Position numbers and translations under genes: made by a program
Shown here: positions 1 to 64,000 of the stretch, piece after piece
Numbering within the stretch: the first letter of the stretch is position 1
How the letters are laid out: every line of letters starts with the position of its first letter
Notes under the pieces: generated by a model
Told to the model about the DNA's origin: nothing
The model's database searches: none
The model's input: the letters and a program-made list of their open reading frames with translations, nothing else
Source of the DNA: a virus
Taxonomy: Duplodnaviria > Heunggongvirae > Uroviricota > Caudoviricetes
Strand: one strand, 5' to 3'
Length of the DNA: 64,000 bases
IMG/VR virus record: IMGVR_UViG_3300025000_000058

Positions 1-95
1 TCATACTCTGGTAAAAATTCTCCTGCTGGTTTATAAACGATTATACACATAATAAAACCTCCTGTTTTTGTTTTAATTTTAAACATTTTAATTAA

Positions 96-170
96 AATGC
101 TTAATACAAGGCTTAAATTATTGATTGTTATTGTTTATGGATAATTTAAGCCTTCAATAAACATTCTTTT
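96..170. repeat. intergenic long hairpin element, B-type (stem AAGGCTTAAATTA / TAATTTAAGCCTT)
   Basis: Inverted repeat 108-120 pairs with 142-154. The conserved flanks AATGCTTAATACAAGG ... CCTTCAATAAACATTC are shared with elements at 366, 5367 and 7935. Confidence 0.6.
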
Positions 171-176
171 ATTTTT

Positions 177-332
177 TTATTTTCTTAAATCGTTAAGTAT
201 ATTCATAGCAATGATAATCATAAGTAAAATCACTTCATTGTTTGTAGGATTATTATTAAAAAATTTAATTGTACCACCTACAAGAACCCCAAATAAACAA
301 ATACCAGTTATTGTTTTAATATAACTCATCAT
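177..332 (-). CDS. small hydrophobic protein (51 aa), hypothetical
   Basis: ATG at 330-332 with GGAGG about 11 nt upstream; stop at 177-179. Flanked by two B-type hairpins. Not in the ORF track because it is under 60 aa. Confidence 0.3.
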   Translation of the reverse strand: MMSYIKTITGICLFGVLVGGTIKFFNNNPTNNEVILLMIIIAMNILNDLRK

Positions 333-365
333 TATTTAAATACCTCCTTTATTATTTTAAAATAA

Positions 366-420
366 ATACTTAATACAAGGCTTAAACATATTAGTAATTT
401 AAGCCTTCAATAAACATTTA
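366..420. repeat. intergenic hairpin element, B-type
   Basis: AAGGCTTAAA at 377-386 pairs with TTTAAGCCTT at 398-407. Flanks are the same as the element at 96-170. Confidence 0.6.
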
Positions 421-678
421 TTTTATACAGTCTATACATAACCATGCATCTTTATAAAAAAGCAAATCTACTGGCTTGCGACATGCTGTACAACATGGTT
501 TAAGAGTATATAGTTTACCTTTACAAATATAATTTCCTAATTGATAAACATTAGAATTATAAATACATTCAAACTTTAATATTTCTTCATTTGGTGGAGT
601 TTTCCGTTTATGTCCATAAGGTATTTGTCCTTTCCATTTTTTTTCATCTTCAGACCATAAATAATCTATTTTTGCCAT
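418..678 (-). CDS. Cys-rich zinc-ribbon protein, hypothetical
   Basis: 86-aa ORF with CxxC...CxxC pairs (CCTAC, CIDC). RBS CCTCC complement lies upstream. Confidence 0.45.
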   Translation of the reverse strand: MAKIDYLWSEDEKKWKGQIPYGHKRKTPPNEEILKFECIYNSNVYQLGNYICKGKLYTLKPCCTACRKPVDLLFYKDAWLCIDCIK

Positions 679-696
679 TGTATACTATACCCCTCC

Positions 697-804
697 TTAC
701 ACTTGTTTAATATCTTGTATATACCTTTGCTTGCAAATATTAATATGCTTAGGACTGTTACGACACTTATTTAAAAACAGACAACTAAAACATTTAGTGA
801 ACAT
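697..804 (-). CDS. small Cys-containing peptide (35 aa), hypothetical
   Basis: ATG at 802-804 preceded by GGAGGTATAATT; stop at 697-699. Confidence 0.25.
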   Translation of the reverse strand: MFTKCFSCLFLNKCRNSPKHINICKQRYIQDIKQV

Positions 805-837
805 AATTATACCTCCTATTATTTTTATTTTGTAAAA

Positions 838-906
838 CAAAAAGCCTTTATAATAAGCATTTACCTAATTGCATTTTGGCAGTAAATGCTTACATAAAAA
901 CTTCTT
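838..906. repeat. intergenic hairpin element, A-type (AAAGCCTTTA...palindrome...AAAAACTTCT)
   Basis: AAGCATTTAC pairs with GTAAATGCTT. Conserved outer flanks are shared with more than 10 other elements. Confidence 0.55.
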
Positions 907-918
907 AATATTTTGTTT

Positions 919-2388
919 TTATGCTAATTTTCTTTTTTGCAGGTATGCAAGTAATTCTTGGTAATTAAAATCATTAGCATAATTTATAATTGATTTCCAT
1001 GTTAAAGCTTGAATATGTTGAATATCTGTATTCCTTATTATATCTAATAAGGTTTGACAAAATTGCAATGTTGCGACAAATGTTTCATATTTCAATGTAC
1101 CTCTGAAAATACGTATTTCTACTGTGTTAAAAGGTTTTAAGTTTATGGCATGGAATCTTGAAGTGTCAGAATCTTTTGCTACTTCAAGCAATTCTTTTGC
1201 ATCATCTTGTGTATTATTAAGAATATTAAATCCGTATCTGTCACAATATTCCAGTTGTTTTTCTGTTCTACGTGAAAATTTAACAAACTTATTCCAATGC
1301 ATTTCTACAACAAGCAATAATTTTAATATATTTAGGTCTTGTTTATCCTCAGAAATTCCAAAAGCTTCTTTATTAATATGAATATGCAGACCACATGTTT
1401 CACAATCATGTGATTTATAATTCAAATCAATAGCTTCTTCCATTAATTCCTGCCACTTAAATTCTTTTAGGTGTTTTTCCAATGTTGCTGGATGACTAAC
1501 AATTTCAAAACCATCATCTATTGAAGCATCATTCTTAATATAAATATGATCTTCATCGTTATCATTCATTATGTCAAGCAATTTACTAGCATTTTCTTTG
1601 TCATCTCCTCCATTATCAATTTCCAGTTCAACACCAAAAAGGTCTAATTCGTTTTTGGTGTTTCTGTGAAATATAGGTTCTGGTTTATATGAATAATTAT
1701 GTATTTTACCCTTGTGTTTTGGATAGCATTTGTCACAATAATCTTCCCAGTCAATTTGATTTCTTCCATTGTTTCCATTGCACCAACAACCACAATCACT
1801 ACATCTTACTATGCTCTCATGGCATGAGTTACAAATGACTGTATTATAACTGTCACTATTACCTTGATCATCATTGTAAACATTGCCACACTCTTCACAC
1901 TTAAATGTATTATTGCTAAAACAATGTGAACAATAACAATTTTCATTATGGTCTTTTTTCTTATCATCAACGTGTGTTATATCTTCACAATGATAACAAG
2001 TAAAATAATTATCACCATAACAATCATTACAAACAAAAGTATGTCTGTCAATTTGTGTCATATCATCTTTTAAATGGTATTGATCGCATTCTTTGCACTG
2101 TTTATAGTTATCATTCAAACATTCTTCACAAACATAAACATACTCGTTACTTCCTCCAACATCTGTCATATCATTGGTTATAAAATATTCACCACATTCT
2201 GTACATTCTGTATAATTTTCTAAGCACTCTTTACATACTTTGTCACCAGAGTTTACAACTGTTAAAAAATTGTCAAATTTCCTGTTTCCACATTCTTCAC
2301 ATACACCAATAGCAAATAATTTAAGCTCTGTATGTCTTTGAATTATGTTTTTGCTGGGAATTAATTTCTTGTATTTCATTAGACACAA
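919..2388 (-). CDS. zinc-ribbon array fused to a GS-like amidoligase (Amidoligase_2 family)
   Basis: The N-terminal 230 aa hold more than 12 CxxC pairs. The C-terminal half carries GVELE (metal-binding strand), DDGFEIVSHP, CGLHIHI (the GxHxH hallmark) and EIRIFRGT, which are diagnostic of glutamine-synthetase-like amidoligases. Confidence 0.7.
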   Translation of the reverse strand: MCLMKYKKLIPSKNIIQRHTELKLFAIGVCEECGNRKFDNFLTVVNSGDKVCKECLENYTECTECGEYFITNDMTDVGGSNEYVYVCEECLNDNYKQCKECDQYHLKDDMTQIDRHTFVCNDCYGDNYFTCYHCEDITHVDDKKKDHNENCYCSHCFSNNTFKCEECGNVYNDDQGNSDSYNTVICNSCHESIVRCSDCGCWCNGNNGRNQIDWEDYCDKCYPKHKGKIHNYSYKPEPIFHRNTKNELDLFGVELEIDNGGDDKENASKLLDIMNDNDEDHIYIKNDASIDDGFEIVSHPATLEKHLKEFKWQELMEEAIDLNYKSHDCETCGLHIHINKEAFGISEDKQDLNILKLLLVVEMHWNKFVKFSRRTEKQLEYCDRYGFNILNNTQDDAKELLEVAKDSDTSRFHAINLKPFNTVEIRIFRGTLKYETFVATLQFCQTLLDIIRNTDIQHIQALTWKSIINYANDFNYQELLAYLQKRKLA

Positions 2389-2427
2389 CCTCCTGTTATA
2401 TTGATATTTTAAATTTACAGACTTTTT

Positions 2428-2504
2428 AAAAAGCCTTTATACTGCACACTAATATGTTAATATGTTGGAATTAGTGTACAGATTAAAAACTTCTTTTAAT
2501 TATG
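2428..2504. repeat. intergenic hairpin element, A-type
   Basis: CTGCACACTAAT at 2443-2454 pairs with ATTAGTGTACAG at 2471-2482. The right half is copied again at 2650-2682. Confidence 0.55.
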
Positions 2505-2649
2505 ATACTTAATATGTCCTTCTGTATCAATTTCCATATATTTGAATTTATTTTTACTATTTATACTAATATATACTTTTGTCCCTACATCATCAGTTCC
2601 TAAATATTCCCATTTTGCAGTATCAATTTTAATCATTTTATACCTCCTT

Positions 2650-2682
2650 AGAATTAGTGTACAGATTAAAAACTTTTTACTT
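2650..2682. repeat. partial copy (right half) of hairpin element 2428-2504
   Basis: GAATTAGTGTACAGATTAAAAACTTTT duplicates 2468-2494. Confidence 0.5.
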
Positions 2683-3051
2683 TTTATTAATTATATATTT
2701 TTCATAACACTTATCACAATATATTTTTCCTTTTCCATCATCTCCTGTTTTTTCAACGTGCATTTTTTCACCACAATAAAGACATTTAACATGGTTAATT
2801 CTGAATGGATTAACGCATCTTTTTGCAAAATTCCATTTACATTCATTGTCATCAATTCCTAAAGCATCAAATAATTTCATTCTTAACACATTTAATTCCG
2901 CACTTGTCCCATACGTTTCTTGCAATTCTTGAACATGTTCAATTAATAATTCTGCCTTGTCTCTTTTTACTAACATTAAATTTGTTTCTGCAAGCACTGA
3001 AGATAATACATTTCCCAATTCTACATTGTTTTTATTATTGTTGTTTTCCAT
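2677..3051 (-). CDS. hypothetical protein with C-terminal zinc ribbon
   Basis: 124-aa ORF. CLYCGEKMH...CDKC near the C-terminus. Good RBS context. Confidence 0.45.
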   Translation of the reverse strand: MENNNNKNNVELGNVLSSVLAETNLMLVKRDKAELLIEHVQELQETYGTSAELNVLRMKLFDALGIDDNECKWNFAKRCVNPFRINHVKCLYCGEKMHVEKTGDDGKGKIYCDKCYEKYIINKK

Positions 3052-3080
3052 TAATAAAACCTCTTTTCGTATTTTATTTT

Positions 3081-3153
3081 GTTAAAGCAAAAAGTTTTTA
3101 GAATGGATATTTACTGTGATAACAATAAGTAAATATCCATGTTAAAAACTTCT
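3081..3153. repeat. intergenic hairpin element, A-type
   Basis: GGATATTTACT pairs with AGTAAATATCC. Flanks are GTTAAAGCAAAAAGTTTTTAGAAT and ATGTTAAAAACTTCT. Confidence 0.55.
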
Positions 3154-3154
3154 T

Positions 3155-3595
3155 TTAATATTTCTTATCTCCAAACAATGCACACTGAATAATTATATTA
3201 CACATTTCATCAGTGTATAATGTTTCGTCAGAAAGAAAATAATTATACTTTTCCATATATACTTTTAAACCTTTTTTTAATTTTACGAGTGTTAAGGTAT
3301 ATTTTTCCACATTATCTTTATATTCATTTTTAACATCTTGAAATAACAAACTGCCACCAGCGACAAGAATTAATGTAGGGTTATTTGATTCTAAATTCAA
3401 TCTAAGACACATTTCTTGCTCTTTTTTTGGCAATTTTTTGGTAGGCTGTTTAATAATTTCAATATTATTGCACCAATATTGTTTACTTTTGTTAATTCCT
3501 TTTTTCATAATACGATTAATATCGAATAAATTTATAAAACTACTCACTTTTACCTTTATTTCATAGTCTGTAAACATATTAAAACCTCTTTTCAT
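3155..3595 (-). CDS. hypothetical protein
   Basis: 146-aa ORF in a same-strand array. RBS AGAGG upstream. Confidence 0.4.
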   Translation of the reverse strand: MKRGFNMFTDYEIKVKVSSFINLFDINRIMKKGINKSKQYWCNNIEIIKQPTKKLPKKEQEMCLRLNLESNNPTLILVAGGSLLFQDVKNEYKDNVEKYTLTLVKLKKGLKVYMEKYNYFLSDETLYTDEMCNIIIQCALFGDKKY

Positions 3596-3605
3596 ATTAT
3601 TATTT

Positions 3606-3676
3606 TGTTAAAGCAAAAAGTTTTTAGAATAGACACTTCGAATTAAATAATAAAGTGTCTATGTTAAAAACTTCTC
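3606..3676. repeat. intergenic hairpin element, A-type
   Basis: ATAGACACTT pairs with AAGTGTCTAT. Outer flanks are identical to the element at 3081. Confidence 0.55.
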
Positions 3677-3698
3677 TTTACCTTATGTGTTTATTATA

Positions 3699-4097
3699 TT
3701 AAAAATTATCATAATACTCTCTCCAATCACCACTTTCTATTTTGTTACACCTGTCTAATATGTCATAGTTAAGAATATAAACATATGCCAATATTGTTAT
3801 ACCCTCATTATCAAACACTTCTTTTAATTCCCTGTGATATCCTGCACCTGATTCAATACGATCCAATTCTTTTAATATTGTTTCAAAATATTCAGGTAAA
3901 ATATAATATAATTCGCCATGTATTTTACCTTTTCCTGGTATAATGCCAGGATAAGTCCATAATTCATACATGTCAAATCCTTGTAAGATAGCTTTTTTCA
4001 TTTCTGAAAAAATGTTTCGAATTCTGAAGTGATTACCAAAACCTTGCATCAGTGAACCATACATAAATAATGGATATTGTTTTTCAGTTTTTTTCAT
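3699..4097 (-). CDS. gamma-glutamyl cyclotransferase-like (GGCT/AIG2 family) protein
   Basis: N-terminal PLFMYGSLMQG (the YGSL motif) and a downstream acidic LDRIESG segment about 75 aa later, typical of GGCT/AIG2. 132 aa. Confidence 0.65.
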   Translation of the reverse strand: MKKTEKQYPLFMYGSLMQGFGNHFRIRNIFSEMKKAILQGFDMYELWTYPGIIPGKGKIHGELYYILPEYFETILKELDRIESGAGYHRELKEVFDNEGITILAYVYILNYDILDRCNKIESGDWREYYDNF

Positions 4098-4122
4098 TAA
4101 TAAAACCTCCTGTTTTTAATTT

Positions 4123-4189
4123 TAAAGCCTTTAGAATAGATACTTGTATAATATACAATATTATACAAGTATCCAGTGTTAAAAGCTTT
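4123..4189. repeat. intergenic hairpin element, A-type
   Basis: GATACTTGTATAAT pairs with ATTATACAAGTATC. Flanks are AAAGCCTTTAGAAT and CAGTGTTAAAAGCTTT. Confidence 0.55.
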
Positions 4190-4384
4190 TCATAATGTTG
4201 TTTTTAATCCTAATTGATTTAATAAATTCTTTATACTTTTTATATGCTGGTTTGGTTCTGCTTCTTGATCATCCACTAATATCCCTACTTTATCTCTCAT
4301 AGATTTTAACTTCATAATTCTTAAATTTAATTCTTCTTCTATTACATATAAATCATACTTAGATAAAATAATTTTATATTCCAT
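4190..4384 (-). CDS. hypothetical small protein
   Basis: 64-aa ORF with RBS. Confidence 0.35.
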   Translation of the reverse strand: MEYKIILSKYDLYVIEEELNLRIMKLKSMRDKVGILVDDQEAEPNQHIKSIKNLLNQLGLKTTL

Positions 4385-4412
4385 GAATAAAACCTCCTGT
4401 TTAATTTTTATT

Positions 4413-4484
4413 TTAAAGCTTTTAGAATAGACATATTAACATTATTATTAATAATTATTAATATGTCCAGTGTTAAAAGCTTCT
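4413..4484. repeat. intergenic hairpin element, A-type
   Basis: The outer stem AAAGCTTTT/AAAAGCTT and an inner stem GACATATTAA/TTAATATGTC are separated by an internal loop. Confidence 0.55.
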
Positions 4485-4745
4485 TTACACTCTTCTTCCT
4501 TTACTATATCCATCAAAATATTCATTTCCAGAATTAATGTTATTCTCTGTAATAAAATCATAACCCATATTTGACATCCATTTGATCATAGTCATTTTGG
4601 GATATCCTGTAAATATACCAGTTATAGGTATTTCTTTACTTGAAAATTGATAATAAGGTACATCATCTTTAAACCCCATAAATAACAGTGTCGTGAGTTT
4701 TGTTACTCTGTTTTTGAAAATCAGACATTTGTTTCTTTTATACAT
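4485..4745 (-). CDS. hypothetical protein
   Basis: 86-aa ORF. Confidence 0.35.
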   Translation of the reverse strand: MYKRNKCLIFKNRVTKLTTLLFMGFKDDVPYYQFSSKEIPITGIFTGYPKMTMIKWMSNMGYDFITENNINSGNEYFDGYSKGRRV

Positions 4746-4843
4746 ATGAAAACCTCCTTTTAATTTGAAAACCTTACATTAACAAGTATGCTAAATGTTA
4801 AAAATAAATGTTTCTAATGTTTTCATTTATTCAATTGCTCATT

Positions 4844-4903
4844 GTTAATGAATAAAGCCTTTAGAATAAGCATTAACAATAATTTTGTTAATGCTCAGTG
4901 TTA
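4844..4903. repeat. intergenic hairpin element, A-type
   Basis: AAGCATTAACAA pairs with TTGTTAATGCT, inside conserved flanks. Confidence 0.55.
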
Positions 4904-4909
4904 AAAGCC

Positions 4910-5326
4910 TTATTTAATTATGGTTGTTAAAGCTTCATAATATAAATCAGCTAACATTTCCTTTATATCTTGACAATCTTTTCTTATATACCCTTTTCTA
5001 TTTGAAAATTTTCCTTTAATTTGTAGATCTATTCCATGCTGAAGGTCTGGTGTAATAATAACCTGAAAATCAATCCATCCATCATAAAACCCATTATCAT
5101 CCATAACATGATAAAAACTATTAATTGTTATTTTATTCCTGTTTGATTTTTCCATGTTAATACTATTACCACTATCAATACCACTGCCAGAAGGTAAAAA
5201 AGATATTAGCGTTCTTAAATTATCTCTATGCTCTTCGGTTACTTCTTTGTCCATGTCTACCATTTTTTCACAATTTTTTACTGCTTGAATTCTCATAGCA
5301 ATTTTTACATATAATTTTTCTGTCAT
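4910..5326 (-). CDS. hypothetical protein
   Basis: 138-aa ORF. Confidence 0.4.
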   Translation of the reverse strand: MTEKLYVKIAMRIQAVKNCEKMVDMDKEVTEEHRDNLRTLISFLPSGSGIDSGNSINMEKSNRNKITINSFYHVMDDNGFYDGWIDFQVIITPDLQHGIDLQIKGKFSNRKGYIRKDCQDIKEMLADLYYEALTTIIK

Positions 5327-5366
5327 TATTAAAACCTCCTGTTATAGTTATATTTTTTAACATAAT

Positions 5367-5426
5367 ACTTGATACAAGGCTTAAACATATAAAATAATGC
5401 AGTGTTTAAGCCTTCAACAAATATTA
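5367..5426. repeat. intergenic hairpin element, B-type
   Basis: CTTGATACAAGGCTTAAAC ... GTTTAAGCCTTCAACAAATATT. Confidence 0.55.
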
Positions 5427-5428
5427 TA

Positions 5429-5743
5429 TTAACTTGTATAAGTATATACTTTTACACCATCACCACAATCAGACATTTTTACCATAATACCAGAAAAATA
5501 AGTCTGTGAAGAATAACCAGAAAATTCTTGCATCCACTCAGGAGCATTTTTTTCGACACGCATAATTTCACTTAAAAAATAGGTATTTCCTTCATGTTCA
5601 AAACAAGCTTCAAATTCCTGTTCGTCTTCTGGTTTATCTTTTTCCCACTCAGGTATTTTATAATCTATTTCTATATATTCATCATCTCCATAAATTTTTA
5701 TAGTGCTATTTTCTTGGTCAATTGTTTTCCATAATTTACTCAT
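5429..5743 (-). CDS. hypothetical acidic protein
   Basis: 104-aa ORF. Confidence 0.4.
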   Translation of the reverse strand: MSKLWKTIDQENSTIKIYGDDEYIEIDYKIPEWEKDKPEDEQEFEACFEHEGNTYFLSEIMRVEKNAPEWMQEFSGYSSQTYFSGIMVKMSDCGDGVKVYTYTS

Positions 5744-5777
5744 AAATAAAAACCTCCTGTTATATTAAAATTTTTAA

Positions 5778-5846
5778 TTTAATTCCTTTGTAAAATACCC
5801 TCTCACTAATAGGATACTTTACAAGGGAATTAAACCCTTGTTTATT
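5778..5846. repeat. intergenic hairpin element, C-type (CCTTTGTAAA...CTTTACAAGGGAATTAAACCCTTG)
   Basis: AATTCCTTTGTAAA pairs with CTTTACAAGGGAATT, followed by a second small hairpin CAAGGG/CCCTTG. Same architecture as the element at 6222. Confidence 0.5.
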
Positions 5847-5847
5847 G

Positions 5848-6192
5848 TTATAATCCCTTTTCTAAAATGTCACCTATGCAACCTAAGCGAAGCTTACTCT
5901 TGTAGAATAATATTGTAGTTGTATAAGTGTCCCCTGCATTAATATATTGTACTTCTTCTGGATCTGTTATACCTTCAACACCAAAAAATGAACCCCTATT
6001 ACAATGAGTGTTTAACACTTTATCAATATCTTTTAACCAGTCTGCAATAGCATGAGAAGGATGATGTCCCTGTATATGATAATCTTTCCATGATTTTTTA
6101 ATGCATATTTCCCTTAATTCTTTTACTCCTTCCTTTGTTGTTATAGACAGATCATTTGCACACTGTTTAAAATTCTTTTGATTTATTACCAT
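5848..6192 (-). CDS. hypothetical protein
   Basis: 114-aa ORF. Confidence 0.4.
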   Translation of the reverse strand: MVINQKNFKQCANDLSITTKEGVKELREICIKKSWKDYHIQGHHPSHAIADWLKDIDKVLNTHCNRGSFFGVEGITDPEEVQYINAGDTYTTTILFYKSKLRLGCIGDILEKGL

Positions 6193-6221
6193 GTTAAAAC
6201 CTCCTGTTAAAATTTAATTTA

Positions 6222-6290
6222 AATACCTTGTAAAACTCCTTTTTATAATAGTGTTAAAGAAGCTTTACAAGGGATTTAAATCCCTTGTTT
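6222..6290. repeat. intergenic hairpin element, C-type
   Basis: TACCTTGTAAAA pairs with CTTTACAAGGGA, followed by the GGATTTAAATCCC palindrome. Confidence 0.5.
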
Positions 6291-6650
6291 TATAACAGGT
6301 GACAAGTCTCCTTCTTCCTGCTGTTCAGGAGATAAGGGACATTTTATAAATAAGGATGATTCTAAAGTATGAATAAATAAACCCTTGCATAAGAATACAC
6401 CTTTATTTCTAGCACTTGGTACATTCTGGAATTCAATTAAAGTATAACCTGCACGTAACAATTTAAGAGAATAAGACAATGGTGCAACAATGGCAATGGT
6501 TTTTTCTGAGGTAATAGATTGAATTTGATTGATGATGTCATCGTTAAAGGTTACATTATGTTGCTTTATATTGGCAATACCTAAACTTTCCAATGTTTTT
6601 ACTTGACCATTTGTTAAAGCATGACGAGATAACCAGATTAATATTTTCAT
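6276..6650 (-). CDS. hypothetical protein
   Basis: 124-aa ORF. Confidence 0.4.
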   Translation of the reverse strand: MKILIWLSRHALTNGQVKTLESLGIANIKQHNVTFNDDIINQIQSITSEKTIAIVAPLSYSLKLLRAGYTLIEFQNVPSARNKGVFLCKGLFIHTLESSLFIKCPLSPEQQEEGDLSPVIKQGI

Positions 6651-6683
6651 TATTAAAAACCTCCTGTTTTATTATTGGTTAAT

Positions 6684-6748
6684 TTTAAAGCAAAAATGCT
6701 TTAATCAGGACATATTTATTTTATAATGTCCTGTTTAAAACACTCTTT
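6684..6748. repeat. intergenic hairpin element, A-like
   Basis: CAGGACAT pairs with ATGTCCTG. Flanks are TTTAAAGCAAAAATGCTTTAATC and GTTTAAAACACTCTTT. Confidence 0.5.
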
Positions 6749-6981
6749 TAGTAAATCATAATATATTCTTTTGGATATTTTAAACAATAGGAAATAATGT
6801 TTAGTTCTAACCATTTCCATCCCTGGGAAGGTATGTAAACTAATTCTTTATATCCTATATAATTATTTATCCAGCATTCTATAGAAATTATGCAAGGATT
6901 AGTACGTTTTTTAAATTCCTCCCATTCTTGGTCTGATATTTTAGGGAAATTCAACTTTAATAATATAGGTTGTTGTGTCAT
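6748..6981 (-). CDS. hypothetical protein
   Basis: 77-aa ORF. Confidence 0.35.
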   Translation of the reverse strand: MTQQPILLKLNFPKISDQEWEEFKKRTNPCIISIECWINNYIGYKELVYIPSQGWKWLELNIISYCLKYPKEYIMIY

Positions 6982-7018
6982 AATTGTAAAACCTCCTATG
7001 TTATATTTAAAACCTTAA

Positions 7019-7085
7019 CAATAGGTACAATTAATTTAAACTCTTTAAAACAAGTCTATTAATTGTACCTATGTTTAAAATTTTA
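7019..7085. repeat. intergenic hairpin element (D-type), copy 1 of a 75-bp near-identical repeat
   Basis: Perfect 13-bp arms AGGTACAATTAAT / ATTAATTGTACCT. About 95% identical to 8629-8704. Confidence 0.6.
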
Positions 7086-7092
7086 AATAATG

Positions 7093-7500
7093 CTATCCTT
7101 CAATTTGCTCAATGTCAAAGTTATCAAAAACCTTATGAAGCTTTTCACCTTGTCGCAAACAAGCTTTATATATTTTCAGATTTTCAGAATTTTCTGCATC
7201 ATAATCAAAATCATTGCAAAAACTGGTATATGTTGGGTAATATTCTTCAGTATAATAGAAATCTGATTTAATGCAAGCCATAACGGAATAGTACAGGTTT
7301 TCAGGATATATTATACCATTTTCTGTATTATTAATAGAATCATAAAACTTAAAGCCACATTTGGCTTTTGTTTCTTGGTTGGTACATGTTACACGATAGA
7401 CATTCCTTAAACTAGCTTCTTGCCATGTAGGATGAAATTCTTCTGCAATAAAGGTAATAGTAACCTTGATGTTATTGTGCATTTTTTGAAAATTTTTCAT
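7093..7500 (-). CDS. hypothetical protein
   Basis: 135-aa ORF. Confidence 0.4.
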   Translation of the reverse strand: MKNFQKMHNNIKVTITFIAEEFHPTWQEASLRNVYRVTCTNQETKAKCGFKFYDSINNTENGIIYPENLYYSVMACIKSDFYYTEEYYPTYTSFCNDFDYDAENSENLKIYKACLRQGEKLHKVFDNFDIEQIEG

Positions 7501-7530
7501 TTTAAAACCTCCTGTTTATTATTGTTTAAT

Positions 7531-7612
7531 TTAAATCAAAAAATGTTTTAATCATGGCATTTTATTGTCTGTTATAAGATTATAAATGCCATGTTTAAAA
7601 CATTCTTAGTTA
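7531..7612. repeat. intergenic hairpin element
   Basis: CATGGCATTT pairs with AAATGCCATG, inside flanks AAATCAAAAAATGTTTTAATC and GTTTAAAACATTCTT. Confidence 0.5.
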
Positions 7613-7950
7613 TTTTTATTCTGATTTCTAAAATAATCTTTTTCATACCATGATGTATATTGTTCTTTTGTTACATACTGTACATAATACCTATCTTTAT
7701 TATAATAAGGTTTTTTAGTACAGATATTAATATTTTTTTGATCTGTTCTGTTTTTTGCGTTGTCTTCAACTATACAAGCTTCAGAGTAAGAGCTACATTC
7801 AAAAACAAGCTTGTTAATTTTTCCCTTTGCTTTACCCCAACCAGACATAAATTTGTCAGTCATTGTTACATAATACTTTTTATTTTCTGGCATTGTTAAA
7901 AACCTCCTGTTATTATTGTTTAATTTTAAATCAAAAAATGCTTGATACAA
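7606..7950 (-). CDS. hypothetical protein
   Basis: 114-aa ORF. Confidence 0.4.
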   Translation of the reverse strand: MYQAFFDLKLNNNNRRFLTMPENKKYYVTMTDKFMSGWGKAKGKINKLVFECSSYSEACIVEDNAKNRTDQKNINICTKKPYYNKDRYYVQYVTKEQYTSWYEKDYFRNQNKNN

Positions 7951-8003
7951 GGGTTAAACAAGTAAATAATTTAACCCTTCAACAAACATTCTTTTACCTA
8001 TGC
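7935..8003. repeat. intergenic hairpin element, B-type with compensatory stem change
   Basis: The stem is AAGGGTTAAA / TTTAACCCTT here, against AAGGCTTAAA / TTTAAGCCTT in the other B-type copies. The C-to-G change on one arm is matched by G-to-C on the other, which preserves pairing. Confidence 0.6.
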
Positions 8004-8308
8004 ATAGTGTTATGCAAGTTTATTAATGGGTCTCTTTGTGCAATTTCTTGGAATTCACCCCTTCTGTTTAATCTTGCCATGCATTCTAAATATTTGTAAC
8101 CTGCCACATAGCCTTTATTAAAACCTTCATTTATTACAGAATATGCCATATTAAATTCTTCTGATTCTATAAAGGAAAAATGCATTCTTACTAATAATGG
8201 TTGGATATTGTCAAATGTTACATATTTCATACTAGATAATATTGCCTTTGTTGTTACTTCAACATGTTTCATTGACATATTTTCTGATATTATAGCTTTT
8301 CTTGCCAT
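7994..8308 (-). CDS. hypothetical protein
   Basis: 104-aa ORF. Confidence 0.4.
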   Translation of the reverse strand: MARKAIISENMSMKHVEVTTKAILSSMKYVTFDNIQPLLVRMHFSFIESEEFNMAYSVINEGFNKGYVAGYKYLECMARLNRRGEFQEIAQRDPLINLHNTMHR

Positions 8309-8326
8309 ATAAAAACCTCCTGTTTA

Positions 8327-8379
8327 AATTATTCGCAAAAACTCACTTGTTATTGTTAAGTGAGTTTTTGCGAATAATT
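8327..8379. repeat. perfect 22-bp-arm hairpin between stop codon and next RBS
   Basis: AATTATTCGCAAAAACTCACTT (loop GTTATTGTT) AAGTGAGTTTTTGCGAATAATT. It starts at the stop codon of 8378-8599 and no U-run follows it on the coding strand. Confidence 0.6.
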
Positions 8380-8599
8380 AAATAAGCCATAATTTCCTTA
8401 ATTCATTAAATATTGCTAGTTTTGTATTTTTACCTGTAAGGTCTGCATATAAACCAATAATGCCAGCCAGATCATCATCTCCTTTTTTAATTCTTTCCAT
8501 AACTTGGTCTAAATGGTGATAATTAACAGCCCTTTGATTAACTTTATAAAATTTCTCAGGATTATTAAAGGACATAACTTTTTTAGTCGCATTGTTCAT
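8378..8599 (-). CDS. hypothetical protein
   Basis: 73-aa ORF. Confidence 0.35.
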   Translation of the reverse strand: MNNATKKVMSFNNPEKFYKVNQRAVNYHHLDQVMERIKKGDDDLAGIIGLYADLTGKNTKLAIFNELRKLWLI

Positions 8600-8628
8600 A
8601 GTGTTTAAAACCTCCTGTTAATTATTAT

Positions 8629-8704
8629 AAAACCTTAACAATAGGTACAATTAATTTAAACTCTTTAAAACAAGTCTATTAATTATACCCATGTTTAAAA
8701 TTTT
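8629..8704. repeat. intergenic hairpin element (D-type), copy 2, degenerate stem
   Basis: Near-identical to 7019-7085, including the loop, but the right arm is mutated (ATTATACCC). Confidence 0.55.
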
Positions 8705-9227
8705 ATAACAAATGCTTATCTCTTTTATTGTCTTTTTCCTTTTTGGATTTTTTTGATTCTATTTTTTCAGATCCATAGATATTCCTAATTTTTTCCATTG
8801 GTATTGATTTTCTCCATTTTTTAGTTGTTTGGTCTTCAGAACACCAACTCCATAATTTTTTCTTACTTCTCCATATTAATCCAATTGCTTTTAATTCTTC
8901 CTTAATGGGCTTAGTTATTCCTCCTACCCACAGCCAAGAACCGCATATTTCTATTTCCAAGTCTTGGAATTTTAATAATGCATCAATAACTTCCCTGAAA
9001 AAATCATTAACATTGTGATTGTTAACATTAATAAATTCTTCACCAGACATTTTAATGTCTTTTAAATATTCGAAGGCTATTTCATAGTCTAAATTAATTC
9101 GCTTCATAATTTCCAGACACTTAGGGTCGCTGTTTAAATCAGGATGATACAATTTTGCAAGCTGTCTGTATTCCTTTTTCAATTCTACCAAGTTTTTACA
9201 TGATTTGAAGAATGTTAAATTTTTCAT
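8703..9227 (-). CDS. J-domain (DnaJ-like) protein
   Basis: ELKKEYRQLAKLYHPDLN contains the HPD tripeptide in a canonical J-domain helix II/III context. The C-terminus is lysine-rich. Confidence 0.75.
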   Translation of the reverse strand: MKNLTFFKSCKNLVELKKEYRQLAKLYHPDLNSDPKCLEIMKRINLDYEIAFEYLKDIKMSGEEFINVNNHNVNDFFREVIDALLKFQDLEIEICGSWLWVGGITKPIKEELKAIGLIWRSKKKLWSWCSEDQTTKKWRKSIPMEKIRNIYGSEKIESKKSKKEKDNKRDKHLL

Positions 9228-9257
9228 AGTATAAAAACCTCCTGTTATTCTTTAATT

Positions 9258-9423
9258 TTAATTTTAAAATGCTTTTTAAAACCATTATTAAAAGCTTTAT
9301 TGCCTACACTTTTTTATATATGGATTAAAACAACATTTTTATTAAAATGCTCTTAGTTATCCATAGTCTAAGCAAATGCTAGCTTAAAACAATTATACAA
9401 TGATTTTAAAAAGCATTTTAATA
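9258..9423. repeat. long-range perfect inverted repeat (16 nt arms) bounding the start of the non-coding region
   Basis: AAAATGCTTTTTAAAA at 9260-9275 and its reverse complement at about 9404-9419, separated by roughly 125 nt. Confidence 0.45.
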
Positions 9424-10613
9424 AATGCCTTTTGCTTCTCATTGTCATAGGAAAAAACTATCTTTTTAAATATCAGAAGAATATAAAACAGTAAAATGTA
9501 CATTATAGCTGATTTAGTATAATGTTATATTTTACAAAATATTCTCTGTGATTTTTTCAAGTTTTTTGCAGGTTGTTTTTACTTAGAGTTAAAGCCAACA
9601 ACCATAAAACAGACTTAAAGAAGCAAAAAAGCATTTAGTTATAAAATGCTTTAGGTATTACTTTTTGATTCGTTTTAGAGGTTTTTTATTGGTTTTTGTA
9701 TTTCATTTCCATTTAATAACTACTGCCATTATCCGAAGTTTTCATTAAGATAAGTAACAATCTTTACTAAAAAACTGTAAAACATACTCAAGTATACCTT
9801 AATAAATGCTTCGAACATGCTAAATATTTTGCCGTATCAGTTTAACAAGTCTAGTTATTTCACTTATTCCAAGGCTACTAATTAACAGAGTATCCCAACC
9901 AACGAAAAACAGTATTCTTGCCATTGCCAGTTCATTTAGTGGCAATTTAAATTCTCTAACAATTTCCTGTTTTCTGGAAAATGAAGTCCTTCTCTTTTAA
10001 CGGAGGAAGGGACTTTTGTTAATTTTCGCCTTGTATTTTAGCTTTTGTTAGACTTGTTTTTTTCCAATTATGTATAATTCATTCCTATACATAACCGACC
10101 ACGGGAGTATCCTACTTGAAAGGCTTTGAACCCCTCTTTGTTTCTCCAATGGATTTAGAACGATATCCCAATTGTTGACAACGCACGTTCCACAAGCTCT
10201 ATATAGTTATGAGTTTATCAAGATCCCTCCTTTGGTATTATGCACCCCTTCGACATTCCGCAGGCTTAACTTTTCAGTAAAATTTTTCGTCCTAGAGTGA
10301 GACTTCCCACTTTTTGGAATACTCCTTTTTACCTGTCTTGGGTAAACCACTCCCAAGCATTTTATAAAACCTTCGACTGCCAGCCTTCCTGCCCACATAC
10401 ACATGCTTATGTATGCTACTCCAAGTCAAAAAAGGTTTTTTGATTTGTCTTACACTAAGAGTATACGCAAAAACTTTAAAACTTATGCATGATATTTTAT
10501 GATATTTTTAATTCTCTTCCTCTTTTCTTACTCCCACTTGTGGCTCCCCTGCCACACGCATAATATAACATATCTAAAAAATAGAATCTAACCTGATATA
10601 ATGCCATATTAAG

Positions 10614-10690
10614 CGAATTTAAAATATTAGCTTGCATTTGCTTAATATAGCTTTTGAAATCAGCTTTTTTCGTGAATTTAAAATATTAGC
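10614..10690. repeat. two direct 20-bp repeats GAATTTAAAATATTAGCT
   Basis: Copies at about 10615-10634 and 10670-10689. Followed by an AACCCTTACA...TGTAGGGTT hairpin and a T-run at 10699-10735 (terminator-like on the plus strand). Confidence 0.4.
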
Positions 10691-11224
10691 TATTTAAAAA
10701 ACCCTTACATAATGCGGGTTGTAGGGTTTTTGCAAAAAGTTTAAAAATTAAAATCAAATAAAAATTATGTTTTTTTGCTGATTATTTTAATAATCATTTT
10801 AAGGCTTTTTTAGACAGGTAAAAATGCTTGTAGGATATAACATACTTGATTTAATTTTGTCCTGCCTTAAACGGGCTTAAATTAAGGTTTAAATTGATTT
10901 TATAAAGATAGGGAAAAGGTATAATTTTAATGTGAGTTTAAAAAGCTTATTTTAAGGCTTATTTGAGAAGGTTTTTTGTTGGTAGCAGGTTTTTATATTT
11001 AGCATGGCAAAAAGTAAGCTTAAACCGCATTGTAGAAGGTTTAAAAGGTATTTTATAGGCAGGGAAAATATTATTACTTCTATTAGAAGGAAAAAAAGAA
11101 AAGCGATCCAGTGTTGCCGTCCCAACAACACACATATTTTTATTACGTTTTTTACTTGTATGACTACAAAAAATTCTCTCTCCCAGTTGGTTGTTTGGAA
11201 AATGAGAATGGTTCTCATTAATAC

Positions 11225-11400
11225 ATTACATAGTATTCATTACTACTTCACATAGTAACATATAATATAATTTTCAATACCACATAATATATCATATAGT
11301 ATTCATTTCTATTATAATAGTAATATATAACATAGTATTAATTATTCTATAACATATCATATAGTATTAAAAACTACTTTATATATTACCATGTAGCATA
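11225..11400. repeat. iteron-like direct repeats (CATAGTATT core, at least 5 copies)
   Basis: ACATAGTATTCATT, TCATATAGTATTCATT, ACATAGTATTAATT and TCATATAGTATTAAAA recur within 180 bp. Confidence 0.5.
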
Positions 11401-11557
11401 TTCCATATTATTATATTACATAATTTTAAATACTATATTCAATTCTGAATATTTTGAATTTATTGAATTATTTTATTTTTAAAACAGGTAAAAAGACAAT
11501 TATAACAAATGCATAAATTATATTATTTTGCGTTCTCTAACATCAATAAAGTAAAGT

Positions 11558-12021
11558 TAAAATTGATTTTAAAGCTATTAGAAGCTTCATACAGACACGA
11601 AAAGCTTTTTAGGTATTAAACCATTGGCAAAAAATTATACATAGGTTGTAGAGCAAATATCATGTACCAATGATTCTACAAGGGAAAATTCACTCTTGAC
11701 AAATGCTAAATATTATGATTCGCTGATTATTTTATGCATTTATCAGAATATTCTATTTATTTATGAATGGCACGTTTTTTGCTAATTCAAAAAGTATGCC
11801 AATAGAAAATAGCAAAAAATTATTGATTTTTTAATCAAAAGTTAAAATCAATTTTAAGGCTTATATAAGCTTCATAGAGAGGAATTAATACTTTTAGGTA
11901 TTAAACCATTGCTTACGCAAATTTCGCTGAATACAGACGATCCAACAATTAACAACCTTGTACCAATGATTATATAAGGGTTTTTTGCCTATTGACAAAT
12001 TAAAAATATTATGATTCGCTA
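11558..12021. repeat. two copies of a composite ~170-185 bp unit, each ending in a promoter-like TTGACA-17 box whose -10 hexamer is replaced by TTCGCT
   Basis: Unit 1 is about 11558-11724 and unit 2 about 11836-12021. Shared blocks are GATTTTAARGCTTAT, AAGCTTCATA.AGA, CTTTTAGGTATTAAACCATTG, TGTACCAATGATT and TTGACAAAT...AAATATTATGATTCGCT. A third partial unit lies at 12640-12780. Confidence 0.55.
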
Positions 12022-12099
12022 CATAGCGAAAAGGATAATTAGTTTTAATTGATTTTAGCATAAATCAGCGAAAAGAATTAATGGCATGATTTATGCAGA

Positions 12100-12600
12100 T
12101 ATATTTGATTATTAATATATTTAATTATCCATATATAATGGTTTTAATATACATGAAGAATATAATATAGTGATATACATATATTTGAATTATATAATAT
12201 ACAGATATTCATATATAGTATGATTAATATATAGTGATATTATTCTATATAATAATTAATATATAGTGATAATTAAATATTTGATAAATATAATATATAA
12301 ATATTCATATATACATTATTTAATATATACAGATAATTAAATATATTATATTTATAATATACAGATAGTCGAATATTCAAATATTATTATATACAATTAA
12401 CATTATATATTAATTATAATATATTTAATGATTATATTATACAATAAATAGTATATATTGATATTCAAATATTCAATATTTATAATATAATGATATTCAT
12501 ATATATAATTATCTATATATGGAATTATTTGAATATATAATTATTCGTATATTTGAATAATATATATGTATCATTTAATACAATTAATTGTCTCATATCA
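12100..12600. repeat. AT-rich degenerate tandem repeat block (ATATATAGTGATA / AATATTCATATATA / ATACAGATA motifs)
   Basis: About 500 bp at over 85% A+T, built from short reiterated motifs. Candidate DNA-unwinding element. Confidence 0.5.
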
Positions 12601-12797
12601 TACAATATGCATAATTCATGCCAGTATGATATGATACATTTTTTATTTTATAGCTGAATAGCTTTTAAAGTGATTTTAAGCTTCATATAGAGGGCTGAAT
12701 ACTTTTAGGTATTGTATGAGGTAAAATTATTTTTTGTGGCTGTATGAAGCTTATATAAAGAGGTGAAATAATTAGATATTATTTGATTTAATTAATA

Positions 12798-12890
12798 AAA
12801 TTAGTGTATTAGTATGCTAGTACACTTAAAACAGTAGTGTCTGACTATGCAAACAGATAATTAAATTAGTGTATTAGTACGTTAGTACAC
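12798..12890. repeat. two direct copies of a 28-bp palindrome-containing site (AAATTAGTGTATTAGTAYGYTAGTACAC)
   Basis: Copies at 12798-12825 and 12863-12890. Each holds a GTGTATTAG...CTAGTACAC inverted repeat. Confidence 0.55.
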
Positions 12891-12939
12891 CCAACGGAAC
12901 CGAAGGTGTAGTCTTTCAGCTTGCCTCTATCGTTACCCA

Positions 12940-13135
12940 TAACGAACAATGTTCCACGTGGAACTATTCCGCTATTCCGCAATTGCGTATGTCAGTTAAA
13001 AATTCTAATATTACGGAATAACGGAGCATCGTAACACTTCATAAATTACGTGATTCCGTAATGTCGTAATTATTACTTATTTCCGTTATTCCGTTCTTAC
13101 GTAATTTCGTAATCTATCCGTCCCTGCTTCAACTA
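12940..13135. repeat. cluster of CpG-containing short palindromes and TTCCG repeats (GTTCCACGTGGAAC, TTACGTAA, TTCCGYTATTCCG)
   Basis: A perfect 14-bp palindrome GTTCCACGTGGAAC lies at 12951-12964. TTCCGCTATTCCGC, CGGAATAACGGAG and TTCCGTTATTCCGTT are also present, plus several TACGTAA and CGTAAT sites. In a genome this AT-rich the clustering is highly non-random. Confidence 0.55.
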
Positions 13136-13164
13136 TTCCTGATAATATACATTATCAATAATAT

Positions 13165-13290
13165 TATAATGATTATCATTATCACTCTACATATAGTATA
13201 TTTCTCTTGTCAAATATCTATATATAGATTTTACCCGTATGACATACTATATATAGATTATTTTTAGCTTATACATACTATATATAGGGG
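13165..13290. repeat. three direct repeats of CTATATATAGATT(T)
   Basis: ATATCTATATATAGATTTT, CATACTATATATAGATTATTTTT and CATACTATATATAGGGGG. Confidence 0.45.
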
Positions 13291-13362
13291 GTACTTTACA
13301 CATTGGAAATAATTTCCATCGCCAGGGGATGCCCTAGCACTTAAACCCCGACACTACGTGTC

Positions 13363-13560
13363 GAACTATACAACTATACAACTATACTATTTACTTTATA
13401 CTTACTTTACAATCAATTAACCAACTTCTAACTTCTAACCAACTAACTAACCTCTCAATCAACTAATCACTTAACTATACAACTAAAACTTACCAATGTA
13501 ACATCAAATTATAACATTTAACATTATACCACTTATAAAATAACTAACTAAAAATCAGAT
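13363..13560. repeat. strongly G-depleted (plus strand) low-complexity tract with tandem AACTATAC and AACTTCTA repeats
   Basis: About 190 nt containing only 2 G residues. Includes (AACTATAC)x3 and (AACTTCTA)x2, AACTAACTAACC. The complementary strand is correspondingly C-free. Confidence 0.6.
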
Positions 13561-13860
13561 TAACCACGAAAAATTTTTGGGTTTAAATCACCTGAGAAGG
13601 GAAAATATGCCCTAAAATGACGGTTTTTTTATCGAACTATCTTCCTTTATTTAAAACGAATTATGACTACAACCTTAATAATTATATAAGGTATACAATT
13701 TTCACAACTGATATTTATATTATATCATTAATTAAACTGTCAATCAATTAATTTATTAATAACGGGGGCTATCTTTACACCACACTATACATTATACATA
13801 ATAATAAAATTTCTATCGAAATTTTCTTAGTTTTTTTTCTTGGTGTGATAATATATAGGG

Positions 13861-13890
13861 TTGACAAGGTTTATTCGTATTTTCTACAAT
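13861..13890 (+). promoter_or_regulatory. sigma-70-like promoter (TTGACA-17/18-TACAAT) pointing antisense toward the rep-like gene
   Basis: TTGACA at 13861-13866 and CTACAAT at 13884-13890. The downstream plus strand is antisense to 14068-14829. Confidence 0.4.
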
Positions 13891-14019
13891 ACGTATTGGT
13901 ATTTATATTGTAATATATATTGTAATATATACTATAATATATATAAATTTTTGTCATACACTCTCATATAGATATATCTCATCATAAACTGTTGGAGGTG
14001 TCATACAAATGTATCATAA

Positions 14020-14057
14020 AAATATACAAAAAAATAAACTGATATATAATCAGTTTA
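14020..14057 (-). terminator. rho-independent terminator of the minus-strand unit ending with 14068-14829
   Basis: On the minus strand the hairpin AAACTGAT-tatat-ATCAGTTT is followed by ATTTTTTTGTATATTTTT. Confidence 0.6.
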
Positions 14058-14067
14058 ATCATGTGTT

Positions 14068-14829
14068 TTAATCATTTAATAAATATTCTCTAATTTCATC
14101 TACTGTAAGAACGATAAACTTTAAACTTTCCTTTTTTTCTACAATACCATTTTCATCATAATATTTATACTCTTTATTATTCTTCTTAACACTTTCTAAC
14201 ACTTTGGCTTTCTTCTTATCACTGTTGCAGACTATTAGTATATGAGGAAATCTGTTTACCCTATTAAACCAATATTCATTTTCATAATCTCTATTTTTAA
14301 ATATCTCATTATAATTAATAACTTTCATAAATTCATTTTTACTCTCTACTCTATCGCTTTCAATTATAAAATACATATATTCATTATTAACATAATTTTT
14401 AAATCCAATAATACCGTCTGGTCTTCTACCACAATCCATAACATATTCTTTTTTCATATCTGAATACTTATAATACTTATATTCTTTTTCAACCATTTTT
14501 AACAAATAAAGAAAACCCCAATTTCTATTAATATCGTGTTCAAGAAACTTCGGTAATTTATCTACATAAAACTTATTACATTCATTTATATCTAATCTAA
14601 TGCTACTAATTTTCTTTCTACCTACTAACTTCCTTAACCTCTCTCTACACTTAATTATGCCATATTTAATTGAAGAAAAAAACAATAAATATACCTGTTC
14701 TGTTGTCAATACTTCATACTCTTCAATGGTTTCAACAATCAATTTATCTCGGTAATAACCTTTTTTTCTGGTATTCATCTTGTTGTCCATGTTGAAGGAG
14801 TCCTTTATTATTTCCACTGATTTGTTCAT
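14068..14829 (-). CDS. Replication-relaxation (Replic_Relax)-like protein with a possible PD-(D/E)xK motif
   Basis: 253 aa. Basic N-terminus and RRPDGIIGF...FIIESDRVESK (a PD...ExD..K arrangement). Size, composition and adjacency to an FtsK-like ATPase match Replic_Relax proteins of Firmicute mobile elements. Overlaps the upstream gene by 86 nt. Confidence 0.4.
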   Translation of the reverse strand: MNKSVEIIKDSFNMDNKMNTRKKGYYRDKLIVETIEEYEVLTTEQVYLLFFSSIKYGIIKCRERLRKLVGRKKISSIRLDINECNKFYVDKLPKFLEHDINRNWGFLYLLKMVEKEYKYYKYSDMKKEYVMDCGRRPDGIIGFKNYVNNEYMYFIIESDRVESKNEFMKVINYNEIFKNRDYENEYWFNRVNRFPHILIVCNSDKKKAKVLESVKKNNKEYKYYDENGIVEKKESLKFIVLTVDEIREYLLND

Positions 14830-16138
14830 TAATTATATCATCACCTTTATAATAATAGCTTGCATATGTTTTTTTCTTTGCTTCGCCATACACCATTGCC
14901 CTTTCTCTGGCTGTCTCTGAATCTAAATATAAAGCCTGTGCTTCAACTAAATTACCTTTATATAATGATAATAACCTACCATCGGCATCTGACAAATAAA
15001 ACGCATCTGTACTGTTTAACACTGTTTGAGAATGCCCTCTATCAGCACAACGAAAACATATCCTTCCTATAAGATTGTTCTTAATTATGGGGCTAATTAA
15101 ATCTTTATCTGGTCTTTGCATACATATTATAAGATGTATTCCTACTTTACGTGCTTGTTGACTTAATTCTGCTATTGTACCTTGTAACATGTTTCTGATT
15201 CTCTTTTCTTCTTTTGTATGGTATTTCCCAGGTGCGGTAAAAGCAAATTCATCAATAAATAAAACCATATATGGCAATTTATTCTGTGGATATTTTACAT
15301 TATATTTAACAATATCTAAACCAAAGTCAGCTAAATAATACTTCCTCTTAATCATTTCCTGTTTAAGAAATAATATTATCTTTAATGCTTCTTCTATCTC
15401 ACTAGCAAACACAGCACAATCTTTAACATGAATAAAATCTATTAAAGCTAAATCAATAACAAATAATAATACATTTGGATTCTGTAGCAATGCATCAATC
15501 CATGATTTGATTAATACTGTCTTTCCTGAACCAGTATATCCAGCAATAAGGTAATGCACAACATTGGTTAACTCTATTATATTTAAACCTCTTTGATTAA
15601 CTCCAAGTGGCATTGGAAGTACATAATTATCTAAATATTCTATTGTGTTGAAGCTATATTTTACTTTACTTGGTATCACACCCTTAAATACATCAATAAC
15701 TAATACGCCTTTACTTTCTTTAACATCAACTAATGCTGTTAAACCATCTGCAAAATATTTTCTTTTGTTAATGTAATCTTTATATAATAAACCTCTTGGC
15801 AATTGCCATATAGTAGTAAAATGATTTGCATTATTTACATCTTTAATTGTTTCTAAATGCACAGCGTAATCGCCTTTATTCTTATTGGTCAATCCAATTT
15901 CATACATGATATTCTCAATCTCAGATTCTAATGTTCTACTTTTCCTAGTACGTATCATTTTCTTAATTGTAACTCTTAATTCTTCTGGTTTTTTCTTCTT
16001 TAATGGCTCATAGCCCCATTGTTGAAGTGCTTGCTTTGTCACCTGTTTTACTACTTCTTTACATAACTTTTTTAATTTTTTAAATTTAGATTCTTTACAT
16101 ACTTCTCCAGCTATTCTTTTTTGTTCCAATTCAACCAC
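14744..16138 (-). CDS. FtsK/SpoIIIE-family DNA translocase-like ATPase
   Basis: Walker A LIAGYTGSGKTVLIKS, Walker B-like LLFVIDLALIDF, and downstream ICMQRPD, typical of the FtsK/SpoIIIE/TraB/TcpA family. 464 aa. Confidence 0.7.
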   Translation of the reverse strand: MVELEQKRIAGEVCKESKFKKLKKLCKEVVKQVTKQALQQWGYEPLKKKKPEELRVTIKKMIRTRKSRTLESEIENIMYEIGLTNKNKGDYAVHLETIKDVNNANHFTTIWQLPRGLLYKDYINKRKYFADGLTALVDVKESKGVLVIDVFKGVIPSKVKYSFNTIEYLDNYVLPMPLGVNQRGLNIIELTNVVHYLIAGYTGSGKTVLIKSWIDALLQNPNVLLFVIDLALIDFIHVKDCAVFASEIEEALKIILFLKQEMIKRKYYLADFGLDIVKYNVKYPQNKLPYMVLFIDEFAFTAPGKYHTKEEKRIRNMLQGTIAELSQQARKVGIHLIICMQRPDKDLISPIIKNNLIGRICFRCADRGHSQTVLNSTDAFYLSDADGRLLSLYKGNLVEAQALYLDSETARERAMVYGEAKKKTYASYYYKGDDIINEQISGNNKGLLQHGQQDEYQKKRLLPR

Positions 16139-16839
16139 CTACTATTCTTTGGTTTATTTAAGTAATCCTTAAATCCTTTAACTTTTTCAATAACTCCTTT
16201 GCGAATACTACCTTCTTGAACTTTATTAATATAATCTAAAACGCCATCCACAATCTTTTCATAACACTTTTCATCAATTTCTGACATTTCCTTTGAACCC
16301 ATATCACGATTAATAATTATTTCTTCACCATTTTGGTTCTTAATAACTATGTTGATGCTCCCAGGTGTTTTATCATCTGTTATCTTAACATTTTCATTAT
16401 ACTTATCTTCTTTTTTATTGATGTTGCTGTTTGTATTATTATCAATTTTTTGTTCATTTTTATTAATTATTTCTTCTTTTTTAGTAGAATTATTGTTAAT
16501 TTCATGCTGTTTTTGCTCATTATATTGTTTATTTTCATTAATATCCTTGTTTTCTCTATATTGCTTATTTTCATTAATATCTCTGTTTTCATCATATATT
16601 TTATTCTCATTATAATTATACGTCTTTTCATTTCCAGCACCATCATCAACGCCCTCTTTAACACTTACAACTATTGGAAGTTTTTTATCATCAATAATCA
16701 AGTCCCCATAAAAACTATTATTATCATGTCTATAAATCTTAGCATCAATTGTATTGTTCTTGAATAAGAAACTAAGATTAAACATTACAAAAATTGCCAT
16801 TGCACCTACAATCACCTTATTTATAAATACTGTTTGCAT
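16111..16839 (-). CDS. membrane-anchored protein with Asn/Lys-rich low-complexity repeat region
   Basis: N-terminal TM helix (VIVGAMAIFVMF). Internal repeats ENKQYRENKDINENKQYNEQKQ. Confidence 0.45.
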   Translation of the reverse strand: MQTVFINKVIVGAMAIFVMFNLSFLFKNNTIDAKIYRHDNNSFYGDLIIDDKKLPIVVSVKEGVDDGAGNEKTYNYNENKIYDENRDINENKQYRENKDINENKQYNEQKQHEINNNSTKKEEIINKNEQKIDNNTNSNINKKEDKYNENVKITDDKTPGSINIVIKNQNGEEIIINRDMGSKEMSEIDEKCYEKIVDGVLDYINKVQEGSIRKGVIEKVKGFKDYLNKPKNSRWLNWNKKE

Positions 16840-16853
16840 AAATAACTCTCCTT

Positions 16854-17249
16854 TTACCTTGTTCTAGGATATTCTTGCAATTTCTTCATGTATTTATTAT
16901 TTGGCAATACTTCTTCTATTGAATCTTCAATTACTTTATCAATATCTTTTTGAACATCTGCCTTATCATAATACTTGCTGGAGGGATCTACATACTTCTT
17001 AACTTTATCAATTTGATTTTCTACATATTCTGCTTTCGCTTGTTGTTCTTCAATCAGTGGCATTGCTTTAGCCATAACAACATTCAGGCAAGCGAACAAA
17101 CTTATTACTATTATCATTTTAGCCATATGATATTTTCTTAATATTTTACATGTTATATAACCAAACACACCAATTAATATTTGCAACATTATCTGCGGTA
17201 AACATAAGCACAAGATAGCGAACAGTAAAATTGGTACAATAAATAACAT
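16854..17249 (-). CDS. membrane protein, hypothetical
   Basis: Two predicted TM helices in the N-terminal half. Confidence 0.45.
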   Translation of the reverse strand: MLFIVPILLFAILCLCLPQIMLQILIGVFGYITCKILRKYHMAKMIIVISLFACLNVVMAKAMPLIEEQQAKAEYVENQIDKVKKYVDPSSKYYDKADVQKDIDKVIEDSIEEVLPNNKYMKKLQEYPRTR

Positions 17250-17260
17250 TTTAAAACCTC

Positions 17261-17566
17261 CTAAAAACTGAATACAGAAATTGCTTCATTAATTAATTTA
17301 TATGCTACAGTTATTACTAATCCTAAAGCTATAAATGATGCTATTACTGCGATATATACTGCAAATTTTTCTTTATTTAATACTTTGCATATCATTTCTG
17401 CTATATACGATGCTACTGCTAAACCCATAATAACTAATATATAAAAACCAGGCTTGCCATAGCTTACTGTTTCTTTCATTAACTCTGCCAAGGTCATAGC
17501 ATGTGCTGTTGAAGGTATTAATAGTAACAATACAGTAGCCATTATCTTTTTCATTAAATTTTTCAT
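17261..17566 (-). CDS. small polytopic membrane protein
   Basis: 101 aa with a signal-like N-terminus plus 2-3 TM helices. Confidence 0.45.
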   Translation of the reverse strand: MKNLMKKIMATVLLLLIPSTAHAMTLAELMKETVSYGKPGFYILVIMGLAVASYIAEMICKVLNKEKFAVYIAVIASFIALGLVITVAYKLINEAISVFSF

Positions 17567-17899
17567 TTCATTCCTCCTAATAATTAATAATTTAATCTTA
17601 ACCAGCTTAAATATTCTTTTGCTTTAGATTTGTTTATAAAATATTTTATATCATTTATGTTGTATTCACTATTCCACAATACATAATCTTCAAATACATT
17701 TTTAAATAAATAATAGTCGATTCAATTATCAATACCTAAATGTCTAGCTAATTTATTTTTCATATGTCCTCCTTTCTTTTTAAATATATATTCCAATACG
17801 TATCTGCCCTTTCGATACGGTATGCTTATTATAGTATATTTATTTACTTTTGTTTTAGAATATCTTTTTATATGGTAATTTATAACATTTTATGACAAA

Positions 17900-17935
17900 T
17901 AAAAAACTCTCTATATTTTAGAGAGTTTAAATAAA
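17900..17935 (-). terminator. rho-independent terminator
   Basis: On the minus strand AACTCTCTA-aaatat-AGAGAGTT is followed by TTTTATTTG. Confidence 0.5.
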
Positions 17936-17948
17936 GTTACTATTAAAA

Positions 17949-18059
17949 TTATAAACGGTATATCGCATATATGCATAACAAAATAATAATAAAAAATATA
18001 AAAATTACAAAATCTGAAATGTCTTTAGAACTAAATATATTATTAATTTCTTCATACAT
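17949..18059 (-). CDS. small hydrophobic peptide (36 aa)
   Basis: ATG at 18057-18059 with GGAGGGA 7 nt upstream. A single TM helix. A terminator follows immediately. Confidence 0.35.
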   Translation of the reverse strand: MYEEINNIFSSKDISDFVIFIFFIIILLCIYAIYRL

Positions 18060-18188
18060 TTTAAATCCCTCCATTTAATTAAAAATAAAATAACCTTCTG
18101 GAATATTTCAGAAGGTTTAATAAAAACAATTTATATAAGAAGAAGTCGCTTCATAAAATATATTATGTCCTACTTTTAATATTTTAAT

Positions 18189-18515
18189 TCATTCAAAATT
18201 TAGCTGATACTCCTTCTTTTCTCTTTTAACCATTTCTTCTAATTCATATGTTACATTGTAATACCATTCTGTCAATGTCTTCGCATTTAATTTATTTTGA
18301 AAATTTATTAATTCTTGTTGAAGCATAAAAAATGTTTCTAATTTTGGTATATCATCAATATCTATAATTTTTTCTTTAAAATTTATTAATTCTTTTATTA
18401 ATGACGCAATATAAACTAAATATTCACGTTTTGAAAACTTTGCTGAATTTATGATTATTTTACTTATGTCATAATCATGCATATACATACTATTTTTCTT
18501 GATTTTCTTTGCCAT
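18189..18515 (-). CDS. hypothetical protein
   Basis: 108-aa ORF. Confidence 0.4.
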   Translation of the reverse strand: MAKKIKKNSMYMHDYDISKIIINSAKFSKREYLVYIASLIKELINFKEKIIDIDDIPKLETFFMLQQELINFQNKLNAKTLTEWYYNVTYELEEMVKREKKEYQLNFE

Positions 18516-18534
18516 AATTATTTTCTCCTTAGTT

Positions 18535-18777
18535 TTAATGTTTTATAGTAATAACATCACATCTTCTTATTTCAGTTTTTATTATATCACTGTTTTCTTT
18601 CCCATGAACATATATCACTTTTTCTATATTCCTTTCTATTGTTGCAGTGTCATTTTTTAATGCTTCTTTCACCCACTCTCCATAGTTTTCAATCATATAT
18701 CCTTTTATTTTGCCCCTTGTAGTGTTCCCTTCTTCAATACTTTCAATCTTACTACCATTTTCAAATTCTATGTACAT
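18535..18777 (-). CDS. hypothetical protein
   Basis: 80-aa ORF. Confidence 0.4.
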   Translation of the reverse strand: MYIEFENGSKIESIEEGNTTRGKIKGYMIENYGEWVKEALKNDTATIERNIEKVIYVHGKENSDIIKTEIRRCDVITIKH

Positions 18778-18790
18778 TATACTATTCTCC

Positions 18791-19093
18791 TCATAATAAT
18801 TTTAATTGTTTTAATATAGGTAATACATTTTCTTTTTCTTGTGGATAAAACTTCATTAATGTATCATACGCATCTGAAGGCTTATCTGGTTTTGTGAATC
18901 TTGCACATTCCCAATCAATAACCATCTCTACATAATTCTTTTTCCTTATAGATTCAACATGATGTTTTGAATATTTACGATGTATTTTTCTTATTGTATT
19001 TATCTTTAATGGCAATAAGTATAAAAATAATTTATCTATATCATGTAAATATCCTGACAATGTATTACCACCAAGTAACTGTTTTTCTACCAT
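18791..19093 (-). CDS. hypothetical protein
   Basis: 100-aa ORF. Confidence 0.4.
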   Translation of the reverse strand: MVEKQLLGGNTLSGYLHDIDKLFLYLLPLKINTIRKIHRKYSKHHVESIRKKNYVEMVIDWECARFTKPDKPSDAYDTLMKFYPQEKENVLPILKQLKLL

Positions 19094-19292
19094 AAAAAAC
19101 GCTTTTTTGTGTTTTATAGTATTTATTATATATTTTATTCTTTTTATAATTATTTCATCCTTTCATCTTTTATAACTATGCAGTGGTATATTTCATACGC
19201 ACATTATAAGCCCCCCCAAAAATAAACCAACTGATACCCCAAAGAAAAATGTAATATCATAACCCACTATAATATAACCCTCCTTTAATAAA

Positions 19293-19550
19293 CTATTCAC
19301 CAACAACTAACCACAATCTTTTATATCCTATTTTTATTTCTATAAAATCAATCTTATTTAGTTCTATAAACAAATCAGGTCTATTCTTTTTTATTTGTGA
19401 TTTAGATTTAAAAAATCCATGTTTTATTAATATATTAGGTAAAAATCTTTCTTGTTCATATAATGTTATTTCATCATCTTTTATCCCCAATATTTTTAAG
19501 TCAACTAATGGCTTGCCTATAATAATATTTTCTGGAAACATTTTATTCAC
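19293..19550 (-). CDS. hypothetical protein
   Basis: 85-aa ORF. Confidence 0.35.
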   Translation of the reverse strand: MNKMFPENIIIGKPLVDLKILGIKDDEITLYEQERFLPNILIKHGFFKSKSQIKKNRPDLFIELNKIDFIEIKIGYKRLWLVVGE

Positions 19551-19589
19551 TCTTTTCTTTTATTTCTAATTAAACCAAAAAACCAAAAA

Positions 19590-19811
19590 TCAATTTGATA
19601 AAATTATTTTATTTGCTTCATATTGATTAAAAATTGATGAACTAATATCATAAATTTCATCTGAGCAATAACCAATCCAGCCATGATGATAATCAGACCA
19701 TTGTACTGTAAATGTGGCATAATTACCATCTATTGTTTTACCAAACAGTTTGTCACCACCATAAATTAATTTATTGTTTTTATCATAATAACCAGTTGAT
19801 TTTTTATTCAT
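19590..19811 (-). CDS. hypothetical protein
   Basis: 73-aa ORF. Confidence 0.35.
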   Translation of the reverse strand: MNKKSTGYYDKNNKLIYGGDKLFGKTIDGNYATFTVQWSDYHHGWIGYCSDEIYDISSSIFNQYEANKIILSN

Positions 19812-19822
19812 ATTATTCTCCC

Positions 19823-20194
19823 TTAAGCTTCCTCTAAATTTAATTCTACATTATATAATACACCATCTTCAGTTAAACATGTAATATCTATAGACTTTAA
19901 TGTATGGCATTTTCCCCATTCGCCTGAAGGTATATTAATCCATGCATAACACGCAGTATTTGTATCTTCATCAAATAAAGTATATTCTTCGTCTTCTGCA
20001 TAATTTTCTAATTGTTGGTGTCCACTATAATTCTTTTGTATGTTTATTAATTCATCAACAATTAAATTAAATTCTTCTTCTGTATACTCTTCAATTGTTG
20101 TAATATAATCAGCATCGTTTGAATCTGCTATAATTGTTACTGTGTATTTTTTCTTGCCACCTGTTACAATTTTTACTAATTCATATTTATCCAT
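19823..20194 (-). CDS. hypothetical acidic protein
   Basis: 123-aa ORF. Confidence 0.4.
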   Translation of the reverse strand: MDKYELVKIVTGGKKKYTVTIIADSNDADYITTIEEYTEEEFNLIVDELINIQKNYSGHQQLENYAEDEEYTLFDEDTNTACYAWINIPSGEWGKCHTLKSIDITCLTEDGVLYNVELNLEEA

Positions 20195-20209
20195 TCTATC
20201 ATTCTCCTT

Positions 20210-20428
20210 TTATAATTCTGACTCATAACTTATTTTGGCTATTATCCTAGAACATAATATATCTAATCCTTTCCAATTTAATTTATATTCAAAATTTTTA
20301 ATCATATTCATAATATCAATAGCTAAAGATTTTCTTCCTTTAATATATGACTCTTTTAATTTATTCTTATACTCTTGTCTTGTCATTTTTATAATTTCTA
20401 CTTCTATATTTTCTTTTAATATTTCCAT
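20210..20428 (-). CDS. hypothetical protein
   Basis: 72-aa ORF with RBS AAGGAGAT. Confidence 0.4.
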   Translation of the reverse strand: MEILKENIEVEIIKMTRQEYKNKLKESYIKGRKSLAIDIMNMIKNFEYKLNWKGLDILCSRIIAKISYESEL

Positions 20429-20446
20429 ATAAATCTCCTTACAAAA

Positions 20447-20552
20447 TTAAATTTCTGTCAAATCATCACATTCAACTCTTTCTTCACATGATGGACAATC
20501 ATAACTTCCATCTCCATCTTCCACCACATTTAGGACATATTAATTTATTCAT
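20447..20552 (-). pseudogene. split zinc-ribbon ORF needing a +1 frameshift (CPKCGG in frame 0, CPSC...C in frame +1)
   Basis: ATG at 20550-20552 with AAGGAAG RBS. The 106-nt span is not a multiple of 3. The two halves together give a 4-Cys zinc ribbon of about 34 aa. Confidence 0.3.
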
Positions 20553-20567
20553 TCTTATTTATCTTCC

Positions 20568-20771
20568 TTATTTCAATTCATTTATAATACTTCCCAAATT
20601 ATTACCTTGCAATAACAATATTCCTACTGCAAACATTATAACAAATCCCATTAACATTATTGTGTCTACTATATAATTTAATGATGTAAATTCTGTATTA
20701 TTTTTAACATTAAATCTATATTTACTTACTTCATTATTTTTATCTTTAACTATAGATTCTTTAATTATCAT
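20568..20771 (-). CDS. small membrane protein
   Basis: 67 aa with a C-terminal TM helix LMGFVIMFAVGILLL. Confidence 0.4.
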   Translation of the reverse strand: MIIKESIVKDKNNEVSKYRFNVKNNTEFTSLNYIVDTIMLMGFVIMFAVGILLLQGNNLGSIINELK

Positions 20772-20775
20772 TTTT

Positions 20776-21049
20776 ATAATTTTCCTTTACACGGATTTCC
20801 AGCACTATTTAGCAATGGTGTTATCCCACCTCTTGGATATTCAGGACACAAATACAATATTTTTGTTTGAGTATCAATAACTACTTTAATATCTGAATTA
20901 TCTACAGTAAACGCTTCTCCTGTAAGTTTAAATCTTTCTGTGTAATTAGTATCACTTACACTATTTGAGTTTGCTTTTTTTTATACCACATCCTACCATT
21001 AACATTGTTAAAGCTAATGCCCCCAATAATAAATAATTTTTTCATTGTG
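20776..21049 (-). pseudogene. lipoprotein gene disrupted by two homopolymer frameshifts (G5 and A8)
   Basis: ATG at about 21047 gives MKKLFIIG. After a shift in GGGGG the frame continues ALALTMLMVGCGIKK (lipobox-like MVGC), and after a shift in AAAAAAAA a 64-codon open frame follows (NSNSVSDT...PCKGKL). It is not in the ORF track because it is broken. Confidence 0.4.
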
Positions 21050-21155
21050 TATACCCCCTATTTATTATAGTTTTCTATACAATATTTACATATACTACTA
21101 TCTTTATCATATATTTATTTTATATTTATTTTATATTTCATATTTCATTTCCCTA

Positions 21156-21485
21156 TTACACTCCTTTAATCCAGTTATTTATTTCTTCAATAAATTTATC
21201 TATTGACATATACCCTATGTATATTGATATACCCCAACTTATAAAATGCCCTACAAATAATTTGTCTATTACATCCATGTGAATTATTATCCCTGTAAGT
21301 ATTGCTGTAAATATTGATGCAATTAATGTGATACTAGCAATACATAGCATTCTTACAATTATACCTATATATAACAATTGTTTATTTAAATCTTTTCTAT
21401 TCACACTTTGCCCTCCTTTCTTTGATTTAATTCTACTATATCTTTTATTGCATTTTTTATCATATTTAAATCTTTTTTTATACAA
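21156..21485 (-). CDS. membrane protein, start uncertain (TTG at 21485 or ATG at 21350)
   Basis: The C-terminal 60 aa form two TM helices. The N-terminal 45 aa overlap the upstream ORF. Confidence 0.3.
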   Translation of the reverse strand: MYKKRFKYDKKCNKRYSRIKSKKGGQSVNRKDLNKQLLYIGIIVRMLCIASITLIASIFTAILTGIIIHMDVIDKLFVGHFISWGISIYIGYMSIDKFIEEINNWIKGV

Positions 21486-21724
21486 TATGTATAAAATACT
21501 AATTCATTTTCTAATGAAAATTCATAAATTGTTTTTAATTCTTTTTTCATAATTAATCTATATAACTCATTCTCTATTTTCATAACATATCTTTCTTTAT
21601 CTTCTTTTATTACTTTAAATTCCTTAACTTTTTCTTGATATTCTTTTTCGCCTTGTGTATTTGTTTCATACATACCAACTACCATATATATCTTTTTATT
21701 TTGTTTTTTTAGATTATTTTTCAT
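21401..21724 (-). CDS. hypothetical protein
   Basis: 107-aa ORF. Confidence 0.4.
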   Translation of the reverse strand: MKNNLKKQNKKIYMVVGMYETNTQGEKEYQEKVKEFKVIKEDKERYVMKIENELYRLIMKKELKTIYEFSLENELVFYTYCIKKDLNMIKNAIKDIVELNQRKEGKV

Positions 21725-21744
21725 TTAACGAATTCTCCTTTATA

Positions 21745-22179
21745 CTATTTCCAAAATTGCCACCATTTTTTATCAGTTATTTTTTTTAACATTATTTTCT
21801 TTACTGCTCCATTATTATATTTTTCTAAAGCTAATTCATATTCTTCCATTATTTTTGCTTTTGAGTCTTTATCTTCTAATATGTCTTTATTATTATAATA
21901 TTCACTAACCCTATATATTCTTTTATTAATACCTCTAATAATATCTTCAACATACACTATTTTATCATTAATACATACCCTTTCTCTTTCTCTAAATTCT
22001 TCTTGACAATCTTCTTCTTCAAAAAATGTAATATATTCTTTTACATTAAGTCTAAGAAATACTCCTGGTTCATCTTCTTTTAATTTATGCTCTGGATATA
22101 TTTTCTTTTCAAAACTAGATGCATTACTATTTACATAATATTCTTTTTCATAAATTGGTTTTTGAAATATTACTTTCAT
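21745..22179 (-). CDS. hypothetical protein
   Basis: 144-aa ORF. Confidence 0.4.
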   Translation of the reverse strand: MKVIFQKPIYEKEYYVNSNASSFEKKIYPEHKLKEDEPGVFLRLNVKEYITFFEEEDCQEEFRERERVCINDKIVYVEDIIRGINKRIYRVSEYYNNKDILEDKDSKAKIMEEYELALEKYNNGAVKKIMLKKITDKKWWQFWK

Positions 22180-22194
22180 TTTAACGCACTCCTT

Positions 22195-22770
22195 TTATTT
22201 TTTAAAATAGTCGCCATTTTTAATATCTAATAATATTCTTCTTAATTCTCCATAGTATTGATATAATTTTGGATTAACATATTTTATCCACTCTTCTTTA
22301 TTGCCTTCTATTATTAATTTTCTTAATTTTGTTGCACTTATACCATTTTCTATTTGTCTTGGTATAATTAATTGACTTGTTAGTGGAATATCTTCTGGAT
22401 TAAACCATTCATACCTTTTTTCATCATTACCATAAATCATTATTTCTGGAATAGAACCAATATGTTTTGTTATAGTGTCCATTAAGTATTTACCCCACTT
22501 ACCACCCTCAACATCATCTTCATGAGTTAAATCATCTAATGGTAATATATTTAATTTATTATGATAAATTTCTTTTTGGAATACCTCATATATCATACCT
22601 GTTCTTACATAGACATGAAAAGGATTTCTTTCAACTCCTTCTAATTGTGCAGAACCTACAACAACTAAAAATTTATCACACATACTAAGTCCCAAATTAA
22701 TCATTTCTTCATGTTTTATTGTTAACATTTGAAATCTTCCAATGCAAAATCCTGTTTTATATTTTTTCAT
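22195..22770 (-). CDS. natV: nicotinamide-nucleotide adenylyltransferase (NMNAT, NadM/NatV-like)
   Basis: The likely start is MKKYKTGF, with AGGAGG 9 nt upstream. FCIGRFQMLTIKH matches the archaeal/phage NMNAT GRFQPxHxGH nucleotidyltransferase motif, and ISATKLRKLI matches the ISGTxIR motif. Confidence 0.7.
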   Translation of the reverse strand: MKKYKTGFCIGRFQMLTIKHEEMINLGLSMCDKFLVVVGSAQLEGVERNPFHVYVRTGMIYEVFQKEIYHNKLNILPLDDLTHEDDVEGGKWGKYLMDTITKHIGSIPEIMIYGNDEKRYEWFNPEDIPLTSQLIIPRQIENGISATKLRKLIIEGNKEEWIKYVNPKLYQYYGELRRILLDIKNGDYFKK

Positions 22771-23014
22771 TAATATAATCCTCCTTCTATTTAAATTTAT
22801 CATAACAAATATGCCAACCACATATCTTACATGTTGCAGATACTTTTACCCCAGTTTTAAATCTCCAATTATATCTCTTATATTCGTATTCACGTTCTTC
22901 GTATTCCCATTGATGTTTGCAAAAACATGATCTAATATAATTTACAATATTTCTAAATCCCATTATGTTTTATCACCTACTTAATATTTTATATCCTCAA
23001 TTAAGATAAGAGAT

Positions 23015-23566
23015 TTACTCTCCTATCTTCTCCTCGCCCATTTTACCAACATAAGTTGCTATTTCCAATAACTCTTTATCATTATATCTTTTATACAAAT
23101 CATTAATCCAATTATTATATTTGCTACTATAATCTTCTATCATATCCGAATTAACTGCATTTTCCATTATTGCTAAATATAATTTTCTTGGCATATTAGC
23201 ATATCTCAATGTTTTAACTATATTTGTTATAGATTCTACTCCAACTATAGTTATCATATTACTTTCAAACATTGTATCTTTTCTTTCATCTTTATATTTT
23301 GTAGGGTCAAATACTAAAGTAAATATCATTTTATTTTCATATGTTATTATTGGTAGTAAATACATATTTTCTTTTATAATATATACTTTTACATCGTTAT
23401 TTGTTGATAGCAATTCTTTTTCTTCCATTGTCATATTTTTTAAATATATACTTATTGCATATCCTCCACCATATAATGTTTCAAATACTGCACCATCAGA
23501 TATATTATCTGGTTTTTCAAATAAGGTATATTGCTGTCCAACTGCTATAACATGCAATTTACTCAT
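23015..23566 (-). CDS. hypothetical protein (start revised to MSKLHV...)
   Basis: ATGA start/stop overlap with the upstream gene at 23563-23566. Strong RBS GGACAAGGAGGA. Confidence 0.45.
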   Translation of the reverse strand: MSKLHVIAVGQQYTLFEKPDNISDGAVFETLYGGGYAISIYLKNMTMEEKELLSTNNDVKVYIIKENMYLLPIITYENKMIFTLVFDPTKYKDERKDTMFESNMITIVGVESITNIVKTLRYANMPRKLYLAIMENAVNSDMIEDYSSKYNNWINDLYKRYNDKELLEIATYVGKMGEEKIGE

Positions 23567-23895
23567 TCCTCCTTGTCCCATTTTGATTTTGTTAAAGCAA
23601 ATCTTATTTCTAAATCTGGAGTTACATAACTTCCACAAACACTAATATAAATTCTACATATTTCAATAAACGTATTTATCCCTAAAGGAAATTCATAAAC
23701 AATTTTATCTGGATCATCACATGTATGACAATATTTTCCTTGTATGAATCCTCTGCCTTCTAATAAATTACTTTCAACTTCTAAACAAGCTAATATTTCT
23801 TTCCCGTCAGGTAAATTAAATAGATGTTTTTCAGCATTTAATTTCGTCATAGTAATTGGATTTGATTTTTTAAAAAACAAATCAGATTGATACAC
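23563..23895 (-). CDS. hypothetical protein
   Basis: 110-aa ORF. Confidence 0.4.
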   Translation of the reverse strand: MYQSDLFFKKSNPITMTKLNAEKHLFNLPDGKEILACLEVESNLLEGRGFIQGKYCHTCDDPDKIVYEFPLGINTFIEICRIYISVCGSYVTPDLEIRFALTKSKWDKEE

Positions 23896-23971
23896 CTCCC
23901 TACAAAAAAGTGTTATGTGTATTTATAATTATATTATAACACATAACACTTTTAATTGCAAGTATAAAATA

Positions 23972-24628
23972 CTATAGTTTTATTTTTAAATACATTTCAT
24001 CTAATTCTTTCTTAAATCTATCCTCTAAATCCTGAACACTTTCTTTTTCTCTAAATTGATTCCTTGATTTAATGTCCATTTTTTTTAATTTATTCCATAA
24101 ATCGGGATAATACATATATAAATTTCTTAATTCTCTTAAACTAGAAAAAGGACAACACCAGCAACTTACTCTATTAAATTTTGTATATAGTCCATTCCAA
24201 TCAAATCCTTTATCGTAACAATATTTAAGTGCTTCACCCTCTGTCATTTCCCAGTCAATTAATGGATATCTTTTTAGTTTATTATCTTCAATTCTTTGCA
24301 TTTCATCCATAGCAATTCCTATGTATTGTATATAATTTTCATTACCATATTTTTTATCTAAATATGATTTTATTATATTTCTTTTTAATACAGTAGCACA
24401 CCATTTATTTTGACTTTGCGAAGCCCATGCATAACCTTTTTGCCCTTTGTATTTACCTTTTGTTTTTTCATGCTTAAACATCCAATAATCATATGTTTTA
24501 TTACGTAATATTTTAATTGGTATGTCTATGTATTGTTCGATTTTTTTAATATGCTCATAAAGCTGTGGAAACTCCTTTGTTGTATCTGCAAAAATTATTT
24601 CATCTATTTGCATAGCTTTTTCATGCAT
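23972..24628 (-). CDS. PAPS-reductase-like / adenine-nucleotide alpha-hydrolase-family protein (C-terminal region; no SGGxDS P-loop seen)
   Basis: YPLIDWEMTEGEALKYCYDKGFDWNGLY...RVSCWCCP resembles the C-terminal part of phage PAPS-reductase-like proteins. An in-frame stop lies 33 nt upstream of the ATG, so no N-terminal extension is available. Confidence 0.35.
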   Translation of the reverse strand: MHEKAMQIDEIIFADTTKEFPQLYEHIKKIEQYIDIPIKILRNKTYDYWMFKHEKTKGKYKGQKGYAWASQSQNKWCATVLKRNIIKSYLDKKYGNENYIQYIGIAMDEMQRIEDNKLKRYPLIDWEMTEGEALKYCYDKGFDWNGLYTKFNRVSCWCCPFSSLRELRNLYMYYPDLWNKLKKMDIKSRNQFREKESVQDLEDRFKKELDEMYLKIKL

Positions 24629-24730
24629 TAAAAGTAAAAGAGCACTTGAATCTTTGTCAACCTCCCGAAAAACTAACTATATGTTTCACAGGTAAATCAC
24701 ACCCTTTCCCCTATAATAATAAATTATCTA

Positions 24731-25060
24731 TTACTGTTCATCATCATCTTCTTCTTCTAATTCGCATTCTTCTCTTTCACTTAAACAATAATCACACAAT
24801 GTATCTCCATTTTCATCATTATATGGTTGATCATACCACCAACCACACTCATCACATTGAAATATTTCATTTTCAATTGCTTGCAATGTTTCATCAGTTA
24901 TATTACATATTGTGTATTCTACATCAAATCTATCAAATAATTTTGATATTGCATCAGCGATATTTTGTGTAGTACCTTGTAAATCTTCAATTAATTCTTC
25001 AATTTCTTCACTTGTTAAAGTTATTTTATTACTTTTCATTATTATCCTCCTTATTTTCAA
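24731..25060 (-). CDS. acidic protein with C-terminal zinc ribbon
   Basis: CDECGWW...CDYC. 109 aa, highly acidic tail. Confidence 0.4.
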   Translation of the reverse strand: MKIRRIIMKSNKITLTSEEIEELIEDLQGTTQNIADAISKLFDRFDVEYTICNITDETLQAIENEIFQCDECGWWYDQPYNDENGDTLCDYCLSEREECELEEEDDDEQ

Positions 25061-25168
25061 CTGCTTTCATTTCCTTTTGAAATGCTTCACATGTATCATA
25101 ACATTTTTCTGTTTTAGTCAATTTAAAATAACTGCAATTCCAGCAGGGGCATTGTATTTGAGTCATTT

Positions 25169-25483
25169 TTATCTTTCACCTCTTTTATTCTTTACTGGTT
25201 TCTCTTTATATTCTAATATTTCAATTATATTAACAATATTAACATTATCTGCTTTAACCCAATTGCTTTCATCGTCACACAATACGAATAAACAATTTCT
25301 ATCATCAATGCCACCATTAACCCAACCTTGGCACATACTATATGTTCCATTGTCATTGATTTTCCAGTATTTAATATATCTATCTTGCACTTCATCATAA
25401 GTATAATATTTTTGATTAGTCAATTTATTTAAAAGCACTTGTTCTTCAGTATATGTTTTTTGTTCTTGGTTTTGGTTTTGCAT
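25169..25483 (-). CDS. hypothetical protein
   Basis: 104-aa ORF. Confidence 0.4.
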   Translation of the reverse strand: MQNQNQEQKTYTEEQVLLNKLTNQKYYTYDEVQDRYIKYWKINDNGTYSMCQGWVNGGIDDRNCLFVLCDDESNWVKADNVNIVNIIEILEYKEKPVKNKRGER

Positions 25484-25504
25484 TTTATTTCCTCCTTATT
25501 ATTT

Positions 25505-25822
25505 TTATTTTTGTGTTGATAATTTATTTACATCATACTCATTTTTTGCTTTTAATATTTCTGACATATGTTTTATTATTTCATTTTCATTTAATTTTAA
25601 AGTTGCTTTAATCAGATTTTTATATAATTTTAAATTTTGCATAACAAATACATTATCTTCTGTTGTAGTTTGATTTAATATATTTGCAACAAGGACTTCT
25701 TTCATTATATCTAATACAACTTTTTCATTTTCTTCTATTTTATTTTCACTGATATGCTCGTTATAACATTCATTAACAATATTAATAATTTCTTTTTTAA
25801 TATTTACTAATTCTGTACCCAT
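25505..25822 (-). CDS. hypothetical protein
   Basis: 105-aa ORF. Confidence 0.4.
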   Translation of the reverse strand: MGTELVNIKKEIINIVNECYNEHISENKIEENEKVVLDIMKEVLVANILNQTTTEDNVFVMQNLKLYKNLIKATLKLNENEIIKHMSEILKAKNEYDVNKLSTQK

Positions 25823-25902
25823 TTTATTATATCTCCTTTATTCTTAGGTGTTATAATATAATAATTATAACACCCATTATTTTTGGTATTTTTATAAATT
25901 AT

Positions 25903-27624
25903 TTATAAGCTACTTAATACTCTGCCTCTGATATCTGCTAAACTATCATCTCTTAATAATTTGCCATCAACAAATACTTCTTCCAGTAAATCATCTGCTC
26001 TAAATAGAGCTTGTTGTGCAATTGATAATCCATCAATATATGTTATTTCATTTGTTGTTGAATCTTGAAGTACAACAACTCTGCCTTTTTGTGATTTTTT
26101 GATTTTGTCGAGATCAGTTTTCGGATTTTTAAAAATCAGTTTTTCTTTTCCATTTATTACTACGTGTGTTGCTTTAATAGCGATCATAAATGTATCTCTA
26201 CTATAATAACCTAGTGAATATGAACCTACACCAAATATAACATTTTCACTAGAAAATCCTTTTTGTTCTAGTTTTTTAAATATTTCTTCTGCTCTTTCTG
26301 GATTGATGCTGTCACCATATATAAGTGAAATATGTGAATCTAATACTTTATATCCTTTAGAATTAATTGTACCACCAAATATATCCCATAGTGATTCTAT
26401 TGAACCTTTTTGTTCTATAGTCAATTCTACTTCTTCACAACTTATTACCTGTGTATAATCAATATAATAATATTGTTTATCATACCTGTTCCATTCAAAT
26501 TCGACAATTATTTTATATATTTTATTATTATATTTGAAATACCCTTCATTTTTATCTACTCCATATTCTCCATGAGGTGTTTCATCTCTTACTTCTTCTT
26601 CTAAATATTCTTTCATCGTTTTAATACAATCATCTAATGTTTTACAATATTTATCATTTGTAAAATCTTCAACAATCACATTACCACAAATAATGTCAAC
26701 TGGATTGCCCGTATCTGGTCTTACGACCAGTTTACCATTTCTATTCATTATAATTTCTTTTAATTTTGGAATAATATTACCAATAACATTCCAATAATCA
26801 TATCCATCTGATACAATACTAACAATACCTTCAGGTACGATTTCAGTAATCATTTTTTTATAATATTTTAAATCATCCTCATATTGGCATTGAATCGAAT
26901 GCTCAGAAGCGAGTACGCTTGAAAATACTAGCTCTTCTTCAACATTGGCATTATAGTAATGCTCTAAATACTGAGTGCTTGGTATAGTATCTGAGCCTGT
27001 GAAATATAGTAAATGTCCTGCCCCTGTTGTTATTGCATCTTCATTGCAACCCATTCCTCTATAACTGAAGTTGTGACATTGCCATTTAATATGTTCTTTA
27101 CTATCGCATGTTTTTTCAGCCCATTTTTCACATATATCTCTATATTTTTTTACTATTGTTGTAGATGTTATTACTTTCCACATTGAAACACTTATAAGTG
27201 TTTCTAAATAATTTGTTAACCAATGAAATTCATTATTAGTATTTTCAATTGTAAACAATGGTGTTTTAATTGGTGCTAAAGTACCTTCTTTAAGAGCACG
27301 TATTTTAATTGGCAAATACCCTAAATCATGTAATGCTTCAATATGCTTAGTATCTGCACAATTATCCCCTAAAGTGTATTTAATAATTCTTTTATATTCT
27401 GTAATTACTTCTTCTTTGTTTCTACTAAAGAAATTTTCATTAAAGTATTCAATCAAATATTCTTTTATAAAACCTTGCAAACCAAAGAATACTACTTCAT
27501 TAATATCTTTTAATCTTGTCCCTCTTGGAGTAAATGTAGAATATGTTTTCTCAATTCCTTTTTCAGTCATAATTCTGTGAGATATTTTATAACAATCTAC
27601 TAATAACATTGGATTATATTTCAT
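25903..27624 (-). CDS. nadV: nicotinamide phosphoribosyltransferase (NAMPT, NadV-like)
   Basis: 573 aa. The N-terminal MLLVDCYKISH and overall length and architecture match NAMPT/PBEF. Conserved GTDT-like and phosphoribosyltransferase regions are present. Confidence 0.85.
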   Translation of the reverse strand: MKYNPMLLVDCYKISHRIMTEKGIEKTYSTFTPRGTRLKDINEVVFFGLQGFIKEYLIEYFNENFFSRNKEEVITEYKRIIKYTLGDNCADTKHIEALHDLGYLPIKIRALKEGTLAPIKTPLFTIENTNNEFHWLTNYLETLISVSMWKVITSTTIVKKYRDICEKWAEKTCDSKEHIKWQCHNFSYRGMGCNEDAITTGAGHLLYFTGSDTIPSTQYLEHYYNANVEEELVFSSVLASEHSIQCQYEDDLKYYKKMITEIVPEGIVSIVSDGYDYWNVIGNIIPKLKEIIMNRNGKLVVRPDTGNPVDIICGNVIVEDFTNDKYCKTLDDCIKTMKEYLEEEVRDETPHGEYGVDKNEGYFKYNNKIYKIIVEFEWNRYDKQYYYIDYTQVISCEEVELTIEQKGSIESLWDIFGGTINSKGYKVLDSHISLIYGDSINPERAEEIFKKLEQKGFSSENVIFGVGSYSLGYYSRDTFMIAIKATHVVINGKEKLIFKNPKTDLDKIKKSQKGRVVVLQDSTTNEITYIDGLSIAQQALFRADDLLEEVFVDGKLLRDDSLADIRGRVLSSL

Positions 27625-28021
27625 TATTTTTTCTCTCCTTATTAAAATATTTTTTATATCTTTCTTTTCTAATTTTATTGCATAATTCTAATAATTCTTT
27701 ATCTATTTCTATATGTTTCCATGTTATTCTCTTGTTTTTATGATTTATTATTGGTAGATTTTTAGGATTTGGTATAAAAGCAACTGCTATTAATCTATGT
27801 ACCAAGCATGATTTTCTTTTTCCGTCTTTTTGCAATTGTACATACTCATAACCATTTGGATATAAGTTTATTTTAAGTATTCTTCCTAGTATTTTTCTTG
27901 TTGTATTTTTACTAATTACAATTCTATCCAAGCTTCTAACCCTGCCATGATTAGATACTTGATAACTACCTTCATATCCAATAATATCTTTCCATATTTC
28001 CTTTTCAAATTCTTCTTCCAT
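27614..28021 (-). CDS. HNH homing endonuclease with NUMOD4 motif
   Basis: WKDIIGYEGSYQVSNHGRVRS (NUMOD4) followed by HRLIAVAF...INHKNK (HNH_3). The stop of NAMPT overlaps the start of this gene. Confidence 0.8.
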   Translation of the reverse strand: MEEEFEKEIWKDIIGYEGSYQVSNHGRVRSLDRIVISKNTTRKILGRILKINLYPNGYEYVQLQKDGKRKSCLVHRLIAVAFIPNPKNLPIINHKNKRITWKHIEIDKELLELCNKIRKERYKKYFNKERKNNEI

Positions 28022-28047
28022 AGCTACTCCTTAATATTTTATCTTCT

Positions 28048-28911
28048 CTAATTTATTTCATTATATTCATCATAGTACATCCATCTTAAAGGTTCACCTG
28101 TAATTAAATGTTTACCTGCTGATTTTCTTTTGCCATTACAAACTTTATCTACACGTAAACCAAATTTTTTTCTTAAATAAAAAGCAGACTCGTAAATTTC
28201 CAAAGTATTTAAACAAATAACTTTCTTTTTGTTTTTTCCTCTATTGTCATTTTTAATTATTATTTTATTATTTTGATAATTTTCATAATAAGCAAATCTA
28301 TATCCACCATGTATTCTTCCATCATTACAACTTTTCCAAATATGTTGATGTAATGTATTTAATTTTATACTTGCGTCTGTAATACTATCAAATGTTTCAT
28401 GTGTATCCAAATTAATTACTTTTCTTTTTTTAGTTTTTAAATAGTCTATAAATTTTTTAGTTCTTATTAATTTATAAATTAAATTATTTTCTTTATATGT
28501 CTTTTCTCTTTTCTTTGCAGATTGACTTAATTTTTGCTTAGTAATATTTGATTTAAGCTTACCTTTATTTGCTTTACTTATTTTCATTTTAGTTATAGTT
28601 GAATGTGTGCCTGAAGTATTACCACCATTTTGTATGTTATAGCCATAATTTATATTAGTAGTATTACATTTTTTTATATATTCTATTTCTAAATTTTCTG
28701 CTTCTTTTTTTGTTAATTTTTCATGTAATATTTCATGATTAAAATTATTCCATTTATATTTTTTTATGGCATTATAAAAATAAATACATTCTTTATAACC
28801 TTCACCATTCCTCCATCTATCATTAGGTTTCTGACAAGTTATACCTATGTATTTTTTATTATTAATTTTATTAGTGTGAACATACAATATATATTTATTA
28901 TTTTCTTCCAT
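28048..28911 (-). CDS. GIY-YIG homing endonuclease with NUMOD3 repeats
   Basis: The true start is probably MEENNKYILYVHTNKINNKKYIGIT (GIY-YIG). It is followed by NGYNIQNGG and the NUMOD3-like TKMKISKANKGK. The ORF-track 5-prime extension to 29019 is probably read-through. Confidence 0.8.
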   Translation of the reverse strand: MEENNKYILYVHTNKINNKKYIGITCQKPNDRWRNGEGYKECIYFYNAIKKYKWNNFNHEILHEKLTKKEAENLEIEYIKKCNTTNINYGYNIQNGGNTSGTHSTITKMKISKANKGKLKSNITKQKLSQSAKKREKTYKENNLIYKLIRTKKFIDYLKTKKRKVINLDTHETFDSITDASIKLNTLHQHIWKSCNDGRIHGGYRFAYYENYQNNKIIIKNDNRGKNKKKVICLNTLEIYESAFYLRKKFGLRVDKVCNGKRKSAGKHLITGEPLRWMYYDEYNEIN

Positions 28912-29134
28912 TTTATTTATCCTTAATATTTTATATTCTCCAATCTCCTCTATCTCAAATGCCACGCCCTTAACATCCCATCTAACGAACCATTTTCTCC
29001 TAAAAACAACCATCCACAAAATACAATAAAACCAGTTGTAACCAAATGACTTACTTCAATTTTCCCAATTATCTTAGTATTCAACAAAGCATCTGTTTTA
29101 TTTAATATTTTACTCATTAAATTATTCCTCCTTT

Positions 29135-29542
29135 TTAACCAATCCTTTTCTCCATTTCTTCAACAACTTTCAATAAACAATTATAAGCACTGCTTAAACC
29201 AGCTCGATCATCAATAAGCATATTGTAATAAATCTTTCTTCCCTTAAAATTCATTGTTTCATCTGCATTTTCATTTATCTTATCATATGGAATATCATTT
29301 TCATTTAAATACTTTTTAATAACATCATATTTATCTTCTGTGTTACAGGTAAACACTATTAATGTAGTATCTAATTTCTTTAATCTTCTTAATAAATTAA
29401 TTACATTGTTATAAGAATATCCTTTGTTTCCATAGTCATACACTGTATTATCATAATCATATGCCACAATTAAACCATCATATTTTTCCCATTCTTCAAT
29501 CAATCTTTTGATTACATTATTATCATCAAGAAAATAGTCCAT
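29135..29542 (-). CDS. HAD-superfamily phosphatase/nucleotidase-like protein
   Basis: GLIVAYDYDNTV gives HAD motif I (DxDxT). Small 135-aa capless HAD, like phage 5-prime nucleotidases. Confidence 0.5.
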   Translation of the reverse strand: MDYFLDDNNVIKRLIEEWEKYDGLIVAYDYDNTVYDYGNKGYSYNNVINLLRRLKKLDTTLIVFTCNTEDKYDVIKKYLNENDIPYDKINENADETMNFKGRKIYYNMLIDDRAGLSSAYNCLLKVVEEMEKRIG

Positions 29543-29573
29543 ATTTATATTCTCCTTAATACATTCTATTATT

Positions 29574-30248
29574 TTAACTTATTAATGGTTTTTGCAAATA
29601 TGTGTTATCTATTTCAAATCCCATATATTTTCTATTCATATCCTTTGCTACTTTAGCAACAACACAACTTCCCATAAATGGATCAAGTATTACTTCATTT
29701 TCTTTACTACAAGCTTCTATAATTGGTCTAACAATCTCTTCTGGTTTTTGTGTTGGGTGTATTTTATTTTTACCTCTTGGCATTACTACATCTATAACAT
29801 TTCTTTGTCCATATTTTTCTAATTTTTTATATCCACCTTTTCTAAACATAAGTAAAAATTCACATGATTTATAAAAATATGAAGATGGTACAGCATTTGA
29901 TTTATTCATTATTAATATCTCACAAAATATAAATCCAGCTTTTTCACATTCTAACCAAATTTCTCTCATATTTCTGTCATTGGTCATAATTAATATATAT
30001 GTTTTATCCTTCATTATAGGATATAACAATGGTATCCATTCACTAAATTTAGGTGTTTTATATTTAAAACATTCTCCAGTTGTTGTAAATGGATTAACTC
30101 CTTCATTATTCCTTAATAAAGATTTTTTTCTACCCCCTGCTACTAATTTATATGGAGGGTCAGTAAATATCATATCTATACTTTCTGGAACAATTAATTT
30201 TAATCCTTCTATTGCATCCATATTATATACTTTATTTAATTCTAACAA
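29574..30248 (-). CDS. DNA N6-adenine/N4-cytosine methyltransferase (beta class)
   Basis: Motif IV IFTDPPY precedes motif I ILDPFMGSCVV. TTG start with GGAGG 7 nt upstream. Confidence 0.8.
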   Translation of the reverse strand: MLELNKVYNMDAIEGLKLIVPESIDMIFTDPPYKLVAGGRKKSLLRNNEGVNPFTTTGECFKYKTPKFSEWIPLLYPIMKDKTYILIMTNDRNMREIWLECEKAGFIFCEILIMNKSNAVPSSYFYKSCEFLLMFRKGGYKKLEKYGQRNVIDVVMPRGKNKIHPTQKPEEIVRPIIEACSKENEVILDPFMGSCVVAKVAKDMNRKYMGFEIDNTYLQKPLIS

Positions 30249-30261
30249 TTATTTACCTCCT

Positions 30262-31098
30262 TTATAATTCAATAATATCAAATATATGCATTTTTTCAAT
30301 TGATATTTTTTCTTTATCTAAAATACTATTTGTAGTAAATACTTTATCAATTAAATCTGTTTGAAACAAATCTCCTTTAAAAATACTATATTCACAATGA
30401 GCAACAAATAAATATACTTCTTTTGCTCCCAATTCTTTTAATTTCTTAGCACTTATAATAAACGTCCCAGCATAACTTGATATATCATCCAAAATAATAA
30501 CTTTAGCATCTTTTATTAAATTAATATCCCCTACAATATCTAATTTATCAATTTTACCTGTGTTGAAGTCTCTTGATTTATACCCCACTAAATATTTAAA
30601 ACCTTTAATATTTTTATGTGCTTTCGCACTTCCATCATCAGGATAAAATAATATATCTTTTTCTTTATCAAATCCAATTTTATTCATTACTTCACCTAAC
30701 AATTCAATTGTTGGGTATACTGCTGTACTTTTATTCAATAAAGCCATTGATACATTAGAATGTGGACTAATGACTACAACACTGTTAAAATTTAATGAAT
30801 TAATAAAATTACAAATATATTTTAAAGTGAATGCTGAAGTTGTTTCATAATACCCTTCAACTCTATCCATTCTTGAGTATGGTAAATATAATATCTTTAA
30901 ATCACAGTCAACTCCTAAATTATTTTCATCTATATAATTTTTAAGAAACATTAATTTGATTAAATCACTTTCATCTTCATATTTAAATGTAATTTCATTA
31001 TTTATATTTATATCTCTCCAAATTTGTTCATTATCTATTCTAATTTCTCCATTAGGGTATTTTTCAAAATTAAGTCTTTCACCATTTAATAAAATCAT
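30262..31098 (-). CDS. prs: ribose-phosphate pyrophosphokinase (PRPP synthetase)-like
   Basis: VIILDDISSYAGTF PRPP-binding loop. Two-domain phosphoribosyltransferase-type architecture of about 280 aa. Confidence 0.65.
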   Translation of the reverse strand: MILLNGERLNFEKYPNGEIRIDNEQIWRDININNEITFKYEDESDLIKLMFLKNYIDENNLGVDCDLKILYLPYSRMDRVEGYYETTSAFTLKYICNFINSLNFNSVVVISPHSNVSMALLNKSTAVYPTIELLGEVMNKIGFDKEKDILFYPDDGSAKAHKNIKGFKYLVGYKSRDFNTGKIDKLDIVGDINLIKDAKVIILDDISSYAGTFIISAKKLKELGAKEVYLFVAHCEYSIFKGDLFQTDLIDKVFTTNSILDKEKISIEKMHIFDIIEL

Positions 31099-31121
31099 TT
31101 ATATTTTATCCTCCATTATTT

Positions 31122-31514
31122 TTAATCATTATTTACATAATCAGCTACTTGAGATAATGCTTGAAACCATTTACCACCATTCTGCTCTACCATTTTACCT
31201 ACTTCTACCAATGATTTCATTTGTCTTATACTAAAATACACACCTTCGTCTTCTGATAAGATACAGAATAATGTTTTTTCTGGTCTTTTATTAGAATCAT
31301 CTACTACTTCTGCAATACTATATACTCCACTCATTTTAGGTGTAATGACATATAAACAATAATCACAACTTTCTCTTTTTTGTCTTTCTAATTCTTGGCA
31401 TTCAGGAGTCCAATCTTCTACTACTGGATTAAAATAATCAATTTTTAATAAAGATATTAATTGTTCTCTCCATTTACTTTCATTACAAGTCCCACCCAAA
31501 AATATTTCTTTCAT
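31122..31514 (-). CDS. nucleoside 2-deoxyribosyltransferase-like (Rossmann/flavodoxin-like) protein
   Basis: Probable start MKEIFLGGTCNESKW, matching the xIFLAGp...W N-terminus of the nucleoside deoxyribosyltransferase/LOG-like superfamily. GGAGG RBS. Confidence 0.4.
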   Translation of the reverse strand: MKEIFLGGTCNESKWREQLISLLKIDYFNPVVEDWTPECQELERQKRESCDYCLYVITPKMSGVYSIAEVVDDSNKRPEKTLFCILSEDEGVYFSIRQMKSLVEVGKMVEQNGGKWFQALSQVADYVNND

Positions 31515-31573
31515 TTTTCCTCCTTTTAAAAATGGGTGTTTTATTTGCACCCATTTTTATTATTTATATTTAA

Positions 31574-32410
31574 TTATTTTACTTGCATCATTGGCATAAC
31601 TCCATTGTCACCCATCATATATTGAGGTACTTTAGAACCACCTTTTTCCCATGCTTTAATCCATTCTTGTTGTGCTTCAATTTTTCTAAGTTCTAATAAT
31701 GTTGGAGTTATTTGTTCTTTTTGTAGTCTTAATGATTCAGCTTCAGCTCTAGCTTGCTCTACTTTTTGCTTTGCTTCTGCTTTAATTCTTTCTAAATCAT
31801 TATTTGCTGTTAAAGCATTTTGTTGTGCAGTTTGTTTTGCTTCAATAGCCTCATTAAAACCATCACTAAAATCAAAATCTGTAACATTAAACATCGTGAT
31901 TACCATTTTATAAGCATTAAGTTTACTTTGTAATAAATTTTTCATTTCTTGACTTACTATTTCTCTTTTAAGAACTAAATCTTCAGCAGAATATTTTGCT
32001 GTACTTGCTTTCACACACTCTTGTATAGCAGGACTCACAATTTTATCATTATATGATAAACCTACTTCTTTATAAAGTTTATTTACTGTAGCAGGATCAA
32101 TTTTATATACTACTGCAATTTTACTATGTGCTTTCTGCACATCTTTTGATACCGCTGTACAAATAGCTTCTACTTTTTGTTCTCTAATTTCAATCATTTC
32201 AAATGAATCTCTAATTGGTAGTCTTAAATGAATACCTTCACTTAAAACATTATTTTGAACTGCTCCAAAATGCATTTCTACCCCTTTATGTCCTGCTGGT
32301 ACAGTAACCCAAGGTTTAACTATTGGTAATATTACCAATCCTGCACATAATACAACTCCACCTAAAATAAGATTTCCTTTTACACCTAAATTTTTAATTG
32401 CATTTAACAT
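31574..32410 (-). CDS. SPFH/band-7 (prohibitin/stomatin-like) membrane protein
   Basis: N-terminal TM helix, an SPFH core (HKGVEMHFGAVQ...IAVVYKIDP) and a C-terminal coiled coil (AEAKQKVEQARAEAESLRLQ). Confidence 0.7.
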   Translation of the reverse strand: MLNAIKNLGVKGNLILGGVVLCAGLVILPIVKPWVTVPAGHKGVEMHFGAVQNNVLSEGIHLRLPIRDSFEMIEIREQKVEAICTAVSKDVQKAHSKIAVVYKIDPATVNKLYKEVGLSYNDKIVSPAIQECVKASTAKYSAEDLVLKREIVSQEMKNLLQSKLNAYKMVITMFNVTDFDFSDGFNEAIEAKQTAQQNALTANNDLERIKAEAKQKVEQARAEAESLRLQKEQITPTLLELRKIEAQQEWIKAWEKGGSKVPQYMMGDNGVMPMMQVK

Positions 32411-32490
32411 TAATATCTCTCCTTTTTATTTAATATTTTAAATTTACTATCAAAACAGAATAAAATTTTTCTCCTTTCATTATTTATTCT

Positions 32491-32844
32491 TTATTCTTTA
32501 ATAAAATCTTTTTTAAATATTTCATATAACTTCATATCATAATACTTTCCATCTTGTAACTTTGCTTCTTCTTTTCTTATACCTGCAATTCTTCCATTGT
32601 ACTTATTAATATATCTGTCATACATTTTTTCTATTGGATTACCAATAACTACTGCAAAACTTACTTTTCTAAATTCAGTTAATAAATTATTTATAAACAA
32701 TTTTAAATCTCTTGAAAATTCTAAATTATATTCTCCTGTAAAATTAATTATTCCTAAACCACTTGCTTCTTCACATACTCTATCTACATTAGCTGTAAAA
32801 TATCCTATAACATTATTGCCTTTATCTACACTAACAAATTGCAA
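32491..32844 (-). CDS. hypothetical protein
   Basis: 117-aa ORF. Confidence 0.4.
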   Translation of the reverse strand: MQFVSVDKGNNVIGYFTANVDRVCEEASGLGIINFTGEYNLEFSRDLKLFINNLLTEFRKVSFAVVIGNPIEKMYDRYINKYNGRIAGIRKEEAKLQDGKYYDMKLYEIFKKDFIKE

Positions 32845-33055
32845 ACAACTCCAACCACTATCTTTTATTTCAATATCTTAATTAATCCAAGGAGCACAAT
32901 GATAATACCTATACCTTTCATCACATAATATTTTCATATATTCTTGTTGAAGTTTTTCTTTATATTGAAAAGCCAATTTTAATATTTTTATCACCCCCGA
33001 CTTCTTATTTATTGTAACATAATATTTTATCTTTGTCAAGTATTTTTATTTTTTA

Positions 33056-33772
33056 TTAGTCTTTTAGTGCTTCGTAATCAATTAAATCAATATTAAAACT
33101 GTCTTGAAACAAAATAGGATCATAGAATAAACTAAATGTTTTTTTAAATTTATCTATATTAACTTTATCAATATTAGTAAATGTAAAATAAAAATTAATT
33201 CCTTCTAATATTAATTGTTGTATATTATACCAAAATAAAATAGGATTATAATCCATTCCTGTATTCTTTTTAAATTCTTCAAGATTAGTACCTTTAACAC
33301 TTACCGCATAAAGACAATTAGGTTTATTTATTTTTCTTAAATATTCCTTGTTATACACTTTTTCAATGCATAATAAATCACTATGAAATACTTTATCACT
33401 TGGTAATATATCAATAATCTCATGCCAATTTTCTAAATATAAAGCAGGACTTCCACCCATTAAATGAAATACATCTTGTTTTGATTCTATAAAATAATCA
33501 ATTAATTCATTAGTTGTAAATGTTTTATATTTACCCCATATACCGTCTGGCGTAACATAACAATATGGACATTTTAATGAACAAGCGTATAATTGTACTA
33601 CAAATTGATTATTACCATTCATATTTAATCTACTTTTACATATACTAGGAAACTTATCATATCCTCCACCAGATTTATATATATTACATTTTCTAAAGTA
33701 TCCACCATGTAATATATCATTTTTATCAACATCTCTTAATTGTTTCTCACATAAAGGCACTACTTTCCACAT
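33056..33772 (-). CDS. radical SAM enzyme (QueE/NrdG-like small activase type)
   Basis: CSLKCPYC is the CX3CX2C cluster motif. HLMGGSPAL is the glycine-rich SAM motif. 238 aa. Confidence 0.5.
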   Translation of the reverse strand: MWKVVPLCEKQLRDVDKNDILHGGYFRKCNIYKSGGGYDKFPSICKSRLNMNGNNQFVVQLYACSLKCPYCYVTPDGIWGKYKTFTTNELIDYFIESKQDVFHLMGGSPALYLENWHEIIDILPSDKVFHSDLLCIEKVYNKEYLRKINKPNCLYAVSVKGTNLEEFKKNTGMDYNPILFWYNIQQLILEGINFYFTFTNIDKVNIDKFKKTFSLFYDPILFQDSFNIDLIDYEALKD

Positions 33773-33789
33773 ATTATTCCTCCTTGTAT

Positions 33790-34098
33790 TTATGGTAAAT
33801 ATATTGAGTGATAAATATTTGAAACATTATCATCAGTAACTTTATATTTACTGTATATTACTTGAATATTATCACCTACATTAACTATATTATAAAGTCT
33901 ATAATTATCGAATTTTTTTTCAATATTGTCATACTTAATACTAATTTCATAATGAGTTGTTTTTGTTCCAGCATTCCAACAACTATTTTTATTTATTACT
34001 TTGCCAAATACCAATTTTTCTTCAATAACTTCTTTATTTGCACATCCTGAAAATAATAATAAACAAATTATCATTAAGGTACAAATTAATCTTTTCAT
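33790..34098 (-). CDS. lipoprotein
   Basis: MKRLICTLMIICLLLFSGCANKE is a signal peptide with lipobox LFSGC. Confidence 0.6.
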   Translation of the reverse strand: MKRLICTLMIICLLLFSGCANKEVIEEKLVFGKVINKNSCWNAGTKTTHYEISIKYDNIEKKFDNYRLYNIVNVGDNIQVIYSKYKVTDDNVSNIYHSIYLP

Positions 34099-34120
34099 TA
34101 TATATCACCCTCTTATTTAT

Positions 34121-34846
34121 TTAAACCATTCTAAATCCATACTTATTAAGAAATATATTTAATATATATTTGCTTTTCTCTTTTAAATCTTTTTCTAATA
34201 AATTACTTTTTTCCAATTTCTTTTCTACTCTTTCAATATTTTTATACCTGTCTTCAATTGCTTTATTTATTTTTTCTATAACATCTTTTACTTCTTCTTT
34301 ATAATTATTAAAATCATAAAGTAATCTAAAGAAGAATTTAACATCTTTTACTGCCCTCCAAGGACACTCATAATAATCTTCCCATTTTATTAAATCTTTC
34401 TTGTATTTAGATATTTCTTTATTGTCCCAATACATTTCCATACTACATTGTCTTCTATAATCTTCTCTGGTTTTTATTCCTCTTTCCTTAATTGTTTTAT
34501 TATAAATATCAATCTCAAACAATTGATTATTATCATATTTAACTACTATATTAGTAGGAAAATACATATTATCATATGTATAATCAAATTCATTACCATG
34601 TTTTTCTTTCAAATAATTAATTAATATATTGAATATATATTTCTGCACTGTATGATACGTAACATCTTTATCTTTTGGTGTATCAAATACTAAAAATGGA
34701 TAATTAAAATTCATTAATCTTAAATTATTACTAAATAGTTTTGTTAATATTAACTCTGGATTATTGTGTATTTTAGCAAATATCATTCTTATTTCTTTTA
34801 AATTTTCTTCTGATTGATATAACATATCATATATTTTTTTGTTCAT
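34121..34846 (-). CDS. hypothetical protein
   Basis: 241-aa ORF. Confidence 0.45.
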   Translation of the reverse strand: MNKKIYDMLYQSEENLKEIRMIFAKIHNNPELILTKLFSNNLRLMNFNYPFLVFDTPKDKDVTYHTVQKYIFNILINYLKEKHGNEFDYTYDNMYFPTNIVVKYDNNQLFEIDIYNKTIKERGIKTREDYRRQCSMEMYWDNKEISKYKKDLIKWEDYYECPWRAVKDVKFFFRLLYDFNNYKEEVKDVIEKINKAIEDRYKNIERVEKKLEKSNLLEKDLKEKSKYILNIFLNKYGFRMV

Positions 34847-34860
34847 ATGATTATCTCCTT

Positions 34861-35115
34861 TTATTCTTCTTCATATGTTAAATGCATCACCCATGCTTTA
34901 CCATATCCATTCCAATTGTCTACACCAACTGCTTTCAAAGCATTTAATAAACTACTATCTTCTAATAATCTTTCATACTCATCCTTTGTAATTGCTATCA
35001 TATCTGGATCGAAAAGAGAAGTATTAATACAATTACAATCTTTTTCATGATCTACACACTCTTCTTCATCATAAAATGTTGTACCACATTTATCACAAAT
35101 ATATTTTAAATACAT
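34861..35115 (-). CDS. zinc-ribbon protein
   Basis: CDKCGTTF...HEKDCNC. 84 aa. Confidence 0.4.
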   Translation of the reverse strand: MYLKYICDKCGTTFYDEEECVDHEKDCNCINTSLFDPDMIAITKDEYERLLEDSSLLNALKAVGVDNWNGYGKAWVMHLTYEEE

Positions 35116-35138
35116 ATTTTATTTTAACTCTCCTTTAC

Positions 35139-35363
35139 TCAAAGATATTTTATATCAATTATGTTTATTACTCCATCTTTAACAATACTTGCAGAAACAC
35201 ATCCTCTATCGTCTTTGTAAGGTAATGTAATTGCTAAAGATATGTCTTTAATTTTTAATGCATAGTCAGCTACTATTTTACATAATTCTTTATATCTTAA
35301 TGGATATGATTGTGCAAAACTAAATAATTCATTTGTGTCAAAATCTTTCATAATATTAATCAT
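35139..35363 (-). CDS. hypothetical protein
   Basis: 74-aa ORF. Confidence 0.35.
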   Translation of the reverse strand: MINIMKDFDTNELFSFAQSYPLRYKELCKIVADYALKIKDISLAITLPYKDDRGCVSASIVKDGVINIIDIKYL

Positions 35364-35566
35364 AGTCTTTTATTTAAACAAACATTATAGCACTGATTTA
35401 CATTTAAATACTTCCAACAATTATTTGGTACTGCAAATTTTATATTAATATTAAAATTATCTTCATAGTTAGGACAATTTATATTCCAACATGCATCAAC
35501 ACTTCCAAATCCATTTGGATTATTATTTACTGTGATACCATTAACTTTTGTTTTTGATTTATTCAT
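35360..35566 (-). CDS. hypothetical Cys-rich small protein
   Basis: 68 aa. 4-nt overlap with the downstream gene. Confidence 0.35.
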   Translation of the reverse strand: MNKSKTKVNGITVNNNPNGFGSVDACWNINCPNYEDNFNINIKFAVPNNCWKYLNVNQCYNVCLNKRL

Positions 35567-35992
35567 TTATAATTTTCCTTTCATTTGTTTTTTGTACATG
35601 TTATAAAAATCTTTTATTTTCATATCCCAAAATAGTATTTTATCTTTATTATTTTTAATAAATTCTATTTCTTCTTTATTTAAAATAACTAATGTTATTG
35701 TATGGTATCCACTTATTTTATACTTATTTACAATTTTTTTATCCCATTCATCATATTGTATTATCCCATTTTTTTCATATCCACAATTGTTCATAGATAG
35801 ATTGTTTATTCTATTAAATATTTTTATAATTAACTGCTCACACCATTTTTCTAAATGTTCATCTTCTGTATAACCTTTATTGATTAAACTTATTATATTT
35901 CTTTCTTCTTTAAATTTAATATTATAACTATTATTAATTTTATTTTTTTTATTTCTAAATGTTCCTGGCAATAAACCATACATATTATACAT
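35567..35992 (-). CDS. hypothetical protein
   Basis: 141-aa ORF. Confidence 0.4.
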   Translation of the reverse strand: MYNMYGLLPGTFRNKKNKINNSYNIKFKEERNIISLINKGYTEDEHLEKWCEQLIIKIFNRINNLSMNNCGYEKNGIIQYDEWDKKIVNKYKISGYHTITLVILNKEEIEFIKNNKDKILFWDMKIKDFYNMYKKQMKGKL

Positions 35993-35994
35993 AA

Positions 35995-36642
35995 TTAATC
36001 CCCCATGACATTCTTTTTATATTCTTCATATTTTGAATTGTTTATTATATCACCATATTCAACTTCAGCTTGATTCTCTAAATTTTCTGCTTTAATTTCT
36101 GCAACATAATACTTTTTATCAATCTCTTCTTCTATTTTGTCAATCTCAGTTGTATCAATACTTAAATCGAGATTTAAGTTTTCATTTATTTTATTTACAG
36201 ATACAGCAAATGAATTCTTAATCTTCAATGTATCAATTTTCAATTTAATATCATTTATTTTGTTAGCAAAAATTATTAATTGTTTTTGTAATTTATTTTC
36301 TACTTGATTTATTAATTCAATATTTTTATTATAGATAATTACTTTTTCTTTATTACTTTCCATTAACACAAAACTGTGTTGTGCCAAATCTTCTTTTTTA
36401 TCATTAATTGCTTTTTTTGTTGCTTTATCTAATTGTAATATAATATCTTCCGTTTTGTCTTTAATATCTATTAACCTTCTTTTCTCCGCTTGTATATTAA
36501 TTAATTCATCATTGGCTTTTTTATATGCTTTATTAATTTTTTCATACTCATAATTAAGACATTCAATTTTATCTTCTAATTGTCTAACAAGTTTATTTCC
36601 TCTAGTTACAAATAATCTTGTCAATTTTTTAAATAATTTCAT
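35995..36642 (-). CDS. coiled-coil protein
   Basis: 215 aa. Heptad-rich throughout (NDELINIQAEKRRLIDIKDK...). Confidence 0.45.
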   Translation of the reverse strand: MKLFKKLTRLFVTRGNKLVRQLEDKIECLNYEYEKINKAYKKANDELINIQAEKRRLIDIKDKTEDIILQLDKATKKAINDKKEDLAQHSFVLMESNKEKVIIYNKNIELINQVENKLQKQLIIFANKINDIKLKIDTLKIKNSFAVSVNKINENLNLDLSIDTTEIDKIEEEIDKKYYVAEIKAENLENQAEVEYGDIINNSKYEEYKKNVMGD

Positions 36643-36730
36643 ATAATTCTTCCTCCTATATTATATGTTTATAATTAATATTTTTAGGAAGTAACAATCA
36701 TAAATTTATTACTTCCTAAAAATTAATTTA

Positions 36731-37126
36731 TTAACTTTCTAACTCATTAATCATTTTTTGGATGTCTTCAGTTGATTTATCTAATAAATCTTGTTCTTCT
36801 TTTCCCTTTAAAATCTCCATTAATCTCTGTTTCTTCTCTTTTAATTCTTTTGCTTTTAATCTCTTCTGTTCTTCTTCTCGTTTGATATTAAAAATATACT
36901 TAACAATTTCAATCTTAATTTCTAATTCTTTGTCTTGTTGTGTTTTAACTTCAAGCAAACTTTCTTCTTTAACTTTCTTCAATTCTGAATTTAGTTTTTT
37001 GAATATTAAATCTAATTCTTTCACATTTAAATCGAATAAATCTTCAGAATTAATCATACCCTTAAACGGAAATCTAAATTTCATCCTATTTGCCATTTCA
37101 AACATATCTATATTAGTGGTTGTCAT
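36731..37126 (-). CDS. coiled-coil protein
   Basis: 131 aa with a K/E-rich coiled coil. Confidence 0.4.
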   Translation of the reverse strand: MTTTNIDMFEMANRMKFRFPFKGMINSEDLFDLNVKELDLIFKKLNSELKKVKEESLLEVKTQQDKELEIKIEIVKYIFNIKREEEQKRLKAKELKEKKQRLMEILKGKEEQDLLDKSTEDIQKMINELES

Positions 37127-37158
37127 AATAAATTCTCTCCTTTTTATTTTAATTTATT

Positions 37159-39207
37159 TTAAAATTTAATTTTTAATAATCTTTCTGTACTACCTTTAAT
37201 TTTAACTAATAATTCATTCCTTTTGGTTGAACTAAAAGCAATTCCTGATAATTGATCATTTGTATCTTTAACTGTCATTTTACTTCCAAGTGCTTCTGTA
37301 ACTTTTCTATACTGATTTAGTTCTTGATTCAAATATTCATTGAACATTCCATTCGGTTTTTCTGAGTTGCAACAGCCCTTCAGCATGAACATCACATGCT
37401 TATTCCCAATCCCTTGTTGCAAATTCCAGTAATTAGGTGAATAACAAACAACTGATACTGGTACAAATTGATTAGTTTTCAATCCCCATACTTCTTTACT
37501 TGACACATTTGATGGTAATTTTTCTTTAATAGTAAATCCGCTAGTTTTATTAAAATTAACTTCTGCAACTTGTACTTTTTCACCTTGTCTTAATTCTTTA
37601 TTATAATCAAAACTAAATATTTGCCCATCATATTCTACTTCTGCTCTAAACCCATTCTTTCCTCCTCTGTGGCTATAATTATGAACTAAAAACTTATAAA
37701 TACCTTCTTCCATTTTATTTTTACTAGTCCAAGTTATATTCTCAACAGCAGGTTTGTTTCTTGTTGGGTTAATTATATCAACGTCTAATTGTCCAGTAGT
37801 ACTCCTATTTTCTTTATTTCCATAATAAATTAAATTACCGCTAGGCTCGTAACAATGAGCATCTAAATCATTGCCATCAAACTCATTATCATTCCATTGT
37901 ATACTAAATCTTAATACTCCTTCTACATTTCCACCAGCACTTTTTACTCTTTCTTTCATTGAACTATCTGTAATATTTCCAGTGTATGCCCAACTAAAGT
38001 TATTGTCCCATTTGAACATTGTTTTACTGTCTTTATTTTCAGGTGCAATTAGTGATACCATATTGCTACTATGCTTATTCTCTAAAAATACTTCAATTTC
38101 TCTTGCTGCAGGTAATACATTTGCAATAAAATCATCAATAGAGATTTCTGTAACTTTATTAAACTTTTTAGGATTAAAAGGAATACCTTTCGACATTTCA
38201 TCAAAGACATCTAATCCACCTTGTATTTTCTTAGCAGAATCTTTGTTTGAGAACAAAATATTATTTATATTTATATCATTTAGATTAGCAAATCTTCTGT
38301 CTAATGATTCCATATATCCTAATTCAATAATCTTATTTTTAAAATCATTTAACATTTTTTCTGTATACACTGGTTTGGGTCTTTTATAACCATCACCAAC
38401 AATAAATTCAAATTTACCAACTGCTGTATCCAAATCCATATCTTCACTAATATTAGTAAGTAATGTTCCCATCGAATGATTTTTTAACCTACCAATCGCT
38501 CCACCCACTTTTACAGATTGTTCCCATGTATAATTTTCTTTTTCTTCTATTGTTTCTAATTTATCATATTCTTTCTTGTATTTAAGAAATTCTGTTAATA
38601 CACCTTCCCATTCTTTTCCTCGATATAAACTATTTTGAGAAATTAATTCCAATACAGTAAGTAAACTATCTTCTGTAATTTTTTCTAATGAACCTTTAAA
38701 CACATCTCTAGTGCTTCTAAAGATTCCTTTAATTTCACCTTCACTACGATTACTATTATCTACAAATTTTCTATCCAACTCAAGGTAAAAATGTTCCCAT
38801 GTATTAATTTTACCATTTTCTAATTGCTCAAAATTCTTATCTGTACCAATTTTCTTTAACTTACTAACAAACACGTCAGAAACAACATGTGATTTTACAA
38901 ATTTATCTAAAGCATTTACTACTGGTTGAAATGTTTCACTACCAGTTTCAAAATCCCAAATAGTTTTAATTTGATTATCTTTAAGAACAATTACATTTCC
39001 AATATTTTTAATAAAGTATCTACAACATACGCAATCAAATTCTCTAAGCTTTCTATAAATTGGATTATCTTCTGGTTTAAAACTATCGAGGTATAAATTC
39101 CACATATCGTCTTTGTTTAATTCTACTTGAAATAAATGACTAGCATTTTTAGTTAGCTCTTTAAAATTCTTTTGGAATAATTCTTTAAAATATTTAAAAT
39201 TTGACAT
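37159..39207 (-). CDS. large hypothetical protein (682 aa)
   Basis: Longest uncharacterised ORF in the window. No motif I can name. Confidence 0.5.
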   Translation of the reverse strand: MSNFKYFKELFQKNFKELTKNASHLFQVELNKDDMWNLYLDSFKPEDNPIYRKLREFDCVCCRYFIKNIGNVIVLKDNQIKTIWDFETGSETFQPVVNALDKFVKSHVVSDVFVSKLKKIGTDKNFEQLENGKINTWEHFYLELDRKFVDNSNRSEGEIKGIFRSTRDVFKGSLEKITEDSLLTVLELISQNSLYRGKEWEGVLTEFLKYKKEYDKLETIEEKENYTWEQSVKVGGAIGRLKNHSMGTLLTNISEDMDLDTAVGKFEFIVGDGYKRPKPVYTEKMLNDFKNKIIELGYMESLDRRFANLNDININNILFSNKDSAKKIQGGLDVFDEMSKGIPFNPKKFNKVTEISIDDFIANVLPAAREIEVFLENKHSSNMVSLIAPENKDSKTMFKWDNNFSWAYTGNITDSSMKERVKSAGGNVEGVLRFSIQWNDNEFDGNDLDAHCYEPSGNLIYYGNKENRSTTGQLDVDIINPTRNKPAVENITWTSKNKMEEGIYKFLVHNYSHRGGKNGFRAEVEYDGQIFSFDYNKELRQGEKVQVAEVNFNKTSGFTIKEKLPSNVSSKEVWGLKTNQFVPVSVVCYSPNYWNLQQGIGNKHVMFMLKGCCNSEKPNGMFNEYLNQELNQYRKVTEALGSKMTVKDTNDQLSGIAFSSTKRNELLVKIKGSTERLLKIKF

Positions 39208-39261
39208 ATTTTTTAATCTCCTTTTTTATATTTTTATTTTATTTTTTATTTTTTAATATTT

Positions 39262-39444
39262 TCAATATCCATACTTTTCTTTCATTTTTTCAGCCCAGCT
39301 TTTACAATCAGGACAATACAACGTATTTACACCAAGTTCTGGATCATATCTTTTATATGCCATAGACTTAAAAAATAAAATACCACACTTTTTACATTCA
39401 ACAATAGAGGATTTAATTATATATTTTTGTTTATCCTTACTCAA
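39262..39444 (-). CDS. zinc-ribbon protein
   Basis: CKKCG...CPDC. 60 aa. Confidence 0.4.
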   Translation of the reverse strand: MSKDKQKYIIKSSIVECKKCGILFFKSMAYKRYDPELGVNTLYCPDCKSWAEKMKEKYGY

Positions 39445-39464
39445 ATAATCTACTCCTTTAATTT

Positions 39465-39704
39465 TTATCCATATAATTCAAGATACTCTTCAAATGTACA
39501 TTCACGTATAGGTTTTGTATTTTCGTAGCCTATAAAATCCATATAAATATCTTTGCTTCCCCAATCATCAATTACTTTAACGTTTATCACTTCATATATG
39601 CCAAATCTACCACTTTTCATTTGTAATTTTTCTTTTATACCTATACATTCTGGATAGTAAAACTGTGAGAAAGGAATATAGTAATCTTTACATTTGCCAA
39701 TCAT
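39465..39704 (-). CDS. hypothetical protein
   Basis: 79-aa ORF. Confidence 0.35.
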   Translation of the reverse strand: MIGKCKDYYIPFSQFYYPECIGIKEKLQMKSGRFGIYEVINVKVIDDWGSKDIYMDFIGYENTKPIRECTFEEYLELYG

Positions 39705-39819
39705 TTTTCTTTTATAATATTTACGATGTTTTACATATTGTCTCCATCCATATTCTTCAATGTGACTTATAAATAGTATAATTCTTTTAATTATTTTTTC
39801 TCAACTCCTTTTTATAATA

Positions 39820-40182
39820 TTAATCAGTTATTGACTCATGTACAAAATCACTGCAAACCATATTTCTACATGATTTGCAACATACCAATGCTGGGGTAAA
39901 TGAACATATTGGTATAATACTGCATTCATCTGAATCATATTTAAAACATTCTTTACAGCATCTTGGAATTAATTTTTCTCTATATTCTTGTTCTATAGGT
40001 TTTTTATAATCATCTAATACTTTTTTAATTTTACAATTATCAGAATGTCCTTCTTTTTCGGACATATGACAATATGGGCAATTATAATTTTCTTGATAAC
40101 CATTATAAGCAGTACCACTCTCGTATAAGCAAAATTCTAATTCAGTAATTAAATCATAAAATTCTTTTTCTTTATTAGTCAA
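39820..40182 (-). CDS. Cys-rich (multi-CxxC) protein
   Basis: CPYC, CCKEC and CKSC motifs. 120 aa. Confidence 0.4.
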   Translation of the reverse strand: MTNKEKEFYDLITELEFCLYESGTAYNGYQENYNCPYCHMSEKEGHSDNCKIKKVLDDYKKPIEQEYREKLIPRCCKECFKYDSDECSIIPICSFTPALVCCKSCRNMVCSDFVHESITD

Positions 40183-40295
40183 TCATTTACCTCCTATCAG
40201 TCTATGCTTATTTCTATACTAGTTATTATACATTAATATTTTAAATTTGTCAATAGCCAATATAGAAAAAATTTATATTGGCATTATCATTTAAA

Positions 40296-40736
40296 CTAAC
40301 TTTTTTTATATACTTTTTTAAAACGGCTTTCAACAATTGCTGATAACGGCTCATTTATTTTTGTTTCAGGCACTTCTTGTTTTTGTTTTGTAAATGAAGA
40401 TTTAATAACTTTTTCTTCAATAACTTCTTCAATAATATTGCTATTAATTGTATTCTCAACAAGTTGAATTGTGGTTGTTTCAATTATTTCTTCTTGAATA
40501 CCAGATATCATATCTTTCAATATTAAGTCACGCATATATTTACTTGCATCCCATTTAGTTGTTTCAGTAGTTTTTAATTCACATTGTTTATTAATATGTT
40601 TAAGCATTTCATTTGATACTCTAAGATTTAGTCTTTTATCATTCTTAGTTATATTATTGTCTGACACCGCAATACCTTTCATTTTATTACCTCCTTTGTC
40701 TGACGGTATTAATCTATTGTATGACAAAGGAGACAT
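40296..40736 (-). CDS. hypothetical protein, possible ribbon-helix-helix N-terminus
   Basis: KRLNLRVSNEMLKHINKQ resembles an RHH beta-strand-helix. Confidence 0.3.
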   Translation of the reverse strand: MSPLSYNRLIPSDKGGNKMKGIAVSDNNITKNDKRLNLRVSNEMLKHINKQCELKTTETTKWDASKYMRDLILKDMISGIQEEIIETTTIQLVENTINSNIIEEVIEEKVIKSSFTKQKQEVPETKINEPLSAIVESRFKKVYKKS

Positions 40737-40744
40737 TAATATTC

Positions 40745-41521
40745 TTATTGTTTTTGATACTTTTCATTAATTAATTTTGTAAATTTTTCCATATATAACA
40801 TTGAAATATCTTCTTCATTTAAGCTAATATTTTTATATTGCTCACCTAAAAAAAATAATACTTTTGACATACCATATTCTGATATTAATATTACTAATTT
40901 AGCTTTTGCCATAGGTGACATTTTAATTTTTAATACTTCTTCAAACATATCAGATACTACTTGTTCTTCTTTTGTTGGCATATACCCAAAACCGTATGTT
41001 ATCCAATTTCTAACTATTGTAACAAGATATCCAAAATTAGTTTTTATATTATCGCCTTTGCGTGAAAATATATCAATCGCCGCCATAATATATTTACAAC
41101 TGTCTACTTGTCTTGTATTAAGCCAATAATACATTTCTGTAATACCTTCTTGCTCATTTGTTTGCATATAATGATTTATTTTACTTCTATAATACTTAAA
41201 TAATTTTGCTATATTTTTTTCATGTATATCTGATTCATTTTCTATTTTGACTTCTTCTAAATCTATTTTTTTATTTTGTTTTTTTGAATATCTGCCCCAT
41301 GCTGAAGACACAGCGGATACACTAATTTCTGTTTTTTTTGCATATATCCTAAAGGCTTGTGTCTTTGTAGAACCTGAATTAATTTCACTGTCAATAATAT
41401 TTTTTAATTCTTCATACATTGCAGGAGTCCAATCAATTCTAATTTGATATTCTTGTTTTTGTATATCTTCTTGTTTTTCATGTTCTTGCTGTTGTTCTTG
41501 TTGAATGTTTTCTTCTAACAT
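40745..41521 (-). CDS. DnaD-like replisome organizer/replication protein
   Basis: C-terminal NFGYLVTIVRNWITYGFGYMPTKEE matches the DnaD-domain YxxxIxxxW motif. HTH-like segment upstream. Confidence 0.45.
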   Translation of the reverse strand: MLEENIQQEQQQEHEKQEDIQKQEYQIRIDWTPAMYEELKNIIDSEINSGSTKTQAFRIYAKKTEISVSAVSSAWGRYSKKQNKKIDLEEVKIENESDIHEKNIAKLFKYYRSKINHYMQTNEQEGITEMYYWLNTRQVDSCKYIMAAIDIFSRKGDNIKTNFGYLVTIVRNWITYGFGYMPTKEEQVVSDMFEEVLKIKMSPMAKAKLVILISEYGMSKVLFFLGEQYKNISLNEEDISMLYMEKFTKLINEKYQKQ

Positions 41522-41608
41522 TATATTACCTTCTTTCTATAAAGATAATATAATAATATCATACTTTTTATATTTTTGCAATACAATATTTTATATTAAT
41601 AAAGTACA

Positions 41609-42061
41609 CTAAATTATTTTCCCTGTATCTCTTAACTTCATTAATCTACTACAAAATTCTTGCTCTGTTAATACTGTATGTGATTCATCATTTTTTCCAC
41701 ATGAATGTCTCAATACAGCATTCCTTGTTGAATTTAATGCTCTTCTAAATCCTAAATTTTGGTTATATAATTCTTGATATGCTCTATCTAATAATTCTTG
41801 ATATTTTTTTGAATGTCTGTCATAGGTTACGCCTTGCCAATATAATTTTTGTTCTTTCCACCATTTTTTATTTTTACCTTTATATTTAGCTGGTAAACCA
41901 CTTAATGAGCAAACATATTTCTGTATTTCAATATCTGAAAATTTAAAGCTTTGTAATAGCCCTTCCATTCCAGCAACTTCAATATTATCAAAAATAAATT
42001 TATTGTGTGCAAAGTTGCTTAATTTTGAAGCAGGGTATCCCATACCGCTTTTAATATCCAT
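41609..42061 (-). CDS. NADAR-domain (YbiA-like N-glycosidase) protein
   Basis: GYPASKLSNFAHNKFIFDNIEVAGMEGLLQSFKF matches the NADAR N-terminal signature (F..G..LSNF ... E..xQAxKF). 150 aa. Confidence 0.6.
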   Translation of the reverse strand: MDIKSGMGYPASKLSNFAHNKFIFDNIEVAGMEGLLQSFKFSDIEIQKYVCSLSGLPAKYKGKNKKWWKEQKLYWQGVTYDRHSKKYQELLDRAYQELYNQNLGFRRALNSTRNAVLRHSCGKNDESHTVLTEQEFCSRLMKLRDTGKII

Positions 42062-42083
42062 TTATATTAACCTCCCTTATATT

Positions 42084-42455
42084 TTAACAATAACAAGATT
42101 CTCTATCTATTTTATCTAACTTATCTTTATCAATAATTAAATTAACTTCTAATCCCAATATATTTCTTAAATCAAAATCTTTTTTCCTATCAAATTTACT
42201 TCCCCAATATCCTACTTCTTTTGCTTGTAAATATATTCTATTTTCATCGCTTATTACTCTTATACTTATTATTTGAAAATAATGTTCTTTATTTTCATAA
42301 TTAATACTTAATTTACTATTAATTGTTATATTTTCTTCAGTTACAATATTAATAATAGTCCCCAATTTATCTTGAATTTCTGCTCCTATTATTTTAAATG
42401 TATTCATATTATTTATCCCCTTTACTTTTTTATAATAATCGTAATCCTTTAACAA
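42084..42455 (-). CDS. hypothetical protein
   Basis: 123-aa ORF. Confidence 0.4.
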   Translation of the reverse strand: MLKDYDYYKKVKGINNMNTFKIIGAEIQDKLGTIINIVTEENITINSKLSINYENKEHYFQIISIRVISDENRIYLQAKEVGYWGSKFDRKKDFDLRNILGLEVNLIIDKDKLDKIDRESCYC

Positions 42456-42999
42456 ACATTTTAGCTTGCTCCCTTTTCATTGGCTTTAAACCAATTGCTG
42501 TAATACTACCCTTTGGCACTTCAGTTAATCCATTATCTCTTACACTATAAAAATCATATGGGAATTTATTTAATAATTTTTCTATTGTTTTTGTATTTGC
42601 TTTTAATACAATTTTTTTCATCCCATTGTCAACCCATTCACTATATACTAAATCTTCACGCTCTCTCCAATTACTAGGTATGTCAATTGTTGTTAATGTA
42701 TTTATATGTCCTACTGATACTGCTATTTTTCCAACACTCATATTTAAATCCGTATTAACAATATAATATTGAAGTACTTCTTGATTTCTCCTATATTCTT
42801 CATCAATCTTTGTTGATTTTTTTTCATCTTCAAAATATGCATTACAAAGTAATCTCAATACTTCCATTCCCTCAATTCCTGTTACTACTTTACTTTCTAA
42901 TTTAACTACTCCATCTTCTTTTATACATCTTCCTAATTGTCCTACTTTTTGAGAAGTATTGTATTTACAAAGCATCCAATCACAAATAATTTCTGGCAT
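42430..42999 (-). CDS. PTH2-family peptidyl-tRNA hydrolase domain protein with N-terminal Cys-containing extension
   Basis: VNTDLNMSVGKIAVSVGH aligns with PTH2 TDLGMGKGKIAAQCSHA, and VRDNGLTEVPKGSITAIGLKP aligns with TDAGRTQIAPGSQTVLGIGP. Confidence 0.6.
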   Translation of the reverse strand: MPEIICDWMLCKYNTSQKVGQLGRCIKEDGVVKLESKVVTGIEGMEVLRLLCNAYFEDEKKSTKIDEEYRRNQEVLQYYIVNTDLNMSVGKIAVSVGHINTLTTIDIPSNWREREDLVYSEWVDNGMKKIVLKANTKTIEKLLNKFPYDFYSVRDNGLTEVPKGSITAIGLKPMKREQAKMFVKGLRLL

Positions 43000-43019
43000 T
43001 TTATCATTCTCCTTTTTAC

Positions 43020-43640
43020 TTAATAATCAAATCCATAATCTATTTCATCATTTATTAATAATCGTTTTGCTTTATATTTTTTTAATATATTAACTTCCAT
43101 ACATCCTAATATACCTTCATAACCACAATAATTGCAATAAAAACCTATTTTAAAAATATCATTAACTACTGAAGGACTTTTTGTTCCACATACAGGACAA
43201 TATTTTATTGTTGGTTTACATATACCACTTCTCATTTTATACTCATAATCATAACTATTTACTTTTTTAAACAATTTATCAATCCAATCATTTTTTATAT
43301 CTTCTTCACGACAACTTACTAATACGTCATCTTTTATAATATCATCAAAATGCCTTGTAACATAATCCAATGCTTCTTTTTCTATTTTACATAATATACA
43401 CATCATTATTTTACAAGATTTATTTGTTTGTTTTTTACAATTTAAACATATACAATGCTTGCAAGCTTTAAATTTTCTTTCTAATTTTCTTAATTGTTCA
43501 ACTTCAACTAATATAAGCTCGTTATCAATACTAATATATCCTAATTTGTCATTTTTTATATTATAACAAATAAATACTCCTCTCTTATTATTAAATTCTA
43601 TTAAATCATTTTCTTTAAAATATAATTTTTTTATTATCAT
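43020..43640 (-). CDS. Cys-rich protein with several zinc ribbons
   Basis: CKHCICLNC, CILC, CPVCG and CNYCG. 206 aa. Confidence 0.4.
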   Translation of the reverse strand: MIIKKLYFKENDLIEFNNKRGVFICYNIKNDKLGYISIDNELILVEVEQLRKLERKFKACKHCICLNCKKQTNKSCKIMMCILCKIEKEALDYVTRHFDDIIKDDVLVSCREEDIKNDWIDKLFKKVNSYDYEYKMRSGICKPTIKYCPVCGTKSPSVVNDIFKIGFYCNYCGYEGILGCMEVNILKKYKAKRLLINDEIDYGFDY

Positions 43641-43659
43641 GTTTCACTTACTCCTCTCA

Positions 43660-45636
43660 TTATTTTAACAAGCTCATAAATTGCTGTTCATTAATTATAA
43701 TACTATTCTTACTTTCTTCTGCTTTTTTCAACGTACCTCCTGGCTTATCTCCGACAATAACATAATTTACTTTTTTATTAAAACTCTTACTAAACACTCC
43801 ACCATTTGTAACAATTAATTCTTCAAAATATTTTCTTGGTTGTGATAACACTCCAGTTATTGTAAATACTAAACCTTCAATTCTACTATCACTTTTTATA
43901 TTGTTCTTTATCTTGTTTTCTTCATTATTAAATCTTAAATATTTTAATATCGCATATAATTGTAATAAATTATTTTGATTATTAAAATATTCATTTATAG
44001 ATCGTGCTGTTTCTATTCCTATGTCTTCAACATCTAATAATATATTTATTTTTGCATTAACAATATAATTAATATCGTTATTGAAATAATTGCATAATTT
44101 CTTAGCTGTAGTAATGCCAACATGATTTATACCAAGACCATAAATCAATCTATATAATTCCGTATCTTTTGATTTTTCAATTGATTTTAATATTTTATTG
44201 TAAGATTTCTCTCCAAACCCCTCTAACCAAAGTATTTCTTCTTTATATTGTTCAAGATTATATACGTCTGCAAACTCTGCAATAAAACCTTCTTCAACAA
44301 ATTTACTTATTGTAGCATCAGCAAGTCCTTTAATATTTAAAGCATCTTTCTCAATAAAATGACTTATTTTGTCTACTAATTTACCAAAGCAATTATTATT
44401 AGTGCATACCAATACAGTTGCTTCCTTCAACAATTTAAATTCTACATTATATCCACAATCAGGACAAAACTTTGGAAATTCAATTGTATTACTTCTTGTT
44501 AGATTGTCTTCTATTTTAGGAATTATAGAACCACGTTTACTAATTATAACAGTATCTCCATATCCTAATTGTAATTTTTTAATATAGTCTATATTATGCA
44601 ATGTAGCACGTTCTACTATTGTTCCATCAATCTCAATTGGTTCAAAGTGTCCTGTAGGATTTACAAAACCCCCTCTTGACGTATTCCATAATATATCAAT
44701 TAATTTTGTTTCATATACATCATCTTGAAATTTAAATGCAATTGCATCTAATGGATATTTACTTGTTTTTCCTAGTGATTCTGAATAAGCAATATCATTA
44801 TATTGAATCACGACTCCATCGTAACTAATACCTTTATCTTCTGCAATTTTTTTAACTTCATCAATACATTTTTCAGCATTAAATATCCATCCATTTGTTA
44901 TAATTATACTGGGTGCAGTTTGAAATCCTAATTCTAACAACCATTCTAATTGCTGTGTTTTTGTAGTAAATTTCATACCTTCAACAACTGATATTTTAAA
45001 TGCACGAAAATGTAGCTTTCTTTCTGCACATTTTCTACTGTCTAAATTTTTTACACTTCCTGATGCCAAATTTCTAGCAGTTTTATATTTTTCATTTTCA
45101 GAAAGACCCTCATTAATTTCTTCAAAATCTTTTAAATATATGTATGATTCACCTGCTATTTCCAAATATCCTTTAAATGGTATTTTTAAAGGCACATTTT
45201 TATATGTTCTAATATTATGCGTAATATCTTCTTGTCCTCTTGTTGAAGCTTCAATAAGAATACCATTATTATATTTAATATTTGTTGTAAGTCCATCTAT
45301 TTTTAAACTAGCATAACTTTCTTTTCCTTTAATAAATTCTTCAACACCTTTAATTGTCTTTTCTTTCTTTAAAGATATTAAGGGAATTGTATGTTTAACT
45401 TTTTTAAATTCATCAATCATTTCATAGTTAACTTTTTGCGTTGGGCTATTGCATAATACAAAATCCAATTTTTTCTCCAACATTTCTAATTCTTCATATA
45501 ATAAATCAAATTCTTTATCACTCATAATAGGTTGTGCTAAAGCATAATAACTAAAACAAGCGTTGTTTAATAGTTCAACTAAATATTTTATTCTTTCTTT
45601 TTTTATTGTTCTATCTTTATTTGTCATCTGTGTCAT
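43660..45636 (-). CDS. ligA: NAD+-dependent DNA ligase (LigA)
   Basis: Ia domain (YYALAQPIMSDKEFD), adenylation motif I KIDGLT, Cys4 zinc finger CPDCG...CTNNNC, HhH region and C-terminal BRCT (ITGVLS...VIVGDKPG). 658 aa. Confidence 0.9.
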   Translation of the reverse strand: MTQMTNKDRTIKKERIKYLVELLNNACFSYYALAQPIMSDKEFDLLYEELEMLEKKLDFVLCNSPTQKVNYEMIDEFKKVKHTIPLISLKKEKTIKGVEEFIKGKESYASLKIDGLTTNIKYNNGILIEASTRGQEDITHNIRTYKNVPLKIPFKGYLEIAGESYIYLKDFEEINEGLSENEKYKTARNLASGSVKNLDSRKCAERKLHFRAFKISVVEGMKFTTKTQQLEWLLELGFQTAPSIIITNGWIFNAEKCIDEVKKIAEDKGISYDGVVIQYNDIAYSESLGKTSKYPLDAIAFKFQDDVYETKLIDILWNTSRGGFVNPTGHFEPIEIDGTIVERATLHNIDYIKKLQLGYGDTVIISKRGSIIPKIEDNLTRSNTIEFPKFCPDCGYNVEFKLLKEATVLVCTNNNCFGKLVDKISHFIEKDALNIKGLADATISKFVEEGFIAEFADVYNLEQYKEEILWLEGFGEKSYNKILKSIEKSKDTELYRLIYGLGINHVGITTAKKLCNYFNNDINYIVNAKINILLDVEDIGIETARSINEYFNNQNNLLQLYAILKYLRFNNEENKIKNNIKSDSRIEGLVFTITGVLSQPRKYFEELIVTNGGVFSKSFNKKVNYVIVGDKPGGTLKKAEESKNSIIINEQQFMSLLK

Positions 45637-45639
45637 TTA

Positions 45640-45888
45640 TTAATCCTCCTTTTTATCACAATTACTACGATAAAAACAATCGTCACAATTATATTTTTCG
45701 CAAATATCTAAAGGACATTCATCATCACTGCATATACAATATCCTTTTTCATCACATCCTGGTTCTTCAATACCTTCACAATATAATTGGCATTTACCTG
45801 TATAAAAATCTACATATCTACAACTCATTATATATTCTCCTTCGTTGAATAATAACGCTAGTTGTTTATTACTAGCGTTATATTTCAT
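45640..45888 (-). CDS. Cys-rich small protein
   Basis: 13 Cys in 82 aa. Confidence 0.4.
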   Translation of the reverse strand: MKYNASNKQLALLFNEGEYIMSCRYVDFYTGKCQLYCEGIEEPGCDEKGYCICSDDECPLDICEKYNCDDCFYRSNCDKKED

Positions 45889-46044
45889 GTTATTTACTCA
45901 TATTTTCAAACAACTTTAACATTTCATCATCAAATTTGGTTATAATAAATCGTTCTGCCCAAGAACCTCTCCATGCTTCTTTATTTACATAAAATTTCTT
46001 TGTCAATTTCCACATTTCTCTTCTTTCTTTTCTTAATACTTTAC

Positions 46045-46464
46045 TCATTTATTCTTCCTCCTTTTAAATTTTACCATTCCATTTTTATTAACAATCTTTT
46101 CCAAAGCAATTAATTCTTTGGATTTATCTTTCATCTCTCTTACTTTTAACCTATATATTAATCTGTATAATTCATTCCAGATATACTTTTCATCTCTACT
46201 ATATGCATACCATTCTTCACTAGTAAATAATTCATTTTCAATATCATCTTTTGGGAAAAAACATATTATCTTTTCACTGTATTCATAAAAACCTTTTGTT
46301 ACTTGAAGATATGCTTTATACCTATTGACTTCAATTGTTCTTAATTGTGTACCAATAGGCAAAACAATATCTTCATCTGTCTCTAACATATCATTATAAA
46401 ATGTCGTTTCAACTGGCTTTTTAAGATAATATGTTGTATACATTTTTATATCTGTATATTTCAT
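46045..46464 (-). CDS. hypothetical protein
   Basis: 139-aa ORF. Confidence 0.4.
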   Translation of the reverse strand: MKYTDIKMYTTYYLKKPVETTFYNDMLETDEDIVLPIGTQLRTIEVNRYKAYLQVTKGFYEYSEKIICFFPKDDIENELFTSEEWYAYSRDEKYIWNELYRLIYRLKVREMKDKSKELIALEKIVNKNGMVKFKRRKNK

Positions 46465-46651
46465 TGTATCAGTCCTTTATTTTCTAATTAAAAAAAGAAA
46501 AATACAATTTATAAAAGCGATACCAACTATTATATTATCTGGTTGATAACCAAAAAACAAAGATATAAATAACCCTGTCCACCATAACGCAAATAAATAA
46601 TTAACATATTTTAACATCTTATTATTCCTCCTTTTAAAGTATTAATTTTGG

Positions 46652-46981
46652 TTATACTATATCATCATAATCAATACTTCCTTTACTGCTTACTGTAGCT
46701 TTCAAAGTCTTTTTAGGTGTTTTCTTAAACTTCATTAATAAATCATCTTGTTGTTTTTCTTTTCTTTTTCTTTTAGTTTTTGGTTTTAACAATGATACTA
46801 CTGTCAATCCATCGAGCATTTCTCTTAATCCAACTAAATATATTGTCATACCTAAACCTAATTCAAATACTTCTATGGTTAATTTATCATATTGTACTTG
46901 TGTTATTATTCCTACGCAAACTTTATATGTTTCAAATTCATCAGATTTTCCAAGTGTAGTTTTATATTCAACTTGTACCAC
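46652..46981 (-). CDS. hypothetical protein
   Basis: 109-aa ORF. Confidence 0.4.
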   Translation of the reverse strand: MVQVEYKTTLGKSDEFETYKVCVGIITQVQYDKLTIEVFELGLGMTIYLVGLREMLDGLTVVSLLKPKTKRKRKEKQQDDLLMKFKKTPKKTLKATVSSKGSIDYDDIV

Positions 46982-47061
46982 ACTATACCGATTTTATAAA
47001 AATTTTTACAAAATGTTGGTGTTTTAGCTACTCCTTCAATAATTCTACCATTAATTTTCAT

Positions 47062-47406
47062 TTATTTATCCTCCTTCTTTTTCCTTGGTTTTCTTTTCTT
47101 TTTACTACTATCTACTACAACGCCATCAAATCTTTGTACTTCTTTGCAATTTGCTTCTTCTCTATAATGACATTGATCACATATCCCTGCATTTTTCTTC
47201 GGTGGATTAAAACAAACATTTAATGGATATTTTGGTTTTCTATTTAATATTTTTCGACCACCAACAATTATATATTCTTCTTCTATTTGTTTTGTTTCAG
47301 TTTGAGTTTGAGTTTGAGTTTGAGTTTGAGTTTGAGTTTGAGTTTGAGTTTGAGTTTGAGTTTGATTATCCACTCCTTCTATATTTAATATTTTATCATT
47401 ACTCAT
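47062..47406 (-). CDS. protein with (QT)n repeat and C-terminal zinc knuckle
   Basis: QTQTQTQTQTQTQTQTQTQTQ is encoded by a GTTTGA hexamer tandem repeat. CDQCHY...C. Confidence 0.45.
   Translation of the reverse strand: MSNDKILNIEGVDNQTQTQTQTQTQTQTQTQTQTQTETKQIEEEYIIVGGRKILNRKPKYPLNVCFNPPKKNAGICDQCHYREEANCKEVQRFDGVVVDSSKKKRKPRKKKEDK
47299..47364. repeat. (GTTTGA)n hexanucleotide tandem repeat, about 11 copies, inside CDS
   Basis: Direct reading of 47299-47364. Confidence 0.9.
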
Positions 47407-47503
47407 ATAATTTCTAATCTCCCGTCTGTATCTTTATATAGTATAACTTAATATTTTATATTTGTCAAGAATAAATTTAAAAACAATTTTATTATTATGT
47501 ATA

Positions 47504-47875
47504 TTACTTTGTTTTAATTTTTTTAGATTTAATATTTTCAAATTTTTTACTGAAACATTTACTAAATAGTTCTACATTATCTACTGAACAATCTATACAA
47601 ATTCCATTCATCCCATCAGGATTACCAAATCCTGAACATTCTTTCTTCTTTTCTAATTTCTTTTCTTTATTATTGAGTATTTTATATTCTACTTCGATTT
47701 TTGTGTCTACATGATCCATAAACATAAATGGGTCATCTTTAATGCAAGATATATCAAATTGAACCGCTTCTTCTATTGTTTTACAATCTTCCATTCCTTG
47801 CATATTTTGATAATCTTTTAAATCAATTTCATATGCTCTTTTTATATATACTGTGAATTCTACTTTTTTCTTCAT
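47504..47875 (-). CDS. hypothetical protein
   Basis: 123-aa ORF. Confidence 0.4.
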   Translation of the reverse strand: MKKKVEFTVYIKRAYEIDLKDYQNMQGMEDCKTIEEAVQFDISCIKDDPFMFMDHVDTKIEVEYKILNNKEKKLEKKKECSGFGNPDGMNGICIDCSVDNVELFSKCFSKKFENIKSKKIKTK

Positions 47876-47877
47876 AA

Positions 47878-48129
47878 TTATTTTATCTCCTTATATGTAA
47901 GCCATCCTTTAGGATAACAACGTCTTATTACTCTTAAACCAATTATACTTTGTATCTGATGTATTCCGTCAACAAATTCTTGCAACTCATTTGGATGTTG
48001 TAATTCTAGTTTTAATATTTCTTTATGACAATCTGATAATTTATCCATTATTAATTGTTCTTGTTCAGTTAATCCCATTATATTTTCTTCTTGTGATATA
48101 ATATTCTCTGCGTTTATTTTATCCCACAT
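47878..48129 (-). CDS. hypothetical protein
   Basis: 83-aa ORF. Confidence 0.4.
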   Translation of the reverse strand: MWDKINAENIISQEENIMGLTEQEQLIMDKLSDCHKEILKLELQHPNELQEFVDGIHQIQSIIGLRVIRRCYPKGWLTYKEIK

Positions 48130-48177
48130 TTATATTATTCTCCTTTAATCTAAATAAGCTTAACATATTATTACCTC

Positions 48178-48837
48178 CTAATATTTATATAACCATTTCC
48201 ACCAACCAGTATTACTTGCCATATTTAAACATTCCCATTTACATTTATCATATTGTCCTTTTATATTTACATGATAATGACCAAAATAGTATTTTCTTAT
48301 ACTCGGATACATTTCTAATATTCTTGACAATGCAACTCTACTACAATCTTTATGTTTTTGAGTATCTTTGAATCTATCTCCTAAATCAAATTCTAATGGA
48401 CATGTATGTGATATTACGATATCTATTTTTGTATTTGTTGAGGGAAGATTCTCAAAATCTTTTTGCGATATAACTTCTTGCGGAAACCAGTCTACTCCAA
48501 TTGTTCTTGTATTTTTATCAATTGATTCAGCACCACCCATAAACAGTACAACTTTCCCATTGGGAAGAGTTAATGTAGAACCACGTTTCATATAAAATAT
48601 ATTTGGTGCAATTTCATTATTTGTAAGAGTATTTAAATAATCATGGTGTTCATGATTTCCATCTGCAAAATATATTTTACAATCACCGTTTTTAATTTTA
48701 TCTAAAGAACATTCTTTATGATATGGCCATATTCCAAAGTCTCCACATTGTAATATAATATCTGGTTTTTTCTTATTTATTAAAGTATTTAATTTATTCC
48801 ATTCTGCATGAATATCTCCAACAATTATTAATTTCAT
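48178..48837 (-). CDS. calcineurin-like metallophosphoesterase
   Basis: MKLIIVGDIHAEW (motif I GDxHG), QCGDFG (GDxxDRG-like) and GNHEHHD (GNHE). Confidence 0.75.
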   Translation of the reverse strand: MKLIIVGDIHAEWNKLNTLINKKKPDIILQCGDFGIWPYHKECSLDKIKNGDCKIYFADGNHEHHDYLNTLTNNEIAPNIFYMKRGSTLTLPNGKVVLFMGGAESIDKNTRTIGVDWFPQEVISQKDFENLPSTNTKIDIVISHTCPLEFDLGDRFKDTQKHKDCSRVALSRILEMYPSIRKYYFGHYHVNIKGQYDKCKWECLNMASNTGWWKWLYKY

Positions 48838-48853
48838 TTATTCATTTCTCCTT

Positions 48854-49444
48854 TTAATTAAATAATTCATAATTATTTTCTAATTTTCCATCTCCAACAA
48901 TAAATATTTTACTTCCACAATCATATAAACAATCACTAATTTCTTTTATATTTAAAGATATAATATAATCATAATAACTACTTTTTACCCTTATAAATCT
49001 CATTGTTTCATATCCTCTTTTTATCCTAATTACTAAATTATAAAATTTATAAGCTTCTCTAATAACAATTGCATTGTCATTCATTTTTAATCTTTTAATT
49101 TTCTTTTGAATAAAATTGAATTGTTTTCTATTTTCTTTAATATCTTCATCATCCCAATATTTTGTTTTCTTAAAATCTGCTCCATCAACATCAATAACTC
49201 TAATAGCATCAAAATGGTAAGGAAAATTTTTATCATAACCTTTACATGTTTCACAAAAATGACTTGTGATAAATAAATCATTTATTCCCCATTGAGTATA
49301 TAGCTCTTGATATATTTTATTAATAATACTTAATGGAATTTTCTTTTTTGTTGAAGTTTCAATATTATACCCATAATTTTTACCTGCATAATCAACAAAC
49401 CATTTTATAAACTTATTAAAGTATATTCTTTCAAATCTTGTCAT
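48854..49444 (-). CDS. hypothetical protein
   Basis: 196-aa ORF lying between the phosphatase and the ligase-like gene. Confidence 0.4.
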   Translation of the reverse strand: MTRFERIYFNKFIKWFVDYAGKNYGYNIETSTKKKIPLSIINKIYQELYTQWGINDLFITSHFCETCKGYDKNFPYHFDAIRVIDVDGADFKKTKYWDDEDIKENRKQFNFIQKKIKRLKMNDNAIVIREAYKFYNLVIRIKRGYETMRFIRVKSSYYDYIISLNIKEISDCLYDCGSKIFIVGDGKLENNYELFN

Positions 49445-49567
49445 TGTTTTTACTCTCCTTTTTATTTGATTTATTAAGTAATTTTTAATTCATTTTTAAT
49501 TAAAGCATTATTTTTCCAATGAATATCTGTTTGCACATGATTTTTTCTAACATACTTAACAACTGAT

Positions 49568-50119
49568 TTATAAAAAATCATCTACAATAAAACTGTCTTT
49601 TATTCTAATTACATATCCTTCTTGTAAGCCACCGCATTTACTTATCCCTGTAAACAAGTTTTTAATAATATCTATATTATATATTCCTTCATACAAAATA
49701 GGAACAGTTTGTAAATTTAATAATTCACACCATTCTAATGTTTCTTCCCACGACAAACAACAATCATTTTCCCATATTGAAAATACTAATAAATATGATA
49801 GCAATTCATTATAACGAATACTATGCTTAGCATATAAATTTTCACCACAAACTCTATAATTTTCAGGTATATCATGTTTTATTATGCTATGTAGTTTTTT
49901 AATTGCATGTTGTGATATATGATTTTTACTGTTTATTGAACGAGCATGGTAATAATTAAAATATAAATTTGTATTTTCACCATCCATTTTTTCTGTTACT
50001 ACAATCTCTTTGTTATAAAAATTAGATAAATCATATAATACTTTATCATCAGATGATATTCCTTCTGACCAAGGTAAATGTAATGTTCTAGGATATTTAT
50101 ATAGTTTCATAATGCTCAT
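49568..50119 (-). CDS. RNA-ligase-like covalent nucleotidyltransferase (minimal, NTase domain only)
   Basis: YKYPRTLHL followed by VVTEKMDGEN (motif I KxDGxN) and GLQEGYVIRIKD (motif IV EGYV plus K). 183 aa. Confidence 0.5.
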   Translation of the reverse strand: MSIMKLYKYPRTLHLPWSEGISSDDKVLYDLSNFYNKEIVVTEKMDGENTNLYFNYYHARSINSKNHISQHAIKKLHSIIKHDIPENYRVCGENLYAKHSIRYNELLSYLLVFSIWENDCCLSWEETLEWCELLNLQTVPILYEGIYNIDIIKNLFTGISKCGGLQEGYVIRIKDSFIVDDFL

Positions 50120-50122
50120 TCC

Positions 50123-50485
50123 TTATTCTTTTTTACTTTTACACTCATATTCAACACATTTCCCTAATCTTCTACTTATAATCTCTCTTAAAAACTTTTG
50201 CTCCCAATCCATAAACCCAATTGGGTGCTTTGTTAATTCACAATATTTATTCACAGCTATTTCATGCTCATTAAATATAAAACATATTTCATCAATAGAC
50301 AATTCACCTCTGGATACTAGCACTCTTAGTGCTTGAATGATATTATTTGTTGATACTTTTATAATTATATCTCTATTATTTTGTTCAATTTTCTTTTTAT
50401 ATTGGTCTATTATAAACTGTGCATTTTCAAGAAGATTAAAATCTGAATATGGATTACCTTGTTCACAATATATAATTTTTAGCAT
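50123..50485 (-). CDS. hypothetical protein
   Basis: 120-aa ORF. Confidence 0.4.
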   Translation of the reverse strand: MLKIIYCEQGNPYSDFNLLENAQFIIDQYKKKIEQNNRDIIIKVSTNNIIQALRVLVSRGELSIDEICFIFNEHEIAVNKYCELTKHPIGFMDWEQKFLREIISRRLGKCVEYECKSKKE

Positions 50486-50502
50486 AATTTTTTATCTCCT
50501 TT

Positions 50503-51444
50503 TTAAAAATTAACATAATCTCCACCATTTTCTATTTTACTTTGCAATGGCTTATAATATCTTTCTATTGTTGTATTTATATTACTATGTCCTACAAAAC
50601 GCTGAACTACTTCAATTGGTGCTTTATTCATTAGCATCTGAGTAACACACGTTTTCCTAAGTGTATGAGGACTAACATCTTCAATTTCAACTTTTTTACA
50701 CCACTTCTTTAATATTTTAGACACATTATCCGCTGTCATTGGAAATAATAAATCATTTGATACTCCAAACTCTCCTCTCTTATCAAAATAATCCTTTAAC
50801 AATTTCATTAATTCTGTATTTACTTTTATACTTCTTGCTTTTCTTCCTTTGGCTTTAACAATGGTTAAATAATAACAGCCAATCATTTCATCATAATTAA
50901 AATCATTCATTCTAACATTAATCATTTCACTTCTTCGGAGTCCAAAATTCAATAAACATTTAATAAGTAAATATTCTGATTGTTTATTTCCTTGTTTAAC
51001 CATATCTAATAACTTTTCAACTTCTTCTTTACTCAAAGCTCTGCCAGAATCAACATCATTCTTATCAAGATTTAAAAACATATGTTCTTTAACAACTTCA
51101 TTTCCAAAAGGATTTATTTTAACATCATTATTAATTGCCATTGTGTATTTATAAAATGAATTTAAAGTTGAAATACGATTTCTTATTGTGTTACTGCTTG
51201 CCCCTTTGTCAACCATCTCATTAATAAAATTTTCTATATTTAAGATACCAATTTCTTTAACCATATCAATTGTAATGTGTTCAAGATGATTTACTTTAAA
51301 AAATACCTTTAGTGTTTGAGAATATGATCTTTTTGTTTCAGCACTTTTAAATCTGTTAATGAATCTTCCTCCAATATCTTGATTTATTTTATCTTGATTT
51401 AATGTAATAACTTTGTTTAAGGCTGTATTCATTTGTGTTTGCAT
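50503..51444 (-). CDS. int: tyrosine recombinase/integrase
   Basis: Catalytic box GLRRSE...HTLRKTCVTQ...VGHSNINTTIERYY carries the R..H-x-x-R..Y signature. 313 aa. Confidence 0.85.
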   Translation of the reverse strand: MQTQMNTALNKVITLNQDKINQDIGGRFINRFKSAETKRSYSQTLKVFFKVNHLEHITIDMVKEIGILNIENFINEMVDKGASSNTIRNRISTLNSFYKYTMAINNDVKINPFGNEVVKEHMFLNLDKNDVDSGRALSKEEVEKLLDMVKQGNKQSEYLLIKCLLNFGLRRSEMINVRMNDFNYDEMIGCYYLTIVKAKGRKARSIKVNTELMKLLKDYFDKRGEFGVSNDLLFPMTADNVSKILKKWCKKVEIEDVSPHTLRKTCVTQMLMNKAPIEVVQRFVGHSNINTTIERYYKPLQSKIENGGDYVNF

Positions 51445-51461
51445 TTATAAAACCTCCATTC

Positions 51462-52232
51462 TTAAAATACATATCTATCTATATAATTTCTATCTTGAGT
51501 AAATATAGGAATTTCCTTATCTATAATCCATCTAGTTCTCATTGTACCTTCTTTGTCATATTGTTCTTTAATAACACAACTACCACGTTTCTGATAGGCA
51601 GGAAAATCATTAAAATTAATACCTTTCTCTTGAAAAAGCATTTCTTGTATTTGATTACAATTTTTATTTTGTAATTGTTTATGACTAAACTTTGCACTGC
51701 CAACCATTTGAATAGCATTTCTTGTAGCGTCTTGTTGTCTCCAAATAAATGCGTTGCATACTTCTTCTTTTGGAATATTAAATACTCTTGAATCAAATAA
51801 AGCGGTGTTAAATCTTTTTTGATAAATATCAACATAATCTGATATATCTTCTAAATCAATTTCATCATATATATTTCTAAATATTTTATTAAATGCTAAT
51901 GTTGCCATACTAGCAGACACAGATACCATTTTTTGTACATTATAATTAAACCATCCTTGTGTTTCAATTGTATCATAATCTGTCATTAACAATGTTATTT
52001 CATCACTCTGAGTATATGCTAATTTACAACCTTGTATGTTTTCGCATAAATACTTTGCTGTCTCTTGCATTGTAGCAATCATAATTTCATCAAATGGCTT
52101 TTGAAATCCTTTAGTAAATGTGTGAAATGACTTTCCATCAATTCTTACTAGCACTGGTACATTATTTAATATATAATTTCTATTTACATTTTCATAATTT
52201 TTCATGCGACTTCCAAGTGCATCATTTTTCAT
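51462..52232 (-). CDS. Thg1-like tRNA-His guanylyltransferase family 3'-5' nucleotidyltransferase
   Basis: VPVLVRIDGKSFHTFTKGFQKPFDE and AYTQSDEITLL match the Thg1 palm-domain motifs (RxDGxxFxxF, SDE). Confidence 0.8.
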   Translation of the reverse strand: MKNDALGSRMKNYENVNRNYILNNVPVLVRIDGKSFHTFTKGFQKPFDEIMIATMQETAKYLCENIQGCKLAYTQSDEITLLMTDYDTIETQGWFNYNVQKMVSVSASMATLAFNKIFRNIYDEIDLEDISDYVDIYQKRFNTALFDSRVFNIPKEEVCNAFIWRQQDATRNAIQMVGSAKFSHKQLQNKNCNQIQEMLFQEKGINFNDFPAYQKRGSCVIKEQYDKEGTMRTRWIIDKEIPIFTQDRNYIDRYVF

Positions 52233-52247
52233 TTTAATTTCCCTCCA

Positions 52248-52487
52248 TTAATTTATATTTTCAATTTCTATATCTTTATTACATTGTTTACATTTTACTT
52301 TAAATACTGCACCAACTGCATCATAACAACCCATACAGCCATCCCATATAATATGACAATCAATATTAAAACCAATACTTTTATCATCGTTTATTTCATA
52401 TAAATCATATTTATCTAAATCTTTATCAATTGTGATTCTATTTCCACAGTCACATTCAATTATAATTTTCAATATTTTTACCTCCAA
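52248..52487 (-). CDS. zinc-ribbon protein
   Basis: CDCGN...CKQCN. 79 aa. Confidence 0.4.
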   Translation of the reverse strand: MEVKILKIIIECDCGNRITIDKDLDKYDLYEINDDKSIGFNIDCHIIWDGCMGCYDAVGAVFKVKCKQCNKDIEIENIN

Positions 52488-52671
52488 AGTTTTAATATTT
52501 TGTTATTCTATTATTATACCATATTTTTCTGAGTATTGCAAGCATTATTTTATCAATAGACGGCTTGATATTTTGTCACTGTCAATTTATTATTGATAAT
52601 TATAGCATATGTTGTTATCGAATGCAATATGTTATTTTTCATAATTCAAATCATAATTTTAAATCAAAAAA

Positions 52672-52698
52672 TAACTTCCTTATTATAATAAGGAAGTT
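52672..52698. terminator. perfect 11-bp-arm hairpin in divergent control region (bidirectional insulator/terminator-like)
   Basis: AACTTCCTTAT-tataa-TAAGGAAGTT. A T-run follows on the minus-strand side. Confidence 0.4.
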
Positions 52699-52940
52699 TT
52701 AAAATAAAATTATATGAGAGGTCGCTTTAATAATAGCAAGTTAATCATGAGAAAGCTAATTCACTGAAGCCTTCAACAATTAAAATTGGTTAATAGTATT
52801 TTGTCCGACTCCAAAGAAGTTTATGCATTTTATATTATATAGGAAGAGATAGGATTTTATCTGTTTTTAATATAGGGGGTATTGTGTTTTTGTTAATGGT
52901 CGGGCGTAAGCGTAGTTAAGGATTATTTATTATATAATAG

Positions 52941-52969
52941 TTGACAATGATAAAATATTATGCTATAAT
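52941..52969 (+). promoter_or_regulatory. strong sigma-A-type promoter with extended -10 (TTGACA-17-TGcTATAAT)
   Basis: TTGACA at 52941-52946 and TATAAT at 52964-52969. The spacer contains the conserved AAAATATTATG. Confidence 0.7.
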
Positions 52970-53046
52970 AAGTAAAATATAATTATATAAAAAGGAGAGA
53001 GATAAAAGAGCATTGATGAAATTATTAAAAAAGAACACCTACAACA

Positions 53047-53229
53047 TTGGTTAAAGATTTAGTTAACCATAATTTTGTAAAAAATATTGAAGCAGAATTA
53101 GAATTTACCTTAAATAATTATAATTTAGTTGTTATTGAATCTAGTGACTATACAGAATGCCATAATGATTACGAAGTTATAAGAAAAACATTAATAATAA
53201 TGGAGGCGATTAAAAATGAATATAAATAG
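53047..53229 (+). CDS. hypothetical small protein (TTG start, weak support)
   Basis: 60-aa ORF with no clear RBS. Confidence 0.25.
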   Translation: MVKDLVNHNFVKNIEAELEFTLNNYNLVVIESSDYTECHNDYEVIRKTLIIMEAIKNEYK

Positions 53230-53773
53230 ATCAATGGTTAATATTGGTGATGAAATTAATGCAAAATATGATAAAATTACTGGTATCACAGAAGGTAAAC
53301 ATTATAAAATATTAGGATATGGTAATTATTATGATACAGTATACATTACTGACGACAAAGGAAATGAAGAAGAATATACATTAAAACATTTTGATATGAT
53401 AATTAAAAATAAAAACAATAAGGATGGTGCTGATAAAATGAATAAAAGATACTTAATAATTTTGTCCTCATATTGCATGAAGGGAGGATATGTACATAAT
53501 GAAATTTATAAATCTGATTATGTTGATGATGATACTTTAGAAGCTTTAAAACATCATTATAATAAGAATAAACCTCCTTATACTATCAATCTTGAAAAAG
53601 GGAAAATTGAAATTATAGATATAAGGTATATTGATAATAATAAAATCACAGATGCTACAACATGTATTAATGAATATAATAATGATGCTGTATTAAATGA
53701 AAAAAGAAAACTTGAACAAGAAGAAAGAAAAGAATTGGCAAGATTAAAGAAAAAATATGAAGGAGTTGAATAA
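53216..53773 (+). CDS. hypothetical protein
   Basis: 185 aa with GGAGG 9 nt upstream of the ATG. Confidence 0.5.
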   Translation: MNINRSMVNIGDEINAKYDKITGITEGKHYKILGYGNYYDTVYITDDKGNEEEYTLKHFDMIIKNKNNKDGADKMNKRYLIILSSYCMKGGYVHNEIYKSDYVDDDTLEALKHHYNKNKPPYTINLEKGKIEIIDIRYIDNNKITDATTCINEYNNDAVLNEKRKLEQEERKELARLKKKYEGVE

Positions 53774-54012
53774 TAATAAGTACTGCGATAGACAGTGCAG
53801 ATGAATTAATTAAAATTCAAAAAATAAATATTGCTGATGAAATAATTGAATTACTAAAAAATAAGAAATTCAGAACAAATATTTATAGAGACAATTCAGC
53901 AGAGTTGTCTATTGAATTAACAATTGAATTATTAGAGTTTACTATTTTAAAAATTAAGAATAGAGTAAACGCACAAAATATAAATGAATTGTTTTAGGAG
54001 GATAGTTTTATA

Positions 54013-54186
54013 ATGCGGAAAGCAAAATTTCAAGGATGGATTATTTTTGATGAAGATGAATGTAATCATGGAGATGATATAATTTCTCAAATTGAGCATG
54101 AATTATACAATGTTGATGGGGCAATTGAATGGGATTTACAGGAATTTAGTAATGAGAAGGTTGAGATAGCAAGTGAGGATATATAA
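54013..54186 (+). CDS. hypothetical small acidic protein (57 aa)
   Basis: ATG at 54013 with GGAGG RBS. Not in the ORF track. Confidence 0.35.
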   Translation: MRKAKFQGWIIFDEDECNHGDDIISQIEHELYNVDGAIEWDLQEFSNEKVEIASEDI

Positions 54187-54211
54187 AAAAAGTAGCAAAT
54201 AAATATTTATC

Positions 54212-54240
54212 TTGACAAATTTAAAATATTATGGTATAAT
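54212..54240 (+). promoter_or_regulatory. strong promoter TTGACA-17-TGgTATAAT
   Basis: TTGACA at 54212-54217 and TATAAT at 54235-54240. Same AAAATATTATG spacer core. Confidence 0.7.
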
Positions 54241-54275
54241 GATATTCTGATAGTAAATAAAGGAGGTTATATTTT

Positions 54276-54416
54276 ATGAAAAAGTTTTTATTACCTTTAA
54301 CAGAAGAAATGCATTTAAAATTAAAGAAATTAGCACTTGATAAAGGAATAAGTTTAAAAGCATTGTTAACAAAAGCAATTGAAGAAAAATATAGTGCAGA
54401 ATTAAAAAAGTATTAA
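54276..54416 (+). CDS. ribbon-helix-helix (CopG/Arc-like) DNA-binding protein, 46 aa
   Basis: MKKFLLPLTEEMHLKLKKLALDKGISLKALLTKAIEE. AGGAGG 8 nt upstream. Directly downstream of the promoter at 54212. Confidence 0.55.
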   Translation: MKKFLLPLTEEMHLKLKKLALDKGISLKALLTKAIEEKYSAELKKY

Positions 54417-54516
54417 TGTAATTTTGTTAATATAAGTATTTTTCTTCAATAATAAGAAAGGAGTTGTTTATTATGGAAATAAGAATTATAGACGTTTAAG
54501 CAGGGAGTGAATTTAG

Positions 54517-55332
54517 TTGATTATTCCTAATGTAAATAAAGAAGTAGAGGATAGTGCAAGTTGGATACCAATAGCAAATGATTTAATAAATGAAAATTGG
54601 ATTCCTGTCTTACACAATAAAGGTGTTAAAGAAAGTGGAATTGGTGTTTTAGGATTATCGTTACTATGTCAATTAATGATATTAGCAGATAAAAAAGATT
54701 ATTGTTACATTACTTTAACAATGCTAAAAGACATTATGGATTTAGATGAGCATATAAGAACGGTCAAGGAATATATAGATTTATTAGAAAAACAAAATTA
54801 CATAAAAATTACTAATGTAACTGAAGAAAAAAAAGAAACTCCAATAAATAAAAATACAACATTAAAAATAGACATTCCATATAAGATATGGTCTTTAGAT
54901 AAAACATTAAATAAAAATGGTTATTTTAGAATGCCTGTTGATGCATTTAAAATGTTTAAAAAATTGAAACATTATGGGTGGAGTATCTTGTGTATGCTAT
55001 GTGTTAGATATAATATTAAATATAAATACGCATATCCTACTTATGACCAAATTGAAAAAGCATTAGGAATATCAGATAAAACAGTTCATGAATATTTGGA
55101 AATTTTAATTAAAGAAAGGGCAATTGCAATTTGGAATGGGAAAAGAACTTTAATAGAAGAAGATGAGAATGGTAAAAAATCAAATAGAAAAGAAAATAAT
55201 AAATATAAAATTAGTTTTATTTTAAAATATTATGAAATATTTAAAAAAAATGAAGAAAAGTATAGTAGTTCAAAAACAACAACAGCAAATAAAAGGCAAA
55301 AAACTTCTTCGGATTTCCGAAGACAACTGTAG
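54517..55332 (+). CDS. DnaD-N/RepA-like wHTH replication-initiator-like protein
   Basis: YPTYDQIEKALGISDKTVHEYLEILIKERAI is a wHTH typical of replisome-organizer/initiator N-terminal domains. Paralogous to 59658-60272. Confidence 0.4.
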   Translation: MIIPNVNKEVEDSASWIPIANDLINENWIPVLHNKGVKESGIGVLGLSLLCQLMILADKKDYCYITLTMLKDIMDLDEHIRTVKEYIDLLEKQNYIKITNVTEEKKETPINKNTTLKIDIPYKIWSLDKTLNKNGYFRMPVDAFKMFKKLKHYGWSILCMLCVRYNIKYKYAYPTYDQIEKALGISDKTVHEYLEILIKERAIAIWNGKRTLIEEDENGKKSNRKENNKYKISFILKYYEIFKKNEEKYSSSKTTTANKRQKTSSDFRRQL

Positions 55333-55387
55333 TTTTATTCTTTATAATTTAATTTTAATCTGTATATAATTATAATCTGTATATACC

Positions 55388-55480
55388 GCTCTCAGGTCTC
55401 AAAACGGGAGCTGGCTCAGATCTCAGGTCTCAAAACGGGAGCTGAGTCGGAAAATTTTCAGTCTCAGGTCTCAAAAGTGG
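55388..55480. repeat. three direct 24-bp GC-rich repeats (TCTCAGGTCTCAAAACGGGAGCTG), iteron-like
   Basis: Copies start at about 55388, 55417 and 55456. Located 55 bp downstream of the initiator-like gene. Confidence 0.6.
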
Positions 55481-55589
55481 AAATGAGAACGGTGACTGTC
55501 AGAATGCGGGTTACAGGGTTTTTTATAATAAACTTTGACAATTTTAGATTTATTTATAAATAAGTAAAATAAAAAAGGAGATAATAAAT

Positions 55590-55802
55590 ATGGCAAAAAT
55601 ATTTTGTTGTGATAACTGTAATAGTATAGATTTGAATAAAATTGGAGAAGAAAAAAGAAACCAACATAGAACTGAAGAAAGTGGTTGGTTTGGTCTTGGT
55701 GGGAGTTGGAGTACGATGTATTATTCACATTATAATTTATATGGCAAATATAAATGTAATAAATGCGGTTATGAATTTGATGAATTAGAATATAGCTGTT
55801 AG
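55590..55802 (+). CDS. zinc-ribbon protein
   Basis: CCDNCNS...CNKCG. 70 aa. GGAG RBS. Confidence 0.45.
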   Translation: MAKIFCCDNCNSIDLNKIGEEKRNQHRTEESGWFGLGGSWSTMYYSHYNLYGKYKCNKCGYEFDELEYSC

Positions 55803-55846
55803 AAGTAACGGTTCTATAAATTTAAAATATTAATCTTGTTAAAGGA

Positions 55847-58267
55847 GTGTTTTTATACTTGGACGTACTAAATTTAAATAAAGACAATGATAAAAAGTAT
55901 CATAAAGCAATTTTAGAACCTGTAAGAAAACTTTTTCCTATAAATGGTGAGTCAGAAAATAATTATTATATTTATGCTTGTAATATTATAAAAGAAATTG
56001 AAGGACACTTTATTGTTGGGAGTTATGGCAATATAACTTTGTTGGGAACAATGCCATTACTCGATTTGTATCAACAATATACAATTACTTGTATTGAAGA
56101 AGAATCAAAAAAATATAAAGGTAAACAATATGTATTTGTTACAATGGAGCAAGAAGAAATGCCTAAGTCAAAGGAACAGCAGATACGCTTCTTCTCTTCT
56201 TTGCTAACACCATTGCAAGTAGAAAACATATTTAAAGTGTATGATAGTCCCATTGATGAATTTGTAAATGATACATTTGAGTATGAAAAGGTACATGGAT
56301 TTGGTTTAATTATGTATGAAAAAGTTAAAAAAAGAATTTTAGAACATTATGTTTTGTTTGAGTTGCTTGCTGAATTAAGTATTTATGGAATTAATTTTGG
56401 ACAGATTGTTCAATTGTATAATAAATATAAAGATGCAAAATTGATTTTAGAGAAAATCAATAATAATCCGTATGTATTAATGGAGTTGAGTGGAGTAGCT
56501 TTTGAAAAAGCTGATGCCATTGCTATTAAAATGGGGTTATTAAAAAATGATCCAAGAAGAATAAAAGCTTGTATTGAGTTTTGTTTAAGTAATGAAGAAA
56601 ATGATGGTGGTCATACATGGACTGATATTAAAACACTAGAAAGGAAAGTCAAAGGATTAACAGGTAGATTTGATAAAAAGTTTAATGAATTAATTCAAGA
56701 ACATGAAAAAGATTTTATTATTGTTGATGGGAATAAAGTTGCTTTATTAAAAGCATATAATACAGAAGTAGCAATTAAAGAACATTTATTTAAAATACAA
56801 AATGATGATAATAGTTTTAAACAATTAGAAATATTGGGATTTAATATATATAGTTTTGTTGAAGAATTTATCAAAGAACAAGAAGAAGTACAAGGATTTC
56901 TATATAATGATGCACAAAAGCAAGGATTTTATAACATGATCGAAAATAACGTGAGTTTGATTATAGGCTATGCTGGAACTGGGAAATCGACACTTGTTAA
57001 TGGGTTATTGAATTTTATTGATAAATTAAATGCAAGTGTTAGAGAATTTTTAAATAAATATATTGAAGAAAATAAAGACAATCAAGAAAAAATGGATTTA
57101 TATAATCAATTAGTTACTTGTTTTAGTTATGTATTATTAAGTCCTACAGCAAAAGCATGTAAAGTATTGTCATCTTACACTTTTAGAAATGCGTATACGT
57201 ATGAACGTGGTATGTGCTGGACTCCAACTGGTTATTTATATAATGAATTTAACCCAATGCCATATAATGTTGTAATTAATGATGAAAATTCAATGGTTGG
57301 GATATATAAGTTTTTACTTATGTTAAAAGCACAAGGAAGTAGTCCAAAAATATTTTTAATAGGTGATACTGCACAACTTGAAAGTATAGAAGCTGGTGCG
57401 GTGCTTAATGATATTATGAATTCTAAATTATTTCCTGTTACAGAGTTAACAGAAGTGCATCGTCAGAGTTTAGATAGTGGTATTATAGAAATTGCAACAA
57501 ATGTTAGATTAGGTAGAATATTTATTAGTAATAATGAAAAGAGAACACAATTTTATGGAGTAAATAAAGATGCTATTATTATACCAGGGACAAAAGAAAA
57601 AACTCTTAAAAATATAATTGGTACGTATAAATTATTATTAAAGAAAGGTTACAAGCAAGATGAAATAGCAGTTATTCTTCCTATGAAAAAAGGAGAATCA
57701 GGTACAAGAGAAGTTAATAGATTATTGCAAGAATTAAATAATCCATTAATTGATGATATAAAAGAAATTAAGTATGGTAAAAAATTTGAAAGAATATATA
57801 GAGAAAATGATTTAGTAATGAATGTTATAAATGATTATAAGATACAACACTATGATTGTGATTTAAAACCTATTAATGGAAGTACTGGTGTAATTAATGG
57901 TGATGGAGGATATATATATAAAATTATAGGTGACATTGAAAATGGTAAAAATATATATATTGCAGTTTTTATAGATGGACATGTTATATTATATCCAAAA
58001 CATAGTTTTGATATGCTAGAACATTCATGGGCTTTTAGTATTCATAAAAGTCAAGGCAGTTCAATTCCAGTGGTTATAATGGGGTTGGATTCAAGACATA
58101 GTTATAATATGGCAAAACGATCAATTTTATATACTGGCAGTACTAGAGCTTCAAAATTATTTATTTTATGTGGTGACCCTGAAATAATTAACAAAGCAAT
58201 TAAAAATAATCAGATAATACACAAGCGTACATTTTTAAAAGATTTATTATTGAAGGAGAGTATTTAA
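55847..58267 (+). CDS. RecD-like SF1B DNA helicase
   Basis: Walker A IIGYAGTGKSTL, a DExx-like region, and motif VI SIHKSQGSS. 806 aa with a large N-terminal domain. Confidence 0.8.
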   Translation: MFLYLDVLNLNKDNDKKYHKAILEPVRKLFPINGESENNYYIYACNIIKEIEGHFIVGSYGNITLLGTMPLLDLYQQYTITCIEEESKKYKGKQYVFVTMEQEEMPKSKEQQIRFFSSLLTPLQVENIFKVYDSPIDEFVNDTFEYEKVHGFGLIMYEKVKKRILEHYVLFELLAELSIYGINFGQIVQLYNKYKDAKLILEKINNNPYVLMELSGVAFEKADAIAIKMGLLKNDPRRIKACIEFCLSNEENDGGHTWTDIKTLERKVKGLTGRFDKKFNELIQEHEKDFIIVDGNKVALLKAYNTEVAIKEHLFKIQNDDNSFKQLEILGFNIYSFVEEFIKEQEEVQGFLYNDAQKQGFYNMIENNVSLIIGYAGTGKSTLVNGLLNFIDKLNASVREFLNKYIEENKDNQEKMDLYNQLVTCFSYVLLSPTAKACKVLSSYTFRNAYTYERGMCWTPTGYLYNEFNPMPYNVVINDENSMVGIYKFLLMLKAQGSSPKIFLIGDTAQLESIEAGAVLNDIMNSKLFPVTELTEVHRQSLDSGIIEIATNVRLGRIFISNNEKRTQFYGVNKDAIIIPGTKEKTLKNIIGTYKLLLKKGYKQDEIAVILPMKKGESGTREVNRLLQELNNPLIDDIKEIKYGKKFERIYRENDLVMNVINDYKIQHYDCDLKPINGSTGVINGDGGYIYKIIGDIENGKNIYIAVFIDGHVILYPKHSFDMLEHSWAFSIHKSQGSSIPVVIMGLDSRHSYNMAKRSILYTGSTRASKLFILCGDPEIINKAIKNNQIIHKRTFLKDLLLKESI

Positions 58268-58627
58268 TTGCAATGTGAAAACTGTGAAAAAACAAAGCAA
58301 CAAATATAGTTAATATATTTTATACCAGTGATAAAATTAAATCAATTCATTTATGTGACTTATGTGGATATATAATGACTTTAATGTTTGAGGAGTTTTA
58401 ATTGTTGATATTTAATAAAAATAATCATCCTGTGTTTGAGGAAATCTCCGAGGAATTATCACCTCCAGAATCCCCTCAAACACGAAATAAAGCCCCATAT
58501 TCAAGAGTAAATCTTGTTCAGGATAGAAACTACCTGCGGTATTTTTTCAGTAACATAAATTACATGAGATTGGATATATCCTAAGTGCAATGATGATAAT
58601 TTGAATTATAAAGGAGAGAAATAATAT

Positions 58628-58825
58628 ATGAATGATAAATCAATTTTTATATGTCCTAAATGTGGTAAAAAATTTATTAGGGACTTACATTACAATATAA
58701 TAACTGGTATGCAGAATCTTATAAGTATTGCTTCTGGTGGGGAGAGAATTGAAGATATGTGTATGTGTTGTAATTATGTTGTTGTAAAGAAAGATAAGGA
58801 GGATAATTATAATGGGAATGTTTGA
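58628..58825 (+). CDS. zinc-ribbon protein
   Basis: CPKCGKKF...CMCCNY. 65 aa. Confidence 0.4.
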   Translation: MNDKSIFICPKCGKKFIRDLHYNIITGMQNLISIASGGERIEDMCMCCNYVVVKKDKEDNYNGNV

Positions 58826-59459
58826 TACATTAATAAGTGAAAATTATGAAACACAAGTAAAATGCTTTTATATTCCAATGTATGAAGGAAAATATAAAGA
58901 TTATTTTAATAGATTAACAAGTCATTTAGGTGGCAGTATGCAAGAATATAAGATTGGAGATTCTGTACCCACAAAAACAATTTATTATGAATACCCAAAT
59001 GTATTTTTAATTTATCTACAAGATGGATTCAGTAAAGAAAAATATGATTTTGCTCTATTTAAAGATGAAATATTTAAAGGATTTTATAATTTAAATGATA
59101 ATGAATTAGATAAATATGAAAATATATTTTCTAATGTTTATGATTATAGAGGTAGAAAATTAAAAGTTAAGAGTAGAAAAGGCATATTAGAGTATTTAAA
59201 ACAACTTTTAGAAGAATATAATAAAGAAATAGGGAAAAGAAATTTTATAAAATTTTATAATAAATGGTGTGAAGTTATTTCTTTAGAAAATCAATTGGGA
59301 GAATTATTTGAATGTTTATATTTTAAAAAATTAATGGATAATGGAAGAAAATTAAAAGAAATAAAAAATGATATTATTGATTTTAAAAAGGAATATGAAG
59401 AAGTATATAATCAATTTATAAAAAAATATCCTGAGATGGAAAACTTAATAAATAATTAA
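58812..59459 (+). CDS. hypothetical protein
   Basis: 215-aa ORF. Confidence 0.45.
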   Translation: MGMFDTLISENYETQVKCFYIPMYEGKYKDYFNRLTSHLGGSMQEYKIGDSVPTKTIYYEYPNVFLIYLQDGFSKEKYDFALFKDEIFKGFYNLNDNELDKYENIFSNVYDYRGRKLKVKSRKGILEYLKQLLEEYNKEIGKRNFIKFYNKWCEVISLENQLGELFECLYFKKLMDNGRKLKEIKNDIIDFKKEYEEVYNQFIKKYPEMENLINN

Positions 59460-59657
59460 AAAATCAAAATTAACACTTAGTGGATAGATTTTCACAATAA
59501 GATTTTCTCCAAATCTAAAGCGAAATATGACACCTAAAATCAATTTATGCGTGTCTGAGTGGCTCGTATTTGAGAATAAAAATGCCACAGGTAGTTTTTA
59601 ACCTAATCACAATTTGCGTGTAAAATATTTTACAGAAATCTAATTTATATCAAACAC

Positions 59658-60272
59658 TTAATTAGTGTTTACTACATGAGACCGCCAACCATAGCGGTTT
59701 TCTCCTTTTTTAACTCGTATATCTTGTAGTCCATAGAGATATTTTAATAATTGTCTTTTTTTATTTTTTAATTTTAATTTTTCTGCCTTGGTATGATTAT
59801 TATTAAGATCAAACTTCCTTTTATTATTATTACTGTTCAAATTCTTAACACAACTCTGAGAAGCAAAGTTATCCACAGGCTTATTATGTTTTGAGCAACT
59901 TCTATCATTCCAACTTCTAATTTTAGTTAATTCATCTCCAATATATGATACTTCATTATATATGTTAAAGGTGGTTTTATACTTACCGTTGATTGTGGGA
60001 AAGTAATTCCAATCTATTAAGCCGACTTCATATAATAATTTTGCACGATTCAAAAAGGTTGTCCTATTAATACCCATTTTAAAAGCAAGAAATGTAGAAG
60101 TAAAGGTTATTGTGTTAGAGTTTTTATTTTTCCTTCTATCTATATATCTTAGCATCATTATGTATTGTTCAAGAATGCCTTTTCCTAATTTAATAAGTTT
60201 ATCAATTAAAACAACAGGAATCATAATTTTAAATTTATTTGGATTTTTTGTTTTATTAGCCAAAATATTCAC
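59658..60272 (-). CDS. DnaD-N/RepA-like wHTH protein (paralog of 54517-55332)
   Basis: ITFTSTFLAFKMGINRTTFLNRAKLLYEVGLI is a wHTH. The only minus-strand gene in the right-hand block. Confidence 0.4.
   Translation of the reverse strand: MNILANKTKNPNKFKIMIPVVLIDKLIKLGKGILEQYIMMLRYIDRRKNKNSNTITFTSTFLAFKMGINRTTFLNRAKLLYEVGLIDWNYFPTINGKYKTTFNIYNEVSYIGDELTKIRSWNDRSCSKHNKPVDNFASQSCVKNLNSNNNKRKFDLNNNHTKAEKLKLKNKKRQLLKYLYGLQDIRVKKGENRYGWRSHVVNTN
59678..59712 (+). terminator. rho-independent terminator for the plus-strand unit (overlaps 3-prime end of convergent gene)
   Basis: ACCGC-caaccata-GCGGT followed by TTTCTCCTTTTTT. Confidence 0.55.
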
Positions 60273-60305
60273 TCCAATATTTTTATTAAAAAATGCAATT
60301 GGAGG

Positions 60306-60334
60306 TTGACTTTATTTTGGTTTGCCTTTATAAT
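60306..60334 (+). promoter_or_regulatory. promoter TTGACT-17-TATAAT
   Basis: TTGACT at 60306-60311 and TATAAT at 60329-60334. Confidence 0.5.
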
Positions 60335-60339
60335 AAGGT

Positions 60340-60435
60340 TACAACAAAATAAATTGTACTCCAAAAGGGTACTCCCACAAGTGATAACGCTACTTTATGG
60401 TTTTGCCGACCTGTAGCGTTATTTGCATTTAATTA
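60340..60435 (+). ncRNA. candidate small RNA between promoter and weak terminator hairpin
   Basis: The promoter at 60306 is followed about 90 nt later by the AACGCTAC...GTAGCGTT hairpin and ATTTGCATTT. No ORF with an RBS lies in this span. Confidence 0.2.
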
Positions 60436-60514
60436 ATAAATATAGTAACACATTTCGACAATATTATCAATAATATAAGTGCCGTTATAAAAAATATTAT
60501 TGAAAAAGTTTTTC

Positions 60515-60543
60515 TTGACAAGTAAAAAATATTATGTTAGAAT
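60515..60543 (+). promoter_or_regulatory. promoter TTGACA-17-TGtTAGAAT (first of three tandem)
   Basis: TTGACA at 60515-60520 and TAGAAT at 60538-60543. Confidence 0.6.
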
Positions 60544-60595
60544 GTAGAAGTAAGGTTGAAATTAAGTTGGTTAAGAAAATTTAATCTAAAAAGTG

Positions 60596-60624
60596 TTGAC
60601 AAAGAAAAAATATTATGTTATAAT
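60596..60624 (+). promoter_or_regulatory. promoter TTGACA-17-TGtTATAAT (second tandem)
   Basis: TTGACA at 60596-60601 and TATAAT at 60619-60624. Confidence 0.65.
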
Positions 60625-60684
60625 AATAAAAGATTAAGGAATAAGTTAGACGGTAGAAATCAAGGAGATAACGAAAAAAACTTC

Positions 60685-60713
60685 TTGACAAATTAAAAAT
60701 ATTATGCTATAAT
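60685..60713 (+). promoter_or_regulatory. promoter TTGACA-17-TGcTATAAT (third tandem)
   Basis: TTGACA at 60685-60690 and TATAAT at 60708-60713. Confidence 0.65.
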
Positions 60714-60790
60714 AAGAGAGCGATGAAAAATGGAGGTGTGGTGTTAAAATTATTGATATAAATTATAGCACCAAAAATGAAGTTATGTAA

Positions 60791-61351
60791 TTGGAAGTGA
60801 TTAAAATCGGAGTAGTTAAAATTGATGTTGATAAAGCAGAATTAGAATGGGTTAATGTAAATTTATCAGATATTACTGCAATAAAAGGTTTACTGAGATA
60901 TGGAAAAAGATTTAAGTATGATATTATATACAAAAAAATGTTTTGTTTTGACATGTATGCTAAAGAAAATAACCATGAAATATTGTGTTTGTATATTTGG
61001 TTAGATTCTCTAATTAAGAAATGTAAATTATCACAAAAACAACAAAATGTTTTATATTGGCATTATCTTGAAGGAATATCAAAAAAGGATATTGCAGAAA
61101 TGTATGAAACTGAATCTAAAAATATTGAAAATATAATTAATACAATATGTAAGAAAATACTTAAACAAGTGCAATTAAATTATACTTATGATTTAATTTA
61201 TAGAAATCTTGTAAAAGTAAAAACAAATTGGAAGAGATGTAGTAGATGTGGCAATACATTTCCACAAACAAGAGAATTTTTTAGTCCAGATAATAGAAAA
61301 AAGGATGGATTAAAATACACTTGTAAATCATGTGAAGCTGTGAAGCTGTAA
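60791..61351 (+). CDS. sigma-70 region-4-like HTH transcription factor with C-terminal zinc ribbon (start uncertain)
   Basis: LSQKQQNVLYWHYLEGISKKDIAEMYETESKNIENIINTICKKI resembles sigma region 4 / LuxR-type HTH. C-terminal CSRCG...CKSC. TTG start with no SD; an internal ATG is an alternative start. Confidence 0.4.
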   Translation: MEVIKIGVVKIDVDKAELEWVNVNLSDITAIKGLLRYGKRFKYDIIYKKMFCFDMYAKENNHEILCLYIWLDSLIKKCKLSQKQQNVLYWHYLEGISKKDIAEMYETESKNIENIINTICKKILKQVQLNYTYDLIYRNLVKVKTNWKRCSRCGNTFPQTREFFSPDNRKKDGLKYTCKSCEAVKL

Positions 61352-61425
61352 AGCCAAGCACGAAAAAAAACAGTACATAAAAATTATTAATGCCAATATG
61401 ATACCAGAGAGGAAGATTAAATGAT

Positions 61426-62166
61426 GTGAAACTGAAGGTAGACGGAGAAATTTATTCATTAAACAATGAACTAGAATACAAAGAAAAATTAAAAATAGTT
61501 GAAAGTATAATTGAGAAACATTATAATTTCTTTTATGAAAGTAATTTTGAAAAAAATAATGTAAGAGTAGCATTAGACATATTAGGACAATATCTTTGCT
61601 TAGGAAAGAAAAAAGAAGATGAAATATTGTCTAAAGAGTATTTAAGAACAGTTGCAAGAAAAGAATTGACTTGCGGTAGTTTTAATAAAGACAGTGAAGG
61701 TTTTATTAATGAATTTAAGGAAATGCATAGAAAACAAAATCCAAAAAAGTCAGCAAAAAAATATCAGCAATCTATAACACATAAATTAGCAACAATTAGA
61801 ATACCAAAAGAAAAAAGAGTTAATAGAGAAATCAAGGAAAATCCAATGCTTCATACTTTTATATTGAAAGATGGTGAATGGGAATATGAAGCTGGCGAGT
61901 ATGCAGTTAAAATTGAAATAAATTGTTTTACTGAAGAAGATATGAATCTGCCATATGTAAATACTGAATTACCATATTATATGGTATGGTGCTTGGTAGA
62001 TGAAGATAATTTTTTTAGATTTAAATCAGATAACTTAAGTTTTGATTTAAAATTTAAAATAAAAGGTAAATATGAATTTAATTCAGTTTTAGTTATATGG
62101 CAAGATGAAGCGTTTTGCTTTATGGATGAAAAAATAAATATTTTAAATAATATAGAGAGAATTTAA
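61426..62166 (+). CDS. hypothetical protein
   Basis: 246-aa ORF. Confidence 0.45.
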   Translation: MKLKVDGEIYSLNNELEYKEKLKIVESIIEKHYNFFYESNFEKNNVRVALDILGQYLCLGKKKEDEILSKEYLRTVARKELTCGSFNKDSEGFINEFKEMHRKQNPKKSAKKYQQSITHKLATIRIPKEKRVNREIKENPMLHTFILKDGEWEYEAGEYAVKIEINCFTEEDMNLPYVNTELPYYMVWCLVDEDNFFRFKSDNLSFDLKFKIKGKYEFNSVLVIWQDEAFCFMDEKINILNNIERI

Positions 62167-62203
62167 AATATTAAAACCCAAAGAGAAAGAATGGGGGCTA
62201 CCA

Positions 62204-63100
62204 ATGAATGAGAATAAGGGTAAATTAGAAAGAAAATATGAAGGTATTGTTGAATTTATCTTACCAGACTATGAAATGGCTGAGTTTTATATAACAAAGA
62301 AGATTAACAATAGACAGATATATTTAAATGAGTATGTGCTTATTCAAGATATGAATGGTGACTATGTAAAAGATGCAGTTTTTAAGTATAAAGAAAATGG
62401 TTTATATAAAGTTGATTATAAAGTTATTACAAATAATTTTATAGATATTTTAAAACCAAGAAATTTGAAGCAAAGATGTTGTTTTGATTTATTACAAGAC
62501 AATAACATCCCAGTAAAACTGATTACAGGTAATCAGGGTGGTGGCAAGACGTATTTGGCAATACATACTGCACTTGAAAACTGGGAAAGGCATGAAATGA
62601 AAATAGTTTATATAAGAAATAATATTGATGTTAAAGATACAATGCAGATTGGTTCATTGCCAGGCAGTTTGAAAGATAAATTATTGCCATATGTAATGCC
62701 AATAGCTGATTGTGTTGGAGATATTAAAGCATTAGACATATTAGAAGAAAAAGGCAGAATTGAATATGTACACTTGGGCTTTATAAGAGGAAGAAGTTTT
62801 TCAAATGCAACAATTATTGTTTCAGAAGCAGAAAATTTAACTGAAGATCATGTTAAATTATTAATTGGTAGAGTTGGAGAAGGAAGTATTATTATTTTTG
62901 AAGGTGATACTTCTCAAGTAGATAAAAAAGTGTTTGAATTAAAAAGTGGTATACAAGCATTAAAAGACACTCTAGGTGGCAATAAAATGTTTGGTTCAGT
63001 GCATTTAGATAAAAGTGAAAGAAGTAAAACAGCACAGCTTGCAGAATTATTCAATAACAGAAAAGAAAAAAATTATAAAGAGAATTATCAAATAACATAA
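62204..63100 (+). CDS. phoH: PhoH-like ATPase
   Basis: Walker A ITGNQGGGKTYLAIH, Walker B IIVSEAENL, and PhoH-type architecture of 298 aa. Confidence 0.7.
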   Translation: MNENKGKLERKYEGIVEFILPDYEMAEFYITKKINNRQIYLNEYVLIQDMNGDYVKDAVFKYKENGLYKVDYKVITNNFIDILKPRNLKQRCCFDLLQDNNIPVKLITGNQGGGKTYLAIHTALENWERHEMKIVYIRNNIDVKDTMQIGSLPGSLKDKLLPYVMPIADCVGDIKALDILEEKGRIEYVHLGFIRGRSFSNATIIVSEAENLTEDHVKLLIGRVGEGSIIIFEGDTSQVDKKVFELKSGIQALKDTLGGNKMFGSVHLDKSERSKTAQLAELFNNRKEKNYKENYQIT

Positions 63101-63118
63101 AAAAGGAGATTGAATAAT

Positions 63119-63277
63119 ATGAAAAAGAATGATGTGAAGTTACAAAGAAATGAAGGTTGTCAAGGTTGTAGGAAAGATTGTCAATTTAATGGATTGACTA
63201 CAGATGCAAATAGAAATAATAAAATGGACAAGTATGGTTGTAATAGTAGTAAATTTGAAGATATCACAAGAGATTAG
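63119..63277 (+). CDS. small Cys-containing protein (52 aa)
   Basis: ATG at 63119 with AAAAGGAGAT RBS. CQGCRKDC. Confidence 0.35.
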   Translation: MKKNDVKLQRNEGCQGCRKDCQFNGLTTDANRNNKMDKYGCNSSKFEDITRD

Positions 63278-63365
63278 TTAAATGATTTTTTAAGAAGAAT
63301 TTAACTCTTAAAATAAGAGTTAAAAATAAAAAAAATAAAAATAAGAGGAAAAGGGGTAATTTAAA

Positions 63366-63773
63366 ATGGCTAAAATGGCTAAAAAAGTTAAGGAAGTAGA
63401 AGTGGTTGAAGAAGTAGTGGGTAAAGGTGCAACAAAAAAAGACGTAATTGAATTAGCAGTAGGCATTGCAAAAGGGATGAAAAATACAGATGAAGCTGTA
63501 AAAAGTGCAACAGCATTAGAAGCTAAAAAATGGATGAAGATTTTTGAAGAAGTATATAAAAATTTAGTTGAAGAAGGTAAACCATGTAATGTAATGGGTA
63601 TTTGCAATTTTGATTTAGTTGAAAGAGCAGAGAGGATTGTACGTAATCCGAGTGCTGAAGGTGCTCCTGTGATTGGGACAACTCCTGCACATGAAAGTCC
63701 TAAATTTAAGCCTGTAAGTTGGGTTAAAAAATATTATAAGGTTGAAGTAATTCCTGTTCAAGAAGAAGAATAG
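63366..63773 (+). CDS. HU/IHF-family histone-like DNA-binding protein (TF1-like) with N-terminal extension
   Basis: GICNFDLVERAERIVRNPSAEGAPVIGTTPAHESPKFKP aligns with the HU arm region [36 protein letters not shown]. Confidence 0.7.
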   Translation: MAKMAKKVKEVEVVEEVVGKGATKKDVIELAVGIAKGMKNTDEAVKSATALEAKKWMKIFEEVYKNLVEEGKPCNVMGICNFDLVERAERIVRNPSAEGAPVIGTTPAHESPKFKPVSWVKKYYKVEVIPVQEEE

Positions 63774-63845
63774 AATTATGCATAAGAATTATAATAAAAA
63801 TGTAGATAGTGTGATTTATCATTATCTACATGAAAAAAATAATTC

Positions 63846-63874
63846 TTGACAAAGCAAAAATATTATGGTATAAT
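63846..63874 (+). promoter_or_regulatory. promoter TTGACA-17-TGgTATAAT
   Basis: TTGACA at 63846-63851 and TATAAT at 63869-63874. Same spacer core as the other six. Confidence 0.7.
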
Positions 63875-64000
63875 AAGAGAGTAGTTGATATTTGGGTTTT
63901 TACACCCCGCACAACTGAGTGCAGTATGAATTTTGTAATTATATAAAATTAACGAAAATAGTAAGTGGTAAGGATATTCACTTATTGAGTATACGCAGTA

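Follow-up and report, generated by a model that had tools for sequence, protein, structure and literature searches.

The window analysed here is a 64,000-nucleotide stretch of DNA from a virus of the class Caudoviricetes. Eight of its genes, all on the minus strand and spaced 13–38 nt apart, form a cluster with a hairpin at either end and are probably transcribed together. The upstream boundary is a palindromic hairpin (31527–31559; stem AAAAATGGGTG/CACCCATTTTT plus a T run) that is terminator-like on the minus strand, where it lies downstream of the stop of a Band_7 gene. It is followed immediately by a ribosome-binding site (AGGAGG) and the ATG, at 31514, of the leading gene, which encodes a deoxyribosyltransferase-like protein. 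Genes for a pyrophosphokinase, a DNA methyltransferase, a HAD phosphatase, a small ORF, GIY-YIG and HNH homing endonucleases and a nicotinamide transferase complete the unit. Directly 3' of the last stop codon lies a second palindromic hairpin (25847–25874) with an 11-bp stem (GGTGTTATAAT/ATTATAACACC) and no clear T run after it on the minus strand. The first-pass annotation of this DNA had treated positions 22195–31514 as one unit; every open reading frame that it named is present at the coordinates given, on the minus strand, but the hairpins refute the range, as they bracket the eight genes and leave an NMNAT-like gene outside. Nine listed ORFs separate the unit from that gene, of which only one could be assigned to a family (PAPS-reductase-like).

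The last gene of the unit (25903–27624, minus strand), previously read as NAMPT, is classed by its sequence as Namat, the nicotinamide ADP-ribose transferase of the second step of the NARP1 pathway. In family searches its product matched NAPRTase, NAMPT_N and phrog_448 (E = 2e-188), and its best solved relatives were PDB 9W5X and 9W5W, both of which are the Namat of phage SPbetaL1 (PMC12774641), at 550 bits versus 198 bits for true NAMPTs. A neighbour-joining tree placed the protein within the Namat clade, apart from the Nampt of phiST2, KP15 and phiCbK. The adenine-clamp signature, which relates to ADPR-PP selectivity, reads GSYSLGYYSRD in the window, and the same site reads GGGLLQ in the NARP2-type Nampt of phiST2 and KP15. 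The window's motif differs from the consensus in three places: Ser replaces Thr at position 9, and the variable positions 5 and 6 are occupied by Leu and Gly. The stacking Arg of the selectivity loop, all NAM/NMN-contacting residues and the whole catalytic core are kept, and an insertion of about 83 amino acids (residues 320–402) is common to many Namats but absent from that of SPbetaL1. Clade, clamp signature and bit scores therefore all speak against the NAMPT label.

A similar revision applies to the gene at 30262–31098 (minus strand), which had been annotated as a PRPP synthetase supplying the co-substrate. Its product belongs to the Pribosyl_synth family (phrog_619, E = 4e-70) and shares 50–51% identity with the Adps of SPbetaL1 and vB_BcoS-136, 30% with that of ICP1 and 20% with E. 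coli Prs. It scored below every NCBIfam cut-off for Prs (83.7 versus 113) and lacks the C-terminal segment of Prs. Counterparts of ICP1 Adps residues R87, H121, D161, K185 (the catalytic Lys) and D212/D213 are kept, and so are the acceptor-site residues as defined in that enzyme. With 50–51% identity to validated Adps against 20% to Prs, it is classed as Adps, the ADP-ribose pyrophosphokinase of NARP1 step 1. Catalytic residues, the loss of which from the NAMPT homolog had been named as grounds for rejecting the module, are thus retained in both core enzymes.

As the NAMPT homolog is a Namat and the Prs homolog an Adps, the pair is assigned to NARP1 and not, as first proposed, to the NARP2-type NadV/NatV pathway of phage KVP40; Namat clade, clamp signature and Adps identity agree on this. 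By analogy with the characterised SPbetaL1, Bas63 and ICP1 homologs, Adps would use ATP to pyrophosphorylate the terminal ribose of ADP-ribose, which yields ADPR-PP, and Namat would combine ADPR-PP with nicotinamide to yield NAD+ and pyrophosphate, so that both products of SIR2-, TIR- and SEFIR-type NADases would become NAD+ again.

The gene outside the unit (22195–22770, minus strand) encodes a stand-alone NMNAT-like nucleotidyltransferase of 191 aa. Its product matched NMNAT-type families only (NCBIfam NadM, E = 1e-12; archaeal NMNAT, E = 2e-11), fell under every curated family cut-off (20.7 versus 21 for Pfam CTP_transf_like) and had 2QJO NadM as its best PDB match (E = 2e-6). The motifs GRFQ..TIKH and ISATKLR are present, with Thr replacing the first His of HxGH, and a Nudix domain is absent. 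Only five homologs besides the window's own were found among 5.8 billion proteins; one of these, 46% identical, sits in an RNR/ThyA cluster with NARP1 not nearby, and in no other locus examined was the gene linked to NARP1 or Nampt-family genes. The earlier proposal that NAMPT and NMNAT jointly rebuild NAD+ therefore holds for this half only in part: the family match makes a divergent NMNAT plausible, if uncertain, but the gene lies outside the unit and lacks linkage to NARP1 elsewhere.

A NARP2-like salvage comparable to KVP40 NadV/NatV would have a phage Prs make PRPP, the NAMPT homolog join nicotinamide and PRPP to form NMN, and the NMNAT convert NMN to NAD+. The position of the NMNAT-like gene, 3.1 kb downstream of the unit, is compatible with such a scheme, and SPbetaL1 Namat still makes NMN from PRPP in vitro, roughly half as fast as human Nampt does (PMC12774641), so that a minor NARP2-like branch is chemically possible. 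As the pathway encoded here, however, it is highly improbable. The NAMPT homolog has the signature of a Namat and groups with that clade rather than with the KVP40/T4-like Nampt clade, and the Prs homolog misses the cut-offs of the Prs family, with 50% identity to validated Adps against 20% to Prs. The NMNAT gene is separate from the operon, encodes no Nudix domain and shows no linkage to Nampt-family genes elsewhere. In addition, no phage among 20,185 genomes combined NARP1 with NARP2 (Osterman et al.). Alongside the favoured NARP1 pathway, the NMNAT-like protein may open another way into NAD+ synthesis (NMN + ATP to NAD+), which we infer with least confidence of all the steps. Its NMN could come from the phage's NAD-dependent ligase, from pyrophosphatase-type cleavage of NAD+ like that of Metis, which converts NAD+ to AMP and NMN, or from residual PRPP-dependent activity of Namat. 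The presence of an NAD-dependent DNA ligase in the same genome was confirmed (43660–45636, minus strand; Pfam DNA_ligase_aden, E = 1e-45, with OB, HHH_2 and BRCT domains). This phage enzyme consumes NAD+ and releases NMN.

The HAD gene (29135–29542, minus strand) encodes a capless HAD-superfamily phosphatase similar to BT0820 (phrog_1238, E = 2e-26), in which a DxDxT motif is present and a Pfam match is lacking. Residues D29, D31, T65, K103, D111 and D112 were invariant in a comparison of homologs, and a structure model (pLDDT 93) had 2OBB, 1XPJ, the phosphatase domains of Pnkp1 and T4 PNK, and AfhF as its top fold matches; the protein is predicted to be catalytically intact. Linkage was assessed in 121 viral and bacterial loci with a homolog of the HAD gene, with partners sought in the fetched flanks. 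In 78 loci the HAD gene was accompanied by a gene of the Adps/Prs family and a gene of the Namat/Nampt family, mostly directly beside it and in five gene orders, of which Adps-HAD-Namat was the commonest. A linked member occurred in 22 of 40 clusters formed at 70% HAD identity. Among the IMG/VR loci, Adps and/or Namat lay beside the HAD gene in 16 of 36 and three more adjoined canonical Prs, while both partners were found in 61 of the 80 loci from bacterial genomes. The distance to Adps/Prs or Namat was often only tens of bases (with a 4-nt overlap in locus L007), and close linkage spans Bacillota, Bacteroidota, Planctomycetota, Saccharibacteria MAGs and unrelated phages.

Within the DNA available, 34 of the 121 loci had no NAD-related partner, as might be expected if the HAD protein stood outside the NAD pathway and were a general-purpose phosphatase for nucleotides or nucleic-acid ends (a 5'-nucleotidase or PNKP-like 3'-phosphatase) travelling with auxiliary genes. 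The fold relatives, with deoxyribonucleotidases and the 3'-phosphatase domains of T4 PNK and Pnkp1 among them, and the labelling of some homologs as polynucleotide kinase or hydrolase would also fit such a role, but it is quite unlikely in view of the spacing of tens of bases in many loci, across five gene orders and broad taxa. Moreover, alternative neighbours of the HAD gene are also ADPR-processing genes: in loci L036 and L037 it adjoins a Macro gene resembling Adpp and has a NADAR gene in the vicinity, and NADAR genes lie within or beside 11 HAD-NARP1 loci. The HAD gene is thus a widespread, conserved companion of Adps/Namat operons and no invader, an association of which we found no description in the literature. 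It had been listed as a loosely associated processor of by-products; its presence in the module stands, but the looseness does not (78 of 121 loci).

This conserved linkage points to a phosphorylated ribose or ADP-ribose substrate, on which the HAD protein would act to feed or clean up the pyrophosphokinase step. Candidates may include ADPR-1''-phosphate from aRES-type defences (the aRES product ADPR-1P is unusable by plain NARP1), 2'-phospho-ADPR from NADP+ cleavage, and phosphomonoesters from the breakdown of labile ADPR-PP. The nearest characterised fold relatives remove the 5-phosphate from a pentose bisphosphate or the 3'-phosphate from nucleic acid, and none of them removes a 1-phosphate. 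Co-occurrence with the Adpp-like Macro gene in L036 and L037 makes it less likely that the HAD protein simply duplicates the published ADPR-1P phosphatase. In addition, HAD homologs occur beside canonical Prs and Nampt-type pairs (Mucilaginibacter, signature GGALLQKVDRD), so the role is possibly not ADPR-specific.

Adps and Namat overlap or adjoin in SPbetaL1, vB_BcoS-136, Belinda, REP9 and L007, whereas in the window 2.6 kb lie between them. Beside the HAD gene, this interval holds four others. The N6/N4 DNA methyltransferase gene (29574–30248, minus strand; DPPY motif; Pfam N6_N4_Mtase, E = 2e-33; PADLOC MTase_II, E = 3e-40) is located between Adps and HAD, and tblastn restricted to the 36 IMG/VR HAD loci and phage Belinda gave no match to it. 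A small ORF of 55 aa (28950–29117, minus strand), which every source contig has as a predicted gene, matched no family. The free-standing GIY-YIG homing endonuclease (28048–28911, minus strand; GIY-YIG and NUMOD3; phrog_314, E = 7e-23) looks intact from its translation, in which the motifs YILYV, YIGIT, R, E and N are readable, at a Pfam GIY-YIG score of 21.5 bits versus a cut-off of 22.6. The NUMOD4-HNH homing-endonuclease gene (27614–28021, minus strand; NUMOD4, E = 2e-16) is probably truncated or degenerate: HNH phrogs cover only residues 3–98, the 'DGNKKNN...NLEW' half present in the homolog at locus L009 is missing, and no remnant of it was found in other reading frames. Because this gene and Namat are both on the minus strand, the 11-nt overlap is between its stop codon and the start of Namat, not the Namat stop as had been stated.

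Gene order across the module was the same, at the places returned, in 11 contigs with identical Namat. Comparative synteny bears out the claim that homing endonucleases and a methyltransferase were inserted into a normally contiguous operon; there is no sign that insertion was 'recent', the endonuclease genes being at local G+C content. The ancestral operon most likely consisted of just three closely packed genes in the order Adps-HAD-Namat, an arrangement found in many viral contigs and bacterial genomes, with the methyltransferase inserted in this phage between Adps and HAD, and the small ORF, the GIY-YIG endonuclease and the truncated HNH between HAD and Namat. The leading gene (31122–31514, minus strand; 130 aa), encoding a nucleoside 2-deoxyribosyltransferase-like protein of the DrHyd superfamily (Pfam PF15891 Nuc_deoxyri_tr2, E = 1e-11), belongs to a very large and highly conserved family (6641 matches, with 65–75% identity among the best 120 of these). 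Adps or Namat occurred within 6 kb in only 1 of 80 homologous IMG/VR loci, which argues against its proposed membership of the module as a conserved partner.

The region is very likely a NARP1-type NAD+ reconstitution operon of a lytic-looking groundwater phage (~25% G+C), and the broader proposal of a phage module that rebuilds NAD+, of a type with demonstrated activity against NAD-depleting defences, is upheld. Counter-defence may not be its sole purpose, as many HAD-NARP1 modules lie in bacterial chromosomes. Under a housekeeping role, NARP1 chemistry would recycle ADPR and nicotinamide, and the NMNAT would recycle NMN, for the phage ligase and host metabolism during infection. LigA is indeed encoded by the phage, the HAD-linked Adps/Namat modules from GTDB are mostly in Bacteroidota and Paenibacillaceae chromosomes or MAGs, and bacterial NARP1 of unknown physiological role is on record (PMC12774641). 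Such a role is nevertheless unlikely to be the explanation, as published deletions of NARP1 in Bas63 and FADO specifically sensitise the phages to NAD-depleting defences, the Adps clade was almost exclusively phage-borne in a published survey, and the module of Paenibacillus pini is surrounded by phage-like genes and adjoins an anti-defence gene of the Acb2/Tad1 type.

NARP1 (Adps + Namat) is known from the Bacillus phages SPbetaL1 and FADO, E. coli phage Bas63 and Vibrio phage ICP1 (Osterman et al. 2024; PMC12774641; PMC13586617). The window resembles these systems in both core enzymes, by clade, catalytic residues, Namat clamp signature and Adps Lys and acceptor residues, and in having the two genes on one strand a few genes apart. 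It differs in the intervening genes, in the Namat insertion that SPbetaL1 lacks, and in the Ser and Leu/Gly residues of the clamp motif. With the NARP2 system of KVP40, NadV (Nampt) and NatV (NMNAT-Nudix), it shares the presence of Nampt-family and NMNAT-family enzymes in one phage genome, but the former is of the Namat type and the latter is single-domain, non-adjacent and 23–30% identical to phage NatV/NadM. An accessory gene inside a NARP1 locus is also found in RyDEP-NARP1 of mycobacteriophage DyoEdafos, where an RyR-domain glycosidase acts on 2'/3'cADPR and yields ADPR for the pathway (bioRxiv 10.64898/2026.05.28.727677); no gene of this kind was among the screened ORFs of the window's unit. 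The relatives of the HAD protein are only 12–23% identical to it: BT0820 (PDB 2OBB) and VC APC26283 (1XPJ) are uncharacterised capless HAD phosphatases, AfhF of phage HY126 (9IQW) removes the 5-phosphate of arabinose-1,5-bisphosphate, and the T4 PNK 3'-phosphatase removes DNA/RNA 3'-phosphates. NARP1-AP of Vibrio phage Gary, which combines Adps, the Macro-domain ADPR-1''-phosphate phosphatase Adpp and Namat (bioRxiv 10.64898/2026.01.28.702374), has the same three-gene architecture, with a phosphatase between or beside Adps and Namat. However, the window's phosphatase has the HAD fold, unrelated to Adpp, and the Adpp profile found no Macro gene in the window. Hosts of the Macro-type examples in the available part of Table S1 of that study are Vibrio, Pseudomonas, Acinetobacter and Pseudoalteromonas, whereas the HAD type occurs in Bacillus phages, Paenibacillaceae, Bacteroidota and this low-G+C groundwater phage.

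All open reading frames proposed in the first-pass annotation were recovered on the minus strand, each with a family match: a NAMPT homologue (25903-27624; NAPRTase/NAMPT_N), a Prs homologue (30262-31098; Pribosyl_synth), an NMNAT-type nucleotidyltransferase (22195-22770), a DNA methyltransferase with a DPPY motif (29574-30248; N6_N4_Mtase), an HNH (27614-28021; NUMOD4/HNH) and a GIY-YIG (28048-28911) endonuclease, a deoxyribosyltransferase-like protein (31122-31514; Nuc_deoxyri_tr2), an NAD-dependent ligase (43660-45636; ligase domains) and a HAD, DxDxT-motif protein (29135-29542) that had no Pfam match but matched phrog_1238 (E = 2e-26). The window, with a G+C content of ~25%, matches a 124-kb contig of groundwater metagenome PRJNA268031 at 99.99% identity, and a megablast search against 50,697 phage records returned no close relative of the 22-32 kb region. 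Promoter scanning was uninformative in this AT-rich DNA (95 sites versus 98 expected), no tRNA genes were found across the 64 kb, and both gene orientation and GC skew change sign at ~52000-53500, where minus-strand genes give way to plus-strand genes. The interval 22195-31514 does not form the single unit that had been proposed, as hairpins at 31527-31559 and 25847-25874 enclose only eight genes, with gaps of 13-38 nt and a single overlap of 11 nt. The NMNAT-like gene is separated from this unit by 3.1 kb and nine listed open reading frames, of which only one has a family assignment. The overlap reported between the HNH gene and the stop of the NAMPT-like gene was placed at the wrong end; it is the HNH stop codon that overlaps the NAMPT-like start.

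The product of the NAMPT-like gene scored 550 bits against PDB entries 9W5X and 9W5W, versus 198 bits against genuine NAMPTs, the human enzyme included. Both entries are structures of the Namat encoded by the Bacillus phage SPbetaL1, which catalyses the second step of the NAD+ reconstitution pathway NARP1; its catalytic core is common to Namat and Nampt (PMC12774641). The window protein was aligned with seven Namats and with the NARP2-type or other Nampts of phiST2 (KVP40-like), KP15 and phiCbK. Loss of catalytic residues had been raised as a possible objection, but the whole core is kept: D13, Y15, F189, S190, R192, D215, A242, the catalytic His, R306, D308, G360, D361, G390, S391, R399 and D400 are identical to SPbetaL1, while A362 is replaced by Ser, as in most Namats. 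The adenine-clamp signature is GSYSLGYYSRD, in which positions 3 and 7 are Tyr and position 9 is Ser instead of Thr; in these columns the NARP2-type Nampts have GGGLLQ... Similarly, the selectivity-clamp loop (TPRGTRLKD, aligned to TPRTSRVED of SPbetaL1) keeps the stacking R40, and the loop of the Nampts is 4-7 residues shorter than that of the Namats. Identity was 48-55% to SPbetaL1-like Namats and 40% to that of the Felix-O1-type phage REP9, versus 30-33% to the phiST2, KP15 and phiCbK Nampts. In a neighbour-joining tree the window protein fell within the Namat clade, apart from the KVP40-type Nampt. An insertion of ~83 residues relative to SPbetaL1 was considered as an unusual feature and rejected, as it is common to vB_BcoS-136, the viral locus L007 and others (L-numbers denote homologous loci found via HAD homologues, on viral contigs or in bacterial genomes); the Namats of Kirov, Tsamsa, A511 and CR3 likewise matched along the full length. 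Bit scores, clamp signature and tree thus identify the gene as Namat rather than NAMPT.

The gene at 30262-31098 was likewise found to encode Adps rather than the PRPP synthetase first proposed. Its product is 50-51% identical to the Adps of SPbetaL1, which has been experimentally validated, and of vB_BcoS-136, 30% identical to the structurally solved Adps of ICP1, and 20% identical to E. coli Prs. It fell under every curated NCBIfam Prs cut-off (TIGR01251, 83.7 versus 113), with the equivalogs far under. The catalytic Lys is kept (K174, for ICP1 K185), as are the acceptor residues: R76, H113, D154, D204 and D205 correspond to ICP1 R87, H121, D161, D212 and D213, and the ICP1 aromatics F18 and F92 are both Tyr. 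As judged from the alignment, the C-terminal alpha11-alpha12 filament/regulatory module of Prs would be absent, the protein ending with other Adps while E. coli Prs runs on. Namat is the sixth gene downstream of Adps on the same strand, well inside the ten-gene distance that Osterman et al. use as their operational definition of NARP1.

Because of the Namat signature and clade together with membership of the Adps subfamily, the pair is assigned to NARP1 and not to a NadV/NatV-type NARP2 route as in KVP40, fed by a PRPP synthetase. The window yielded a single Nampt-family gene, the Namat-type one. Osterman et al. reported no phage with both NARP1 and NARP2, and the window, having no KVP40-type Nampt, is consistent with that exclusion. 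Sequence and context together identify the region as a NARP1 operon of ancestral form Adps-HAD-Namat that is now split by a methyltransferase and two endonuclease genes. By analogy with the characterised homologues, Adps would transfer pyrophosphate from ATP onto ADPR to give ADPR-PP, and Namat would join nicotinamide to ADPR-PP to form NAD+, restoring the pool after cleavage by SIR2, TIR or SEFIR effectors. The pathway type matters for experiments, for which the substrates are ADP-ribose and ATP rather than ribose-5-phosphate and PRPP. NAD+ depletion is among the commonest bacterial anti-phage strategies, and NARP1 is, to our knowledge, the main phage means of reversing it. NARP1 is present in ~4% of sequenced phages.

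The gene order in the window is Adps, methyltransferase, HAD, a 55-aa open reading frame, GIY-YIG, HNH and Namat, with 2.6 kb separating Adps from Namat. For comparison, in SPbetaL1, vB_BcoS-136, Belinda, the Felix-O1-like REP9 and L007 the two genes overlap, lie no more than ~120 bases apart or are split only by HAD, and the methyltransferase and GIY-YIG genes had no counterparts at those positions in the viral operons scanned. Two unrelated contigs also carry a NUMOD4-type HNH gene directly 5' of Namat: L009, whose copy is 41% identical, and L027. In the Pectobacterium phages phiTE, CB7 and DU_PP_I/IV, Namat is in pieces around an annotated HNH endonuclease gene, which might reflect an intron, an intein or splitting of the gene. 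The HNH genes in L009 and L027 and the split Namat of the Pectobacterium phages therefore indicate that Namat genes are recurrent targets of homing endonucleases, and the locus presents NARP1 genes as recurrent landing sites for these elements. In Staphylococcus phage phiSNIID, Namat matches are spread in three pieces across 2.4 kb. The proposed invasion of the module by endonucleases thus holds, both by comparison with viral operons and by the recurrence of HNH at Namat, whereas nothing indicated that it was recent: the inserted genes have the G+C content of their neighbours, and one gene order was seen across the module at all five places returned for 11 contigs with identical Namat, among which no endonuclease-free version of the same phage was found. 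The HNH protein retains NUMOD4 and the first His, but its resemblance to homologues ends after 'INHKN', and the 'DGNKxNN..NLEW' half of the finger, kept in L009, is absent from the window in all frames; it is probably inactive. The GIY-YIG gene (phrog_314, E = 7e-23) looks intact in translation, with readable GIY, YIG, Arg, Glu and Asn motifs, a Pfam score 1 bit short of the cut-off and a weak NUMOD3.

The HAD gene had been suggested to process by-products within the module. Its membership stands, as the family is tightly linked to Adps and Namat; it is not an invader, and the tie is stronger than that suggestion implied. For example, HAD homologues directly follow Namat in Bastille-group Bacillus phages (such as Belinda gp68-gp67-gp66), whose Adps genes were classed as NARP1 by Osterman et al. 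In the IMG/VR loci retrieved by HAD alignment search, Adps and/or Namat lie beside HAD in 16 of 36, HAD sits between the two in six (L007, L008, L009, L010, L032 and L033), and in 3 further loci it abuts a canonical-length Prs. Among GTDB species genomes, Prs-family and Nampt-family genes are both near HAD in 61 of 80 loci, and at least one of them in 66. When pooled, both partners occur in 78 of 121 HAD loci, in five gene orders: Adps-HAD-Namat (50 loci), HAD-Adps-Namat (14), Adps-Namat-HAD (9), Namat-Prs-HAD (4) and Namat-HAD-Adps (1). After clustering at 70% HAD identity, 22 of 40 clusters had a linked member. Those neighbours of the family that could be identified handle NAD or ADPR (no such partner was seen in 34 of the 121 loci), and the linkage extends from Bacillus phages to the chromosomes of Bacteroidota. 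Around 50 of the HAD-linked Nampt-family genes carry the Namat signature and eight have Nampt-like GG motifs; four of these eight, from Mucilaginibacter, have a canonical Prs-like gene as partner. At the clamp position, the Nampt-type enzymes beside HAD in Mucilaginibacter (L114, L119, L123 and L135) and in L096, L104, L110 and L131 read GGALLQKVDRD or GGILRNHSRD. As HAD also accompanies Nampt-type enzymes, its role may be common to PRPP- and ADPR-PP-based routes.

These patterns make it probable that HAD is functionally coupled to the NARP1 pathway. The literature searched contained no published association of HAD with Adps or Namat, an absence that is no proof of its being unpublished, and described only a Macro-domain protein in a phosphatase role beside these genes. 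The linkage thus appears undescribed, and offers a concrete, directly testable lead in an active field. On the chromosome of Paenibacillus pini, a HAD-Adps-Namat operon (L047:6001-9570) has phage-like surroundings, and three genes downstream of it is a member of the Acb2/Tad1-hairpin family, which comprises anti-CBASS/anti-Thoeris sponges.

HAD motifs I-IV (DxDxT, T/S, K and DD) are all present on a Rossmannoid core, and the structure model (pLDDT 93) is a capless HAD core. Sequence search against the PDB gave nothing significant, and relatives came only from a profile search (2OBB, E = 0.007) and from fold searches. Closest in structure are two uncharacterised proteins, BT0820 (2OBB) and 1XPJ, together with the Pnkp1 and T4 PNK 3'-phosphatase domains and the phage pentose-1,5-bisphosphate phosphatase AfhF. 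Linkage and fold suggest that HAD may remove phosphate from phosphorylated ADPR or ribose species, for entry to, or salvage for, the pyrophosphokinase step. The candidates considered as substrates are ADPR-1''P made by aRES-like RES enzymes, 2'-phospho-ADPR from NADP+ cleavage, and monoesters arising from decay of labile ADPR-PP, any one class taken singly being rather unlikely.

The nearest described parallel is NARP1-AP, whose Macro-domain, Poa1p-like accessory phosphatase Adpp converts the aRES product ADPR-1''P to ADPR (NARP1-AP preprint); the HAD of the window is not homologous to Macro. In the available part of the preprint's table, only Macro neighbours are given, Belinda is not included, the Macro type is given for phages of Pseudomonadota, and aRES is commonest in Bacillota and Bacteroidota, phyla in which the HAD type occurs. 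A profile built from nine published Adpp sequences (E <= 0.01) detected Macro genes neither in the window nor in the HAD-NARP1 loci, and the same profile proved sensitive, matching L036 and L037 at E = 4e-34. In these two loci (L036:9983-12748 and L037:9980-12572) only 3 nt separate the HAD homologue from an Adpp-like Macro gene immediately 3' of it, and a NADAR gene (Pfam E = 1e-52) lies two genes past the Macro gene, with no Adps or Namat within 10 kb, in what looks like an ADPR-processing cluster. Strict replacement of Macro-Adpp by HAD, with the two mutually exclusive, is weakened by this side-by-side arrangement. Simple equivalence of the two enzymes is opposed by the same co-occurrence, by the canonical Prs/Nampt partners and by the closest fold relatives of known activity, which act on 5- or 3'-phosphates. 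NADAR genes were also found inside or directly beside eleven HAD-NARP1 loci, all in bacterial genomes and MAGs (L059, L060, L071, L077, L081, L083, L088, L091, L094, L111 and L124), and between Adps and HAD in L071, L094 and L111, for example; NADAR may be one more accessory that recurs in NARP1-like modules of bacteria.

The NMNAT assignment of the 191-aa protein at 22195-22770 is tentative. It matches NMNAT families only, with NadM best (E = 1e-12) and PDB 2QJO at E = 2e-6, and the motifs are kept (GRFQMLTIKH, with Thr for the first His of the (H/T)xxH site, and ISATKLR); however, all scores are under the curated cut-offs, there is no Nudix domain and the gene lies outside the hairpin-bounded unit. 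NatV of KVP40, by contrast, is an NMNAT fused to Nudix. Five homologues besides itself were found in a large protein collection, and linkage to NARP1 was not seen elsewhere. The protein, if active, could convert NMN to NAD+, the least secure part of the reconstruction; possible sources of NMN are the LigA reaction of the phage, Metis-type cleavage, which splits NAD+ into AMP and NMN, and residual PRPP activity of Namat. The NAD-dependent ligase noted in the first-pass annotation was confirmed, with LigA adenylation, OB, HhH and BRCT domains all above cut-offs. The deoxyribosyltransferase-like gene is the first of the hairpin-bounded unit, and its family is both very large and strongly conserved; its proposed place in the NAD module was rejected, as Adps or Namat is nearby in only 1 of 80 homologous viral loci. 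In Pseudomonas phage D6 it lies ~58 kb from the NAD-module gene.

Several other features were observed around the operon. PADLOC scanning of the module proteins gave trivial matches only, to methyltransferases and an SspD-like one for a PAPS-reductase-like protein. The gene of the latter (23972-24628, -; phrog_424, E = 2e-38) is flanked by those for Namat and the NMNAT-like protein, and SspD, of the phosphorothioation system, was its top PADLOC match (E = 1e-14). Upstream of the unit, also on the minus strand, are Band_7/SPFH (31574-32410), radical-SAM (33056-33772; weak viperin-like PADLOC match) and PspA/IM30 (35995-36642) genes, and a variant contig, L043, keeps collinearity with the window no farther than 32382 and differs beyond. 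An RNA-repair-like cluster (48178-52232, -) comprises a Thg1-like tRNA-His guanylyltransferase (51462-52232), a tyrosine integrase/recombinase (50503-51444), an RNA ligase domain protein and a metallophosphatase, and a PTH2 peptidyl-tRNA hydrolase lies at 42430-42999. An amidoligase_2 gene (919-2388, -) and a GGACT, gamma-glutamyl cyclotransferase-like gene (~3699-4097, -) were also identified, with a second, faint amidoligase past the window end on related contigs.

A broader and more tentative reading, which we consider rather unlikely at present, is that HAD acts as a third NARP1-type enzyme that takes phosphate off modified ADPR and so widens the sources of NAD+, forming with the NMNAT-like protein, which would deal with NMN released by pyrophosphatase-type cleavage or by the ligase, a multi-branch repair kit. 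As linkage was seen in 61 of the 80 bacterial loci retrieved via HAD homologues, from Bacteroidota, Paenibacillaceae and other phyla, HAD would on this reading also change what counts as the usual make-up of the pathway there. If true, this kit would cover several distinct modes of immune NAD+ destruction, and a HAD that widens the substrate range of NARP1 would add another layer to the NAD+ arms race. Compared with known systems, the core of the window is a new member of NARP1 and ordinary to a specialist; its departures from the described pathway are the HAD-type phosphatase and its wide conservation, the disruption by mobile genes and the stand-alone NMNAT-like gene.

Follow-up and report, generated by a model that had tools for sequence, protein, structure and literature searches.

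A gp30.3/AdfN-type NADAR protein and a Cys4-PTH2 fusion encoded behind LigA in a low-GC groundwater phage

Gene content around LigA

The DNA analysed here, a stretch of 64,000 nucleotides termed the window (IMG/VR record IMGVR_UViG_3300025000_000058), stems from a groundwater phage or plasmid-prophage of ~25% GC and up to 174 kb that is not T4-like. No close DNA relative of the window was detected among sequenced phages. Its minus strand holds the ORFs for a NADAR protein, a predicted peptidyl-tRNA hydrolase of the PTH2 type and the NAD+-dependent DNA ligase LigA, each where the initial annotation had placed it and each with family matches far beyond chance. LigA (658 aa, minus strand, 43660-45636; phrog_3869, E=3e-167) lies near both other genes, as had been stated, and is complete, with Nlig-Ia, adenylation, OB, Zn, HhH and BRCT domains recognized by Pfam. 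It is the first gene of a tightly spaced co-directional string, in which the intergenic gaps from LigA down to the NADAR gene measure 19-22 nt. No terminator-like site was found on the coding strand inside this LigA-NADAR string, and a promoter scan was uninformative (55 hits observed, 55.7 expected).

The order LigA, Cys-rich protein, PTH2, small ORF, NADAR is common to two lineages, that of the window and a sister lineage with a PTH2 identity of 69-71%. The Cys-rich protein (206 aa, minus strand, 43020-43640, function unassigned) occupies the interval between LigA and PTH2 in both of them and ends in a zinc-ribbon-like CPVC...CNYC motif; its only matches, to Lar-like proteins and PD-T4-2_B, were all sub-threshold. 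PTH2 and NADAR are separated by a single gene and not, as initially annotated, by a distance of two genes. This intervening ORF (107 aa, minus strand, 42084-42407, function unassigned) is a gene call in metagenome contigs, has a counterpart of 141 aa in the sister lineage and yielded no match in Pfam, PHROG, NCBIfam or PADLOC.

Pfam, PHROGs and the translations further identified a set of RNA-repair-type genes on the minus strand, comprising a metallophosphoesterase (48178-48837), an RNA ligase with a KxDG motif (49568-50119) and a Thg1-like 3'-5' polymerase (51462-52232). This set (48178-52232) is interrupted by a tyrosine recombinase (minus strand, 50503-51444) and is located 5-9 kb upstream of PTH2, not adjacent to it. 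NAD+ salvage is represented on the same strand by NAMPT (25903-27624), a PRPP-synthetase-like protein (30262-31098) and a weakly matching cytidylyltransferase-like protein that is possibly an NMNAT (22195-22821), all assigned by Pfam and 11-20 kb from the NADAR gene. Besides the tyrosine recombinase, the genome encodes a RecD2-type helicase and a protein with a weak DnaD-like match, and LigA replaces an ATP-dependent ligase. A MazF-like gene, sought because MazF and PTH2 occur in proximity elsewhere, is absent from the window.

The NADAR protein belongs to the gp30.3/AdfN family

The 150-aa product of the minus-strand gene at 41609-42061 contains the segments GYPASKLSNF...LQSFKF, in which the initial annotation had recognized a NADAR signature. 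This assignment is upheld by a match far beyond chance to the Pfam model PF08010 (Phage_30_3; E=1.5e-50, 171 bits against a cutoff of 36, profile positions 1-138 of 138), and phrog_652 is matched as well. The model describes the gp30.3 family and not NADAR proteins in general; PF08010 was found in every one of the 523 homologous clusters. Over its full length the protein is 39% identical to T-even gp30.3, and Glu33 and Lys40 align to Glu36 and Lys43 of the T4 protein, both of which are needed for activity according to mutant analysis (PMC11257639). Together with His119, these residues are invariant across 37 homologues. His119 (VLRHS) aligns to the T-even VLKHS motif; a His in the last strand is the marker of the gp30.3 subfamily, whereas YbiA carries Glu and DarT1-linked NADARs carry Asp at this position (PMC11125620). 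The RB69 allele is inactive owing to loss of the C-terminal helix (PMC11257639/PMC11825919). In the window protein this helix is intact, with the alignment reaching residue 151 of the 152 in the T-even protein and residues 133-146 helical in the model.

The AF2 model of the protein (pLDDT 95.1, pTM 0.90) was compared with the PDB by Foldseek, a check proposed in the initial annotation, and the best three structures were all NADARs: YbiA (2b3w; E 1.1e-5, TM 0.66), the Phytophthora NADAR (8bau) and the Geobacter NADAR (8bat). Beyond these three, nothing scored below E=4. The best match of the sequence profile to PDB entries was likewise YbiA, at E=0.088 only. By family, fold and catalytic residues, the 150-aa protein is thus a NADAR of the gp30.3/AdfN type.

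T4 gp30.3 is AdfN, which removes ADP-ribose from DNA guanine and defeats DarTG1, as demonstrated by experiments in 2024-25 (PMC11257639/PMC11825919; PMC11125620). The counter-defence against DarTG that had been considered plausible for the window is therefore already established for the family. The statement that neither function had been described for such phage loci does not hold, as AdfN has been demonstrated and phage PTH2 has been annotated and discussed (PMC7824862). As a clear Phage_30_3 member whose function is known from T4 AdfN, the NADAR protein is not new. By analogy with AdfN, we infer that it has the same activity and the same role against DarTG1. T4 AdfN performs best on the hydroxymethylated DNA of T-even phages and leaves uninfected cells unprotected from DarT1 toxicity (PMC11257639/PMC11825919; PMC11125620), and the specificity of the window NADAR may hence differ.

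Pfam and PADLOC detected no DarT (DUF4433), ART or Macro partner among the neighbouring genes or the window ORFs of at least 100 aa, which makes the NADAR an orphan. A toxin hidden among the unannotated neighbours was considered and discarded, as the only matches, to PDC-M42C (E=0.0023) and PD-T4-2_B (E=0.0034), were weak.

A PTH2 domain with a four-cysteine extension

The gene at 42430-42999 (minus strand) encodes 189 residues including GKIAVSVGH and DNGLTEVPKGSITAIGLKP, and in both lineages its ATG at 42999 is preceded by the Shine-Dalgarno sequence AAAGGAGAA. The initial reading of the product as PTH2 with a Cys-containing N-terminal domain proved correct: residues 1-~73 are an extension, and residues 74-189 (42433-42780) represent the predicted peptidyl-tRNA hydrolase domain. 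PF01981 matches residues 77-189 (E=3.4e-19; 69.6 bits, cutoff 23) and is covered from position 3 to its end at position 115. A search of PDB sequences returned seven solved Pth2 or Bit1 chains with E-values from 7.5e-12 to 2e-3, the archaeal Pth2 structures lying between 8e-12 and 2e-7. In an alignment of five phage-derived sequences, those of the window and its sister among them, with three solved Pth2 proteins, Lys91, His98, Asp155, Gly157 and Thr167 are invariant between phage and archaeal enzymes. Lys91 and Asp155 coincide with Lys18 and Asp86 of Sulfolobus solfataricus Pth2, which Fromant et al. reportedly described in 2005 as active-site residues. The domain is under purifying selection (dN/dS 0.34), and its C-terminal 64 residues are nearly identical in the two lineages.

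The conserved Gln following the catalytic Lys is replaced by Ser95 in the window lineage, and the NCBIfam equivalog cutoffs are missed for both NF003314 (61.2 versus 126 bits) and TIGR00283 (51.6 versus 82 bits). Judged by these scores, the domain is a divergent member of the family and not an equivalog of archaeal Pth2, and its substrate may not be canonical peptidyl-tRNA. Contrary to the initial view that a phage PTH2 would be unusual, such proteins form the PHROG family phrog_1866 and are annotated in Bacillus phage G, in Clostridioides difficile phiCD211-like phages and in an Enterococcus phage. Phage PTH2 is rare, with earlier annotations in several large phages and a function that is predicted. 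For jumbo phages, a part in ribosome rescue has been discussed for it, jointly with Thg1 and RNA repair (PMC7824862).

In several phages, genes for RNA ligases, MazF-type RNases or NAD salvage are found close to PTH2. PTH2 lies ~1 kb from RtcB in phiCD211; other viral loci place it near a T4-type RNA ligase, an AAA_33 kinase, YqeY or MazF-like RNases, and in one further locus NAMPT and PRPP synthetase are 1 kb away.

The extension consists of a Cys4 mini-domain (residues 1-~55, minus strand, 42835-42999) with invariant Cys6, Trp8, Cys11, Asn14, Ser16, Gly23, Cys25 and Cys52, followed by a variable acidic linker (minus strand, 42781-42834). The mini-domain is under purifying selection, the dN/dS value being 0.37 for the Cys4 core and 0.79 for the linker. 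Its conserved residues are shared by P0003 and by four standalone proteins of 55-78 aa, the latter found at E 3e-6 to 4e-4 among 1.84 billion proteins searched. These standalone proteins are not located beside PTH2 and instead sit among small early-type genes of other phage-like contigs, so that the idea of a split gene was dropped. None of the six family members matched a PDB sequence, and their sole Pfam match, to DUF3081 in one member (E=0.054), is spurious. The DUF1540 pattern, which we take to be C-x4-C-x-[YH]-N, had made that family a candidate identity; it is unsupported, as no Pfam family matched the Cys4 domain of the window even at E<=10. AF2 prediction of the entire fusion from a two-sequence alignment gave a pLDDT of 48.7, with values below 50 across residues 1-75. 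The mini-domain is absent from 19 GenBank and 32 IMG/VR copies of phage PTH2, and no close relative of the fusion was found in IMG/VR; among these sequences it is joined to PTH2 only in the window lineage. The Cys4-PTH2 fusion is real and under selection, and it is the sole new part of the locus.

Separate enzymes or a linked module

The connection between NADAR, PTH2 and LigA that was implied by the initial annotation is not supported. The adjacency of NADAR and PTH2 was seen just in the window lineage and its 69-71%-identical sister; none of 32 other viral PTH2 loci has an AdfN-like gene within 8 kb, and no PTH2 or ligase neighbour was present at the other AdfN-like loci inspected. Linkage of AdfN to a ligase exists in RB32/T4 but was rejected as a rule, as no sign of it was seen within 5 kb in Citrobacter phage NM4.3 or at two metagenomic AdfN-like loci. 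Because the adjacency is lineage-specific, NADAR and PTH2 are best regarded as early accessory genes that are separate from each other, although the gene order kept between the two lineages leaves room for a functional link.

We therefore favour, with a probability of roughly 0.6, a model in which two independent accessory enzymes, serving counter-defence or maintenance, have come by chance to lie in one co-directional string behind LigA, NADAR being directed against a DarT1-like enzyme and PTH2 serving tRNA recycling. The Glu33/Lys40/His119 centre of NADAR would hydrolyse the N-glycosidic bond that attaches ADP-ribose to guanine. If a DarT1-like ADP-ribosyltransferase of the host marks replicating phage DNA, NADAR would clear the adducts and allow phage replication and ligation by LigA to go on. 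PTH2 would cleave the ester bond that joins tRNA to a peptide or an N-acyl amino acid and thus return tRNA to the pool when phage translation is stalled or attacked, in cooperation with the Thg1-like enzyme, RNA ligase and phosphoesterase whose genes lie upstream. The same role for PTH2 has been proposed in a survey of jumbo phages (PMC7824862). The presence of RNA-repair-type genes 5-9 kb upstream would fit an action of PTH2 against tRNA-directed toxins. For the Cys4 mini-domain, the likeliest role is that of a metal-binding adaptor, which would either steer PTH2 to a partner (the ribosome, tRNA or a factor of the host) or regulate the enzyme; the substrate and role of PTH2, like metal binding by Cys4, are predictions.

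Instead of DarT-modified DNA, NADAR might alternatively have small derivatives of ADP-ribose, or by-products of NAD+-dependent reactions, as its substrates and form part of an NAD+ economy with LigA, NAMPT and PRPP synthetase. The window does encode the NAD+-consuming LigA together with NAMPT and a PRPP-synthetase-like protein, comparative surveys suggested soluble ADPr substrates for phage NADARs, which they noted in the vicinity of NAD+ salvage genes, and PTH2 itself neighbours NAMPT and PRPP synthetase in the other viral locus mentioned above. We nevertheless regard this role as unlikely, given that all tested NADARs of the gp30.3 type or otherwise distinct from YbiA hydrolyse ADP-ribosyl-guanine on nucleic acid, that the salvage genes are 11-20 kb distant and that T4 AdfN is both required and sufficient to overcome DarTG1 (PMC11257639/PMC11825919; PMC11125620). 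A different assignment has been weighed for PTH2, namely that it detoxifies N-acetyl-aminoacyl-tRNAs produced by GNAT-type toxins of the host (TacT/AtaT/ItaT-like) as an orphan antidote, and is not a general recycler of peptidyl-tRNA. Bacterial Pth hydrolyses the N-acetyl-aminoacyl-tRNA made by TacT-type toxins, PTH2 has the same ester-hydrolase chemistry and the phage carries further genes of the counter-defence type. Elsewhere, however, phage PTH2 has RNA ligases and RNases as neighbours, which speaks for damage by nucleases and not for acetylation; the gene context gives no hint of GNAT toxins, and the literature retrieved does not document an anti-phage role of tRNA-acetylating GNAT toxins; we consider this antidote function doubtful. 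The PTH2 domain could even have been repurposed, with Cys4 retargeting it to a non-tRNA ester or to binding only, so that PTH2 would be a mere fold label. Scores under the equivalog cutoffs, the lineage-specific Gln-to-Ser exchange beside the catalytic Lys and the fact that two unrelated types of Cys4 module have been fused to the N-terminus of phage PTH2 agree with such a change of function, but retention of all five invariant active-site positions, purifying selection on the domain and the near identity of its C-terminal 64 residues in two lineages render it very improbable.

The tight co-directional spacing of 19-22 nt and the order kept in the sister lineage could also indicate that NADAR, PTH2 and the two unassigned neighbours protect tRNA or RNA in concert, NADAR stripping tRNA or rRNA guanosines of ADP-ribose added by an RNA-targeting ADP-ribosyltransferase and PTH2 releasing the peptidyl-tRNAs that accumulate on ribosomes stalled by this modification. 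The T4 NADAR and others strip ADP-ribose from RNA guanosine in vitro, and RNA-repair genes are encoded in the same window. Yet on RNA the T4 enzyme is weaker than a DarT1-linked NADAR, the two genes are adjacent in a single lineage only, and at none of the 32 other viral PTH2 loci or the AdfN-like loci inspected, and we know of no anti-phage defence system that ADP-ribosylates RNA guanosine; a joint function of this kind seems highly unlikely. Still more speculative, and the least probable proposal considered here, is a single module of LigA, Cys-rich protein, Cys4-PTH2, small ORF and NADAR against a host ADP-ribosyltransferase that hits RNA or tRNA as well as DNA. NADAR would then clean tRNA and rRNA guanosines, and Cys4 would anchor PTH2 to ribosomes that have stalled, so that the tRNAs trapped there could be released. 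If true, this would be the first viral link of nucleic-acid de-ADP-ribosylation with ribosome rescue.

The NADAR gene adds little: it carries the AdfN anti-DarT family, defined by experiment in T4-like coliphages, into a low-GC groundwater phage unrelated to them, a distribution suggesting that phages are widely threatened by guanine ADP-ribosylation of their DNA. The PTH2 half is the more useful one, as the roles of phage PTH2 have so far been predicted. Four-cysteine modules have become attached to phage PTH2 at least twice, which points to targeted and not bulk tRNA recycling. The Cys4 domain constitutes a compact, uncharacterised phage protein family, and its partner could reveal how phages sustain translation under attack.

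Relation to known systems

The window NADAR resembles T4 gp30.3 in length (150 versus 152 aa), catalytic Glu and Lys, subfamily His and NADAR fold, its end-to-end identity rising from 39% with T-even proteins to up to 59% with Moonvirus copies. As in T-even phages, it is an orphan without a DarT partner, and a few genes separate it from the DNA ligase. Unlike in T4, its genome is not T4-like, its activity is a prediction and LigA stands where T4-like phages have an ATP-dependent ligase. With the antitoxin NADAR of the DarG1 type from Geobacter lovleyi (PDB 8bat) it shares the fold and the predicted de-ADP-ribosylation of guanine. It differs from DarT1-linked NADARs in having no adjacent DarT and His instead of Asp at the catalytic position of the last strand, and the N-terminal extension of DarT-linked NADARs is missing.

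Like archaeal and eukaryotic Pth2 (S. solfataricus, 1xty; T. acidophilum, 1rlk), the PTH2 protein has a full-length PF01981 domain with conserved Lys, His, Asp-x-Gly and Thr, and like the phrog_1866 proteins Bacillus phage G gp325 and phiCD211 PHICD211_20100 it is encoded by a large phage that also carries RNA-repair genes. From all of these it is set apart by the ~73-residue Cys4 extension, Ser in place of Gln and sub-equivalog scores. A further large low-GC phage, IMGVR_UViG_3300029959_000005, encodes a second, unfused PTH2 near its LigA. Its 174-aa protein at locus L026 likewise combines an N-terminal four-cysteine module with PTH2; this module, however, is a CPNC...CPNC zinc ribbon unrelated to the Cys4 domain of the window, so that fusion to PTH2 arose independently in the two phages.

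The LigA-NADAR gene string

Five minus-strand ORFs separated by 19-22 nt encode, in order, LigA (658 aa, 45636-43660), a Cys-rich protein (206 aa, 43640-43020), the PTH2 protein (189 aa, 42999-42430), a small product (107 aa according to the metagenome contig calls, 42407-42084) and the NADAR protein (150 aa, 42061-41609). The positions and motifs that the initial annotation had reported for the PTH2 and NADAR genes are correct. No terminator-like sites on the coding strand were found inside this string, and a promoter scan gave hits at background level only. In a metagenome contig that belongs to this phage (L009 1890-3866), LigA is divided into two ORFs of 234 and 383 aa with a gap of ~120 nt, owing perhaps to pseudogenization, a small insertion or misassembly.

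The window has a GC content of ~25% and minus-strand genes up to ~52 kb. It derives from groundwater metagenomes, where contigs of the same phage reach 174 kb, and its DNA or protein links with cultured phages are few, involving Clostridium phage c-st and the C. difficile phiCD211 group. A strongly conserved 682-aa protein (37159-39207; phrog_1735, PF26675 DUF8224) is common to phiCD211-like phages and is also retained in the sister lineage, a second metagenomic lineage. Between 9230 and 14060, ~4.8 kb without an ORF of at least 100 aa are AT-rich with GC skew near zero and carry dense degenerate direct repeats, among them a 16/32-nt array of 12 or more copies (12100-12560), a 65-nt repeat (11230-11400) and recurring 51-62-nt units with a TTGACA...TATTAT box. 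This region matched nothing in Rfam, tRNA or phage blastn searches and could serve a plasmid-like prophage as its replication origin, iteron or partition region. Genes of NAD+ salvage type, detected with Pfam, encode NAMPT (25903-27624), a PRPP-synthetase-like protein (30262-31098) and a weakly matching cytidylyltransferase-like protein (22195-22821, possibly NMNAT); interspersed with them are genes for a nucleoside 2-deoxyribosyltransferase-like protein (31122-31550), a GIY-YIG protein, an HNH endonuclease and an N6/N4 DNA methylase, and the set presumably resembles those that phages use for NAD+ reconstitution. The window also encodes an Amidoligase_2 protein (919-2388) as well as a GGACT/AIG2-like gamma-glutamyl cyclotransferase, a pairing known from predicted peptide-tagging or modification systems.

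The NADAR protein

The NADAR protein covers the whole Pfam profile Phage_30_3 (PF08010, E=1.5e-50), also matches phrog_652 and is 39% identical end to end to the T-even protein. T4 gene 30.3, now renamed adfN, is necessary and sufficient for T-even resistance to DarTG1, as determined by phage crosses, deletion and complementation; purified T4 AdfN strips ADP-ribose from DNA, the mutations E36A and K43A abolish this activity, and the RB69 allele is inactive through loss of the C-terminal helix (PMC11257639, the same work as Nat Commun 2025, PMC11825919). An independent study found that the T4 protein hydrolyses guanine-ADPr and identified a His in the last strand as subfamily marker, the position being Glu in YbiA and Asp in DarT1-linked NADARs (PMC11125620). 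In the window protein, E33 and K40 align with T-even E36 and K43, and H119 with the subfamily His; all three are invariant across 37 homologues, and the C-terminal helix is present. The AlphaFold model built on these 37 homologues has a pLDDT of 95, and with it Foldseek retrieved from the PDB, as its top three matches, exactly the three NADAR structures: YbiA (2b3w, E 1e-5) and the Phytophthora (8bau) and Geobacter (8bat) proteins. The domain call of the initial annotation is thereby borne out. Profile match, residues, C-terminal helix and predicted fold together establish family membership, so that the protein is of the AdfN/gp30.3 type on every feature testable in silico.

No DarT gene, and no gene for another ADP-ribosyltransferase, a Macro or a Nudix protein, was detected in the neighbourhood or in any window ORF of at least 100 aa; the NADAR gene is therefore an orphan, as AdfN is. 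In GenBank, 1,510 phage records contain homologues; nearly all of these phages are T4-like, and identity is highest in Moonvirus, at up to 59%. Homologues are also present in more than 500 metagenomic clusters, among them an 86-kb contig that is not T4-like and an Armatimonadetes contig of 1.36 Mb, in both of which NADAR is likewise an orphan. The Armatimonadetes gene (L023 6001-6462), from a metagenome-assembled genome, encodes a gp30.3-type NADAR 58% identical to that of the window and directly follows an ABC-transporter ATPase gene, where neither a prophage nor a DarT context is obvious; its position on a large bacterial contig implies that the 'phage' subfamily is not restricted to phages. 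The window genome itself is not T4-like; it encodes a tyrosine recombinase, a RecD2-type helicase, PhoH and LigA and gives weak DnaD-like matches. The AdfN-like clade thus now reaches outside T4-like phages, a modest addition to the 2024-25 papers.

The PTH2 protein and its N-terminal extension

Residues 77-189 of the PTH2 protein match PF01981 (E=3.4e-19) and solved Pth2 structures (archaeal, the 127-aa entry 24bt and human Bit1), which upholds the second domain call. When the protein is aligned with four further phage PTH2s and three enzymes of solved structure, every sequence shares K91, H98, D155, G157 and T167. Of these, K91 and D155 correspond to K18 and D86 in S. solfataricus Pth2, presumably the catalytic residues there. 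Because the protein scores below the NCBIfam equivalog cutoffs and has Ser95 where its relatives have a conserved Gln, it is classed by sequence as a divergent family member. Its C-terminal ~64 residues are near-identical between the lineages (42433-42620 against 4680-4864 of the sister locus L002), the remainder being ~55-60% identical as estimated from the pairwise alignment, a pattern that points either to very strong constraint or to a patch acquired by recent recombination.

Alignments with all other phage PTH2 copies begin only near residue 73. The preceding extension is real, since in both the window and the sister lineage a strong Shine-Dalgarno sequence, AAAGGAGAA, lies upstream of the ATG at 42999, and dN/dS is ~0.37 over the first 36 codons and ~0.34 over the PTH2 domain, compared with 0.79 in the relaxed linker, which also varies in length. 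With residues 1-76 as query, HMMER was run exhaustively against 1.84 billion representatives; apart from the fusion and its sister, it retrieved only four proteins, all standalone and 55-78 aa long (E 3e-6 to 4e-4). C6, W8, C11, N14, S16, G23, C25 and C52 are invariant in this alignment, and the domain looks like a putative Cys4 metal-binding mini-domain, with no match in Pfam or the PDB. The standalone genes belong to other phage-like contigs, where small genes of early type surround them, and none adjoins PTH2. A structure model of the whole fusion reached a pLDDT of only 49 because sequence depth is too low.

The 94-kb IMG/VR viral contig 3300029959_000005 carries two PTH2 genes, one unfused and 2.4 kb from LigA (L025 7992-8330), the other encoding a 174-aa protein with an N-terminal CPNC...CPNC zinc ribbon (L026 7806-8330). 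Like the window protein, the latter joins a small N-terminal Cys4 module to a phage PTH2, but the two modules are unrelated; such a fusion has thus arisen at least twice, which we read as evidence that the hydrolase is targeted or regulated. Tandem PTH2 duplicates also occur at three further loci (L035, L036 and L037). A 297-aa protein from a 1856-nt JGI contig (P0002), which matches the Cys4-PTH2 protein exactly over its first 131 residues and then continues into a LacI-type periplasmic-binding-like domain, is most likely an assembly chimera rather than a real architecture. Small or medium Cys-rich proteins with CxxC or CC clusters and no family match are encoded at 39820-40182, 43020-43640 and 45640-45888; together with the Cys4 domain, they suggest that the phage encodes many small, putatively metal-binding proteins.

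Linkage and proposed roles

LigA, the Cys-rich protein, PTH2, the small ORF and NADAR follow one another in the sister lineage as well, where PTH2 is 69-71% identical, but conservation of this order stops there. By tblastn and profile search, 0 of 32 IMG/VR PTH2 loci have an AdfN-like gene or the N-terminal domain within 8 kb; no annotated NADAR lies within 5-6 kb of PTH2 in phiCD211, Enterococcus phage EF1 or Bacillus phage G, and no PTH2 was seen at the AdfN-like loci inspected. Elsewhere PTH2 is accompanied by RtcB (~1 kb away in phiCD211), LigA (2-3 kb, two further diverged lineages), NAMPT and PRPP synthetase (1 kb, one lineage), a T4 Rnl1-type RNA ligase, an AAA_33 kinase or YqeY. MazF is the commonest Pfam family among these neighbours: in four groundwater viral contigs, probably related, a MazF/NdoA-like (PemK) endoribonuclease gene lies 0.7-2 kb downstream of PTH2 (L026 9129-9548, L028 3389-3781, L030 9186-9602 and L034 10410-10808), followed a few kb beyond by a longer MazF fusion of ~266-275 aa (13006-13809, 5564-6364, 12322-13125 and 14990-15817, respectively). 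The window has no MazF-like gene. It does encode, 5-9 kb upstream of PTH2 on the same strand, a metallophosphoesterase, a KxDG RNA ligase and a Thg1-like 3'-5' polymerase. This RNA-repair-type set (48178-52232) is interrupted by a tyrosine recombinase (50503-51444) and includes a 196-aa product without any match (48854-49444) and a 120-aa product whose sole match is an unknown-function PHROG (50123-50485). No tRNA genes were found anywhere in the window.

We read NADAR and PTH2 as independent genes. From family, predicted fold and conserved residues, and by analogy with homologues, in which alone the activity has been shown, we infer that the NADAR would clear the ADP-ribose that a host DarT1-like enzyme attaches to guanine in phage DNA. 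That it instead serves NAD metabolism, acting on soluble ADP-ribose derivatives, remains an alternative weakened by all enzymology to date. A combined RNA-directed module of both proteins would be allowed by the activity of the T4 NADAR on RNA, but the absence of such linkage elsewhere counts against it.

Acting independently, the PTH2 domain, judged by its conserved residues, probably frees tRNA for reuse from its peptidyl- or N-acyl-aminoacyl forms when translation stalls or comes under attack, and would thereby complement the RNA heal-and-seal enzymes, with the Cys4 domain as a probable adaptor. Counteraction of GNAT toxins and repurposing of the domain remain as alternatives to this role. 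We found no experimental study of any phage PTH2 in the literature.

The domain calls of the initial annotation stand and its interpretation is supported in part, but the novelty is much lower than it had claimed. PTH2 makes up phrog_1866, and GenBank has it in 19 phage records, from phages of Enterococcus and Aeromonas, Bacillus phage G and phiCD211-like C. difficile phages; a number of these copies are annotated as peptidyl-tRNA hydrolase. In their survey of jumbo phages, Iyer et al. regarded PTH2, together with Thg1, as probably contributing ribosome rescue to RNA-repair systems (PMC7824862). The NADAR type, in turn, has been characterized experimentally through T4 AdfN. The NADAR protein is thus a new member of an experimentally characterized family, whereas the PTH2 protein brings a new architecture to a phage family already catalogued.

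Follow-up and report, generated by a model that had tools for sequence, protein, structure and literature searches.

Does a leftward gene run of an uncultivated groundwater phage encode a complete and mobile set of enzymes that heal and seal broken tRNA, as the preliminary description had proposed? The phage is large (genome of at least 174 kb, 25% G+C) and has been met repeatedly in groundwater metagenomes; the window, that is, the whole stretch of DNA analysed here, comprises 64 kb. All ORFs of the preliminary description were found on the minus strand at the positions given there (Table 1), and its four domain calls (Thg1, RNA_ligase, Metallophos, and Phage_integrase) all held in a Pfam profile check. 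Nine tightly packed ORFs (52487-47504; intergenic gaps of 2-48 nt) form the run. We think it somewhat better than an even chance that the stretch is the promoter-proximal part of this run and carries parts of the RNA, probably tRNA, end-repair toolkit predicted for large phages, with Thg1 as the core, the phosphoesterase as its companion, and a ligase that is most likely inactive. The RNA-repair theme is supported and was already predicted in the literature, while a complete, mobile heal-and-seal cassette is not supported: the intact Thg1, the ligase family, and the phosphoesterase association stand, but the ligase gene is frameshifted, a kinase is missing from the window, and the three genes recur together in none of the comparison loci. 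The gene set represents a known, predicted kind of phage RNA repair and not a new mobile cassette.

Table 1. Positions of the gene run and of related features in the window
Feature	Position	Strand	Evidence or remark
Promoter-like site (TTGCAA-17-TG-TATAAT)	52513..52541	-	Upstream of the first ORF of the run; consensus match only
Small Cys-rich ORF, 79 aa, first gene of the run	52248..52487	-	No significant Pfam/PHROG family
Thg1-like protein (TLP), predicted 3'-5' template-dependent RNA polymerase, intact	51462..52232	-	Pfam, PHROG, and PDB matches
XerC/D-like tyrosine recombinase, 313 aa	50503..51444	-	Pfam Phage_integrase 3.1e-31 and SAM_1 (SAM-like N-domain)
ORF120, 120 aa	50123..50485	-	In frame with the ligase ORF, 3 nt upstream, TAA between; no Pfam family
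Stand-alone ATP-dependent RNA-ligase-family gene (PF09414), ~214 aa if read through, +1 frameshifted	49474..50119	-	Pfam
T6 run, frameshift site (GAT GAT TTT TTA TAA)	49572..49577	-	T5 would restore ...DDF-YKSVVKYVR...
ORF196, 196 aa, no recognisable healing enzyme	48854..49444	-	No Pfam family
Calcineurin-type metallophosphoesterase, 219 aa, metal-binding motifs all intact	48178..48837	-	Pfam Metallophos 3.6e-13; phrog_1649 5.9e-34
Two small ORFs, 83 aa and 123 aa, last of the run	47504..48129	-	No Pfam family
Second promoter-like site	47440-47468		Brackets the nine-ORF run with the site at 52513..52541
PTH2 peptidyl-tRNA hydrolase	42430..42999	-	Pfam PTH2 3.4e-19; outside the finding

The Thg1-like protein

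That the Thg1 ORF encodes an intact TLP-type 3'-5' polymerase of the bacterial type is supported by its matches to Pfam Thg1 (PF04446, 7.7e-33) and Thg1C (1.1e-05), to phrog_4717 (1.1e-99), and, over its full length, to the Bacillus thuringiensis TLP (BtTLP; PDB 4kgk, 2e-78). The RIDGKSFHTF and SDE motifs were confirmed, and every catalytic residue examined is present: E14, R30, D32, K45, S76, D77, and E78 correspond to E12, R28, D30, K43, S74, D75, and E76 of BtTLP, so that none of the three catalytic carboxylates is lost and the residues for activation and transfer are kept as well. The protein belongs to the same length class as BtTLP (PDB 4kgk/4kgm) and the bacterial and archaeal TLPs, but it is phage-encoded and carries a 16-residue insertion after approximately residue 123. 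The statement that Thg1 is rare in phages needs qualifying: of 50,697 phage records, 164 contain a homologue, at least 586 IMG/VR stretches do so too, and these proteins have a PHROG family of their own. Bacterial and archaeal TLPs repair 5'-truncated tRNA in vitro. By analogy with the biochemistry of BtTLP, the phage enzyme would be the working core of the toolkit, first using ATP or GTP to activate an RNA end that bears a 5'-monophosphate and then restoring the 5' nucleotides lost from a tRNA acceptor stem, with the 3' strand as template. Neither tRNA genes nor Rfam matches were found in the 64-kb window.

The metallophosphoesterase and the gene neighbourhoods

The profile of the phosphoesterase family matched Dbr1, the RNA lariat debranching enzyme, best (7e-07, full domain), with Mre11 (3e-04) next and lambda phosphatase (0.016) third. 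Variants of the gene with in-frame deletions (16 and 28 codons) are present in the population. From its gene association we infer that this frequent companion of phage Thg1, distantly related to Dbr1 and Mre11 among solved proteins, would remove blocking phosphates (2',3'-cyclic, 3'-phosphate, or 2'-5'-linked) from broken RNA ends. Among 80 viral Thg1 loci, a kinase+HD gene was found in 28 and the phosphoesterase family in 15, in 10 of which it followed Thg1 at a distance of 0.6-2.3 kb downstream; when the loci were collapsed into 23 lineages (70% Thg1 identity), the phosphoesterase was retained in 8 and kinase+HD in 9, modest figures that are inflated by shared ancestry, many of the Thg1 loci coming from a single metagenome. 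In locus L149, an HD-like ORF, recognised by eye, adjoins Thg1. LigA lies downstream of Thg1 in 13 of the 80 loci, and the synteny of Thg1 may therefore reflect a DNA-metabolism region and not a shared function.

The ligase family is an uncharacterised, stand-alone clade of ~210 aa. In bacteria, its role in sealing, paired with a kinase+HD gene for end healing, is supported by 53 of 80 loci: in 43, kinase+HD precedes the ligase by no more than 100 nt, and in 10 further loci a kinase-domain match lies ~0.8-0.95 kb downstream. Thg1 and the phosphoesterase were absent from all 80. The ligase would be the enzyme that seals in a heal-and-seal operon of two genes (kinase+HD, then ligase) widespread among bacteria. 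By operon layout, this resembles the HD-Pnk and ligase operons of the Runella slithyformis type, which Munir and Shuman described (summary in PMC6097658), and both gene orders occur in the bacterial loci, including ligase-then-HD-kinase as in Runella, but the window has no kinase+HD partner and its ligase is frameshifted. According to PMC6097658, the Runella ligase is capable of self-adenylylation, but none of the tested substrates was sealed by it.

The phage neighbourhoods also bear on the possibility, which we take seriously while thinking it unlikely, that Thg1, the phosphoesterase, and the ligase relic are independent neighbours in an accessory region, the phosphoesterase acting not on tRNA but on DNA ends or on immune signals (nucleotide or 2'-5'-linked). 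The surrounding genes (LigA, PTH2, gp30.3, NAMPT, PRPP synthetase, radical SAM, PhoH, and RecD2) are a typical auxiliary set of large phages, and NAMPT, NaPRT, and NMNAT, named from N-terminal sequence motifs, occur near the ligase as often as repair genes do. The phosphoesterase family, moreover, has Mre11 as its second-best PDB relative, matches the candidate defence model PDC-S10 weakly (1.4e-07), and is widespread in actinophages without these partners; PMC7824862 proposes that calcineurin-like phosphodiesterases degrade nucleotide signals. Against mere coincidence stand the recurrent position of the phosphoesterase downstream of Thg1 and its persistence across lineages. In addition, when 20 window proteins were used as queries within a 10-kb radius of 80 viral ligase homologues, only Thg1 (8/80), the metallophosphoesterase (7/80), and LigA (1/80) recurred, and kinase, HD, and Rnl1 genes cluster around the ligase as well, the commonest neighbours being Thg1 (7-8), AAA_33 kinase (7), Metallophos (5+5), HD (5), and Rnl1 (4).

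The frameshifted RNA ligase gene

The preliminary description took the ligase for a 183-aa protein consisting of the nucleotidyltransferase domain alone. Its assignment to the family stands (ORF 49568-50119; RNA_ligase PF09414, 3.8e-30; KMDGE and EGYV motifs confirmed), but the length is an artefact of a frameshift: one surplus T in the T6 run displaces the invariant C-terminus, and motif V with it, to the +1 frame, which runs on as YKSVVKYVRKNHVQTDIHWKNNALIKNELKIT and a stop to 49474, in agreement with the invariant C-termini of homologues. These 32 codons are open and keep every invariant residue (K188, V190, R191, H194, H200, W201, and N209, all downstream of the shift), and, once corrected, the protein can be aligned with ~5,800 homologues over 95-98% of its length. 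Full-length members have ~205-220 aa, and therefore the family is minimal, but the phage copy is interrupted. No solved structure for the ligase was detectable by sequence. The T6 run is identical in all nine environmental contigs that cross the site, which come from several independent groundwater assemblies, and is shared by a second haplotype (L105) that is 7 SNPs apart in the ligase; four non-synonymous and two synonymous codon changes separate the two haplotypes, a pattern that relaxed constraint would produce. We take the gene to be probably dead or expressed weakly. Because motif V is out of frame in all copies sampled, the most likely state of the sealing arm is inactivity or a trace product of slippage; since low-level +1 slippage at TTT_T is possible, inactivity is something that we infer.

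In the full heal-and-seal cassette, the phosphoesterase would heal the 3' end, Thg1 would rebuild the 5' end, and the ligase would seal; the T6 run would be read through by a programmed +1 shift or by slippage during transcription, and a kinase would be supplied from elsewhere in the genome or not be needed (e.g., for nucleases leaving a 5'-phosphate). The three genes do lie in a single tight run, the codons beyond the shift are intact, tRNA-Phe could re-pair perfectly at TTT_T after a +1 slip, and Thg1 and the phosphoesterase each recur near phage ligase homologues. Nevertheless, we consider this cassette improbable. Among the 120 ligase homologues listed, the truncated length is found only in a near-identical copy from the same phage (P0001). 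Six T residues are short for transcriptional slippage; no stimulatory RNA structure was found at the site, where the local fold is no stabler than shuffles (z -0.29), and the stop codon lies two codons past the slip site and not in the A-site, unlike in the classical prfB-type +1 shift. The ligase was absent from 88 of 88 Thg1-centred viral loci, and all three genes occurred together in none of 160 viral loci (ligase- or Thg1-centred). No polynucleotide kinase was found in the 64-kb window, and the 5'-OH ends left by PrrC/RloC-type nucleases, whose healing had been proposed, could therefore not be healed by the window genes, although a kinase could sit outside the window in a genome of this size.

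Like T4 Pnkp and Rnl1, which act on PrrC-cleaved tRNA-Lys, and Clostridium thermocellum Pnkp/Hen1, the predicted gene set would heal broken RNA ends before sealing; in CthPnkp, 3' healing is the task of a calcineurin-type metallophosphoesterase (PMC2190708). It differs from both systems in the missing kinase, in a stand-alone PF09414 ligase that is neither Rnl1 nor Rnl4, in a phosphoesterase closer to Dbr1 and Mre11 than to lambda phosphatase, and in the added 3'-5' polymerase. Anantharaman et al. (2010, PMC2904730) report Thg1 neighbourhoods that contain a polynucleotide kinase and an RNA ligase, and suggest that phages use them against host defences. In the RNA-repair repertoire of jumbo phages, Iyer et al. 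(2021, PMC7824862) include ligases of the Rnl2 family, phosphatases of the calcineurin-like and HD types, PTH2, and, sporadically, Thg1. The components are the same, listed there as predicted counter-defence RNA repair, but the available parts of the two papers single out neither the pairing of Thg1 with the metallophosphoesterase nor a frameshifted ligase, and the phage here is an uncultivated groundwater virus.

The recombinase and the small ORFs

The recombinase between the ligase and Thg1 matched NCBIfam XerA/XerD/XerC (~1e-36, all below cut-off), and similar genes occur in Geobacillus virus E3, Bacillus phages Stahl and Basilisk, and Enterocloster phages; it is probably a phage housekeeping gene outside the repair function. 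Its identity and position were correctly described, but that it carries Thg1 together with the ligase and the phosphoesterase from one genome to another as a single block is very improbable: although it lies between Thg1 and the ligase, and the ligase, ORF120, and ORF196 are missing from the matching Thg1-phosphoesterase interval in related phages, no att-type direct or inverted repeats were found flanking the region, base composition is even throughout, the gene sits inside the transcription unit with a 17-nt gap on either side, no recombinase was found in any of the 160 ligase/Thg1 comparison loci, and XerC/D-like genes are ordinary in large phages.

The kinase or phosphodiesterase folds sought in ORF120 and ORF196 did not appear, the AF2 model of ORF120 (pLDDT 62) being unusable. 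ORF120 matched phrog_12026 (no assigned function; 1.9e-07) and showed no similarity to the HNH-like N-domain of fused phage ligases such as the HNH-fused Rnl2-family ligases of CcrBL9 and ME3. Its homologues lie in small-ORF runs without a ligase, and those of both ORFs occur elsewhere without repair genes; together with the recombinase, they would be lineage-specific genes between Thg1 and the phosphoesterase, outside the mechanism. The 83-aa ORF matched phrog_13916 (1.4e-16), a profile labelled 'DNA ligase' of 67 positions.

PTH2 is a further translation-rescue gene on the same strand as the repair genes. As a tblastn query it matched only one of the 80 Thg1 loci (L154), and PTH2-like ORFs, recognised by eye from the N-terminal motif RKDLxMSPGKLAAQ, were noted in two loci (L156 and L178), either between Thg1 and the phosphoesterase or alongside them.

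The Thg1-like protein and its gene run

All ORFs named in the preliminary description of this locus, which had proposed a cassette for the repair of tRNA or other RNA ends, were found in the window, and its Thg1, RNA_ligase, Metallophos, and Phage_integrase calls were all matched in Pfam (see the table). The Thg1-like protein (TLP) aligned end to end, the C-terminal part included, with the Bacillus thuringiensis TLP (BtTLP; PDB 4kgk; E 2e-78), and eukaryotic and archaeal Thg1 gave weak matches; the Thg1C match reached 26.0 bits, slightly below the 26.3 cut-off. The N-terminal 120 residues aligned with 4kgk without gaps, which placed E14, R30, D32, K45, S76, D77, and E78 opposite E12, R28, D30, K43, S74, D75, and E76 of BtTLP. 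These are the metal-binding carboxylates and the nucleotide-binding or activation residues of BtTLP, K43 and S74 being the counterparts of residues assigned to the activation step in yeast and human Thg1 (PMC3701042). All three metal-site carboxylates are present (D32, D77, and E78 for BtTLP D30, D75, and E76), so that a loss of the active-site acids, which would have spoken against the proposed cassette, was not observed. The enzyme looks intact as judged from its sequence.

TLPs had been called rare in phages. They are uncommon, being found in 164 of 50,697 GenBank phage records, mostly of large Bacillus, Prevotella (Lak), Caulobacter, Mycobacterium, and Fusobacterium phages, but they are well known there, and at least 586 IMG/VR stretches carry a Thg1 homologue. 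To our knowledge, only the in-vitro repair of 5'-truncated tRNA has been established for bacterial and phage TLPs.

Features of the window, with their positions and the matches on which their names rest
Feature	Position	Strand	Match or description
Thg1-like protein	51462-52232	minus	Pfam Thg1 PF04446, 7.7e-33, 113.6 bits (cut-off 29.2); phrog_4717, 1.1e-99
Tyrosine recombinase	50503-51444	minus	Pfam Phage_integrase, 3.1e-31; SAM-like N-domain
ORF120	50123-50485	minus	
RNA ligase	49568-50119	minus	Pfam RNA_ligase PF09414, 3.8e-30; RNA-ligase PHROGs, ~1e-58
T6 run	49572-49577		six T in the ligase gene
ORF196	48854-49444	minus	
Metallophosphoesterase	48178-48837	minus	Pfam Metallophos, 3.6e-13; phrog_1649, 5.9e-34
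Promoter-like site	52541-52513	minus	consensus match
Promoter-like site	47468-47440	minus	consensus match
Divergent control region	52500-53050		
Sigma-70 promoter	52941-52969	plus	perfect consensus, TTGACA-17-TG-TATAAT
Terminator-like hairpin	52673-52698	minus	
Inverted copy of control region	47433-47487		55 nt, imperfect
Small Cys-containing protein	47062-47406		
(GTTTGA)x12	47294-47365		perfect hexanucleotide repeat
PTH2 gene	42430-42999	minus	
gp30.3-family gene	41609-42061	minus	
PRPP-synthetase gene	30262-31098		
NAMPT gene	25903-27624		
ORF-poor region	9227-14068		~4.8 kb
Degenerate tandem repeats	12099-12580		units of 16, 32, 48, and 96 nt
Other repeats	11215-11400, 13219-13944		

The window has a G+C content of 25%. 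Its minus-strand genes form one long run leftwards from ~52,500, and a divergent plus-strand set begins at ~53,050. Because the gaps between ORFs from 52487 to 47504 measure 2-48 nt and promoter-like sites lie at both ends, the nine ORFs of this interval would probably form a single transcription unit. The control region separating the leftward from the rightward gene set holds the perfect plus-strand promoter and the minus-strand hairpin, and the promoter region at the other end of the unit is an imperfect inverted copy of it. The surrounding genes are a typical large-phage set, including an NAD-dependent DNA ligase (LigA), PTH2 peptidyl-tRNA hydrolase, T4 gp30.3, NAMPT, PRPP synthetase, a radical-SAM protein, RecD2, and PhoH, with a phrog_1735 match (1e-254) among them. 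No near-identical DNA was found among GenBank phages, and scanning the window for tRNA, tmRNA, and Rfam families gave no hits. The sequence recurs in groundwater metagenome assemblies, with identical proteins on contigs of up to 173,928 bp and one JGI contig at 100% identity across 8.6 kb.

The metallophosphoesterase retains the whole metal-binding set GDxH/GD/GNHE/H/GHxH (as GDIHAE, GDFG, GNHEHH, SHT, and GHYH), and G7, D8, H10, G32, D33, G60, N61, H62, H144, H187, and H189 are invariant in its alignment. A profile of eight family members matched the RNA lariat debranching enzyme Dbr1 best, over the whole domain (7e-07), and also Mre11 (3e-04) and lambda phosphatase (0.016), and the single sequence gave a weak match to the Dbr1-related domain of CWF19L1. 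A profile nearest to Dbr1 is compatible with an RNA phosphodiesterase and leaves the substrate unfixed. Actinophages, too, often carry the family (311 records), and the only PADLOC result was a weak match to this phosphoesterase. In the groundwater population, the phosphoesterase occurs with 16 or with 28 codons deleted in frame at two loci, L105 and L108 (window 48519-48600, approximately residues 79-107, directly past the GNHE motif), and L108 also has an 11-nt deletion at 48028-48038, in an 83-aa ORF. The apparent split of Thg1 in contig L105 comes from a run of Ns at a scaffold gap and not from mutation.

The ligase gene and its frameshift

The ligase ORF carries motif I (K44-M-D-G-E) and motif IV (E167-G-Y-V), whose columns are invariant in a 32-sequence alignment, and stops 13 residues beyond EGYV; the homologues of the jumbo phages CcrBL9 (Caulobacter) and ME3 (Acinetobacter) run ~34 residues past this end. 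The minus strand reads GAT GAT TTT TTA TAA at the site. With the T6 run one T shorter (T5), translation would proceed as ...DDF YKSVVKYVRKNHVQTDIHWKNNALIKNELKIT to a stop at 49474, with the junction peptide ...FIVDDFYKSVVK..., to give 214 aa in place of the native 183 aa. This reconstruction has ~5,800 homologues, and nearly all of the matches listed are 202-226 aa long and cover 94-100% of it. K188, V190, R191, H194, H200, W201, and N209, all past the shift and in the +1 frame, are invariant in the same 32-sequence alignment, in which motif V falls at K188-x-V-R; the motif V lysine and the C-terminal segment, which PF09414 ligases require, are out of frame in the native ORF. Among the homologues listed, no member of another lineage is similarly short, and the only close match to the short form is the phage's own copy, P0001 (99% identity, 180 aa). 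The length of 183 aa, formerly read as a nucleotidyltransferase domain standing alone, is a by-product of the frameshift, and by sequence comparison the family is a minimal stand-alone type of ~210 aa.

The nine contigs that cover the site, drawn from several independent assemblies (ENA, JGI, and Logan), all carry an identical T6 run, and one of these contigs is a haplotype with 7 SNPs in the ligase (4 amino-acid changes and 2 synonymous). The frameshift is therefore real and present in every sampled copy, and a sequencing error is ruled out. If tRNA-Phe slipped by +1 on TTT_T, the frame would be exactly restored, and the U6 run pairs with a downstream A6 run as a hairpin; this fold is no stabler than shuffled sequence (energy z -0.29), and a frameshift-stimulating RNA structure was rejected on that ground. 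T6 is also a short run for transcriptional slippage. The ligase gene is most likely inactivated or expressed at trace level. Stop-codon reassignment is ruled out as the cause of the short ORF by the interrupting codon, TAA.

Partners of the ligase and of Thg1 in other genomes

A gene for a 320-aa protein of AAA_33 (P-loop kinase) and HD domains ends inside the ligase gene in Brevibacillus and B. cereus. When 80 species-representative bacterial ligase loci were queried by tblastn with the bacterial kinase+HD proteins, 43 had a homologue whose end lay upstream of the ligase by no more than 100 nt, and a further 10 had a kinase-domain match 0.8-0.95 kb downstream, a distance that fits an HD-then-kinase order. 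The HD-Pnk of Runella slithyformis, with its overlapping upstream ligase, shares the latter arrangement, the likeness being one of gene order, and the Runella ligase is described as self-adenylylating and as sealing none of the tested substrates (PMC6097658). Thg1 and the metallophosphoesterase were found in none of the 80 bacterial loci.

In IMG/VR, the ligase was found in at least 355 stretches. Clustering of all ORFs within 6 kb of it in the best 80 loci gave, as the most frequent neighbours, Thg1 in seven (identified by tblastn) and, by Pfam, an AAA_33 kinase in seven, a GGDEF-like and NT5C fusion in seven, two Metallophos families in five each, an HD protein in five, and Rnl1 in four; NAMPT, named from N-terminal sequence motifs, was found in seven. 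When these 80 loci were also queried by tblastn with the window's own proteins (±10 kb), only Thg1 (8/80), the metallophosphoesterase (7/80), and LigA (1/80) recurred. The recombinase, ORF120, ORF196, PTH2, gp30.3, and RecD2 were found in 0/80 and serve as an internal control.

NaPRT and NMNAT, also named from N-terminal motifs, recur near the ligase in viral contigs as NAMPT does, and the NAMPT and PRPP-synthetase genes of the window form an NAD-salvage set. The GGDEF-like and NT5C protein is represented at L053 (5599-6657) by 352 aa with a GGDEF-like palm (5e-06) and an NT5C/HAD phosphatase domain (8e-06), and occurs in six other viral loci within 6 kb of the PF09414 ligase; it is an uncharacterised polymerase-like and phosphatase fusion in repair-themed neighbourhoods. 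In CcrBL9 and ME3 (L001 7569-8648 and L002 7548-8627), the ligase domain bears an N-terminal HNH-like Cys/His domain of ~145 aa, as does metagenome protein P0112, in agreement with the "Rnl2 with N-terminal HNH" of PMC7824862.

Heal-and-seal systems (T4 Pnkp with Rnl1, bacterial Pnk-HD with ligase, Pnkp/Hen1) include a 2',3'-cyclic phosphodiesterase or 3'-phosphatase, a role for which the intact metallophosphoesterase may be a candidate, and a 5'-OH polynucleotide kinase that is fused to the phosphatase or ligase or lies beside it. No such kinase was detected within the window: a Walker-A scan of the ORFs in all 64 kb found no polynucleotide kinase or P-loop kinase for 5'-OH healing, the only Walker-A ORFs being FtsK-like, RecD2, PhoH, and a 73-aa ORF (19590-19811) with a chance-like motif.

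At the eight closest viral loci with Thg1, the only neighbours in common with the window are LigA or gp30.3, and no annotated repair partner lies near Thg1 in the annotated phages Fnu1, PMBT8, and Bcp1. Among 80 viral Thg1 loci, many of them from a single metagenome and perhaps from related phages, kinase+HD was found within 10 kb in 28, the window's phosphoesterase family in 15, LigA in 13, and a PF09414 ligase in none. The phosphoesterase lies 0.6-2.3 kb downstream of Thg1 in 10 of its 15 loci, and some loci have PTH2-like or HD-like ORFs, recognised by eye, between or beside the two. Collapsed at 70% Thg1 identity, the 80 loci make 23 lineages, with the phosphoesterase in 8 and kinase+HD in 9. 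On these counts, the recurring set is Thg1 with the phosphoesterase and/or a kinase+HD gene, and the counts show a tendency, not an obligate system. In the window, the 2.6-kb interval between Thg1 and the phosphoesterase holds the recombinase, ORF120, the ligase, and ORF196; Thg1, ligase, and phosphoesterase occur together in none of the 160 ligase- or Thg1-centred viral loci.

The gp30.3-family and PTH2 genes of the window are on the same strand, 5-7 kb downstream. A gp30.3 homologue directly follows the kinase+HD and ligase pair in B. cereus (L017 6908-7351), and another lies 6.6 kb from Thg1 at L007; these repair genes may have a further recurring companion in gp30.3.

Anantharaman, Iyer, and Aravind describe polynucleotide kinase, Macro domains, and RNA ligase in neighbourhoods of Thg1 and suggest that phage Thg1 serves RNA repair against host defences (PMC2904730). 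The jumbo-phage RNA-repair repertoire outlined by Iyer et al. includes Rnl2-family ligases (some carrying an HNH domain at the N-terminus), phosphatases of the calcineurin-like and HD types, sporadic Thg1, and PTH2 (PMC7824862). Since both list such genes, the repair genes of the window belong to an already known, computationally predicted kind. Added here are the ligase frameshift, the link of this ligase clade to a kinase+HD operon, the recurrent Thg1-phosphoesterase pairing, and the exclusion of the recombinase, ORF120, and ORF196 from the mechanism. The repair idea is plausible at this locus, not new, and incomplete here, with one of the three enzymes, the ligase, probably dead.

We consider it unlikely, though worth stating, that phage TLP and the Dbr1/Mre11-like phosphoesterase form a conserved two-enzyme module, joined by kinase+HD or PTH2 in some lineages, that rebuilds tRNA 5' ends after host nuclease attack; in a variant of this idea the phosphoesterase would be a 2'-5' phosphodiesterase acting against branched or 2'-5'-linked immune nucleic acids. 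On the same unlikely reading, T6 would be a slippage-prone switch that tunes, and does not kill, ligase expression here. Concrete partners for testing TLPs come from this locus and from the loci compared with it: the metallophosphoesterase, found behind Thg1 in about a third of the sampled phage lineages, and the ~210-aa ligase family, which in cells is paired with a kinase+HD healing enzyme and for which sequence and profile searches found no significantly related solved structure. Cooperation of the enzymes, if it occurs, would let phages rebuild damaged tRNAs as well as replace them from their own tRNA genes. The value is lower for this particular phage: its ligase gene is broken, no kinase accompanies it in the window, and comparative genomics had already put forward the general idea.

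Recombinase, small ORFs, and repeats

The recombinase has the catalytic residues R..K..HxxR..H..Y (GLRRSE, HTLRKT, and GHSNINTTIERY in translation) and resembles XerC/D-like genes of Geobacillus virus E3, Bacillus phages Stahl and Basilisk, and Enterocloster phages. Its position had led to the proposal that the cassette may be mobile. No convincing att-like flanking repeats were found in 46500-53200, base composition is even across the region, and the recombinase is present at none of the 160 ligase or Thg1 comparison loci; together with the XerC/D-like nature of the gene, nothing suggests a mobile cassette.

ORF120 and ORF196 match no Pfam family. ORF120 is in frame with the ligase ORF, only a TAA standing between them, and its predicted structure is poor (pLDDT 62) and too weak to search. 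ORF120 was rejected as a detached N-domain of the ligase, because it showed no BLASTP similarity to the HNH-like N-domains of CcrBL9 and ME3 and its homologues are found among strings of small ORFs that include no ligase.

The very AT-rich ORF-poor region is nearly free of ORFs of at least 90 aa on both strands, contains degenerate tandem repeats, and has no Rfam or tRNA matches. No long ORFs appear in 9-14 kb when TAG or TGA is read as sense, so stop-codon reassignment does not account for it; possible readings of it are an origin or regulatory region and a locus for non-coding RNA. At the other repeat locus, (GTTTGA)x12 encodes (TQ)n within the small Cys-containing protein. Its copy number varies among environmental contigs (104 aa vs 114 aa, and ~100 nt of extra repeat in contig L101), and the tract is hypervariable.
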